A DNA stretch of 64,000 nucleotides from Azolla caroliniana (Eukaryota > Plantae > Polypodiophyta). Below are positions 1 through 64,000 of the stretch, one piece after another; position 1 is the first letter of the stretch, and every line of letters starts with the position of its first letter. The notes beneath the pieces were generated by a model, which did no database searches, was not told where the DNA came from, and saw only the letters and a list, made by a program, of their open reading frames with translations. Where the stretch lies: the NCBI GenBank assembly GCA_043228905.1, contig JBHGNT010000010.1, positions 6,200,001-6,264,000 on the forward strand. Reading direction: 5' to 3'. The position numbers and the translations under genes are program-made.

Positions 1-239
1 ATAATCGGTATTCGGCATATATATCCGAAGCGAACCGGGCTCACTCCGACTCGGCAACATTCGGGAAGACCAGTCGGTTCTGTCCCTCAAGCTACCGGAG
101 TCAACTCGAGCAAGTTCCGAAGCCGAACCGACTCGGGTTCAAATCTGACTAGAACGATATCGGGTGAGCCAACCGGCTACACTCCAACAAGGTTCGTAGT
201 CAACTCCGAACCGAGCTCCGTCAACCGAAACCAAATTTG

Positions 240-3200
240 ATGGCATCAACATCCGGCTCGTCAGAAATGAGTCTACGCAAGTTCGATGGATCGAACTTCA
301 ACTTCTGGAAGGAACAAATGCAGGACTATCTCATAGTCAAGGGGCAAATCGATCCCATCGAAAATGAAGAACCTCCAGAAGGATACAAACCAATTGAGTG
401 GCAAAAGTTGGACAGAATCGTCCGCGCCACGATTCGGATGCACCTATCGGAATCGGTATACTTTACGGTGCAATCGTGTACGACAGCATTCGAACTGTGG
501 AAAACACTGTCGGACACTTATGAAAAGAAGGTCGCCGCAACGAAGATGTTTCTGATCCGGCGCCTCTACAACTTGCGGATGAAAGAATCCGATTCGGTCC
601 AAGCACACCTCAATGAGTACGAAAGCATAAGCTCCCAAATCTCGTCACAGGGGACGGCAATCGAGGATGAACTCAGAGCAATGATACTCATGAGCAGCCT
701 TCCCTCATCATGGGAAACTTTCGTCACAACCGTGTGCAACGCGTCAACCACGGCTGTTAAATACTCCGAAGTCACGAGCGCAATCCTGACCGAAGCAGCT
801 CGGAGAAAGTCTTTCGCCAAAGACTCAACAGACGACGCCTATGTAGTACAAGGTTCGACAGACCGATCGAACATACGAGGAAGAGATTCCTCACGGCCGC
901 CGAACAATCAGCGAAGACGGAGCCAGTCACGGGATAACCGAATCTGCAACTATTGCAAGAAACCCGGACACATCAAAGCCGACTGCCGCGCACTCAAGAA
1001 CAAGAACAACAAGAAGAGTGGCCGGCATGAGGAGATCAATTGCGTCAGCTTCTCGGCTGATGTACTACCGGACGACCCGAATATACTATCAATCGAAAAT
1101 CCAGTCGCATCCGAAGTTCTGCTCACGACTGAAGAATCGAGCACATGGCTCTTGGATTCGGGCGCGTCATTTCACGTGACTCCTCATAGATCCCAATTTC
1201 GGCAATATACGGTCCGTCACTCCGACTCAGTTCGAGTCGGCAACTCACAACACTGTGACATCATCGGAATCGGCACAGTAGAGCTCAACCTTGCAGGTGG
1301 CTCTACACTTGTACTCCACAATGTCCGACATGTACCCGAGCTCTCAAGGCCATTGATCTCAGTCGGACAACTAGATGAAGACGGCATTCGTGCCGGTTTT
1401 TCTACGGGAGGGTGGACACTCCACAGGGGGAACCTCCTGCTTGCTAGAGGACCCAAGATACACTCCCTGTATCCGTTACATGTTACGCTCAGAGAGGGTA
1501 ACCTGTTTTTGGTGGATATTCCTGTGTCATCACTATGGCACCGGAGATTAGGACACCTCAGCAAGGCCGGCATCACGCATCTATCTAGAGCCGGATACAT
1601 CCCCAAACTCTCCTTCTCCGACCATCAATTCTGCGAGCATTGCCAGTATGGCAAACAAGCAGCCGTATCACACCCGACATCAGCACCAAGAGAAACGAGA
1701 CCTCTCGATTTGGTCCACTCGGACGTCTGTGGCCCAATGCCGCATCAGTCTCTTGGCGGTGCCTCTTACTTCGTCAGTTTTATTGACGATTCGACTCGAA
1801 AGGTGTGGGCTTATCCAATTCGCACCAAAGATCGTGTCTTCTCGATCTTCTCCGATTGGCTCGCTATGGTAGAAAATCAAACCGACCGAAAGCTGAAATG
1901 CCTTCGGACCGACAATGGGGGAGAGTTTAAATCCGAAGAATTCGTCAAATTTGCCGACAACGCGGCATCCGACGTGAATTTACGGCACCACACAGCCCGG
2001 AGCAAAACGGGATTGCCGAACGCATGAATCGGACAATCCAAGAACGGATAGTTTCCATGCTCCAACACTCCGGACTGTCGGATGGCTTCTGGGCAGAGGC
2101 TCTACTCACGGCAGTACACATAATCAATATGTCGCCAAGTAGACCTCTAGGACTTCAAATTCCTCAGGAACTATGGATCGGCAGTAAGCCGAATTACGAC
2201 AAGCTGAGGATCTTCGGATGCGAGGCGTACGCCCTTATTCCGAAAGATGATTGCCGAAAACTTGCACCTCGGTCCAGGAAATGCATTTTCCTTGGATATG
2301 GATCCGACGGCGAAATGGGATACCGACTCTGGGACCCCGAACGCAGACAAATCGTTCGAAGTTCGGACGTTGTGTTCAACGAGTCGGCTATGACTCCATC
2401 AGTCGAAAAACCGATCGAAGTCCGAAGGGTAACATTTTCCGATGTGCCGACCCTTCAAGAAGGCCCCGCTCACAACACACGGTCAGCTTCACGGGTAGCT
2501 GAACCTTACACTACCGACTCGGACAACTCTGACTCGGCACAGCCGAATGATTCGGTTTCGGACCATCCGACCTCGATACCCGATGCGACCAATCCAATCA
2601 TACCTCGACGATCCGAGAGACTGTCGCAACCTCCGGAGAGGTATTCTCCTGGAATTTTCTTCACCGACGCCGGCGAACCGACGTCTTACGAAGAAGCATC
2701 GACATCTGTCGATTCAGCCACCTGGCATCTGGCGATGGAGTCGGAAATGCACTCCATTCGGGCAAACAAGACTTGGGATCTGGTCAAATTACCTAGGAAC
2801 CGACGTGCTCTTCCTTGCAAGTGGGTTTATCGACTAAAAGAGACGTCTGATTCGACCACCCCAAAGTACAAGGCCAGATTAGTTGCGAAGGGCTTCCGAC
2901 AAGAATATGGCGTCGACTTCGACGAGATTTTTTCACCAGTGGTGAAAATGACAACCCTCCGTTTTCTACTCGGCGTAGTGGCAGCCGACAACTTGGAGCT
3001 AATTCAGCTAGATGTCAAAACAGCATTCCTCCATGGTGATCTTGAAGAGGAAATTTATATGGAGCAGCCAAAAGGCTTCGTGGCAACTAGCCAAGAACAT
3101 CTAGTCTGCCGACTCAGGAAGAGTCTATACGGCCTCAAACAGGCACCGCGACAATGGTACAAGAAGTTCGACGACTTCATCCAATCGATCGGCTTCTCAA

Positions 3201-4252
3201 AAAGCGATGAGGACCATTGTCTCTTTACCAACACAGCTCAAGATGGATCACCCATCTTCCTCATCATTTACGTGGACGACATGCTAATTTCTGGACGCCA
3301 CGCGGGCGAACTTGCCGATCTCGTTCGGCAACTGCGGTTGAAGTTTGCCATGAAGGACCTCGGTCCGGCACGACACATCCTTGGCATGAAGATTAGTCGG
3401 CATCGCGATAAACGACATCTTTTTTTGTCTCAGACCGACTATATCGGACGTGTCTTGGAACGCTTCAACATGCAATCAGCCAAATCTGCTTCAACCCCGC
3501 TCCCCATGAATCTTCGGCTCTCTCAGCGAGACTGCCCGACATCCGGTTCGGAGGGGGAAGATATGAAGTCGGTACCGTATGCACCGGCAGTCGGCTCCCT
3601 TATGTACCTGATGGTCGCGACACGGCCTGATATTTCTCACGCCGTAGGAGTCGTTAGCAGATTTATGCACAATCCTGGCCGATCGCATTGGAACGCAGTC
3701 AAGCATGTGTTCAGATATCTGGCTGGCACAAAAGACCACGGCATTCTTTTCGGTCCGAACCGAACCTCAGGCGTAGTCGGTTACACCGACTCGGATTTCG
3801 CCGACTGTATAGACAGTCGGAAATCAACAACCGGATACTGCTTCAAATTCGGCAATGGAGCAATCTCGTGGAAGTCGAAACTTCAGGAGTGCATAGCGAC
3901 CTCAACGACCGAAGCAGAATATGTAGCTGCGTCCGACGCAGCAAAAGAAGCTTTGTGGCTCGGTCGGCTGGCGCACACGTTTCGACAAGTCGACCATGAC
4001 TCGGCTCCAGTTGTCTACAGCGACAGTCAAGGTGCTGTTGCCTTGTCGAAAAATCCGGTTCACCACAACGCCTCCAAACATATCGACGTTCGATATCACT
4101 TCGTTCGGGACTGCGTCATTTCAGGGAAAATCGGTCTAGAGAAAATATCCACAACCGACAATGTCGCAGATGGAATGACCAAGTGTCTTTCGGCAGACCG
4201 TTTTCGGTCTCTTCGGCATCAGATGGGCGTAACGACAAACCAGTCCGGTTAG
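240..4252 (+). pseudogene. Copia gag-pol polyprotein with one frameshift (~1950)
   Basis: CNYCKKPGHIKADC knuckle, WLLDSGAS protease, LWHRRLGH/CEHC, HSDVCGP...TDNGGEF integrase, IYVDDML RT, YTDSDFA...TEAEY RNase H. Restoring one T at AAATTTGCCGA gives [32 protein letters not shown] and joins ORFs 237-2027 and 2024-4252. Confidence 0.93.
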
Positions 4253-4445
4253 AGCCGGACACAGAGCAGGATGGTTCCCGACAACCGACATCAGTTGCTT
4301 AATGATCGGCTTCAACTGTTCCGACCCGACCAGTTCGGTCTTCTGCCTTCGGACCCTGCCGACTCGAACAAAGCTGATATGTCCGAGAACCTAAGTCTAT
4401 ACTTGTAATCTAAGATAACCCATGTATACGCCCATTACGGGGGAG

Positions 4446-4652
4446 TGTCGAATACATGTGTATAATGGACGTATTCACACTATCCCGTTTTGGCCATTTA
4501 TGTAATTAGCATAAAGGGTAGTTGCCCTAAGTCGGTCACTATATATAGTGACCTTGTAACCTTTTTGTAAGGTTGGATGTTGTATTATTGCTTTATGGAA
4601 TAAAGAGTCTTTTGTGTCTCTCTCTCTCTCTCTCTCTGTGCAACGACCTACA
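4446..4652 (+). repeat. 3' LTR of the copia element
   Basis: Starts TGTCG right after the PPT and contains TATATATA, AATAAA and a (TC)n tract. The end (...CCTACA 4652) is inferred because the 5' LTR is not available for comparison. Confidence 0.7.
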
Positions 4653-6783
4653 ATCTCTCATACGCAGGTACTCAGATGAATCGAATGCTTCTTGATCTTC
4701 CGCATTGACGACCTTGTCCCCAACAGGGAGGGGGAGGTAGCCGCGGAAGACAACACAGCTGATGACGTCACCATTCGACAGCCAACGTCGCGGCCCTCGG
4801 TAACGTCCCCAGGACCTAGCCCACGCCCCAACACACAGCAGGTTGCACCACCACGACCACAGAAAAGGAAGCAGGCGGAGGAAACAACACTATCGGCCCC
4901 AGAACCCCAACCACAGCCAGGCAAAAGAAGATGACTCAACCGCGAGTCCTCGGAAGAACGGAAGGAGCCACAATAGGAGCAAGCCTTAGTGGTCAAACAG
5001 AGCAACTTGGCTATCACCCTTGCGGAGGCATCGCTGAACCAGGGAACGATCGAGCATGGGCAGACAACACAGATCTCGGAGGATGAAGTCCTCGGGTATA
5101 AGGACCTCCCCGCGGAGGCTTACGAATTTAGTGCGCTCCTCCGCCTTGGTACGTCATTCGAGCTGGTCGACTTCCTCACCAGAGCCCAAGTCGCGGCAGC
5201 CGCTCGGATGGCGGAAGAGCATGTCGAAACAAAAATGGTTCAAAGCGCGCTAATAGGTGAAATTGAGCCCCAGGAGGACATTGCTTTACAAAAAATCGGG
5301 AGGAAGAAGCAGGCAAAACAGGCCGCTCTCCTCATGGAGGTCCCCGAGTTGAACACGGCCCTTATCGAGGCATATCGGGACCTAGATCGCACTACGCGAG
5401 CAGCCAAAGACATGGCCCGAAAGATAAAAGTAGCCCAAAAACAGGCTAAGATGGCTACAGAGCTATGGCACGCTGCGAACCAGAAGCTGGCAGCCTGGGA
5501 GCAAAACCGGTTGGAACAACAAGTCCCGAGCCTTCCGGTAACGACTACCGAGGGCCTCCCAGCGCCCCCACGCATAACGATGATGGATGGAAGCACCATC
5601 ACCGACTCCATCCTGAAGGTGCAGGCCAGTACACAAACGGACTCGTTACAAATGATCGATGCCTGCACAACAACCGAGGCGGCCACGGCCGTGGAGCAAC
5701 TCAAACTAACCGCACCAACCAAGGAGGTGGCAACCCAGACAGAACCCCCGCTCCGGGATTACCGTGCGGAGCTTAAAGAAGAAGAACGGCGAACCGAGAG
5801 ACACGAGCAACGTCATCAAGAGGCAATGGCTCGCCTAAAAGAAGAAGCTTCCAAGCAGATGGCCGAGATAAGAGCCCAAGCCAACCAAAGGATACACGAG
5901 CAGCACGAAGCATTGGGCTAGGTACAAGCGCAAGCCGCGGCCAAGGAAGCCAAACTCAAAAGCAAGCTGGAGGAATACGCAACCACAGTAGTGAAGAAAG
6001 AGACGAAGGTTCTAGACCTACAGGCCGCGCTCGACAATGCCCACGACTGGAACCAACGGCAGGAGGAAAGAAATCGCGAACGGGAGGAGAGGATGAACGC
6101 GGAGAATGCCGAGCTGCAGAGTCAGCGGACGACCCTTAAAGAGATGGCTGACGAGTTTTTCATCAAGTGCAAGCTACTTTCCGAGCAAAAAGAGGCCTTA
6201 TCAGATTCCTACTTCACCCTACAAGAAGAGAGAATCGTCGAACGGGAACAAATCCGGCCCATGTGTCAGAAAGAATGGGAGCAGGCCACCGAAGAACTCA
6301 CGAAGCGTTACGAGCAAGCTCTCCAGCTCGTAACCGCAGATGCAAAGAACAGTCAGACCATCTATGAGCTAAAGACACAGAAGATTCAGGCCGAGGTCGA
6401 CGGCTTAAAACAGGAATTAGCAGCCATCCAAGCACAGCCCGGCATGGATGAGACACACATCCGCATACTGCTCGAGAAACAGCGCCAGCACCTTACCAAA
6501 AAGGTCGAGGAAACATTAAGTCGCACAGGAGACAAATGGGCAGCCCAAGCTACCGAATTGCATATTTTACGCGCTGACGCCGAGAACCGACGAAAGGAGG
6601 GCCGCGGCTTCTACAAAATGGACGAAGCCAGCATTCAAAATCTGCGTGTAGATTTAACCGAGGATTACCAGTCCTTGGCAAAATCTCACACCGTGGCAAT
6701 CGAGCAAATAATGGAGGACTTCAATGATAGTCAGATGTTGTTTCGCCTGGAAGTAGAAGCCTTCGAACGAGAATGACTCATTG

Positions 6784-7248
6784 TGTTACGGGCATGACCA
6801 TATAATATCCCGTGGTGAGAATTGTCGTAGTATTCTATACACGTGGATAAGTGTGAGGGTTAAACAAAGAGTCTAAAGAAGGGGAGGATTACTTTTAATC
6901 CTCGGGATTGAGACAACCCATGAGGCCAAGTGTGAACATGGCTGGGGGCCTTGAGAATTACTATAAATAAGAGGCCTAGCTACCCTCATTTGGGGATGCA
7001 TTGACTACGTCGAGACTCTGTCCGTGAGTGGAACGACTCTTGTAGCAAGCGTGCTATCGTCCAGGTACGACTCGACGCCAAGGCGGTGGTATGGGACGCC
7101 GATCGAGGCTCGAGTCCGTCTCGATCCCTTCGCTCGGGGGTGGTCGGGTGGATCGGCACCCTTCTTTCTCTCTTTTCTCTCTATTCTTTCTAGATCTATC
7201 ATTGATATATCCTTATTTTATGCTTACTTTAGTACCTAATCTCTAATA
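6784..7248 (+). repeat. 5' LTR of gypsy element
   Basis: TGTTA...TAATA, TATAAAT at 6962. Matches 13650-14114 with 3 mismatches counted by eye. Confidence 0.95.
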
Positions 7249-7250
7249 TT

Positions 7251-7263
7251 TGGTATCAGAGCC
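7251..7263 (+). other. Primer-binding site (initiator tRNA-Met)
   Basis: TGGTATCAGAGCC, 2 nt after the 5' LTR. Confidence 0.93.
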
Positions 7264-8857
7264 TATGTACTAACGTTTCTTTTGGTTTTCTTTTTGTCTT
7301 CGCGTGGGATGGCGATTGATCGTTGTGCGGTCGCCTTCATGCAGACAAGGATTAGCGAAAGAACTTCGGTAAATTTTCCTTAATTTTTTATCTAATTTTT
7401 CTTCTCCCTTCTATACATGTGTATACTTAATATGTAGTTTTTTTTTCATATATTCAATGATGTTGACGTGGTATTTAATTGGTTATCTTAAACGTTTACA
7501 TATGTCCACGAGGTCAATACCTCGTTTGACATATAAATCATATGTGATGAGTGTCGTATGCGTACGAGGTTACAACCTCAATTGTGTATTACGTTCACGA
7601 ACATATGTTACGTTCGCGTACGAGGTCAATACCTCGATTCGTTCGAAATGATATGCGTTGGATTTACTATGCGTAAGAGGTCAATACCTCAATTGCGAAT
7701 TACGCTTAACCTTATTTTCGGATGTTTCGTGTGCGTAGAGGTATATGCCTCGATTACGTATCCCGAATACATCATTGTTGGCTATATAAAAAAAACGATT
7801 CATTTAGTATACGCATATGTGGTCACTTATATACGTCTCTGATCGTATATATGTGATATATTGACATATGTGTATATTTTAGATTACGTGATTCATATCA
7901 AATGTTTTCCTAATTGGGGAGAGGATTTTGGTGGCCGTCCTCACATTTTTGTGAGAATGGCGTTGTCACCATCCCTTTTATCAACAATTTTTATTGTTGA
8001 AATTCCCGTTGGTCACTTTGATCTTTCGTTACGTAACGAACCTCGTATAGCCAAAATGATGTTGAATACGTCGGGCTTGATCCACATCAAGTAGGGTCGC
8101 TCTAATGACACACGTATCCAACATCTCCCCTCGTTACATGGATACGATGCCACCATGAGCTCGTTCTTACGAGCGCCATTCGTAATGACGTGACCATGTG
8201 ATGGGCCACATGAGCCTACGAAGACACAAGGGCTCATTCGGCTTGACCATTAGGTTACACTTTGGCATATGCCATTGTACTTACGAGGCTTGAGGGTAGG
8301 TAGCGTACAACCATAGTGGGTAATAAATGAGGGAGAAATAAGGCCACTTGACCTATATGTTTCTTTTTAAAAAAAACATATAGGGGCAAATGCCTCGCAT
8401 ATCTCGAATACGCCTCAAACATTAAACATTCAAGACGCGCAATCTACTTGGTTGGCTCAAGTGTTTAATGTATTTGTCCTCGAGGTCTCGAGTTCAAATA
8501 TGACCAACACCATACAACATCGTTGATACATATGACTATAATACATGTTTAGACTTTAGGTCTAAGTGCACTTCGGGGTCCTCGTAATAGGACTTAAAGA
8601 GCCGAAACCACATATGTGGGCACAGAAACATAGTTATTGTTAACATTTTTTTCGTGTATAAACTATTCATGACGCGAACATACATGGTTGAGCCTCGGGG
8701 AGCCGCCATGAAAAAAATCGATATAGAGATCAGGGAAAGGCATTCATTTGTCACCCCCATGGTTTTTAAAACACCTCTGTGTTACCATAGTAACCTGATC
8801 TTGAACCTCATCTCATACGTCTAGAGGGGTATTGACGTGAGATCATGATATCGATTA

Positions 8858-11800
8858 ATGTTTGCCCATGATATGTTTACACCACGACAAGATGTTATGA
8901 CTATTTGTCTGACCTTATCTTATTTCTTTGCCAGAAATAATCATTCAATGGCTCAGAATAACGACCCGATGCCCTCCGCTCAAGCGGAAAGACCTCAAGG
9001 AAATCCTCCTGGGACAATGTCCATTGAGGCGTATATTTTACAAGTACAACATTTCCTTAGTTCAACCGCGCAGCAGTTGACCGAATTTCGGCAATCTCAA
9101 AGTGCTCTCGAGGCACGAGTCATTAGTCTCCAAAATGAGATTAATAGACCTGATGAGCGTCAGGGTGAACCATCATTTGTCGTAAAGCCATTTACGGGAG
9201 ATAAAAAGGAAAGAACCGAAGAAGCAATCTGCACGTGGCTGGGCCGATGGGAGTCTCATTTTGAGCTCTATCCCACGCCAGATAGTACGAAGATTGCATA
9301 TGTCGGCCGAGAACTAGGGGGTAAGGCCGCCGCTTGGTGGCGTGGGCTCCGAACTTTGGGGAGATTGCCCGAGACCTGGACAGACTTTGTCACAGTTTTC
9401 AAGGGTCAATTTCTACAACCTCCCTCTCGAACCGAGGCAGCACAAGCTTTAATGAACCTCTCTAGCAGGAAGTTTTCCTCGCTAGAAGACTATGTCCACC
9501 ATGCTAGAACCCAAATCCAAAAATCGGGTCTAGAAGGGGACAATTGGTTAATAGCTTGTTTTGTCAATGGCATCCCCAATTCGGACTATCACTGGATAGT
9601 GCACGATAAGGATCCAAAATCCTTCGAAGAGGCCGTTGAGATAGTTCTTCGCTATCAACGCACTTCGAAGAAGGACCATAACAAACCCAACGAAGCGCCC
9701 GGGACTAAGCAGTCGCAATTCGTTGGGAAACGCAAGACACCCAACGAATTCATGGATCGCGATTATAAGCGACAACATCCTTTTTGCGTATTCTGCAAAA
9801 AGAAGGGTCATACAAAAGAGCAATGTCGTAAGCTCCAACGAAAAGAGCACGACGCCAAACCTAAAGCTACAGACCATAAAGGTCAGATTCCTAATGTCCT
9901 TCAGGTCTATACACATCATTTGAGTAATTGTCAATGTTCTTTCCCTCATTATGTATTGGGTCCCAATGATTTACTACGTGCAAACGGGTATATCAATGGA
10001 TCTCCCGTACAATTTTTATTTGATTCGGGAAGCTCACACAATTTTGTGAATGATCGTTTGGTACAGATATGGGGAATCCAACCCACCGTAAGTGATCACA
10101 CCTACACGGTGCACTTGGCTGATGGAAGAGTACAACACATCAACGGGGCGATTCATTCTTTAGGAATTTCTATTGATACCTATATAGAGGAAGTAGACTT
10201 CCATGTAATGAATCTTAGTACCACCGATGTAATACTGGGTTATCCCTGGTTTTATAATAAAAGCTCTTCTTTATTTATTGATTGGGTTCGCCATTCCATT
10301 TCTTTTGTACTCAACGATTGTACGCATTTTATTCAATGTGTAACAAAACAATCCTTCTCGATTGTTTCCTCGTGTCCATCAATATCCGAGTTGTCTTGTT
10401 CTACGTTATTTTATTGTGTACTTGATCCGGACATTCACGTTTACAATATCGATAATGTCTCGGGTCAATTAACATATTTTGAACAAAAACAACTTGATGA
10501 AATCGTAAACGATTTTCGTGATGTTTTTCCGAGTGAACTACCCGATGGTTTACCTCCTAAACGTAATATAGACCATCGTATAGATATTGTACCTGGCATT
10601 GCACCCATTAGTATACCTCCGTATCGCCTAAGTCGATCTGAAGAGGATGAGGTAGCTAAGCAACTTAAGGACTATTTACGAATGGGTTATATACGTTATA
10701 GTAAATCTCCATGGGGTGCACCAGTTCTCTTGGTTAAAAAGAAAGAGGGCACATGGCGTATGTGTATTAATTACCGACGCTTGAATAAAGTGACGATCAA
10801 GAATTCGTACCCATTGCCCCGGGCTGACGATCTAATTGACCGTCTCCAGGGAGCTCGGTATTTTACGAAACTTGATCTCCGTACTGGCTACCATCAAATA
10901 CGAATAAGTGAGGACGATGTTCCTAAAACAGCATTTCGTACGCGCTACGGCCATTATCAGTTTTTGGTTATGCCTTTTGGTTTGACCAATGCTCCGGCTA
11001 CATTTCAACAAGAAATGAATGACATTTTCCGAGAACAACTTGGAAAATTTGTCGTTATCTTCTTAGATGATATTTTAGTTTATAGCCGTACATTACAAGA
11101 ACATGCTAGACATGTCCGCTTTGTTTTACAAATATTGCGTGACAAACAATTTTACGCGAAGATCTCAAAATGTGAGTTCTTCAAGAAATCAATTACTTAT
11201 CTTGGACATCTCATAACCGAACGAGGAGTTGAAATTGATCCTTCTCGCATCGAGAAAATCAAGCTTTGGCCCACTCTTCGGAATATTCGAGAAGTTCGAT
11301 CATTCCTTGGTTTTGTCGGATTTTTGCGAAAATCTCTTCGTAATTACTCACAATTGACGACGCCGTTTACTGATCTTCTAAAAGGTCAAACGCGTAAGTC
11401 TACAAAACCTATTGTGTGGAATGCTACACTAGACCTCGCCTTTAAGGAACTCAAGGACTTGGTATGCAAGGCTCCTTCACTTCTTTTACCCGATCCTTCA
11501 AAACCTTTTGAGGTTGAAACCGACGCAAGCGATTATGCTATAGGTGTTGTCTTGTATCAAGATGGTAAACCAATAGCATTCGAGAGTAAGAAACTTGATT
11601 CTGCTCAATGTCGGTATACCGTTCAAGAAAAGGAATTATTTGCGGTTATACATGCGCTCAAAACATGGCGCCATTATCTTTATGGAAATCGCTTTGTGGT
11701 AACTACGGACCACGAGTCCTTGAAATATTTTTGTGACCAACAAGACCTGAAAGGTCGTAAGGCACGATGGGCTGATCTCATCCAGGACTTTGATTTTTCC

Positions 11801-13381
11801 ATACGATATCGTAAAGGTTCCATGAATACTGTCGCTGATGCACTAAGTCGCATCCGTGAAGTTAACATGCTTAGCTTCACTGAAATAACATCAGATCTTT
11901 ATGATCACCTTCGAGGAAAGTATCCTGATGACAATTATTTTGCAAAATACTGGGCAAGAGTCGAGTCTGGAACAGACACCACCACACCCTCGAAGGAATA
12001 CTTCCACATTGCTAACGGTCTGCTCTACCGTAATGGGAAGGTTTGTGTTCCAGATTTACCTGAGGTCAAAAAGAGAATTCTTTTTGAATGCCATGATGCA
12101 CCCTCAGCAGGGCACCCTGGAATACATCGTACACTCGTTCTCATCTCCACTCAATTTTATTGGCCTAAGATGCGTCCTGACATACATAGCTATGTGACTA
12201 AATGTCACCAATGTCAGGTTAACAAAGCCGAGCGACTTAAAGCCGCAGGACTTTTACATCCCTTGGACATTCCCAATAATAAGTGGGAAAGTATATCCAT
12301 GGATTTTATTGTTAGCCTTCCTCGCACCCAAAAAGGTCATGATGCCATATGGGTTGTGGTTGACAGACTAACTAAAATGGCCAGATTTATTGCTACTAAA
12401 ACCACGGTAACAGCTCCTGAATTGGCTTACCAATTCGTTGATGAGTTATTTCGTTTTTACGGGTTACCGATGGATATCGTGAGTGACCGAGATCCGAAGT
12501 TTACTAGTGACTTCTGGACGCAAGTCTTTAAGAAGTTAGAAACTACGTTGAGCATGAGCTCCACGGATCATCCTCAATCCGATGGACAGACAGAACGAGT
12601 AAATCAAATTATTGAGGACATGCTTCGAGCATACGTTGGTGCAAAACCAACAAAATGGGAACGTTACCTCCCAATTTTGGAGTTTGCTTATAACAGCTCC
12701 AAGCATACGTCGACGGGATATAGTCCTTTTATGTTGATGTATGGATTTTAGCCACGAGCCCCGATTGATGTTAATATACATCATGATGAGTTGCGAAGTA
12801 CGCAAAACTTTCTTCGGGATATGCAACATATGTTGCATATTGCACGGGATAATATAAAAACAGCTCAAGATAGAGCGTGTTTTTATGCCGATCATCACAG
12901 GCAACCTCGTGTATTCAGCCCTGGACAGAAGGTATTTTTACGTGTACCTCACAATTCTAAGACATTGTCTACGGGTAAGTGCGCTAAGTTAGCCCCACGG
13001 TTTTGTGGACCTTTTACAGTCCTCAAACGCATTGGATCATCAGCCTATCGTCTCGCTCTTCCCGATGGTGTTGGAATCCATCCAGTCTTTCATGTAAGTC
13101 GTCTAAAAGAACTTCTAGGTTCTGGCGACAATACAGTTACAACTGAAACTCTGGTTACTTCTGAAGATTTATCTTCTAAACCACATGTACCAGAAAGAAT
13201 TCTCGATGTTAAAACAAAAAAATTACGTGCTAAGGAAATCCGAGAATTTAAAATAAAATGGATGGATAAATCAATCAAAGATGCCACATGGGAACGCGAA
13301 ACGACTCTAACAACTAACTTCCCTAACTTTCCATTGCAAGAGTGCAATGTTTTAAAGAGGGGGAGTATGTTACGGGCATGA
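8858..13381 (+). pseudogene. Gypsy gag-pol with one in-frame TAG (12749-12751)
   Basis: [14 protein letters not shown] knuckle, [10 protein letters not shown] protease, [21 protein letters not shown] RNase H, HHCC and SDRD...QTER integrase, GPF motif, chromodomain PERILD...KIKW...ATWE. ORFs 8858-12751 and 12791-13381 are in the same frame. The true start may be the ATG at 8948. Confidence 0.93.
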
Positions 13382-13644
13382 CCATATAATATCCCGTGGT
13401 GAGAATTGTCGTAGTATTCTATACACGTGGATAACTGTGAGGGTTAAACAAAGAGTCTAAAGAAGGGGAGGATTACTTTTAATCCTCGGGATTGAGACAA
13501 CCCATGAGGCCAAGTGTGAACATGGCTGGGGGCCTTGAGAATTACTATAAATAAGAGGCCTAGCTACCCTCATTTGGGGATGCATTGACTACGTCGAGAC
13601 TCTGTCCGTGAGTGGAACGACTCTTGTAGCAAGCGCGCTATCGT
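13368..13644 (+). repeat. Truncated extra LTR copy (5' 277 bp) in tandem before the full 3' LTR
   Basis: Follows PPT AAAGAGGGGGAGTA, matches the LTR start, and breaks off at ...GCTATCGT. Confidence 0.93.
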
Positions 13645-13649
13645 TAGTA

Positions 13650-14114
13650 TGTTACGGGCATGACCATATAATATCCCGTGGTGAGAATTGTCGTAGTATT
13701 CTATACACGTGGATAACTGTGAGGGTTAAACAAAGAGTCTAAAGAAGGGGAGGATTACTTTTAATCCTCGGGATTGAGACAACCCATGAGGCCAAGTGTG
13801 AACATGGCTGGGGGCCTTGAGAATTACTATAAATAAGAGGCCTAGCTACCCTCATTTGGGGATGCATTGACTACGCCGAGACTCTGTCCGTGAGTGGAAC
13901 GACTCTTGTAGCAAGCGCGCTATCGTCCAGGTACGACTCGACGCCAAGGCGGTGGTATGGGACGCCGATCGAGGCTCGAGTCCGTCTCGATCCCTTCGCT
14001 CGGGGGTGGTCGGGTGGATCGGCACCCTTCTTTCTCTCTTTTCTCTCTATTCTTTCTAGATCTATCATTGATATATCCTTATTTTATGCTTACTTTAGTA
14101 CCTAATCTCTAATA
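13650..14114 (+). repeat. 3' LTR of gypsy element
   Basis: TGTTA...TAATA followed by TSD CATTG. Confidence 0.95.
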
Positions 14115-14439
14115 CATTGCCATCCCCACCAGCCCTCCAATGGCCACAGAGCAGAAAGAAGAACCTCCCAGCGAGGAGATCACGGACACGGCACAGGAGG
14201 AACTTGCCTCGGCCAACGGACATCCCATGGACGTCCACACGGTACCAGAGCCTGTCGAAGGAGAGGCCAACGCCCACGAACCCACACCCGCACTAGAAGA
14301 ATCGGCCGCACCCGAGGCGGACGCCCAAGAAGATATGCCACCCTCGGACCAAACTCAACCCCCCGCACCAACAGTCCAACCAGACCACCCTGCCGCCACC
14401 CCGGACCCCGAAAGCATCCTCGACATCTTAAAGGAGGAA

Positions 14440-14993
14440 TGAAACGAGGATCACGCCTAAAAGGCCATTTTTGTAATATTGTTAGTATTTTGAAGGTCGT
14501 GGGTCCGACGGACAAGGTCCTGTCCCACGGGCGTGCCAGGTGTTGTCCAGAGGATAGAAATGTAAAATTAGGAAATTAGCAGACGCCGAGTCTGAGTGTC
14601 ACGGGCCACCAAGGGCTCGGCTGTGTATAAGGGAAAAGTTATTTAAACGAGGAACAGTACCTCAGAAAGGGAGAGAAGAAAATTATAGGCGGAAGCACTA
14701 GCGTAGTCATTCGAATTAGATAAACTTGTAAGGTCACCGGCCATAGGCCGTGTTCTGTAATCCTTTCTGCCATAGTAATACATATTATTTGTGCCTATTT
14801 TGGTTGCATGATTCTGTGTTTCGATCTATACCTATGAGTTTCACGCCGCCACGTCTATCAAAACCTCGCTAGTGTTTTCTCTCTGAACCCTGGATCTCTC
14901 TCGACGCCTCTGTACCAGCCTTCACGTACCACGCCCTTGAAGACCGATAGTCGCAGATCTATCGAAGGTGTTCGCCCAAAGGAACGGGTAACA
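14440..14993 (+). repeat. Putative 3' LTR of the older host retrotransposon
   Basis: Purine tract AAAGGAGGAA (14430-14439), then TG; candidate end ...GGGTAACA at 14993. The partner LTR is not in the window. Confidence 0.55.
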
Positions 14994-15264
14994 GTATTAC
15001 CCCGTACGAGATATATGGAGAGTCAAGTGTGATGAGCGAGGGTCGAATGTTATCATGATGTTGTGTATGTGTAGGGGGCATAAATGTAATTGTGAGTCTA
15101 TACGTATGTGAACACATGCACACGTGTGTGCATGTGGATGGATACGAGGAGATGTGAGTGAGTGTCCAATATGAATGCTCGAGGGGGCTTACACCCCTAT
15201 GTATCTACCCCGTCTTGTACTATTTAACCCCTTATGGGGAATGCCTGAAACATGAATATAACCA

Positions 15265-15267
<3 letters not shown>

Positions 15268-15337
<70 letters not shown>

Positions 15338-15361
15338 ACATATTTCTCTCTCTCTCTCTCT
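15268..15361. repeat. (TC)n microsatellite
   Basis: Long TC dinucleotide run with a short second run. Confidence 0.95.
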
Positions 15362-15589
15362 CCCCTTACGTTGAACCCCCTTGGGAGAGGGGTGGAGCCA
15401 TTCTAGGCACCACCCCCCACCCCTCAATGCTTGTGTTGTTCTCCATGATCTCTTACCATCATCATCACACATACATTATCAATCTACCATGATTGTTAAC
15501 CCTATTCCTATCTTTATCATTATCATCATTAACCCTAACCCTAAAAACGTACAACAGGATGCCCAACAATTGCCTTTTGCAGGTTGGGT

Positions 15590-17420
15590 TGTAGTAGCCA
15601 ATTCAGTACTTTTGGCCTCTATGTGGTTTATAACATCTGTTTGGTTATTTTCTAGGTCAGCAATAATGAAAGTGCAAAGCTTGATCCGTAATTTCCTCTA
15701 AGGGGGGAAGTGGGGGAGAAATGGATCTCGAATAATGGCCAAAGTTGCTTGGAAGGTGCTAATTCAACCTAAAATTCATGGAGGGTTGGGTTTGATAGAT
15801 CCTTTGATGCAGTCAAATAGCCCTATTGGTTAAGTTCGTGATCCGAGGATTATTGCCAGGGTTAGAAGCCTAGAAAGGAATGTTTCTAAATTAACTAATG
15901 AAGTTAAGACCTAAGATGGGATGGTCTCCCTCTCTAACATGGTTGTTCTTGAATTATGTGCAAACGCCAAGGCAGGATCTAGCATCAAATTGATTTTTGT
16001 TAGGAATCATAAGGGCATGGAATGGAATAAAGTCATTTCTGATTAAGGAAAAGCCTTCTACTTGGGATGCACTTCTTAATCAACCTCTTCTCGCAAATTC
16101 TCTATTTCAGGATAATGCAGGAAAAGTGTTGGGCCTTAGAACTCCCCTTGCCTGGGGTAAATTGGATAATGGGCCAGCCGCATTTGTAAGCACTTGGATT
16201 CAATTCCAGCAGATGCCACGAGCAGGTCGTCTTGCACATTTACAAGTTGTTCATGGTGCCAAGATAATGACTCTTGCCATTTCAATGGCATATTCCTCAT
16301 TGTCGGCAACCTTCCAACCCATGAAAGAATATTTTTGGTTTGGATGCTTCATAATTGACACATTGATGGCTGTCAAGGGTATCACACCTAATGGGTGCAT
16401 TTCTTATTTTGAGGTTCTTGACAACAGTAAATTGCAACCTCATGCCTTTGACTGCAACTATCTACAACACGTGCGGAATGCACTAGTCATAGTGGTTGCT
16501 AAAATTGGAAAGAAGTGGGTGCTTGATCCTTATCCTTCCATCACTCATATGTGTGATACGATGTGGTTGTATGCAAAAGAACCTGTTTCAAGATTACTAT
16601 GGGTTCCAGGGGGTTGGTTTTGGTCATAGTCCTTGGGGGAACATACATAAAGGTTCCCTTCTTTCAGTATTCAGTGAAGCTTGGAAGATCATTACTGATG
16701 TCTATGAATGTAACGGTACTAGCAGCTCAAAAACATTGGACTAACTAGGATGTTTCAACTTTGCAATTAAAAACCTACTAGAGATGGACCTGGTCTTTCA
16801 AGGGGCCCATTAAATTTATTCTTTTTAGATGGCTATTAGTGCATGCATCATTACCAGTTGGCCAGTCATTGAAAGGGAATGTAGCACCTAATCTTAGGCA
16901 ATGTGGCTTTTGTTATGCAACTCAGGAGACTACTAAGCATGCCCTCTAGTCTTGTCCCTTTGGCTCAACAAGTATGGAATAACCTTATGTCTTTATTCCT
17001 AATGATCAATGTTGGTTGCTTGTTCTCATGGGGAGCAACGGCCTGGGGAGTTTTACATTCTAGTTTGATGTTGTATGAGGCGATGACGGTACACAATAGA
17101 AGATTGATATCAGTTAGTCCATTTCAGCAACCTTGAAAGCAAGTGCGATCTGTCCAGGTTTGGAAAACTACGATGACAGTAACGTTATGGGTATTATGTA
17201 AATGTAGATGTAGCAAATCTTGGTCCTTCAGATGTACTGCGTGAGATATGGGAAACACTAATGTCAGTAGTCCGTAGGAAGTATGATACTATGTATGGTT
17301 CTCCAGAAAATGTTCACAAGAGAAGGACGAAGTTGCTTCACTTATGGAGGAAGTTGCCCCTCTTTGTAATGTTAGATCAAGGGCCTCAATGGAACTATCG
17401 ACTTCCATGGACCCTTTCTT
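15590..17420 (+). mobile_element. Degenerate 5'-truncated L1-type LINE (C-terminal ORF2)
   Basis: IRNFL.GG...AKVAWKVLIQPKIHGGLGLIDP (~15685-15805) and a decayed zf-RVT-like segment (WLLVHASLPVG...PLAQQVW, ~16830-16980), with many stops and frameshifts. Boundaries are approximate. Confidence 0.7.
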
Positions 17421-18094
17421 GAATATCAGTACATCATGGTAATGTACCGTATCAAGGTTCAACACCCCTTTATAAGTTGTTTTTGTATGTATAGGTTTTG
17501 GTGTACATACAATGTCTTTTATTCTACGTTGTAAGCCTTTGGGCAGATAACTTCAACTGTCTTCAGACATTTTTAATACTATTGAAGAATATCTTTCAAG
17601 GAAAAAAAAAGTTGGAATATGCTAAAATGTCAAAATTGGAACATTACATGGCTAATATTAACCCCCCTAGTGTTGGCTCCAATACAAGGAAAAAATGATA
17701 TAATTGGTTCAATCCAGAGAGCCTTAACACTTCTTCAAACTCGCCCACACAAGTTAGGCGTTGAGGTAGCATCATGGCATCATGACCATTAAATATGAAG
17801 ATATGAAATGAAAACCTAGTAGATGATGAGCATCACTTACTTATCACATGCTCAATGTATAAGGTAATTTGCAAGAAATATGATGACTTTTTAGATGGGC
17901 AAGATAGTGTGAGGTCATGCTCAAATTTTCACCAATAAGGGTGAATACATATGTGCATGCATTATTTTCACATCAAGAGTTTTTGCTATAGAGGAGTAAC
18001 CCCCTTCTTAGGAAGGAGTCACGTATAAGATGATGTGTTGATTTTGTCCCATAGGTCAAATTTCTCCTCATAATGGACGATAAAATATATATCT

Positions 18095-18136
<42 letters not shown>

Positions 18137-18974
18137 TCACAAAATACAATGTTTCCACTACCCGCGATTCTGACATATATGTCCCTAGGTTGAAATCATT
18201 CATAGGTTTGCTTTGGCTTATGCCCATCATATTTGCCCTTAAATTTGCATTAAGCTCATATTCTCTTCAAGAGAGCTCCCTCATACTTATGTCTAAGAGC
18301 TAGATATCATCCATTAAGTGTGAATATTCACTTTATATATGATTTTGGCATCATGACTAAAATAAGAAGCTCCATATAATGAGGTCGTTTTCAAGGTCAA
18401 TTGACCCAAATTATACCAGAAAACCAAGTAGATGTTAAATGTGATGTGTTTGAACCTTTAGTCAGATGGTAGGGTTAAGCTGAGGGAGTTATAATCTTGC
18501 CAATAGTTGGGATGTGAGGTGAATAATTGTATCATCTATGTGAATTTGTGCTAGTTAATCACATTCATAGTAATGTAAGAGAATACCTCCCACCTTAGAT
18601 GTAATAAGAGTCACTTCATTCCCCAATTAGGATTAGAAAAAATACGTGGTATATTCCTCCGCTCATAATCGAGGAAAGGATGCTACAAAGGCGAAGAAAA
18701 TACTTGCCATGCAAGGGTGCGAGCGAAGTCCTGCTACTTGTGCATATCAAGAGGCATCATTGGAAGAGCAATGTGGGGCGTGGCTCATGAAGACACATAT
18801 AGGTATATCTATCGGTATAGTTCCGGATGTGTGCGTTGATCAAAAGGCAACACGCAACAGGATGTGCGGAGATGTGGATCGATGCACGCATACATACAAT
18901 ACAATACAATATAATACAATACAACACAATACAATGCGAGCTCCTCCATCATGTCGGAGAACTAAGATAAGATA

Positions 18975-19085
18975 GGAGAAGAAGCTCCCGATGGTGGTCT
19001 TATTTGTGCTTTCAGTGCCGATCGCGAGAACTAAGGTAAGATCGGCACTGAAAGCACAGATCAGACCACCAGGAGCTTCTTCTCC
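18975..19085. repeat. Near-perfect inverted repeat (~46-bp stem, 16-nt loop)
   Basis: GGAGAAGAAGCTCC-cga-TGGTGGTCT-tatt-TGTGCTTTCAGTGCCGATC pairs with GATCGGCACTGAAAGCACA-gatc-AGACCACCA-GGAGCTTCTTCTCC. Confidence 0.9.
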
Positions 19086-19992
19086 CTTCTCCTTTTCCTT
19101 CTTCTTCTTCTTCTTCTTCTTCTTGCCTTTTCTTTCCTTTGTTATTATTGTATTGTTGTTATTTATTTTATTTTCTTAGTAAATAACAAACAATAATTAG
19201 TAAAGAAAAAGCAAAGTAACAAAGAAAATGCAAGCAACGTGCTCTTCCCTGCCCCTGCCTCTGCCTCCTTCTCCTCTGTTTCTGCCTCTGCCTCTGCCTC
19301 CTCTGTCTCTGCGTGCTCCATCGCAAAAAGGAAAGCGGGCTAGGGTTTCTTCTCCTTCTCCTTCTCCTTCTCCTTCTTCCTCCTCCTCGTTTTCATGGTT
19401 GGCTTCCTTCTCCTGGTAAGTGCTCCGCCTCCTCTCTGTTTCCTCTTCACCATCGCTGTTCACCCCCCCCCCCCCCCCCTCCCCCCCTTTCCTTTGTGTA
19501 TAATTATCATCTTTTCCCATCACAGCAGTCGCACACCAAAAGTTTCCGCCTTTGTCTACAATTTTTGAGATCCTTAGCGCACCTGTTATACAGCATAGAT
19601 TGTTAGATCAGAGTTTTTGAGTATCTTAGATCCAAATTTGGATCTTACACACTTACATATGCATGTATAGTTACACACACGCACGCACGCACACAACTGC
19701 CTTGCCTAACTACATAAGTTCCCAATATATGCACACATACATACACAACACAGAACTTGTGAATGTTTGTATGTGTGTGCATGTTTGGGATAGGTATGCA
19801 TTTTCGCATGCATATGTATGTGCATAAAAATCGAATTGTGTGCATATAGGTGGGTAGATAGGTATGCGTTTATGTGTGTGTATATGTATGATTTTTGTCG
19901 GACACAGTTAATTCTTAACTTCTGGATGCAAACATTTGCAGATATTCTTCGAGGTTTGAAGGGCATAGGGGTAGCTGGGGGGGTTTGCTGCC

Positions 19993-20211
19993 ATGTCGGC
20001 GGTTGTCTGTGGAAAGCGGAATTTCTTTGAAGAAATACATCCTCCAGTTCCAAAGAGGCTACGTTGTGCAGGAGAATTTGATTTGGGCCAAAGTGAATCT
20101 TCGTTGGGATCAATAGAATCTCCTCAGAATTTAGCAGACTTGCTGTTTCAATTGAAAATTCGTTTTGCTCATATGGATGATCAGGTATAATCTTCTTTAG
20201 CAATTGTTTGA

Positions 20212-20267
<56 letters not shown>

Positions 20268-22545
20268 ATGCATTTCTGGGACAGGTTTTGGAAATAAGAA
20301 TGAAAATTTTCTTTTTTTCAACTTTCAAATCCCTATGCCATACAAAGAGGCAGGATAAGTATTGGCAGAAGAATTGGGAAGCTGGAAAATTACTTCCAGT
20401 GAGACTGAATCTAATGCATTTGATGCTCTCATGACGTAGACAAATAATATACAGTGTCACCAAGGAACTCCCTGGTGAAGTCTTTGTTATATATGAATTA
20501 CTGTGGTTAAGTTCAAGATAATAGACAAAGAATACATGGTCCCAACTCATTAGTGAAGTCTTTTATATCTATGAATTACTGTGATTTAGTTCTAGATAAC
20601 ATGTGTACCATCCGCATCATTTATCTTCATATTGTGGTAGTGATATTTCTACGAGGTTATGTATTGTATGGTTATATGGGAGGGTTTTGCAATCCCTTTT
20701 TATACTACTGTAATCTGCTTTCTCTTTCCTTTTAGTACGGTTCCAGTTGCTGAATGATTTTTCACTAGTATGTTTCCATGCTATCATTATTCCTTATGAT
20801 TAGTATTATCAGAATCCTGTAATTATTTTGGAAATTCGACCAGAAATATCATGGAGGAGCCAATCTAGATCCTAGGATACTTAAGCTAGCATAATAGTAC
20901 TAGACAAGGGTTAACTTTTACATAACGTTTTATTCTCTCCCCCCCTCTTTCTTTATTTTCGCACCCTCAAATGCACTCTGTAAGCTTTATATATCCTTGT
21001 AAACTTTGGAACTGATTTAAGTCTCCATTGTTGACATTTCTGGATATAGTTGATAGAGAAAGTTTTTGAATCATGTGGGCACAATCTCGACTCCACAATA
21101 AAGAGTCTCAACAATCTTTGCCTTAGTTCTGGTGTAGAAGAGAGTACATTGGCTCCCCAAGAAAAAGGTAATTCAGTGGACTCTTGTTTCAAATTTTGAA
21201 GCTCACCTTTTTTGGCAAATAATCATGTATATACACTGCAGATGTCATTTTGACTACAGTTAACACGCGTGTCTCTATTATATAGATATTCAAGCTACAA
21301 GCTTAGAAGCTTCGAACCAACAAGTACCAGAATGTGAAGGAAGTAAATGGGTGGAACTTTTTGTACAAGAAATGCTTAGTGCTTCTAATCTTGATGATGC
21401 CAAGGATCGTGCAGCCAGAGCTTTAAAAGCTTTTGAAGAGTCAATTACTTGCCGCAGTGGACTCTTGCTTGAAGATTTGCAGAAGGTATGTTTATGATCA
21501 CTATTATCAAATGATTCCTAACTGTGTATATCCTAGAACTTGTACTGACAAAATCTTCGATTACAACTTTCCCTCTATTTCCCCTAACGCCCCAGCATGT
21601 TTGTTATTCCCCCAAACAGCAATTGTCAAGGGCTTTTTGGGAAATAATGAAACTTAGGGACATTTGAGGAAATGTAGAGATCGGGTAGCTCAGAGTATTT
21701 CTGGGCTTTTTGGGAAATAATGGAACTTAGGGACATTTGAGGACTTGGTTTTTTAACTTTTTCTATTTTCACCAAGTCGAATCAGAATTTTTAGTTCTAA
21801 CTTCCATGTCAATACAGGGCCATGCTGTACTAAAAGAACAACTTCAGACGGTTGTCCGTGATAATCACATTTTGAAACGTGCTGTTTCTATCCAGCATGA
21901 GAGACAGGCTGAGCATGAAAATTGCACGCAGGAAATAAACCAATTAAAACAGTTGATCTCTCAGTATCAGGAACAAGTTCGAACATTAGAGGTAATCTCA
22001 ATAGGCTTCAACTTCTGGTTTTTGTGTTATTAGGAAAAAAGTCTATTGCCACAGATGACTTGTCAAGTCATGATTATTTTTGTCAAAAATATCTTTTTGA
22101 TGTGCAAATTTGATGTTCAATGCCTGGCATATGATCATAACAAGGTGAATTTCCATGATATTGCATGTATACCTCCATTCTTCACCTGTTCCTGTGAGGC
22201 TGTCTTATTTTCTATAGAATGTCTAACAGTCATGCAAAGTATAAAACCCATACAAGTAGGTAGTAAACCAGGAAGGTGTTGCCCATAATAGTTATGAGAT
22301 ATAGACATACACCAAAATTGAATTACATTATAGTCAATCGTGAGTGTATAGCTAATTTTACGCGTGTGCTTTTATCAGCCTAGCCTTCGCCGCAAATACA
22401 GACCCTTCCCTACTAATGATTTTGCTGAAGTAATAGTTTTCTTGTTTATCCTTGTTAGGTGAACAATTATGCACTAACCATGCATCTCAAACAAGCTCAA
22501 GAAGGAAGTTCTATATCTGGACGATTCCATCCAGACGTGTTCTAA
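19993..22545 (+). CDS. Plant ubiquitin-binding CUE-domain protein; exons 19993-20184, 21050-21167, 21286-21485, 21818-21991, 22459-22545
   Basis: Family-typical N-terminus MSAVVCGKRNFFEE, CUE segment MDDQLIEKVFESCGHNLDSTIKSLNNLCL, WVELFVQEM...RAARAL, ILKRAVSIQHERQ, and C-terminus NNYALTMHLKQAQ...GRFHPDVF*. GT-AG introns keep the frame. A probable 5'UTR intron lies at 19416-19941. Confidence 0.9.
20213..20265. repeat. (TA)n microsatellite in intron
   Basis: TA run. Confidence 0.95.
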
Positions 22546-23734
22546 ACCAAAAAGGAGAGATTCTTTGGTTTCTAACAATAGAGGTTGTAAGTTTGACAAT
22601 TGAAATGCCAATTTAATTTGTGCACATTCGATGGCCTCTTTTTACACAGTTATCCTCTTCATGAACTTGAGTAATGGGAGAGTGCCCAACTAAAGCTTTG
22701 CAATATACCTAATAAGAAGCACAGCTCCTGATACATGGTTCTTGCATGAGGTTGTAAGTCTTGCAGTTTTGTTGGTATTTCTGTGGATGAAGATTTTTTG
22801 TTGGTTTTGTATGCTTGTCCATCAAATTACTGTGTGAATTGTCCAAATAGGTGTTTGGACAATTCACACGAGGTTGTGGGCTTATTATGCCCATAACCTC
22901 GTAGGTTTGTCTTATTATCTTGCTAGTTTTCCTTCCATTATGAAGCTGGGAATGAATCCCCACCCAACCATCAAATCACTTTTCCAAGAAATTGTAAAAA
23001 ATTGAAGATGGTGCTATTTATTTTTAAACCTTGTTTATTATGTCAGTTATGCAACATGCAACTGCCACTTGTGAAAGTTCCAATCATAGAATATACCTTC
23101 CTTTGAAGAGCCATCCTTGATGGCTGTCGCATGTGTGACTCATGCCTAGATGTGCATTTTGTAATAAATCCTACGTGCCAATTATTAAAGAATCAATGAA
23201 ACTAAACAAGTGAAATTTATCCATCATAAACATGTTTATCAAAGATTAACAAAGTAACACATTGATAGCAGAATAATTAATAGGTGATATAAATGTAGAC
23301 AAGTTTTTGTTTCGATTGAAATTCCCGGATTTTCTAGTTATTAGATCAAGATGTACTGACCGTCATGTGTTTGTGTGCACAAAGTTAAGTTTGATGGAAG
23401 GATTTTACAGGAGGCCACAACTATATTTTTGGAAATGTTAGTTGCTGTTTCTTGTTTAATAACGTACTTTCTGGTTTAATCGCGTTGGTTCTTGTTGCAA
23501 TGAAATGTGGTTTATTAGCTACTGCTAGTTCATTAGAATGTTGACCTCATGAGTCTTAAAGCTTCAGTACAAGCCCCACCAACATTATGGCAGTTTGATT
23601 GTGAATGTTAAAGCTTCAAGTTTGGACCTTTTTTGCACAAATGGCGAATGCGTATGAACAATTTAAATTACACCACTCTTTAAATTAAAATAACATATTC
23701 TTGTTTCAAATGTCACATCTATGTTGCTAAATAG

Positions 23735-24135
23735 TTATGGGCCCAAGCCATTTAACCAAACCAAACCACATTAAAACTAGACAGAACCATTTAATCACAA
23801 ATTTAAACCTAACCATTCAAATCAAAGCAATTTAAAAATTAATTAAATAAGCATTGATGTCAAATTTAATTAAATAAAAAACCATTTAAGCATTTAAGTT
23901 AAGTTAATTAAATCAATTAAAAAACATTAACTAAACCATTAACGAAAAGCCAATAAACCTTTAAATTGAACAACTTGAGCCTATAAACCCAAGTTTTAGA
24001 ACCAAATTAAATTGAAACCAAACCGTGTTTATAATAATTGAACCAAACCAAGCCATTTCATTATATTGGAAACGATAAACTATTAAACCATGGCTTAATG
24101 GCTCGGTTTGTTTTGATCCCAAACCAGGCCCATAA
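23735..24135. mobile_element. Degenerate AT-rich MITE-like element
   Basis: Inverted ends TTATGGGCC/GGCCCATAA and many AAACC/AACCA subterminal-like motifs. No TSD found. Confidence 0.35.
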
Positions 24136-25749
24136 AATATATGCACACTCTTCAAATGACAAATTTATGCACACACTGTTCAATTGCCAAATCTAGATAC
24201 TCTCCAAACTTGAAGACCAAACTCTTTGATTAAGACAATAGTCATATATATATTCAAGCTTGGTACATGTAGATGTGTCCCCTTTCATGTTTTTTCTCTA
24301 TCTTTACGTTGTTTGCTCTCCTTTTTTGAAAGCTTTCAGTAGCTCATGGAAAGCCTTCATCAGATCCACTTGGGTAATTCTAGTGGAAAGCATTTGAGAA
24401 AAGGCTTTGTGGAGCTCCTTCGAGTAAACCCTTCATAAAATTCGTGAAAGTAAAGGCTTAACATAATGGACTGTCATGTGAACTTGTCAAGCCAATTTTT
24501 TGTGGAGTTGGCTCGCATACTCTCTCTCCATGTAGAAGCTTCAAGTAATCCCTAGTTCGCATAATCAATTCAAGGGAACTCCTCATGTAATTGGGTTCTG
24601 TAAATTGTTCGTGAAATCCATTGGTATAAAGCCTTCTTGTAATTTTCCCTTTGTGTGAAGACTTCATGTAATTTTCTCTCCATGTGAAGCCTTAGTGTAA
24701 ATTCTAGTTGTAATCTCTAGCATAATCTTTACATGTAATTGCTTAATGTGAAGCTCTCATAGAAACACTTCCTAGAAAATGCTCAAGTAAACTCTTCACA
24801 TAATTCTTTCGATAAAAAGGGGATCTCTTGGATAAATATGGCATGTATTGCATAATGGTTTCATGTGAAGGGTTTGTAACATTTTCATAGAAACTCTTAA
24901 CAAAAAGTGTTCGTTGAAACTTTTAGGGTAAGTGTTGCAAGGAGGGGATATGCGAAGGTTATAGGGAGCAAGATGGGGAGAACCCTGAAATTTAGGGTAG
25001 AAATAATGGAAGAAAAGGGCAAGAAGAAGAAGAAGAAAAGAGGGAAACAAACACACAAGAAAAAGGTGACATGATAACACAAAAAAGGAATGCCCCTAAG
25101 AAGTTGCCAAGATTATGAGTCTCACCGAGTTTAGCAATTGCTTCATTATGAAAACATATTCAAATAGTATTGCAAATGCCATGTATGAGGCGCCAACCCA
25201 TAACCTCATATATCAACCACCACGTGCGAACCAAGAGTATAAATATTTTTATCAATATATATTCTCATTATTATAATTATGTCTTATGCAATATTGCATA
25301 CATGTCAACTTAAATGAGCAACATGTTTGTCATTCATGTGTGCCAAGTGGTGATCACACAACACATATAAAGTGGAGGACATATTTAGACTAGTGCCATA
25401 AGATAGAAATTTGGTTTCTACCCAACATTGAATGAATTGCATTGGGCGCGTTTAATTACATTAGGGGCTGAATACTCTTAAAATGGAGAGAGGGATCATA
25501 TTTATGGATCAATGAAACAATAAGGCATCAAATGCATCGAATGGCCATGGCACATTGTTTAAATGACTAAGATCTAGTCAATTCAAAATCAATGGGATGA
25601 GTTGAATTTTTATTAGTTTGTCGAACTTTCCTTTCCATACACTTCGTGCTAAAGGTGAAACAAAAAATTATTTGTACAAGAAATAATTATCGATTGGTTA
25701 TATCTTGTCTACTTTGGCAAGTGCATGGACCCAATTAATCTTAGGTAAG

Positions 25750-26850
25750 ATACTTGTAAGTGAATGGTTTCTTGCTTGAGCCTTGAGCCATCTGTTTAAC
25801 ATCTTGGTTGAATTCGAAATCATCCTCTAGGTTACAAGCTAGTAAGCCTACTTTGAATTCCATCGGGAGTGACTAATTTATCGTCCATGAGCGGACTCCA
25901 TTCTTGCTCATGAACTTTTGTATATAGACTTGGACAGAATAGGTCTTATTACCCTTTCACAAGTATATTACATCGCATCCAAAGACCATTGACAACCAAC
26001 TAATCCTTACAAAACGTTGTCCCAACAAACAATTGTAAACAAGTTGGTTCATGGACCTCATCATAGACCTCGAGTTTGTGTCGCATAGTCGTAGCCTTAG
26101 GGGCTTTGGATGGAGCCATCTGCCATCCTAAGTTTTATGCTAGAAGCAACCATTCTAAGACTACCCTACTTTTACCAATAGTCAAATCATAATTCATGAT
26201 ACTAGTTCCTATACCCATGTCTAATATTGCAAGCATAATCATGCCGTTCTCATTTTTGTGTGAGCCTTGATGACCTTAGAGTTTTGTGGTGTTGTCACTA
26301 CAAGTTAGGAGTCGGCAACGGTTTATCTCAAGCCTTAACCGAGCTATTAAACCATTTTAAATGGTTTGGCCGTTTGCAGTTTGTTTCAGGCTTGAGCTTC
26401 CTTAACCAATTTAAGGTCAGTTTGGAATGGCTCAAGCCAAACTGAACCATAGCCTACGTGTAGTTCTCCTATGACCTTCCTAAGCATGTCATACCAAGGA
26501 TTTTGTTTCAATGGTAGCATGTCCTCAAATATGAGCTGAACAATCTTGGCCAGAATATGATCCAAACATTTATTCTCTAAATCTAGGCGTATGCCTATTC
26601 GAAATACTTCTCATATGTATAATTGGACTTTAGGTAGGAGGATTTGTTCCGTGTTTGGTTGTATTGTGATCCATTAAAAGGGTGATTATAATATTTTAGT
26701 TTTGTTGGGAATTCCCGTATCATGTGAAGACCTTGGCAATTGAAGCATTTGTTTTGGGTGGTGTGCTTTGGTCTTGTCCTCATTTCTTTCAATTCTCTTT
26801 GTAACATGTGCACATGAATTAGGTCATTCTTTACCTTCGTAGTTGTGCAA
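25750..26850 (-). mobile_element. Highly decayed retrotransposon gag/protease remnant
   Basis: Minus-strand KCFNCQGLHMIREF (eroded zinc knuckle, ~26710-26750) and AILDMGIGTSIM (aspartic-protease-like, ~26195-26230). A MITE-like AACC/GGTT stretch lies at ~26300-26460. Confidence 0.4.
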
Positions 26851-28206
26851 GGAAAACTTCATCGCTTTGTGGTACATTGTAATTAATTGGCAATTCATCA
26901 TGTGCATAAGATGGGTAATCCCCCTCAACTTTAGCCTCTATGTGAATAAGATGGGTAATCTCCTTCAACTTGGATATTCTAATTAGCCAATTGACTCCTA
27001 TGCATGGAAAAAGTGGTTGATGAGGCAAGATTGCCGGCTTGAGAGCTTTATTTGTGTAGGGAGGTGATTTATGATGTTCCACCAAGTGGTCCTTTTCTAA
27101 ACCTCTTATCAAGTGCCCTCCAACATTTACAATATGTATTGACAAATGCCTTGCAACATTTACAATATTGTATAGTAGCCTTGAGACGTGGGGCATTATA
27201 TATTTGCACATACCACAAAGCTTGTTCGATGTTTTACTCTCTTTTGAGAGGCTATTGTGTCTACGTGGAGGTTAAGGTTTCATTTGGTATCACAGTGGTT
27301 AATGTAGCCGTCTAAAACCCTATCATCGAATCCTCAAAGGTCATTACAGCCATAAGAGTTATGGAATAATGATCTACACAATCAGGTTATGAAAGTCATT
27401 AGCTTGAGATAGGTAATAAAGTCACCTACAATTTGTCTTGTAGCTTTCCTATGGGGATCATCAAATATCCCCTCTTCTAAAACAAGTTAATAGTGAAGTT
27501 TCAACTCTATATTTGAACCAACTATAGGCAACAAGCTACTAGTACACCCTTTCGACCTTGGATTTTTAAATTGCTCTTATTGTGACTATTATTTGTACAA
27601 AAAGGAAATAACATTCATGCAACTCCATTATCCATGATTAAATCGACAACTAATGCTTGTTGAAGAGATATTGAGAGAGGCTGCATGATTATGGCCAATG
27701 CAGCTGCGTGTGCATTAAGATCTATATTATCATCAACGCCTTTCAACAAGGTATGTAACCAGGTTAATCAAATCTATCACAATATATCTTATCACCAGAG
27801 TTCTAGAATACGGGATATAAAAGTTCCTGTCCATTGAACTACGGCAGCTGGCAAGATCAAGACCCCATTTTACAAAGTAAAGGTGTTCATTAACCTGGAG
27901 CAAGAATGTCTCATGGCTAATGCTAGGAGGAGAATAAGAAACATATGGCATCTAATTCATCTCATATGTAAATTCTACTATCTGAATTGCCCGTTTCTCA
28001 TGTCAAGAATGTTAAGGCCCAGATCTTACTAGGCAATTTTAAATTTGCACTAAAATTTCAAGGAAGCATTCGTTCAATACAATTCCATTGACAATATTTT
28101 CTCTACTTCCATGGCAGGCACTGCTTTTATAACCCTCCCATGTTTAAAGACTAAGTAAGTAAGCTCTGACCAAAACTGATGATTTGATATGAAAACTAGA
28201 AAAATT

Positions 28207-31200
28207 TCAAAGCTCATCATTGTACTGATGATCTTCTTCCTCGCCATTTGCTTCCTTGATCTCTTCTTCTTCTTGGAAGGATGGTTCATTTCCATCTTCA
28301 GAAAAAGTCTCAGCCTGAAAAATCCAAAAAACAAACAACTAATCAATAACAGAGAGGAATAATAATAAGAGATCAGTCATTGATATCCAAAATAGAAGAA
28401 TGATAGGATTAGATTGCAGCCTTTATATATTTGATTGGAATGCATTCCATATATGTATATATTTATATATACTACCAAATATCATATTCACTTTACCTTA
28501 TGATCCTCATTGGGTGTTTCAGATGTTTCTTCTACCTCTACCTCCTCTTCCTCTTCCTCTACTGTTGCATCTGGACTAACATTAAGATTTGTCCTCATTA
28601 CTGAATAAACCCGACTAGCAAATTCTTTAGGATCCTCCAACAGAAAACCACTCTCCAACAACGCAGTTTGATAGATAAGCTTTGCAGTCTGCTCTGCTAT
28701 TGCATCCTGCAGCATAACCTCAGAAATATCTGAGACACTTTCTTGGACAGTTATTTGGCATAGTAACTTCAGTAAAATATTTGTATCAAACTACTAAGAC
28801 TTTATCTTCAATTTGAAGTTTTTCATTGTTTTAGCATGCAAGCCTTTAGGGCATTTAAGACACTGGAGTGGATTATATTGACTTTTTATTTGGTCACTAC
28901 TTTTTCATCTCAAAACTCTTCAATATTTTCTATAGAAACAATCCCGGGTAACCTAGCTTCACTAATATCTGTATCCAAATTAGAGGGATAGCTAGGGATC
29001 AGCAACGGCTCAGATCAAGTGTAAACCGTTTAGCTTAACCGGTTTTTAACGGCTTAGCAGCTCGGCACGGCTTAGGCTTGGGCCTACCTAAACAGTTTGA
29101 GTTCCCACTTTAATTACTTTCATGCGTATTATGTAAAGACGTTATATTTTTGGTCTCATAAGTCATACTTGACCTTTGAAGACAATAATATACAGATAGA
29201 CAGATATTTAGAATGCAGTAAAAAAGCTTACTTCAGAATCTTGTGCAACTCTATCTCTTAATTCTTTAATTATGGGATGTCTTGGGTTAATCTCCAGAAC
29301 CCTCTTTCCACGCATATAGCTCTGCTTGTTGGCATCACTGAGAGTTTGTGATTGCATTATGCGCTCCATGTTTGCACTCCAACCATATTTGGAAGTAACA
29401 ACCACACCAGGTGTATCTGCCAAACGGTTACTGATTTTCACGGAATCCACATTTTCACTTGTAAGAAGCCCTTTCCACCAGTTAGTTAATTCTTTGAATG
29501 ATTCTTTGATTTCCTTTAGCTTGGAGTCCTTGCCAAGCTTTAATCCCTCCTTCGACACGTTCTGAAACTTCTTATCTTCATAGTCCATAAGATATTGCAT
29601 GAGATACTCATCAACTGGATCAGTGAAGTAGATTACCTGTGACAAGAGATAAATAACAATTTCTTTTTAGCAAACTTCTTATCAAGAAAATAACAATTCT
29701 ACCCTCCACACAAACAAATACCTCGTAGCCTTTCTTCTTTAACTGTTCCAAAAACGGAGACTTCTCTAGCTGCTCTTTGTTACTACCCGTAATGTAATAA
29801 ATATCTTTCTGGTTGGGCTTCATGCGAGAAATGTATTGGTCAAGTGATGCAAGCTTATCCCCAGACTTAGTACTGAATACAACACATGAAAACATTTAGA
29901 CAAATAGCAATGTTGTTTTTCCAAGCTAGATGAACACTTGCCTCTGAAACTCTTGTTACTAGTTATTAAAATTTAATGGATACTATATGACATACCTATG
30001 AAATCTGAGAAGCTTTGCAAGACGGTTTCTGTTGGTTGCATCCTCAATAATCCCAAGCTTGATTGACTTTCCAAACTCATTCCAAAACTTAGCATACTTC
30101 CCTCGGTTCTCATCTTCACCTTCAGTCTCTGCATCATCAGACATAATAAACACTCTTTAAGAAACTGAACCAGGACTAGACAGGATTATACTTTAAGAGT
30201 GATTAGAAATAATTACTGGACAAAAAACGGGAGAAAACACATTGTCCGTTTATGAGAATACCTCTACAATTTCAAAAATTTATTAGATACACCCAATCAA
30301 GTTCCATTGGGATATTTTGGTCATTTTCCTTATACAATATATGGCATATTCATCACCACGCTGGCTATTGCAGATATGAATCAAAGCTGTCAGTTTCCAT
30401 ACCCTCAGTTTCATCTGACTCTGCAGGATCATCCTCAGCTATCCGACGAATCATGTCTAAAGCTTTTCTCACTAGCTTTTTCTTTATTGTCTTTAAGCTG
30501 CTGGACTGTTGAAGCATTTCTCGAGAGACATTAAGAGGTAATGTATCAGAGTCAACAATACCCTGCAGAAGTAAAACGACATTCGGTTGAATTCCCAGAA
30601 TACAAACTCAAATGAGCATTGAGCTAACCATAATTTACCTTCAAGAATGCCAGGTACTTAGGCAGAAGTTCATCAAATTCTTCGGAGATGAAAACACGCC
30701 TTACGTAAAGCTTCAAGAAAGACTTGTTGCTGTAATAATTCTCATAAAGGTCATGAGGAGCCTTAGGTGGAACAAACAAGACTGCCTTGAATTCAACATC
30801 ACCCTCGGCATTAAAATGAGTCCACGCTAAAGGCTTATCTCCAGTCAAATCCTGTCAAAATGTAAAAACAATAAATTATAACCAAAATCATACTCACGAG
30901 AAGTCATTTAAATTGCCAGTACAAACAGATACACTTTTGTACAAACCTTGGCTATAGAGTGGAAAAATTTTGCATAATCTTCATCAGATATCTCCTTTGG
31001 ATTTCTCAACCAGATAGCCTTAATATCATTCAGAAGCTGCCAGTCCCAGGTAGTTTCTTTCACCTTCTTGGTCTTTGGTTCTGATAGAATACATTGAAGA
31101 CATCATCAATAAAATAGAAAGAGCGCTAAAAATAAAGTTGTCGTAGTCAAAATATGAGCATGAGACAAGGTAGAAGAACTCACTGGTCTCAGCATCTTCT

Positions 31201-33904
31201 TCTGTTTCTTCATCCTCGGTAGCTGAAAAACAAAGAGATACAACTAAGAAATGATTGATGAATGTCTTACATACATTCAGAACAAAAGCGCAGCAAAAAC
31301 CTGTTTTTTCTTCATCATCTTCAGAAGTTTCTTCAGCATCTGCCTCAACTTCAACATCCACTTCCTTGCTTGTCCACAAGTATATGGGGAAATTGATAAA
31401 CTCTGAATACTTTTGCACGAGGTCCTGAGCAATGTAGTGGCAAATATCAGTGTCCACATTGCAGAAACAAAGATCTATTTGAGGAAAATTCATACAACTA
31501 AATAACCTTAAGTTTATCCTCTTGCAAGTATTCACTGGCTTCCTCTTTCAAGTGCAACCTTATTTCGGTACCTCGTCCAAGAGGTTCGTTCTCTGTATCT
31601 TCAGATATGGCAAACGCACCATCAGCCTTCGACTCCCAGATATATCTTCAAAATATACAAAAATATTGCAAGTTTTAATCATGGTATAATGTCAAAAATT
31701 ATTGAGAAATCACTTAAATTAGTTAAATTTTTCTTTATTTCCCAAAATCCCTTCATCAACCCCTCCCACAAGATAGGTTCTTTTTGAGCTTTATGATAAA
31801 TTAATCCAATTTTCTCAAGTTTGTGAGGTATATTGACATTCATTCCATTTACCAACTCTAGGGGTTGAAAAGGGGGCACTTGAGGAAATTAAATGAAACC
31901 CAAAATAATTCTTACTAATTCTCATAACTATCCATAGAATATAAATGGCTGGATCACACAGTGAGAGAGAGAGGGTTACTGTTTGTCATCGTTGTGCTTG
32001 CTTATCACTTCTACATAATCAGCAACAAGGTATACAGAGTAGAAACCAACTCCAAATTGCCCAATCAAATTTAAATCTCCACCCTTTTGCATCTGCTCTA
32101 GAAAAGCTGCAGGTTGGAAAATTCATAGACAATTATGAAGTGCAGATACGTCTAAGAGATAAAGGATACCAGTAAAGTCTTCAACATAAACTAATTGTTC
32201 TAGAATCTAATACCTGAAGTTCCAGATTTTGCAATCGTTCCCAAGTTTTTGATAAGTTCCGCTTTAGTCATACCTATACCTCTGTCACGAATTGAAAGCA
32301 CCTTCTTCGCCTTGTCTAATTTGATCTATAATGTCATCAAACTGAAAGTTACTACAATTTTATCTGTGCAATGGTATAAAAGTGGAAGTAATCCTAACTT
32401 AAACTAATCCAAATGGCTAGAATGGAAAGAATTTATTAAAGGCAGAAATGAACCTGTATCTCTAATTTGGTATCATCTCCCTCTCCTAGAACCTCCTTGT
32501 CCGTTAAGGCCAAGAATCTGATTTTGTCAAGGGCCTATACAGTAAACGAAAAAGTCAGATCAGTGTTCACAAAGCTTCATCAAAGTTAGTAGGTTTTTCA
32601 CCCTAAGCACTACAGAGGTTGTATAGCTCAAATTTCATGTTATTAAATAGACCCTCGATTTACAATGCAATAGGTACCAACTAAACCAAGTGCGAATTAC
32701 AAGAAATTGAAACATTTCTCTTGGTTGTGTGTAGATACATTTGTCGGTCATTCAAGATGTCATTTCTTAATATTTGTTTGGAATATAAATAAACAAATAA
32801 ATAATAAAGCATTTTTTAAAAGATATTGTTGGAAGAAAAATAAATAAAGCATTACATCGGATGCGTTTGATATAAGCTCTCGAAGATATATATCTTTGTT
32901 ACTGTAGAGAGAATTGATGATTATATCCATCAGTCTCGAAACTTCAGCCTGGAATTCAAACTTCTCAGCCTTTGATCTGAAGGATCTTGACGAAATTGAC
33001 TCAGATTCCCTTCAAAAGAGAATATACGGATTAGTTCAGAAAAAAGAAGAAGTAATCAGAGCACGATGCATCAAGAACACATCAGTAAAGTGTTGTAATT
33101 AGTGAAAGAAAACAGATAGCAAATAAATCACATCAAATTTTGATATATAGGTGGAATTATATTGTAATTTACCTCTTGACAACATCTGAATCTGTGGAAA
33201 GGGCATCAGGAATTGCTCCAAAACCTTCTTCCACTCTGGGAAGATCGCCATTACCTTCTGCAACATCATTTGCTACAACTCGCACAACTGGATCTGAAGA
33301 AAATTTACCAAACTAGAAACCTTAGAATCAACCTCACAACAATGTACTTACAAGTTTACTCGAAAATAGACCACAAGATGCTTAGAACGATGAAATGAAG
33401 ATTTTTAATAATAGGTCATCTCCTATACATCTAAACGAAGTTCTTGAGCTTCAAAAAAAAAAGCTAATGCAACAAGAGAAACTGCAGGAAGTATTCTTCA
33501 TTATTAGGAAGAGTGACACTATGAGGGGAAGGCAAATTTCGCGAGTGATCCAATTCTCGGCTTGGACAGAACACTTCGTGAGCAGAGAACATCAAATCGA
33601 AGCTATGGGAGAGACAGCGTGCTAGATATCATGAAGAAAACCGAATCTACAAAGAAAAAGAAGGGAAATTTGCCTCCCTTGGAAGGAAATGACATCTGTA
33701 GATAGTAAACACATAGTGAAGGAATCTGAACATTCCTACCAAGACCAGAGCAGACACGTAGAAAGCGAAAGAGAAGAGAGAGAGAGAGAGAGAGAGCAGA
33801 GCATAGATCAAGGGAGTTCAAAAGAAGTACATACCATGATGATGGACGAGGAGGAAGACGGAGAGGAGGAAGAATGCGGCGATGGCGGAGGAGGATCGGA
33901 ACAT
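28207..33904 (-). CDS. HSP90B1: Endoplasmin / GRP94 (ER HSP90; SHEPHERD/HSP90.7 orthologue-like), ~17 exons
   Basis: Signal peptide [20 protein letters not shown] (exon 33835-33904), [14 protein letters not shown]...[76 protein letters not shown], last exon 28207-28314 ending YNDEL*. Confidence 0.95.
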
Positions 33905-34041
33905 GGTTTTCGTTCGTGCGCGATGCAGCAGAGCAGGCGATGGAAGAAGACGAAGCAGGATCAACAGGAAAGAAAATACACAGAAAAAAATGTAATGTCG
34001 ACTGAACAGGCGTTTTTTTTGAGAGATCTGCTTCTCTTTAT

Positions 34042-34059
34042 AGAGAGAGAGAGAGAGTA

Positions 34060-34097
<38 letters not shown>
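34042..34097. repeat. Adjacent (GA)n and (TC)n tracts next to the GRP94 TATA box
   Basis: AGAGAG...gtacta...TCTCTC; minus-strand TATAAA at ~34037-34042. Confidence 0.8.
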
Positions 34098-34101
<4 letters not shown>

Positions 34102-34285
34102 TTCACACTCAGAAATCTGAGTGTCTCTTCGTTGTTCAAACTTCAGTGTATGTATGCATATGTCAGTCATCATGTACATACATACATATACATTCATACA
34201 CATATACATGTACAAATACATATATGTATGTCCATAGATACATACATATACATAGATACTACACGCGCTTTGTCCATATGGTTCG

Positions 34286-34314
34286 CGATGATGTATTGTT
34301 GTGTCCACGTGTCG
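34286..34314 (-). promoter_or_regulatory. Candidate bZIP/UPR elements upstream of GRP94
   Basis: CGACACGTGGA on the minus strand (34304-34314) and TCATCG (UPRE-III-like) on the minus strand at 34286-34291. Confidence 0.5.
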
Positions 34315-34880
34315 ACTGAATGTACACATGTTTTTGTTATGGAAATGCGCAAGCCGTTTCGCCGTCTTCCCGCATTATCGATAATCCGAGAGTGATTTGA
34401 GCTGAGGAGGCCGAAAACACGCGCAAAGATGAATAGTGTTTTCTGTGTGTTTGTCTTGATTAGGCATATGTGTAGAAGGTATTCCCAATGTGTTATATCG
34501 TGGATGAAGCAATTGTGAATTTATGCATCAAATTATATAAAGTACATTGGCATATCTCCGCCCCTCTTCATTGGATTTGAGGACACAATGTGAAGTGGTT
34601 TTTACTTGGCATCTCTTACTTCCATCGATGCCACTTTTGCAACGCTCTTCGTAAGAGCTTCTGTCCTTCATCGGTGGAACACAAAATGAATTTGCGTAGT
34701 CTCAATCAATCTAGAAACATCCGTCAACCTGAAGCTTTCAAGAGTACAATAGTAATTCGTAAAGTTAGCCCGAAAATAAGCCTCTTACATTGCATATATC
34801 GATGCTTGCTTTTGTGTTGGGTGGACAAGAAGCATATGAACAAAACGAAGAGAAGACAAGAAAGCATGGAGGTGGCATGG

Positions 34881-35062
34881 TAGTATTCATGAAAGAGGTG
34901 TTGTGCCATGCCATCTTATTGACGAAGGTGCCTAACATTCAAAATGTTACTACGTGAAGGTTCAACAAAATTAGTATTCACGAAAGAGGTGTTGTGCCAT
35001 GCCGTCTTATTCATGAACGTGTCTAACATTCGAAATGTTACTACGTGAAGGTTCAACAAATT
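34881..35062. repeat. Two-copy 91-bp tandem duplication in the intergenic region
   Basis: TAGTATTCA(T/C)GAAAGAGGTGTTGTGCCATGCC... at 34881 and 34972. Confidence 0.9.
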
Positions 35063-35705
35063 TAGGGCTACATTCATGCATTATTCTCTCATGAAAAGGT
35101 AACTAATTGCCACACTCTCGCTTGGTCGAACAGGAAGATAACTAACATAAGCGAAACCAATTTTCCTCCTACGAGACCACGCTACATTCTTCGTGTTGTC
35201 CTGGCCGTGGTTTGTGACAAGGGTAGTGGGAAGTTTTATCCGGAGTCCGAACAGGAGCACCAGACCTTCCGCATCGCACAATCAGGATCGGACGAGATCA
35301 TATTGAACCTTATCGGACTGGACCAAATCAAATTGAACTGAATCAGACTAGACCAAATCTGTCCGAACCGGACTGGATTGAATTGGATGATCTTCGAAGA
35401 GGTCTTCGTGAAGTGGGGTGGGTGGGTGGGTGGGGGTGGTGTGTCATGCAAGAAGAGAACCCACCCACCAAGCAAAGTCGGTTTTTTGGCTTTTATTTCT
35501 ATGTCTTACAGACGGTGGGAGAAAGTTAGTTAGTTTTTACATTTGAATATATGTATGTACATAAATAATAGAAAAACAATCAAATCTTCTAGAAAGGGGA
35601 GGAAGGTTCTAGAGAAAAGAAGTGGGGATCGGACGGTGGGGATGCGACGAAGGCCAGCGCGCGAGATCGGACGGCATCGGGAGGCCCCAGCGGCGAGGAT
35701 GGATG

Positions 35706-35801
35706 CCATTGGCTGGCGCAGGGCCAAGACGTGTGGGGCGGCATCCCATTGGTCGCCCGCTCCTGACGTGGGCTGGAACTAACCACGGGCCGACACGTGG
35801 A
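35706..35801 (+). promoter_or_regulatory. UPR/ERSE-like cluster upstream of BiP
   Basis: Two ATTGG (reverse CCAAT) boxes, TGACGTGG UPRE core (35764-35771), CCACG, CGACACGTGGA (35791-35801), and TATAA at ~35892. Confidence 0.65.
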
Positions 35802-36196
35802 AATTCAGGAAATTAGAAAATAGAGGAAATTAAAAAGGCTTTTTTTTTTCTCTCTCTCTCCCTGTGTCTTCTTCTTCACTCTCCTCGCTCTTATAACTCG
35901 CACAGAGAGAGCTTCTTCTTGCCATCGCCATCGCCATAGCTACTTTCTCTCTATCTCTCTGCGTACAGACAGACACACAGACAGACACACGGACAGACAC
36001 AGACAGACCGACGGACTGACAGATCTCTGTAGATAGAGACTGATAGAAGCACCCCCCCCGGTTCTGCAATCTGAAGGACTGAAGAAGCGCCATAGCTGCC
36101 CGCTCATAGATTCGTCCACCAGGCTTCCTTCCTCTGATCTCCCCCTCTCCTCCTCTGCCTTCCGACGCTCGTTTTGTTCGTCTTTCTCTCTCCCCT

Positions 36197-39915
<3,719 letters not shown>

Positions 39916-40239
39916 AAGGACAGAGGTTAAATCTTCTGCTGAACTTCCTTCTTTTTTTGAGGTTAAAACATTTACACATCCCATGATGGGCTTTGCCTGA
40001 CATTTGAATCAATGGTTCAATCGGTTCCGTCTAGAAAGAGAGAAAGAAAGAAACAAGTTAAAATAGAACAAAAATTATCTTCACTATGTTGTTGAACCCC
40101 AAACAAAAAAAAACACTCTTGTAGATGAGCTCTTTATTAATTTGATAAGTTATTTTGTGAAGTTTTTTCAGTATAAGAATTTGAACTTTGGAAAGTTTTT
40201 TTCTATTTTGAAGCTTCCTTGGTAGTAAATAAGCTTTTA

Positions 40240-40720
40240 ATGTATGTCAGTGGATGATCCTCTAGATTATGTTCCAATTCTTATATATCTATTGTGATCT
40301 GTTGCTAATTTTGGTGGATCTGAATGAGCTGAATTGTGTGACCTTCAGTCTATATTCTTGACCTGGCAGAAGAAGGATTTCATCGAGAGGAAACATACAA
40401 TTATGTTCAATGTTTATGTATACTGTGTCTAATTACCACATTTGATGAATCTCAATGACCTGTGTTGTGCTATATCGTGTTCTGTTGCTACATTTGATGG
40501 AGCTGAATGACCTGCCATGTCTGATATCTTGTCTATAAACATTTGTGCTTGACCTGCCAGAACAAAAACTTCACAGTGATCAGATAAGCCGACAATGTTG
40601 TATGTCAGTTGTTTATCTCTAGATCATGTTCAATGTTTATATGTATCATGTCTAATTGCCACAGTTGATGGGTCTCAATGACCTGCATTGTGCTACATTT
40701 TGATTATTACTAACATTTGT
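40240..40720. repeat. Degenerate compound tandem repeat downstream of BiP
   Basis: Recurrent blocks TGTATGTCAGT..CTCTAGAT.ATGTTC, ATGTTCAATGTTTAT, TTGATG..TCTCAATGACCTG and CTTGACCTG.CAGAA. Confidence 0.7.
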
Positions 40721-41965
40721 TCCTTACTAGGGGAATTATACGAGGTCTTCAACAATAGTATTGTGGGATATTGAACATCCAAACTGTTGCTAGTATTTGA
40801 CATAGCATTAGTTAGCTGATGTAGCAGAGTTGATTAAGCATAGCCTATCTCTTTTAACTAAATTGGCTATAAGTAACTTAGTTGCATCCTTATTACTTCT
40901 TGAACTTCTTTACCTTGTATTGCTTTACTTGTCGAGCGAGCCACTTTGATAAGATGTTGATATCGGACCATTTAGCGTGGGTGTATTAGGGGCATTTTAC
41001 ATGTTGCCTAGTTGTTTTGTAATGTAGGAGCTATACAATTTGACATCACATGGCAAATCCTTATTATTTTACGGTAAACCACTTGGCTTCCATCCCCTTT
41101 TAAATATGCACATTTTTTGTAATGTGAAAAATCTAATGATGTATAATCCATTGGCAACTTCTCATGTTAGACGTTGAATTGCTTGGAAAGGTGAATAGAA
41201 ATATATCAGGAAATACAATATTAGGACATTTGTATGAAACAAAGTTGATGAAATGTAGGCAAATGGGATGATATGTATGAGATTCCATTGGACCAAGAGC
41301 TATGTTCACTCCAAAGCTTCGATAATGTATGAAGCACTCTTTTACATTTTCGTAATGGGCAAATCTCATTCAAGACCTCATTGAAGAAGTGAGTGCTTTA
41401 CTTCCATACTTGTAAATGAAGCGTAGATTTTAACCCACCATGATTTATTTTTTATTTGTTCTATCTATTCCCTAGTTTCTTGTCTTATGAAAGACTTTTC
41501 TTTTTCTTCACATTAATCCCGCATACTAAGTAAGGTGTCACTTGAGTATTCTTCCAAAAGAAAACACACAATTCATCATCATATCGGAGAGCATTTAAAA
41601 AGGCTTATGCATAATGTCCCCTTCGCTTGTCTAATTTGATGACTCTCGAGTCTGAACTATCACCATGATACAAATTAAATTTTCTTCAACATCCGTAAGA
41701 TATATTAGATTGTCTTGGATATGGATAATATGTTTTCTCACCTATATTTCATGTAAATGTGTCTTGTTTGTTAGTTTTCATCTTTTTCTTTTACTTCTAA
41801 CCCCTTTCAAGTCTCTTTTCAACCACCATCCCCTAGTCGTATTGTGTTCAAGTGTTTCAACGTTTCAATTCATCTTGCAAGAAAGAGAACATTGACCATA
41901 TACAAATGTAAGAGCATGCAACATGTAATTAACCTCATAAATAGAGAGACAACTTCCGTCCCTCC

Positions 41966-42421
41966 TAACAATCGACAACGGTTCGGTTTGAACTTAACCG
42001 AACCGCGAAACCATGGTTTAACTGTTTAAACTGTTCAGTTCGGTTTCAACAGTTAGAACCGCAAATTAAATGGTTTAACGGTTTTTTTATTATTTATTTT
42101 AAATTTTAAAAAATTTTAAAAATTGGGTTTAAACAATCTTTTCATCTTCATGCCTCATTCTCACATTTTAGGAAAATCTATAAATTTTTGAAATTTTAAA
42201 TAATGAAATATTTTAAATTTAAATTTTATTTTTTTTGACCACACTGAAAATCGAAACCGAACCACGAAACCGCGGTTTTACCGGTTTAATGGCTTAACGG
42301 TTTGAACTTTTTTAATGGTTCGGTTTAACGGTTTCGTGGTTCGATTCGGTTTAGTTCAGGTTTCTAAATTTTTAAACGGTTCGGTTTTGACCCTCTTGAA
42401 CCGAACCGTTGCCGATTGTTA
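41966..42421. mobile_element. Non-autonomous hAT-type MITE (456 bp)
   Basis: TIR TAACAATCG(A/G)CAACGGTTCGGTT, 8-bp TSD GTCCCTCC (41958-41965, 42422-42429), and many AACCG/CGGTT subterminal motifs. Confidence 0.9.
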
Positions 42422-44896
42422 GTCCCTCCGTCCTGACTTTCAAATTGATCTTCTCAAATTTTCAGTTTCTTTTGTAAAAAGGTGAAATGTACAACGTGGC
42501 TTTCAAAATCGTTGGTGATGATCAACAACATCTTAAGATCGCGAAGGATTGGCAAGAGAGACAAGATGGAGAGTTGAACTAATAAATACCAAAGTGCAAG
42601 AAAAGGACGTCAAGAGGACAAAATAAGAACCCATCATTAAACAATTCGAATTATTTCAAGGGAGCACATTTAATGCAAAGAAAATTGATGGTGGTGCATT
42701 TGACTAACACAAGTCTAACATTTCTGTTGTTCTTCAGCCAGAGATAACATTTATCATAACTAATGTGGTGAATGTTTCACTATTGCCAATTGGTTTGTTT
42801 CTCTCGGATAAGGGAACAGAAAACAAGGTTCTCATAATGGAGAACCTTGAAAACTTGAAGTAAAGGTTATTGTTTTACATGCTCACCCCTTGATAATGGA
42901 AACATAAAGAAAGAAAATGGGTAATAATATGTTATCATATTCCCATTGTGGAGGTGGACAATGAGAGTGGTTCATTTTATGCTTTAAAAGACATTCATTC
43001 CCAAGGCTAACATGCACACATTGAATATTTAGGACACAAATGTGAACAATAACAATCTTTTTTTTTGTTTGTTGTGGAAAAAATAAAACCATTCGTCCTG
43101 TGGGTAGGCCTGAACCCAACAAAGAAGAAAAAAAGGTTTTTTCCTTGTTTTCAACAACGGAAACAATGTAAGATCAATATGAGCTTCTCTTTAGGGTGTT
43201 TTTTTAGGTTCTATTTTCTTGCTCTAGAAGCATACGTTTGGATGCAACTGTGCAAAAAACTTTCATTTTTCAATGTTCTATGTAATCTTCTTATAGGGTC
43301 ATATGTACTTAGAACATGGACTCTAGAAACTTCAATTACATATATATCACATGTTTTTCTTGAGTTCGTCATTAGTAGTACTCTTAAACACAAAACAAGA
43401 GGACATAATGTGGTGACCGATTGTAACTTAATGGTGGTTTTTATACTTTTGCTATAAACGGTGGCATCATTTGAATTAGTTTTTCTTTGTGCTTGAGAGA
43501 TGTTCGATTTATACAAGCATACCAATATTGTAGTTTCTATTTCCCTCACGAAGAGCACAAACTTCACGTGGTTCTCATACTTCTATTAACCTAACATAGG
43601 AAATCAATGTGTTGTTTTAATGTGCATCATACTTTTTTTGTGCTACCATATGCATGTAAAAGTAATTGTTATCCATCTCATTGATAGATTTGAATATTCT
43701 CAATGAATTATTCATTAGAACAAAAGAAAAACCCCATGAATTCCCATATGTAAATGGCCATTGGAACTTTATATTTGATTATATCAGGAATCCCAAGCAT
43801 TTGTTGTACAAAATCTCTTGTGATATCAATACTCGTGAAGTCTGTTTTGGGAAAAAATAATATTGGTGAAGTCATAAATATTGTATGGAGTTACATTATG
43901 AACTCATCACAATAAATGTTTTTTTATAATAACAAGACATAATGTGTTGAAGCAAACAATGTTGAGAAGGATTATAGAAAAGATTTAAAGATAGTTAATT
44001 ATTAATGCATGGGAAATATTTCAAAATAAAACAAAGTTGATGTGTATTCCTTATGTGTACAACCTTCTATGTGCCTCAATGTGTAAATAAGGCATACACA
44101 TATGAGCTCAACCTTCTAATTGTTCTCTTTAGAGTGACACTCAAGTCTTCACCCCCTCTTATATATGCCATCATAGCTTTCATGAATTGCACTATATGTC
44201 CAACATGTAAAAAGAAAATGATACTAGCCCTTCCTCGCATACCTTACGTGCCTTTATATTTGACAAATTTTGATGCCATAATGCAACTTCAAAACCTACC
44301 TTGTGAGATCAAGTTTAGAGGAGCTCCAAGGTTTTACAAGGGTTAATACTCATGTTAGTAGTGGGATAAGGTTGAAAACTTGAATATAATCAATAGGCAT
44401 TCTTGCCTTATATTCAATCCAATATTTAAGATTGATGTTTGCAATATAATATTATAATTTTGTCCTTTTCGCATCTTCCATTTCTTCCTTAATGATTCAT
44501 TAACCTTTCCTCAATAACTACAGTTTCATATGAGGATAAGTTGCAAGCTTTAAGAGATCTTCCACACCCCATCTTTTGAACCATTCTTTGATGTCAATTA
44601 CCTAAACTAGATGAGAGAATTCTGATCTTCTGATTCTTTTGTAGTTTACATCCAACATTCCAAGCAAAATGTAGTAATCTAATATTTGGTAGAATCCCAA
44701 TTTTTGTAATGTATCTATAAACTCTCTACAACGCCAATATCTATGTAGGTTGAATATATATTTCCAAGAGCATAACTGGATAGGAGGTGTTGGATTTAAC
44801 TCCCAAACATCTCTTTAAAACATCATTAACATAATTTGAAGCGTGTCAATCTCAATCCGTGCCTCGTGACACGCCTAACAAAGTTTGTGTTACCAT

Positions 44897-44898
<2 letters not shown>

Positions 44899-44949
<51 letters not shown>
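44899..44949. repeat. (GA)n microsatellite
   Basis: GA run. Confidence 0.95.
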
Positions 44950-44952
<3 letters not shown>

Positions 44953-45169
44953 GCCTCAAATGAAAGACAAAAAAACATATTTATTTATGCAATACTACAT
45001 CTTCCTTTCGCCTCTCTTTCTAGTATTTAATGATAGTATTTTTTTTCCTACAAAAATGACGACTTTCTAGACTCCCCCTCAATAGAATCATCTAATCACC
45101 AAGTATTGTCCCTATTATTGCCCTTGTAGATTAGGTCGTTAATGTAACTTAGTTGGATAGCTATGCACC

Positions 45170-45254
45170 TAGACATCTAGATAATAATGGGGTTGTAAAA
45201 TCACGAGCATGGGTAGATGCGGGGGATGTTTTGGTAGGTAATTTGACACCTTGG
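45170..45254 (+). pseudogene. rpoB: Plastid-derived rpoB fragment (NUPT)
   Basis: [27 protein letters not shown] resembles the RpoB motif LD.NGIV..GSWV..GD.LVGKLTP. Confidence 0.7.
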
Positions 45255-45474
45255 CGGGAGAAAATTCGCCACGCTAGAGAATCTAAGAACTTATAATATC
45301 ATGGATGATGATCAACCTTTGCTTATGGCTTGGATTTCCCCTACTCATCATTCAAATTCTAATTATCCATCTTTTGTTTGTGGCACATTCCAATTCCCAA
45401 CACCTCGCACCTCGATTCCAATTTATTATCAAAAGATCATGGACTAGAACAAGCCTACTTATTCATATTGTTTG

Positions 45475-45612
45475 GTTACCATGATAGGCATGTATCTCTC
45501 GTTACATCAATGCGGATTACCTCAAGATTTAGCAATTGAGCTTTTCCAAGCTTTCGTGATTCGTAACTTGATTGAACAACATCTTGTTCATAATCTATGG
45601 GATGCCAAGAGG
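45475..45612 (+). pseudogene. rpoC1: Plastid-derived rpoC1 fragment (NUPT)
   Basis: LSLHQCGLPQDLAIELFQAFVIRNLIEQHL resembles RpoC1 LSLHQCGLPREIAIELFQ.FVIR.LI..HL. Confidence 0.8.
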
Positions 45613-45899
45613 ACGAGATTTTTATCAAGCTTGTACCATCCCAAGTGCTATTATATGTACTACTCGATTTGAGGTCGTTGAACTCTTCTACAACGGAACC
45701 TTTGTGTCTATCTATATCCAAATCAATCGACGAAAATTAAGGGATATGTATGGAGTAATAAAGAAGTACGCAACCCATGACCTAGAGTTAGTAGTCTAAC
45801 AACTTACCACTAGGATAAGGTAATTACAATATATATATATATATATTGAGATTGATCGATCAAATCTCAATTGGATATCTATGATGAAATATTTTATTG

Positions 45900-46930
45900 A
45901 GCGTGGAGGATTGGTGCATGGGAAAACTAAGATTCACGCATTGTGTTGGTCATTGCTCAATCGTTGTATTCTTCTAAGATTCAACATTTTGTATGCACCC
46001 AACATTTGGTAAGGTCATGGGAAGATGCATTATATGGTTTTGAATGGGCACCATTAAGTAATCAAAAACTTTGTAATTCATTACAAAATGAATTGCTCAT
46101 TTCTTCTCGACCATTGCATTGACATGGAAAATATAAGTTGAGATCTCAATTTAATCTTATTTCGATTGGGGTTGTAGACTTAGGACATATGGGGTTGTTC
46201 GAATTTGACCATGCTTAATGATGGTTATGTATTCCTCAAGATTATGGATTTATTTGGGGGAAATTACAAGATGTACCATTGTTGTATGAAACTTTGCCAC
46301 TAAAAACAAATGTTGTGCATTGGGTGGATTGGCGGTTAAAGGACGGTACGTATTGGTTACAAGTCACTACAAACATATTGTATCATCATTATCTTGGCTA
46401 TCACCTAATGCAGAAAAAAGTGTGGAATGTATATAAGTAAAATGCAAAGTGGTGGCAAATATTGCAACGTGGTCATGATTGGTGGGCTCCCATTAGATTC
46501 TACCTTAAAGAGATGAGGACTAGGGTCAAGTACACGCTTTACACCATTCCATTGGAGGACAACACACATAGCTTCATTAAATGTCCTATACCGCATATAA
46601 TTTGGAAGCGCTTATTGGATATTTGGCAAGTTTAAAGTTGTTGGTGTGTGAGGCCTCAACAATGGGTGTTTTTGCTCAATAGGTTCAAAAAGGGTCCAAA
46701 TGAAGAGCGAGCTGGAGACATTGTTCCAATGTTTACGATATTGGGGACTGTAGCACAATTGGGAAATGCGTAATACTTTCCATGTTTGATGGTACACATG
46801 GGGTGAAGAAGTTTGAAAGACATTTATGAATTTTTTTGTGATGTTAGAGCATGTGGGGGATCATTTCCTCGGGTGCATAATATTCGGGTTTTTGTAACGG
46901 CTTTACGAGATGTGCCTCTCCCTAACTAAT
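45900..46930 (+). mobile_element. Possible decayed LINE 3' fragment
   Basis: GGLPL...EDNTHSFIKCPIPHIIWK (~46480-46610) resembles an eroded zf-RVT. Boundaries are uncertain. Confidence 0.35.
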
Positions 46931-47071
46931 AAAACTATACATACATATTGATATATGTATAGGTGTAGGTAGGAAGAGAATGAGCAAGAAGCTATGACAA
47001 GTGGATTTTACATACAATTATGTATTGTACATAAATATATCATATATGTAATTGTGTCCTTTTACTAGGGG

Positions 47072-47234
47072 AAAAAAAACAGAAAACAAAAGAAAAAAGA
47101 GAAAAAGAGAAAAAAAGCAAAACAACAAAACAAAAAGCAAAACGCAGAAGAAAAGCAAAGCGCAGAGCAAAAAGCAAAAACGCAGAAGAAAAGCAAAACG
47201 CAAAAAAGACGAAAAACAGAGAAACAAAGAAAGC

Positions 47235-47265
<31 letters not shown>
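47072..47265 (+). repeat. A-rich low-complexity tract plus (GA)n immediately upstream of the Dicer ORF
   Basis: Degenerate AAAAGCAAAACGCAGAAG units, then (GA)n. Confidence 0.85.
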
Positions 47266-47268
<3 letters not shown>

Positions 47269-47307
47269 CAGAGGAGAGTGAGGAGGCAGAGGGTGATTGA
47301 AACAGAG

Positions 47308-50300
47308 ATGGAGAGAAAGAAGAAAGCATCGCAGACATCTTCAAGTTTCCATGCCAATGACCCTCTTCTCGCAGTGAACCCTGGCGCTACCAGGTTTAAG
47401 CCACAGGTAAGCTTCTTAACTCTCCAAAACCAGTCTACCAAAGCAAAGCCTGATGCAGAAGAAGTCAAAAGCTTCCCCATCCCGTCTTCTCAGACTAAAG
47501 ATGTAGAGAAACCTACTCCTAGAGGTTATCAGATGGTTCTGTTCCAGAAAGCTTTGCAAGAGAACACCATTGTTTACCTCGAAACTGGATGTGGAAAAAC
47601 GCTGATCGCTGTGCTGCTTATCAAAGAGCTTAGTTCACTTCACAGAGAGAAAAAAGAAAAGTTCTCTGCTGTGTTTCTCGCTCCCACTGTTCATCTGGTC
47701 AACCAACAAACGGAAGTTATGAAGATCAATACTGATCTTCAAGTGGAAAGCTTCTATGGAGCCAAAAAAGTAGACAATTGGAGTGCCTCTAATTGGAAAT
47801 ATCAGTTCGATCGAAATGAGGTTTTAGTGATGACGCCAATGGTTCTTCTCGATGCGATGAGACATGGATACTTGAAGATGGAAGACTTTGATCTCATCAT
47901 CTTCGATGAATGCCACAGTGCTCAGAAACAACATGCATATGCAAAGATAATGAGAGAATATTATCATACACTCGGTCAAAAGAAGCCGAAAATCTTGGGG
48001 ATGACTGCTTCTCCAGTCATTAACAAAGGAGTGACTTCTTCTGAAGATTCGGCAAAGCAAATCCAACAACTAGAGACATTGCTGGATTGTAAAATATTTA
48101 CTCTTGAAGATAAAACTGAGCTCGAAAGCTTTGCTCCTACACCTATCCAAACATGTAAGTCGTATGAGTTTTCATCACCATCATTTGATGATGTCATCCA
48201 TTCCTTGAATTGTAGCTTGAAGAGATATGAGGATCATTATAATTCCATGATGAAAAATAACAATTCTTTTAAAGACGTGGAAGAGATAGCGAAGAAACTT
48301 CATCAGAAAGTGAAGAAGATGCATAGTGCTTTGAAATACAGCTTAGAAGAATTGGGTCTCTTGTGTGCAAGAGAATCAGCTAAGTGCTTGCTTAGAAAGA
48401 CAAATAATGAGATGGTATGTGATGATAATCCGATGCAGAATAACATAGAAAGCTTCCTCACGGAGGCACTGAGGGTTTTTAGTGAAGCCATGGATGCAAG
48501 ATCATCTGATCCACAAATAAATAGCATTGAAGATTGCTTGGCCGCTGTTGAGAATGGCCTTCTGACATCAAAAGTTGTTTTACTAGTAGAAAGTTTGATT
48601 GAATATAGAGATACAAAGGAACTTCAGTGCATCATTTTTGTGGATAGAGTTATTGCGGCAATTGTTTTGACAGAAATTTTATGCAAAATAGGTTGCTTAT
48701 CCTTCATCAGGTGTGGATATCTATCAGGAACAACAGCATCATTGGATATGATGGGAAAGAAGGAGCAGCAAAGTGCATTACAGGGATTTCGAAGTGGGAA
48801 ATTTAATGTATTAATAGCTACAGATGTGGCCGAAGAGGGCCTTGACATACAGAGTTGTAGTTCCGTGATTAGATTTGATTTCCCAAAGACAGTCAGAAGC
48901 TATATACAAAGTCGTGGTCGTGCGCGACGGCCGAATTCAGACTTCATCATATTTCTTGAAAAGAACAACCGGAAGCACACTGATCTGTTGGCAGAATTGA
49001 TGCAAAGTGAAGTCTCAATGAGAGATGAAGCTATCAATAGAACCCGTGTATTGGTCGCTATTGAGGAGGAGCCATATAAAGACACGGAGATTCTTCATGT
49101 TGACGAGACAGGCGCGACCATTAATCTAAACTCAAGCATAAACGCTATCCATAGTTTCTGTTCGAAGCTTCCTGGTGACAAATATTATAAGCCTATGGCA
49201 GAATTCGTGTATGAAACTATCAGGGGTGATGATGTTGTGCATGTTTGTAGGCTCATTATGCCTTCAAATGGACCTTTTCGGGAAATGATTGGGCCACCGA
49301 GGAGGAGCAAATCCCTTGCTAAGCAATCTGTATGTCTAGAGGCTTGCAAGAAACTATATGAAATGGGCCAAATGACTGAACATCTGACACCTGCCATTGA
49401 TGTAGATAAGGAGGATGAAGAGGAGAAGGTGATGAATGTCTTAGGGAAGAATGTTGCTGGTGCAGGCACAACTAAGAGGAAGGAATTGCATAACACGGCT
49501 GTAACAGAAGCTTTTGCTGGAGATTGGATCAACAGTTCAGAAAATGTTGTGCTTTATGCTTATGTTCTTTGCTTCAGTTCTACGGAAGAGGGGAGTCAAT
49601 ATTCAGACTTTGCTTTATTGTTTAACTCTGCCATTGATGATGATATACTGAACCATGAAATTCCTCTTTATTTAACAAATGATAGAACTGTAACTACAAG
49701 AATATATGCAGGTGGCACCTACTCTTTGAATTCTAATCAGCTTAAAGAGGCGAAGACATATCAGCAATTGATATTCAATGGAATGTTTGGAAAATTGATC
49801 AGACGGTTGAGAAAGGAGGGACCATCTTCGCATGAGACAAGAATGCAAAATTTGCTTTCATCTCAATGCACGTTGGATGAAACATGGAACCCCTTGTGTA
49901 TGTTTTTGCTGCTTCCTTTAAGTTTAGCGAAACTTTCAGATCAGTCTGATGTTATACCTATTGATTGGGAAGCTATAAGAAATGCTGCAATGGCTGCAAG
50001 TATGTTCTCTGATCTTTTTGCTATTTGTAATGGTAATCAAACCCAAAATACAAATGCTTCCTCAGATGAAAAGAATATTAGTCATGGCAAAAAAGTCTTG
50101 CATATGGCATGTAAATCAGCATCCTATCAAATGGTTCGAGGTATGGCTGTGATCACCTGTCATACGGGAAGGATTTATTCCGTCACTGATGTGCTGGAGG
50201 ACAAAGATGCTAATTCGGCTATCGAAGGGGGGTCATCAAATTACACTTCTTATGCACATTACTTTGCAGAAAAATATAACTTGTCTTTGCAGTATCCTCT

Positions 50301-52722
50301 TCAACCACTGCTTTCAGTGAAGCACAGTCATCGAATACATAACCTCCTCACGAAAGATCCTTCTAAGAACAAGGTGAAAGAAACAAAGAAAAATTACAGT
50401 GTACAGATTCCACCTGAATTGTGTTTCTTGACTGGGATATCAACTGCAGTTGTGCACTCTTTGTATCTTTTACCATCTATCATGCATCGGTTCAATGCAT
50501 TAATTTCAGCTGCAGAGCTGAGGAATAAGATAGCAAAAGAAATTCCTGAATGCTATCGTATTCAGCCTTCACTTGTGATGAAGGCTCTCACAACTCAGAG
50601 ATGCTTGGAGTCCTTCTCATCCGAAGGATTGGAATTGCTGGGTGATTCTTTCTTAAAATATGCAGCTAGCCGGTATCTTTATCTTGTATTCGATAAGAAA
50701 CACGAAGGACAATTGACTGCAAGGAGATGTAGGTTAATCTGTAATGAGAATCTTCATAAATTGGCTATGAAAAGGCAATTGAGTGGATATATACGAGACG
50801 AGCCATTCCAGCCTGATTATTGGTATGTTCCCGGAATGCTCTGTACTCAGTCAATTCAATGCAAATGCAACTTAGGGAACTTGTCATGTTGGCAAAATGA
50901 ACATCATCAAGAGGAGGAAAAAAGTAATAGAGTGTTTAAAATTGGAAAGAGTTGTAGTAAAGGGCATCGATGGATTTGTTCCAAAAGTGTTTCTGATGCA
51001 GTAGAGGCTTTGATTGGAGCCTTTGTAGTCTCTGGTGGTGCAGGCCCTGCAGTGGGCTTTATGAAGTGGATTGGCTTTGAGATTGATTTTGACCAGTCGT
51101 TGTATGAAATGGCAAGGAAAAGATGCAATATTTATCAGACAGATTTGAACAAGGTGAATATTTCTGGTCTAGAAGCACAACTAGGCTATGAATTTGGCAA
51201 TAAATCACTCCTTGTTGAGGCATTAACACATGCCTCACATCATGATCTGAATGGAGGATGGTGCTATCAACGCTTAGAATTTCTTGGTGATGCTGTGCTT
51301 GATTTTCTCATCACGCGCCATCTTTTTTTTGCTCACCCTGGCCTTTCTCCAGGTGTCCTCTCGGACCTTCGTTCAGCAGCTGTGAATAACCATTGCTTTT
51401 CTCGAGCTATCATCAAACACAACCTTCAAAGGTATTTGCGCCATGCATCATCAGAGTTGCTCTCTCAAATCACAAATTTTGTTAGGGCTACTCAAGCCTC
51501 TACAAAGCAGGGTGACCATGTGTTTGGTTGGGAAGGTGTTGAAGGTCCAAAAGTTCTTGGAGACCTTTTTGAGAGTATTGCTGGAGCAATATTAGTGGAT
51601 AGTGGATTTGATTTGGAACAAGTATGGAGTGTAATGGAACGGTTATTATCTCCATTAGTAACACCGTTGACTTTGCCACTTCATCCCATTAGAGAATTTC
51701 AAGAGTTGAGCCAATTAAGGCAAATACCATTCCAATGGAAGAAGGTAGAAAGACATGGTTTGAAGTCAATAGCTACACTTGAATTGTGGCTTGGTAGTGA
51801 GGCGTTCATAAAGACTGGCTCAGCACGAATTATGAAGATAGCCAGAAAAAATGCTGCACAAGGGGCTCTCTCCCTATTAAGTAGTAGGGGAATAATTCAT
51901 CCTCGGAGGTTAGAACAGTCTAGAACCGATTGTGACACTCTAATTGATGATGTTAATGCCAGTGACATATATGATGTTGAAGGAAGCCAGAATCATAATA
52001 TGAGTGCTTTAGAAGATGGTGAGGAAAGTAGCTCAAAAAATAATATAGCTTCTAACCTTGGAGGAAAGCATGTGATTGAGGGTGAACTTGATGAAACAGG
52101 GAATATATCCTCATATAAAGATTATGATAACACCCCAAAATCTAGAAACCCTGCATTTGATGGAGGAGTTGGTTCTGATGTAACAAAGAAGAGAGGTTAT
52201 TCTGATGTGAGCTCTCTTGAAGTGGAGAGCTCAAAAGACAGCAAAGATCTAGTGCTTGAAAAAGGATTAGATAATGGTGTAGCGGGTAGCCCTAGTGGAA
52301 AAAGAAGGAAGGACGTTGCATATACTTCAATGAAATTGGAGAGACCTTGCTCGTATCATGGTGACATGGCTGAGGTGACTATTACAGATGTGAATGTGAG
52401 ATTACGTAGTAAAGACGAGAAGGAACTTATAATGAAGGCCAGTGCAGACTTACGGAAAGATCTAGAGTGCAATTTGTTTGAGAAAGGATGTGGTCGAGCT
52501 CTTCTCAATGGATTTTGCCTCAAGCATAAATGGACTGGACCACAATATGAGCTGCTTCCACAAGGTCAAGGTCATGTGGGTCTCTTTATGTTCTCTGCAT
52601 CCATCCATGGTCCTCTTGGTATCATCAAGTGTATGGGTGATCCTATGCCCAGAAAGAACCAGGCCAAAGATAATGTAGCTGCCAAAATTCTTATGACCCT
52701 TAGTCAAACTTTCTCGAGCTAA
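47308..52722 (+). CDS. DCL3: Intronless Dicer-like endoribonuclease, DCL3-like (~1804 aa from ATG 47308)
   Basis: One uninterrupted ORF: LETGCGKT, IFDECH, GMTASP, ATDVAEEGLDI/YIQSRGRAR helicase; DUF283 (ETGATINLNSS...CSKLPGDKY); PAZ region; RNase IIIa ELLGDSFLK...SDAVEALIG; RNase IIIb QRLEFLGDAVLD...GDLFESIAG; two dsRBD-like segments. The GAGTTKRKELH linker is what I associate with DCL3, so the subfamily call is less sure than the Dicer call. Confidence 0.9.
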   Translation: MERKKKASQTSSSFHANDPLLAVNPGATRFKPQVSFLTLQNQSTKAKPDAEEVKSFPIPSSQTKDVEKPTPRGYQMVLFQKALQENTIVYLETGCGKTLIAVLLIKELSSLHREKKEKFSAVFLAPTVHLVNQQTEVMKINTDLQVESFYGAKKVDNWSASNWKYQFDRNEVLVMTPMVLLDAMRHGYLKMEDFDLIIFDECHSAQKQHAYAKIMREYYHTLGQKKPKILGMTASPVINKGVTSSEDSAKQIQQLETLLDCKIFTLEDKTELESFAPTPIQTCKSYEFSSPSFDDVIHSLNCSLKRYEDHYNSMMKNNNSFKDVEEIAKKLHQKVKKMHSALKYSLEELGLLCARESAKCLLRKTNNEMVCDDNPMQNNIESFLTEALRVFSEAMDARSSDPQINSIEDCLAAVENGLLTSKVVLLVESLIEYRDTKELQCIIFVDRVIAAIVLTEILCKIGCLSFIRCGYLSGTTASLDMMGKKEQQSALQGFRSGKFNVLIATDVAEEGLDIQSCSSVIRFDFPKTVRSYIQSRGRARRPNSDFIIFLEKNNRKHTDLLAELMQSEVSMRDEAINRTRVLVAIEEEPYKDTEILHVDETGATINLNSSINAIHSFCSKLPGDKYYKPMAEFVYETIRGDDVVHVCRLIMPSNGPFREMIGPPRRSKSLAKQSVCLEACKKLYEMGQMTEHLTPAIDVDKEDEEEKVMNVLGKNVAGAGTTKRKELHNTAVTEAFAGDWINSSENVVLYAYVLCFSSTEEGSQYSDFALLFNSAIDDDILNHEIPLYLTNDRTVTTRIYAGGTYSLNSNQLKEAKTYQQLIFNGMFGKLIRRLRKEGPSSHETRMQNLLSSQCTLDETWNPLCMFLLLPLSLAKLSDQSDVIPIDWEAIRNAAMAASMFSDLFAICNGNQTQNTNASSDEKNISHGKKVLHMACKSASYQMVRGMAVITCHTGRIYSVTDVLEDKDANSAIEGGSSNYTSYAHYFAEKYNLSLQYPLQPLLSVKHSHRIHNLLTKDPSKNKVKETKKNYSVQIPPELCFLTGISTAVVHSLYLLPSIMHRFNALISAAELRNKIAKEIPECYRIQPSLVMKALTTQRCLESFSSEGLELLGDSFLKYAASRYLYLVFDKKHEGQLTARRCRLICNENLHKLAMKRQLSGYIRDEPFQPDYWYVPGMLCTQSIQCKCNLGNLSCWQNEHHQEEEKSNRVFKIGKSCSKGHRWICSKSVSDAVEALIGAFVVSGGAGPAVGFMKWIGFEIDFDQSLYEMARKRCNIYQTDLNKVNISGLEAQLGYEFGNKSLLVEALTHASHHDLNGGWCYQRLEFLGDAVLDFLITRHLFFAHPGLSPGVLSDLRSAAVNNHCFSRAIIKHNLQRYLRHASSELLSQITNFVRATQASTKQGDHVFGWEGVEGPKVLGDLFESIAGAILVDSGFDLEQVWSVMERLLSPLVTPLTLPLHPIREFQELSQLRQIPFQWKKVERHGLKSIATLELWLGSEAFIKTGSARIMKIARKNAAQGALSLLSSRGIIHPRRLEQSRTDCDTLIDDVNASDIYDVEGSQNHNMSALEDGEESSSKNNIASNLGGKHVIEGELDETGNISSYKDYDNTPKSRNPAFDGGVGSDVTKKRGYSDVSSLEVESSKDSKDLVLEKGLDNGVAGSPSGKRRKDVAYTSMKLERPCSYHGDMAEVTITDVNVRLRSKDEKELIMKASADLRKDLECNLFEKGCGRALLNGFCLKHKWTGPQYELLPQGQGHVGLFMFSASIHGPLGIIKCMGDPMPRKNQAKDNVAAKILMTLSQTFSS

Positions 52723-53090
52723 ATATCATCAAGTGTATGGGTCCTCTTGGTATCATCAAGTGTATGGGTGATCCTATGCCCAGAAAGAACCAGGCCAAAG
52801 ACAATGTAGCTGCCAAAATTCTTATGACCCTTAGTCAAACTTTCTCGAGCTAAATATCATCAAGTGTATGGTTCCTCTTGGTATCATCAAGTGTATGGGT
52901 GATCCTATGCCCAGAAAGAACCAGGCCAAAGACAATGTAGCTGCCAAAATTCTTATGACCCTTAGTCAAACTTTCTTGAGCTAAATATCATCAAGTGTAT
53001 GGGTGATCCTATGCCCAGAAAGAACCAGGCCAAAGACAATGTAGCTGCCAAAATTCTTATGACCCTTAGTCAAACTTTCTCGAGCTAAAT
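52611..53090 (+). repeat. Four-copy tandem array of the Dicer terminal coding segment (periods 131, 131, 104 bp)
   Basis: GGGTGATCCTATGCCCAGAAAGAACC... begins at 52635, 52766, 52897 and 53001. Each copy ends in ...GAGCTAAAT. Confidence 0.95.
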
Positions 53091-53329
53091 ATTAAGAAAC
53101 ATTATTTTCTTGACCATTGTTTTACATCAGGGCTGATGGTGTTTGGGTCATTATGAGGGAGTGGTTCCAAGTAATACTCAATGGCTCTAGTAATGACTTA
53201 AAGGAAGTTAGAGTCTATATGCTGAATGAATATTCAAAGGTAAAAGCATTTGTATTGCTATAACATTTATTCAAGGGTCGTATTTCTTCTAATAGACATT
53301 TGGTACAAGCTAAAAGAGGGATGATCATT

Positions 53330-55840
53330 GTGTGATCATTATGAGGGATGGGTGGTGGTTGTGTGAGAAGAGAGAAAGTAGAAAAACTATGCAAAAAAAT
53401 GGAGAGGAATCCCTAGCCGCTAAAAGTCCCTATCTCATTATGAGACATTTGGGACCAATTATTATTGATAAGTAACTTTTAGGTCATTTTGGCATGTTTA
53501 GACATGGCCAATGACTAAAAGTTGTAAAAATTTCGGCCAAAGATTTAGTAAAAGTGTGTCTAGAAAGCTCTCGAAGGAGCTTTCACATGGAAAGGTCAAA
53601 ATATACTAAAACAAAAGTCTTTAGGGTCTCAATCCCCAACAACCTCCCACTTAAAAGACCAAGGAAGCTCCTTTAAGCTAAGTAACTCCCACCATCTATA
53701 TACGTAGCTAATGTTGTGCCTTGGGTAGACACTTTGTAAGAGCATCTACAGGATAATGTCAAGTATTGACCTTGATCAAAGTGATTAGGCCATCCTCTTT
53801 GATGAAGTGGTATCTCACATCAATATGGTTTGTGCGAGCATGAAACATTGCATTCTTTGCCAAACATATGGCACTTTAGCTATCGCATCCAAACTAGTGC
53901 CAAACTCATTGCACAAGTGGGCTAACCAAATGGCTTCTTTGGAAGCCTTTGTTGCTGAAATATATTCAGCCTCTATAGTTGATAAAGCTACTATCCTTTG
54001 AAGTCTAGATCACTATGAAATAGCTCCACCTACAAGGGTGTGTACATAGCCACTTGTGGACTTGTGTATATACACATAACCAGCCATGTTTGGATCACAA
54101 AATCCTTTTAACTATAATGAACTCTTTCCATAACATAGGCATTAACCTTTAGTCCCTTTCAAATATCTCAAATAGAGTTGATTGCCTCCCAATGAGCTCT
54201 ACTAAGATTAGCCATCGACTTGCTAATAATTCCGATTGCATGAGCAATGGCTGGCCGAGTGGCAACCATTTCATACATATGTGAACCACAAGCTGATGCA
54301 TATGGAATATTCTTCATGTAATTTGTTGCATCATCATCTTTGGATAATTATCCTTGGAAAGCCAACATGTGGTTGCAATGGCACTCCAAGAGGCTTAGCA
54401 TTAGCCACATTAAATTTGTCCAACACGGTCTTTCATTGATAATGTAGAGTTGAGATGGTGTTTTAGAGCATTCAAAGTGCTCTTTTTCTTCCGTATCAAC
54501 AACATATCATCTACATATAGTATGAGAATAATTGGGTTGCTATCTTTGTCCGTTTTATTATGCAAGCAGTGGTTTGCAAGGCTTCTTTTGAACCCATGTT
54601 TGAGCATAAATGCACCAAACTTATTGCCCGGGGCTTGTTTCAATCCATGTAAGCTCCTTTTCAGCTTGCATGCCAAATGCTCTTTTCCGTGAATGACATA
54701 TCCTTTTGGTTGTTTCATGTACAACTCTTCATCTAAATTACCATGCAAAAAGGTTGTTTAAATATCCATTTGGAATAATTCCAAATCCAAGGTGGCTGTG
54801 AGAACAAACAAGAGATGTAGTGTGCTAACCTTACCCATTTGAAAACCTCTTGGAAATGAATGCCCTCTTTTTGGGGATTTCCCTTGACAATCAAGCTTGC
54901 CTTATATTTGGGTTTGCCATCAATAGTTTTGATTTTGTATACCCTCTTGTTTGGAATGGCCTTCGTACAACTTTGGGCAACTCAACCAAATCCCAAGTAT
55001 CATTAGCATCAAACTTGGCCATTTTGGCTCATGTGGCCAAGCCTTTCATGCCATAATTTCATAAGTGAATGGATTTCAGCCAAGGCAATAAACTTGCCAT
55101 CAAAGCTTTACCATGCAAGCAATATAGAGTCCCTTTCTTTGTACCTTTAATAATTAGCCAAGAGCCTTTGATAAGCTTCCATGAACCTTTGTCAAAGATT
55201 GTATTATATCCATGCATATCCATTTGTCTGACAATAAGCTTTTCTTGATGCTTGGTACATACCTTACATCATGCAAAGCCAACTCATTAGTATCATCCAC
55301 TATGAGATGCATTGTGCCAATACCTTCAATAAAACAAGCATGGTTATTTCAAAGATATACATGTCCATGGTTGCTTGCATGAAAGGTAGTAAAACACTCC
55401 TTACTAGGAGTAATATGAAATGATGCACCTAAATCCAAAATCCACGTTTGTGATAAAACATCTTTCAGAGTAAGCAAGACATCAATTACATCGCTCTTTG
55501 TAATCTGCATACCATATGCATGAATATAAATAGAAACATCATTAACTTCAGCACAAAGAATATCTTCTACATCTGATGGCTCCTCAATGATGGCACTACA
55601 AGCCACACTGGTCTTCTCTTTGTCCTTGTCCTTAAAGTTGTTATGTGCTTAATTTCCGGTGTCCTTTGTCTTCTTGTCACGTGTGTTCTTTCTTTTTTTC
55701 TAATTTAGCTTTGTGGTACCTGCAATTAGGGTTCTTATGACTTTTCCTACCACATTGATAACAAATCATTTCAACCTTGCCTTTGCTTTTGCTCCTGTTG
55801 TACATTTTCACTTTCTTATTTGTTCTTCCTCTAGCCACAT
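53330..55840 (-). mobile_element. Internally deleted, decayed Ty1/copia remnant
   Basis: Minus strand: CYQCGRKSHKNPNC knuckle, WILDLGASFHIT protease, HGNLDEELYMKQP/LYVDDML RT, RNase H remnants, PPT AAGTGGGAGG, then an LTR beginning TG at 53641. Integrase is missing and the distal LTR end is approximate. Confidence 0.85.
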
Positions 55841-56130
55841 TGGCTACCAAAATTCTTACAACCATTGGTCAAACATTCTCAAGCTAAATATTGAGAAACA
55901 TTATGTCCTTGATCATTGTTTTACATCAGGCCTGATTGTTTTTGGGTCGTTTTGAGGAAGTGGTTCCAAGTAATACTCACTTAATGGCACTAAGTTGAAT
56001 GAATATTCACAGGTAAAAGCATTTGTACTACTAAATCATTCCCATCATAACATTTACTTGTCCCTATCATAACATTTATTCAAGAATTAGATCATAATTC
56101 TTCTAATAGACATTTTGCACAAGCCACAAA
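55841..56130 (+). pseudogene. Diverged orphan copy of the Dicer last codons and 3' flank
   Basis: GCTACCAAAATTCTTACAACCATTGGTCAAACATTCTCAAGCTAA (ATKILTTIGQTFSS*) versus AAKILMTLSQTFSS*. The downstream ~240 bp aligns with 53087-53310. Confidence 0.85.
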
Positions 56131-57326
56131 ATTGTAGTAAATTATGTTGTACCAATGTGAGCAATTGATAATGGCAATCACTTAGGTGGCAATCCAAACA
56201 TGGGAAATGTGATGATATCTATGACACTTTCTTCTAAATTGATTTGGTCTTGTCATTTCTCCTAGCAAGCGACACTAAATGGACCAAGCGATGTGTATGT
56301 AGAATATCTTATTGATTTTTTTGGTCAAGACCTTTCGTCATGGTAACGTCATGTAAAGTAGCAATAGATCATAATTCTGAATGACAGAAGCTTCACATAC
56401 TAAGCATTTTATGTATAGTTGGGCATTGGTGTTCAGGTGCAATAAACTGGTAGTTAACCATTGACACCCATATAAGGGGTGGGTCATGTACATATGACAT
56501 TCCTGCTATTTTAGCCTCACGTTGACCTCTTTGTCCATGACATCGATGGGAATGCGTTGCAATTTGAACTATTTCACATTGCATTACCATGAACAGAATC
56601 TTCTTCTAATGTGACACTGAAATCATTGCAATAGCATATCCTCCTGACAATTTATGCTCTGAAACCCAATTATCTTTTGAGCTTGTTGGTCTGCAGATTG
56701 CTAAAACTTTCTTAAAACCCACTTCAAAATGCATCTAAAGATAACATCAAGTCCTATAATATAAGCAAATAAGTGATTTATGGCAAAAATAAAAGGCAAA
56801 TGAGCTGCATGAGATGATCATGCATATCATATTTCTGCTGTATTTAACTTTCTGCAATTGTTGCTTAATTATAACTATTTCTTTTATCATTACTTGAGAA
56901 CTCATGAACTATTAGATAAACCATTTAGTTCAACTGTGGAACATAAAGAAGATACTGTGAATACCATAAACCTAATGTTCTAAAACTATTTGAGCTTCAA
57001 AGCTATTTACACGTCTCTGCCAATTGTTACATTACTTTGGGAGTTACATTCGGCACTTTGAATTAAATTACTTCATTAAAAGTTCCCAAAGCTTTTTAAA
57101 AGTTGAATATTACACTTATTTCCACACTTTGATATTATTACATTTGCATATGATTGGCTAATTTCAACATTTTTTGAATATTATTACATTATGCTATGCA
57201 CATAATGTTGTATACTCTTTGAAGCTAGACTACACAAACTTGCGGCATGTCTGTGATATGCTAAAAATATGAAAACAGTGATATACCATTTAACTCAACA
57301 ATTCTCAGATAACAAACAACTTGGAG

Positions 57327-59738
57327 CTACAGGGAAGCTAATCTTACCAAGGATGGTGCCAAAATTTCTATTAGCCCATTGGGGTTATCAACATGCAACC
57401 AATGCCCTGCATTTTCAAGGATATGGTAGGAAATAGTGCCAACATTGGATCGTGGGGTGTTGTTTGCTTGAGCTATCCGTTCTAACTGGGATAGTATTTC
57501 TGGGCACCATCGATCACTCTTTTCAGCTCGAACTATACCGATATCCGTCCCCATTGGCGGTGATTCTAGCAACGGCCAGTAGCAGGTCTCCCTGTAAGAT
57601 ATATCCAGCATGTCAATCACTGAGGGATAAAGCATAATACAAGCTGTAGTACAAATTTGGTAAGCATGTCTTCATGCAAACATGCAAAACATAATCATAT
57701 AGGTAGGTACTTGAATAAACAAAATGCGCGTGCACATAAATAATGCTTATCAAGTTGGCATAGTGTAAGATAAATACTCTATGCGCTTGCAACACGTGAC
57801 CTAGAAAACATGTATGGTATGTCCCTTGATGAATACATGTCGGAAATATCTAATACAATGCACATGCAATTTATAGGGTATAATATGCTTATTATAACTG
57901 GGAACAAGACTACATATAAAATCAATACATGTCAACCACCAGAAACAACAGATAATAGTAACTATGACACACTTTGGAAGAACACCTTCAAACAGCCCAT
58001 GAGCTGAAAGTGTAATATAATGAAGGCGTGTTAGCATAAGATTGGATCATATGCATAGATTGACATATTCGCATTCGTGGGATTTTCCATTCGAATACGC
58101 ATACATTCGTGTGGTCAAGTATTCGTTAAAAAAAAAAGGAAAAAAAGGAGATGAACTCCCTCCTTTTAGTTTCTTAGAAAAAAAAGGGGGACTTGACAAT
58201 AAAAAGGGGATAATAAAATAGGGAGTTGAGAGAGAGACTTGACAGTAATAAATTTTCATTGGAGATCTTGATTCTTTACTAAATAAATAAATAAAATAAA
58301 ATCCTTTTTCGTTTTATTTTTAATAAATAAATAAAATAAAATAAAGGTTCATTAATTCTTCACCTTTTCTTTTCCCAAAATTTATGGATATTTCTACCTG
58401 ACATTAAAATTGAGACTTCACATTAATCATGTTTTCATAGTAAATATAAAAATATTCGTTTTTTATAAATAAAAAATCAATTATTTAAATCAAATAAAGG
58501 TTCATAAACTCTCCTCTTTTTTTATTTGACACTAGAAAGGAGAGTTTATACTAATCATATTTTTATAATTTATTAATGAATAATTGTTCTTTTTTTTAGG
58601 GAATTAAATTGATTTATTTTTAAATTAATTAATTAATTTTTTGTATATTTATTTTACAAAACGAATGGTTTTTAAATATTCTTAGGGCCATTTTGTATTC
58701 TCGAATATTGAGAATATCACGGATGGAGAATATGACGAATCTCACGCATGTGTCAATCTATGATCATATGTTTACTGAGGTCGGAAAAAAAGCTACCTGT
58801 AAGACTGATACATGTCGTAGATCCCACGAACATCAAAAATCCATGTCATTTCTGCAGTGCTTGAGGTGTCGACTCTTTTAAGATTACTTGATAGCCAATC
58901 AGCAAGTGGTTTGGAAAACCCATCCTTAACCAAGTATTCTACCAGCCATCTGCAGCCAGAACAAGACATCCTTACATGAGCTTACAAGCTCAAGCATCTC
59001 TACAAATATGAGGATACAGGCAATTAACTTTCGCATAAAAACAGATAAAAAAATCAACCTGCCTACTCTTTCAAGATCTTAGATGATCTCTGACTTGAAC
59101 AAGCAAACTAGAGATTGACCTGCGTGAAGGTAAAGGGTTCGGAAGATTTTGAATAGTGTTTAGAACACGCTCCACTTCCCCATTTTGTACAATGTTAATC
59201 TTGCCAGGTACCGTATCCAGAACCCACAACTGTTTCACATATCATGTTCATGTGCAAAATATCCAATCACTGACAAATAAAGTGAAATCTCCCCCTTCTA
59301 ATATTGTTCTTGTTAAAATTCGAAATTCAATCCAGATGAAAGATTGCAAAGCAATTCAGAAATATTTCTTCTTTATATTTGTACATGCAAGTACACAGTA
59401 ATCAAGCATGAAGATGATACAATCAGTTAGAGATTTAGAAGACATACTATCTCATTTCCAGTTTTAAATTCAATGAAGATGTTTAAAAGAAAAACCTACC
59501 TGACTTGGAACAACTGCTGAAGACCCATATACCCCATTAGCACAACCTTCTCCAAATTCAAGAGCAACTTTCCCACCTAGAGAGTGTCCCATCACAACAT
59601 TTGGCCATTTTCCCAACTCGGTTTTAATTAACTCTACTATATCTGACGCTGCGGATTGAATATTATGAGGAGGTTTTAAGTGTGCCAAATTAGCTGAGTT
59701 TCCATGATTCCTCAAATCTACAAGAACAAGTTGCCAAC
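57327..59738 (-). CDS. ABHD11-like alpha/beta-hydrolase, 3' part (exons 59500-59738, 59120-59229, 58797-58949, 57327-57591); 5' exon(s) not found in window
   Basis: LVDLRNHGNS, GHSLGGKVAL nucleophile elbow, LWVLDTVPG, LADWLSSNLK, NAGHWLHVDNP catalytic His. GT-AG introns keep the frame. Confidence 0.88.
58054..58762. mobile_element. Non-autonomous hAT-type MITE (709 bp) in hydrolase intron
   Basis: 12-bp perfect TIR CATAGATTGACA/TGTCAATCTATG, 8-bp TSD ATCATATG (58046-58053, 58763-58770), AT-rich interior. Confidence 0.9.
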
Positions 59739-60949
59739 CTGCAAAAGCTCCACCAGACAATCAACATTAAGCATAACTTGATACAGAAACCTCTTGGTTC
59801 GAAGAGTGATCCAGCAGTGTTTTGCTATTCACATTAATACAAACAGAAAATTTACATTTATGCTGAATTTTAGCACACTGTATTCTCAACTCTCTCAAGC
59901 TACTAACATTCAAAAAAAGTCAGCTTTCATGAGTATTAAAGAATTTATGATCAAGAAAACAAAAGTCTCTTTTTTAAGTAGGAGGTAAAACTTTCTATTT
60001 CATCTAATTTTCTCATGGTATAGCTTGATCCCAAGGTTCAAAGGAGGTGGACACAACTCTATAAATGGGAGGTATGTCAGGTGCCCTTCTCAATGATACA
60101 GGTGCAAATCTCCAAATTGTAGAGACTCTATCTTGTTATGGGTTGCAAATCCCTCCAAGTGCATGTGAGCATCCATGTTCAACTAGGGATTGGCAGGTTA
60201 TCATTAAGGAGTGTAAATTGTACTACATGTCTAGACTCTAGAAAAAGTGTATGTTGAATTGATTATGCTCAATCTCAAACCTAAAACAAGACTCGTATGC
60301 AAAGCCATTAAAGAAAGCTAAAATTATGCAGGCATTTAAGAAAGTTAAATTAAATGCTAAACATAATGGATTCAATGATGAAAAGTATAGGTGTATATCT
60401 TGAAGTCTGGAAAAAAGAATTGGAATAGGGTACCCCATAACCATGTTGTGCAGAAGCAAAGAGTAATAATGACAAAAAACAATGAGAGTATTTTTTTAAT
60501 ACGACACAGACAATCCAGAATTATTATTTTTAATTTGTTACTATGGAATGAAAATTTATGTTGGTGATAAATCTACACCTAAGAAACAAAAATTTGAAAA
60601 AGGAAGAACACAAATATACCAACAAACAGATTACATCGTTGGTCACCATATGTTATTTTCCTTTACAATTTGCATAGCCATTTATATTAAGTTCATCAGT
60701 TTACTTACTGTTTACCTTGTTGAATGGAGGTTGATTCATTTACTGTTTGCTTAGCCCTTTAACACTCCCTACCGGAATGAGATAGACGAGGTAAATTATT
60801 GACATGCTTAACTTTGAGTGTAGCTCATAAAATTGTGTGCTAATGTATTTCATATTGTTTATCCAATCAGGCCATATCACATAGCGTGGTTTGGTAATGT
60901 GTATCATGTAAAGCAAAGCTAGTAAAAGATGATGGCCGCAACTAGGTAT

Positions 60950-63900
60950 GAAATGTGTGTGAGAAAAGCTGTTAACCATAGCGGCAGAACAGTTGTTAGA
61001 ACAAAATAGACACAGCCAAGTTGTGAGAAGGCTGTTAGACAGCAGTAGAAAAAATAGTTGCAAAGAGTAGAGACACAACCAAAGAGTAGAGCTTGTTTGT
61101 AAGTAGCAACAAAAGTAAAAGTCTTTACAAAAGAGGCTGGTATAGCCTCTTTATACAAGATTGGGGAAAGTGGGTTAAATGGTTGTTTGGTAGTTAAGTG
61201 ACTCTTATATTAAACAGGTACAATAAACTAGGAATAAGAGGGAATATCTTGGAAAAAGTGGAAGAGAAAAAAGGCATTTAAAGCGTTGCAGATTCTAGAG
61301 AGAGAAGGCATTCAAAGAGTTGTAGATTTTAGAGAGAGAAGAATCTAGGAAGAGAGATAATCAAAGATAATAAAGATGAAAGAGAGTGCATGTCTAGAGT
61401 TGCCACCCCCAACACCTCCTCTCAGCTCCAGAAAAATGGTCCAACATTGAGTCAACCGAGGAGCTGATCAATGAATGGCTTGCCTTAGAAGTGGCTTAGT
61501 AAATAAATCAGCCCCATTTTCTTGAGTAGGACAATATGCCAAGTTGATGACTTGTGATTTCACTAATTCACGAGCAAAATGGTAGTGCACTTCGATATGT
61601 TTTATTCTACCATGAAATGTTGAGCTATGTGCCAAGGCACACGCACTTTGGCTATCGGTGAAAACTGCAATAGGAGAGTCTTGCAAAACACCAATGTGAG
61701 AAAACAATTGCATTAACCATAGCAACTCACAACAAGTATCCACATAGGCACAATATTCAGCTTCGGTCGATGAAGTAGAAACTGAGTTTTGCTTCTTTGA
61801 TTTCCAAGAAATCAAGCTTGAACCTAACATAAAACAATAGCCAGATGTGGACCTTCTAGAATCAATATCACCTGCCCAATCAGCATCTGACTAGGCAACA
61901 AGCGCAATGCCACCTCTAAAAGACAAACCACAGTCGAGTGTGTTGGCCAAATACTGAAGAACTCAAATAGTTGATTGCCAATGACTTTGTCTTGGAGCAC
62001 TTGAGAATTGGCTGAGAATACTCACGCTATAGGACAAACCAAACTTGGTGTAAGTTAAGTGAAGAAAAGACCCAATTAACCTTCTATATTTCGTGATATC
62101 TTCAAATATGGGAGAATTGTCTTCACGAGATAGCTTTGAGTTTGGATCCATTGGACAGGAGAGTGGCCTGCAATTTGGCATGCTATAGGACTCAAGGAAC
62201 TGCCTGAAATACCCATGTTGGCTGAGGAAGATATCACTATGTGATTGATAGAACTCCATACCTATAAAATAATGGAGAAGTCCTAGATCAGTCATTTCAA
62301 AGGTTGTTTTGAGGTTAGTGCGGAGCTCCTCGATTTTAGAAGCAAGGGACCATGTAATTAGAAGGTCATCAACATATAATATGATCAAGCATAACAAATT
62401 ATCTTGGGAAAAAACATAGAGATTGCTATCAGCATAAAAGTTCTGAAAACCCAAGAAAGAGAAAGAATGTATCAATCTTGTCATGCCAAGCTTTGGGAGC
62501 TTGCTTTAAGCAATACAAGGATTTGTGTAACCTGTAGACCATGTTTTTTTGCTTTGAAAAACTCAAAACCTAGAGGTTGTTCAACATAAACCTCCTCTTT
62601 CAAGTCACAATTAAGGAAGGCTGACATGACATCCATTTGAAAGATGGGCCATTTGTTGTGAGCAGCAAGTGCAAATGCACATCGAATAGAGGGGTACCTT
62701 GCTGTTGGAGCAAAACTTTCCTCGTAATCCACTCCTTCGATTTGTGAGTAGCCTTTAGTAACTAAACGTGCCTTGTGCTTATCCAAAGTACCATCAGCAT
62801 GGTACTTGGTCTTGAAAATCCATTTCAGTCCAATGACTTGTCAATGTTGAGGCTGTGGAACCAACTCCCATGTATGATTCCACTCAATGGAATCAAGTTC
62901 AACTTCCATTACTGCTTTCCACTTTGGAAGAACAAGGGCCTCTTTTACGGTTGTGGGTTCTTGTGATTGCACAACAATGCATAGTAAGGCAAAGTTGCAC
63001 AAGTAAAGAGGCCGTTGTGACCTACGTGTTCTTTTCATGTTGGTTGGAGAACCAGATGTATACTCATGAAGCTCAGAATCGAAGAGATGAGAATCACAAA
63101 TGGTGGCTTAAATCAATTGGGAAGTGGTGGAAGCTGGTGTGTAGAGGGAGGGGAAACAAGTGGATTTGAGGGAGAGATTTGAATTGTTGGCAAAATTAGA
63201 GATTAAGTAGGAGGATATGGGGGGCTTGAAGGTGAGACATCTTCGTCTAAAATAGGAGATTCCGGCGAAGTTGGGATTTCAACCGTGAACTCAGGTGAAA
63301 TCCTATCCGGCTGAGACTCCACAAAATGAACATCCCTAGAGATGACTAGGGACTTTGATTCTAAATCCCATAACCTGTCGGCTTTAGATTGTGTGTTGTA
63401 ACCAAGAAATTTGCATTTCTTGGTTTTGGACTCAAATTTAGTCCTTCTATGATCTGAAATGTGAACATATGCATCACAACCAAAGACTTTAAAATGATAA
63501 ACCGAGAGCTTTACACTTGTAAATGCTTCTACAGGGGTCATTGCAGCAGCTGCTTTTGTTGGGCAGCAGTTGATGATGTAGATTGTTGTGTTGACAGCTT
63601 CACCCCAAAACGAGAGAGGAAGATTAGATTGAGATAGCATTGTACAAGCCATCTCTTGGAATGTCCGGTTCTTCCTTTCCACAACTCATTTTGTTGAGGA
63701 GTATTGGGTGTAGAAAATTGGCGAGCAATGCATTGTTGAGAGCAGAAATGGTAGAATGCTTGGGAGATAAACTCTCCACCATTGTCAGACCTGATCTTTC
63801 GAACTTTCTTTGATGTCTCGTTCTCAACAAGAGCTACCCATTCTTGAAATTTGGTGAAGGCTTGAGATTTCTCGACAAGAAAATAAACCCAAACCTTGCG

Positions 63901-64000
63901 GGAGAAATCATCAATTATAAGCATAGTATGAACCATACGTACCATATGTGCATTTGCATTCGCGAATGTTTCAATCATTCACATAAGAGAAACAGCCTCA
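60950..64000 (-). mobile_element. Decayed Ty1/copia element (integrase-RT-RNase H, PPT, 3' LTR), continuing past the window
   Basis: IDDFSRKVWVY/SDNGGEF integrase, [33 protein letters not shown] RNase H, with frameshifts and stops. PPT GAGAGGAGG, then LTR TGTTG starting at 61414; the distal LTR end is approximate. Confidence 0.9.

Follow-up and report, generated by a model that had tools for sequence, protein, structure and literature searches.

A single uninterrupted coding sequence for a plant Dicer-like protein, DCL3, lies at 47308..52722 on the + strand of the window (the whole stretch of DNA analysed, 64,000 nucleotides), where it encodes 1804 amino acids (aa) followed by a stop codon; the ORF scan, Pfam, a motif search, and a phylogenetic tree all contributed to its description as a single-exon DCL3 orthologue. 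The full open frame in the ORF scan is slightly longer (47278..52722, + strand, 1814 codons from a GTG), and its first ATG is at 47308. No other ORF of >150 codons occurs between 46 and 54 kb, and the second-longest ORF of the window has 1297 aa. Local GC content is ~39%, so that stop codons are expected at ~0.06–0.07 per codon, and by our own arithmetic a run of 1800 open codons would arise by chance with a probability of ~e^-120. The DCL3 frame contains 0 stops and 0 frameshifts, and its N and C termini both align with the termini of the other DCL3 proteins from ferns. The window protein itself is absent from the protein database, in which its top match has 57–60% identity.

The domains follow one another along the + strand, beginning with a DExD/H helicase core (aa 74–236, 47527..48015; Pfam PF00270/PF04851, matched over aa 72–236), whose Walker A motif, GCGKT, is at aa 94 and whose DECH motif is at aa 200. 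Next come Helicase_C (aa 431–542, 48598..48933; PF00271), the Dicer dimerisation domain or DUF283 (aa 610–696, 49135..49395; PF03368), and PAZ (aa 937–1058, 50116..50481; PF02170). The RNase IIIa catalytic core, which extends from E1109/D1113 to D1230/E1233 (50632..51006; motif search and PF00636), is followed by RNase IIIb (aa 1321–1433, 51268..51606; Pfam and motif search) with E1324, D1328, D1419, and E1422, and by a second, C-terminal dsRBD (aa 1729–1799, 52492..52704; PF14709/PF00035). Ribonuclease_3 (PF00636) was matched by Pfam in two stretches, of which aa 1321–1433 is the best, and the motif search recovered all eight acidic RNase III catalytic residues, i.e., both E, D, D, E tetrads. 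The features that define a plant Dicer-like protein are all present: a helicase with Helicase_C, DUF283 with PAZ, and two complete RNase III domains. An earlier reading of the window (the sequence-only reading) had described an intact, uninterrupted 5.4-kb Dicer ORF with every domain, and the 1804 codons, the Pfam set, and the two RNase III tetrads bear this out. A poorly conserved linker of ~195 aa (aa 1531–1725) precedes the last dsRBD.

Directly upstream of the start codon is a purine-rich low-complexity tract with a (GA)14 microsatellite (47071..47265, + strand), which presumably belongs to the 5′-UTR or core promoter. This tract was considered as a remnant of a DCL3 poly(A) tail and rejected, being on the wrong side of the gene. 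At the other end, a tandem repeat with a 131-nt unit (52609..53105, + strand) consists of ~3 copies at 98% and a 104-nt partial copy. The first copy starts 114 nt ahead of the stop codon, within the final 38 codons, and contains the end of the protein; the C-terminal segment and its stop therefore recur in the 3′ flank. A contig from sequencing run X6, which is labelled with a different organism from the DNA runs that match best, spans the first repeat junction (52609–52769) with 0 differences.

No poly(A) remnant was found 3′ of the stop codon, where the 131-nt repeat gives way to unique sequence without an A-tract, and the search for a target-site duplication around the gene returned short direct repeats at chance level only. 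The best candidate for the latter, a 20-nt direct repeat (18/20 matching) at 46309 and 53710, ~1 kb on either side of the gene, was judged to be a chance pair, since unrelated pairs of the same quality turn up several times in this 14-kb stretch. These results agree with the sequence-only reading, which had seen neither hallmark in the flanks.

When the flanks of the gene in the window were compared by tblastx with the 3- to 10-kb flanks of the Adiantum and Ceratopteris DCL3 genes, one strong match was obtained. This match, a Ty1/copia polyprotein (RVT_2, rve, SH3_retrovirus) from a copia element shared with the Ceratopteris flank, was set aside as uninformative on synteny, being part of a retrotransposon. 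Up to 10 kb of flank revealed no neighbour gene conserved with Adiantum or Ceratopteris. Elsewhere in the window, an HSP70 (BiP) gene and an HSP90 (GRP94) gene, the pieces of which were searched singly, occur as separate ORF pieces, and thus have introns; the earlier statement that the other genes of the window have introns is confirmed for these two. An Rfam scan of the whole window gave no match.

Relationship to other DCL3 proteins

In a word-indexed protein search, all named proteins among the 120 best matches were DCL3 or carried unspecific Dicer names. The names DCL1, DCL2, and DCL4 did not occur among these 120, i.e., none scored above 993 bits. The top matches were from ferns (50–60% identity), led by two Logan contigs at 57–60%; identity to DCL3 of Pteridaceae was 50–54% (Adiantum capillus-veneris ~52%, A. 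nelumboides ~51%, Ceratopteris richardii ~50%). DCL3 of Ginkgo, Cycas, and Pinus ranked after the ferns at ~1400–1470 bits, followed by the lycophyte, liverworts, and angiosperms, and identity to angiosperm DCL3 was only ~37–41%. Each annotated fern genome contributed one DCL3 cluster only to the 120 best matches. Arabidopsis DCL3 is a fast-evolving protein. A search of PDB sequences ranked Arabidopsis DCL1, DCL3, and DCL4 at 880, 826, and 777 bits, respectively, and since DCL1 is slightly above DCL3 in this comparison, the assignment to DCL3 rests on the broader match list and on the tree.

The maximum-likelihood tree was built from 31 proteins, all of them DCL3, with no DCL1, DCL2, or DCL4 outgroups. 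The ferns, including the window protein, form a clade (SH-aLRT 100%) whose sister is seed-plant DCL3; the lycophyte and the bryophytes branch outside. Within the fern clade the branching order is P0005, the window protein, P0001, P0002, and then Ceratopteris with the two Adiantum species, so that the window protein branches below Adiantum and Ceratopteris and below two fern transcripts. The DCL3 tree matches the species tree, which points to the window gene as an ordinary fern DCL3 orthologue. Membership in the DCL3 clade is thus assigned from the much higher scores of non-angiosperm DCL3 and from a topology that mirrors the species tree.

The window protein has the same domain order and the same termini as the Adiantum and Ceratopteris DCL3 models, groups with them in one clade, and like them is encoded by a single-exon coding sequence of 5.3–5.4 kb. 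It differs from them at the 3′ end of its gene, where the 131-nt tandem repeat copies the last 38 codons. Architecture and catalytic residues are also the same as in the sister clade of seed-plant DCL3, including Arabidopsis DCL3 (PDB 7VG2/7VG3). However, the second dsRBD at the C terminus (PF14709) is retained in the fern protein and missing from most of the listed angiosperm matches, and seed-plant DCL3 genes are multi-exon.

Intron state in ferns and other land plants

The three annotated Pteridaceae genes are DCL3 of A. capillus-veneris (GOP47_0016112; gene of 5340 bp, protein of 1779 aa), A. nelumboides (L7F22_022992; 5412 bp, 1803 aa), and C. richardii (KP509_14G005300; 5373 bp, 1790 aa). 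Gene length equals exactly three times protein length plus a stop codon in all three, so their coding sequences are intronless. Each of the three loci reads through uninterrupted to its deposited protein, and the two shorter Ceratopteris isoforms differ only by truncation at the N terminus. The contigs P0001, P0002, and P0005 (5.9–6.6 kb) have uniform lengths and ragged ends and are without poly(A) tails; they look like transcripts, and are therefore uninformative on introns. An intronless DCL3 is thus the normal state in every fern genome checked (four, including that of the window) according to public gene models. The sequence-only reading had named exactly this state, if already documented for the lineage, as evidence against its claim, and the public gene models document it; no statement of an intronless or retrogene DCL3 in ferns was found in the literature searched, including PMC5569507, PMC7994812, and PMC11799827. 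The intronless state of fern DCL3 seems to be unreported, though it can be read straight from public annotations.

Outside the ferns DCL3 is intron-rich. We mapped the stored protein to its own locus to count exon blocks, and projected well-localised junctions onto the window protein, for three lineages: the liverwort Marchantia (span of 9.4 kb, at least 10 exon blocks), the lycophyte Diphasiastrum (63 kb, at least 17), and the angiosperm Amborella (93 kb, at least 20). Introns near window aa 72, 216, 240, 400, 434, 989, 1089, 1158, and 1525 are common to at least two of the three lineages, and those near aa 1089 and 1158 are common to all three. Intron positions shared across lineages indicate that the ancestral DCL3 was intron-rich and that the fern state is derived; at least nine introns can be assigned, from these projected positions, to the ancestor of land plants or of vascular plants. 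The mapped ancestral introns are absent from 4/4 fern genomes, without even a partial set in any of them.

Approximately 20 introns have been lost, none is retained in the ferns checked, and neighbouring genes keep theirs; a single event of reverse transcription is the simplest explanation. The introns might instead have been lost independently in the window lineage and in Pteridaceae, or one by one through partial cDNA conversions. The comparison offers neither shared insertion-site evidence nor synteny that would tie the losses together, and the earliest-branching fern sequence, P0005, is known, like P0001 and P0002, from transcript-like contigs only. However, with the mapped ancestral introns absent from all four fern genomes and no partial set in any of them, ~20 introns would have to be lost completely twice, which is far less parsimonious than once, and we consider independent or stepwise loss unlikely. 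A single loss before the window lineage and Pteridaceae separated is the reading that we prefer.

The sequence-only reading had allowed for an extra, lineage-specific Dicer, i.e., a species- or genus-specific retrogene, perhaps with an siRNA class of its own, that would stand beside a multi-exon DCL3 or would recently have replaced it. The gene is indeed intronless and intact, and run X20 contains it in more than one variant, a possible sign of additional copies. There are three kinds of X20 contig: one identical to the window, one resembling a ~5%-diverged relative, and a third variant of low depth. The extra variants are, however, again intronless, being copies of this gene at ~5% divergence, and not a multi-exon parent. 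Furthermore, the orthologues are single-exon in the three Pteridaceae genomes as well, the window protein branches at the expected place of its species within a fern clade that mirrors the species tree, and a second fern DCL3 cluster does not occur among the 120 best matches, in which there is one cluster per genome. A lineage-specific addition is accordingly very improbable, and that part of the earlier proposal is not supported.

Selective constraint and expression

Nei–Gojobori estimates on codon alignments gave dN/dS between 0.13 and 0.19 among fern genes wherever dS was unsaturated, with 0.144 for the Adiantum pair (dS 0.53), 0.156 for P0001 vs. P0002, and ~0.15–0.19 for the window gene vs. 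P0001 or P0005. The ratio is well below 1 in every domain. RNase IIIb is more strongly constrained than any other region (0.02–0.09), and the ~195-aa linker is the least constrained (0.36–0.70). Synonymous sites are saturated between the window gene and Pteridaceae, and also with respect to other ferns generally, which indicates an old gene that is nevertheless still intact.

Four sequencing runs, from a list in which none is on record as RNA, were compared with the gene as contigs, the RNA status of which was guessed, and they are treated here as divergence data. Contigs of run X9, from a relative ~5% diverged, cover 47313–52906. Their indels are all net multiples of three (−9, +3, −3, +6, +3), and the further ones, a −2 and a −1 separated by five bases and a replaced segment with a net change of −6, also keep the frame. 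In a sample of 40 listed differences out of ~290, 20 of 37 coding substitutions are synonymous, vs. a neutral expectation of ~9, and 22 of the 37 are at third positions. The low dN/dS, the in-frame indels, and the synonymous excess all point to purifying selection, by which the window DCL3 is maintained, and in this respect the earlier claim that the gene has been kept under selection is upheld.

Run X9 (88 million letters) covers nearly the whole coding region at a word depth of 6–15, with contigs that end near the ends of the ORF; this pattern resembles a transcriptome more than a genome skim and is at most a hint of transcription in the close relative. Expression of DCL3 in ferns is suggested by the transcript-like DCL3 contigs of 5.9–6.6 kb from three other ferns, one of which occurs in four runs of the same study. 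Fern transcriptome surveys have recovered DCL genes, and 24-nt small-RNA peaks are present in ferns (PMC5569507).

That the locus is a young processed pseudogene, or a silent relic with its frame still open, is scarcely credible: a low-depth variant in X20 differs by +1 and −1 nt within RNase IIIb, but the window gene has 1804 open codons, intact catalytic residues, dN/dS well below 1 in every domain, an excess of synonymous changes and frame-keeping indels relative to its close relative, saturated synonymous sites that mark it as old yet intact, and, in X9, a run resembling a transcriptome that covers almost the whole coding region of that relative. Neither the disabled frame nor the neutral evolution of a processed pseudogene is found.

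Origin and role of the single-exon gene

We consider it probable that the window gene is a functional fern DCL3 orthologue that lost its coding introns before the split from Pteridaceae, most plausibly by way of a reverse-transcribed mRNA; we reject both a lineage-specific extra Dicer and a pseudogene. The common ancestor of the window lineage and Pteridaceae, or a forebear of it, would have carried a multi-intron DCL3, all introns of which may have been removed in one step through a reverse-transcribed mature mRNA, both the mechanism and the single event being our reconstruction. Two routes are equally possible. A retrocopy at a new locus may have outlived and replaced the multi-exon parent, or the cDNA may have recombined into, and so converted, the original locus. 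By either route the intronless state would have been inherited by the window gene as an ordinary fern DCL3. The sequence-only reading had proposed that a processed DCL3 mRNA was retroposed long ago. An origin by reverse transcription is the most economical explanation, and the event is old, but it is not special to this genome.

The more specific version, in which one retrocopy longer than 5.4 kb took the place of the multi-exon gene early in fern ancestry and has since been the sole DCL3 of at least the core leptosporangiates, has in our view an even chance of being correct. Retrogenes that replace their parent gene (orphan or replacement retrogenes) are a known concept. The fern gene resembles them in its total loss of introns, in being a constrained orthologue, and in that no multi-exon copy was detected in related genomes. 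Of the marks by which a retrogene is recognised, the absence of all parental introns is present; a poly(A) tail and a target-site duplication, which together with a new position are among the classical hallmarks, were not found here, and their loss is expected for a very old event. Relative to retrocopies in general, 5.4 kb is an unusual length for a coding sequence.

Production of 24-nt siRNAs for RNA-directed DNA methylation (RdDM) starts with DCL3, and in the Arabidopsis DCL3 structure the residues of the 5′-phosphate and 3′-overhang pockets set the 24-nt ruler. By homology, the fern protein would cut dsRNA made by Pol IV/RDR2 into 24-nt siRNAs for RdDM. Nothing in the gene points to a new kind of Dicer or to a new class of small RNA. 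Fern genomes are huge and transposon-rich, and the RdDM machinery of ferns is little studied. If a single retrocopy did replace the parent, reverse transcriptase would have remade the very Dicer that keeps retrotransposons in check, and splicing-independent expression might belong to the regulation of fern RdDM.

The gene would also be a rare case in which a very long gene lost every intron and stayed essential. The interest for the evolution of small-RNA pathways and for work on fern genomes is moderate. A DCL3 that is single-exon in the ferns checked and rich in shared introns in the liverwort, lycophyte, and angiosperm checked is a clean structural marker of fern evolution that can be dated, and its single exon makes it a simple target for fern geneticists in knockout or heterologous expression work.

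Sequence variants and the 3′ end of DCL3

Contigs from sequencing run X20, which carries the same organism label as the best-matching DNA runs, show variation over 50700-52640 of the window, inside the intronless Dicer-like 3 gene (DCL3; 47308-52722, + strand), and are of three kinds: contigs identical to the window, contigs with the variants of a relative that is ~5% diverged, and a third variant with one nucleotide inserted at 51317 and one deleted at 51400, both within the second RNase III domain (RNase IIIb). This variation may reflect a mixed or polyploid sample, or additional DCL3 copies, one of which could be decaying.

A 131-nt unit is tandemly repeated at 52609-53105, with three copies at 98% followed by an incomplete one of 104 nt. 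The 3′ flank of the gene thereby carries a duplicate of its final 38 codons and stop codon. The first junction of this repeat was confirmed by a contig from run X6, a run that does not share its organism label with the best-matching DNA runs.

Second C-terminal dsRBD

Among the 120 best database matches to the DCL3 protein, a second C-terminal dsRBD (PF14709) is present in fern, Ginkgo, Cycas, and some conifer DCL3 proteins, whereas it is absent from most of the angiosperm DCL3 proteins listed; this distribution suggests that angiosperms have lost the domain or carry it in degraded form.

Mobile elements and neighboring genes

Several collinear direct repeats (84-88% identity, ~2.8 kb apart) lie downstream of DCL3, at 53044-53353 and 55843-56129, and could represent a segmental duplication or LTRs belonging to a small element. 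Ty1/copia retrotransposon remnants (RVT_2, SH3_retrovirus, and rve) occupy 61468-63978 (- strand), with weaker ones at about 53800-55800. The window remnants match a copia element upstream of the Ceratopteris DCL3; we rejected this flank match as synteny, since the matching sequence is the copia element itself, which mimics synteny.

Within 28207-39915, a GRP94-type HSP90 (- strand) and a BiP-type HSP70 (+ strand) are each broken into several ORF pieces, so both genes have introns. At the window start, a GC-richer stretch holds long + strand ORFs (237-6776 and 8858-12751; 596, 742, 310, 261, and 1297 aa) that are probably LTR-retrotransposon polyproteins.
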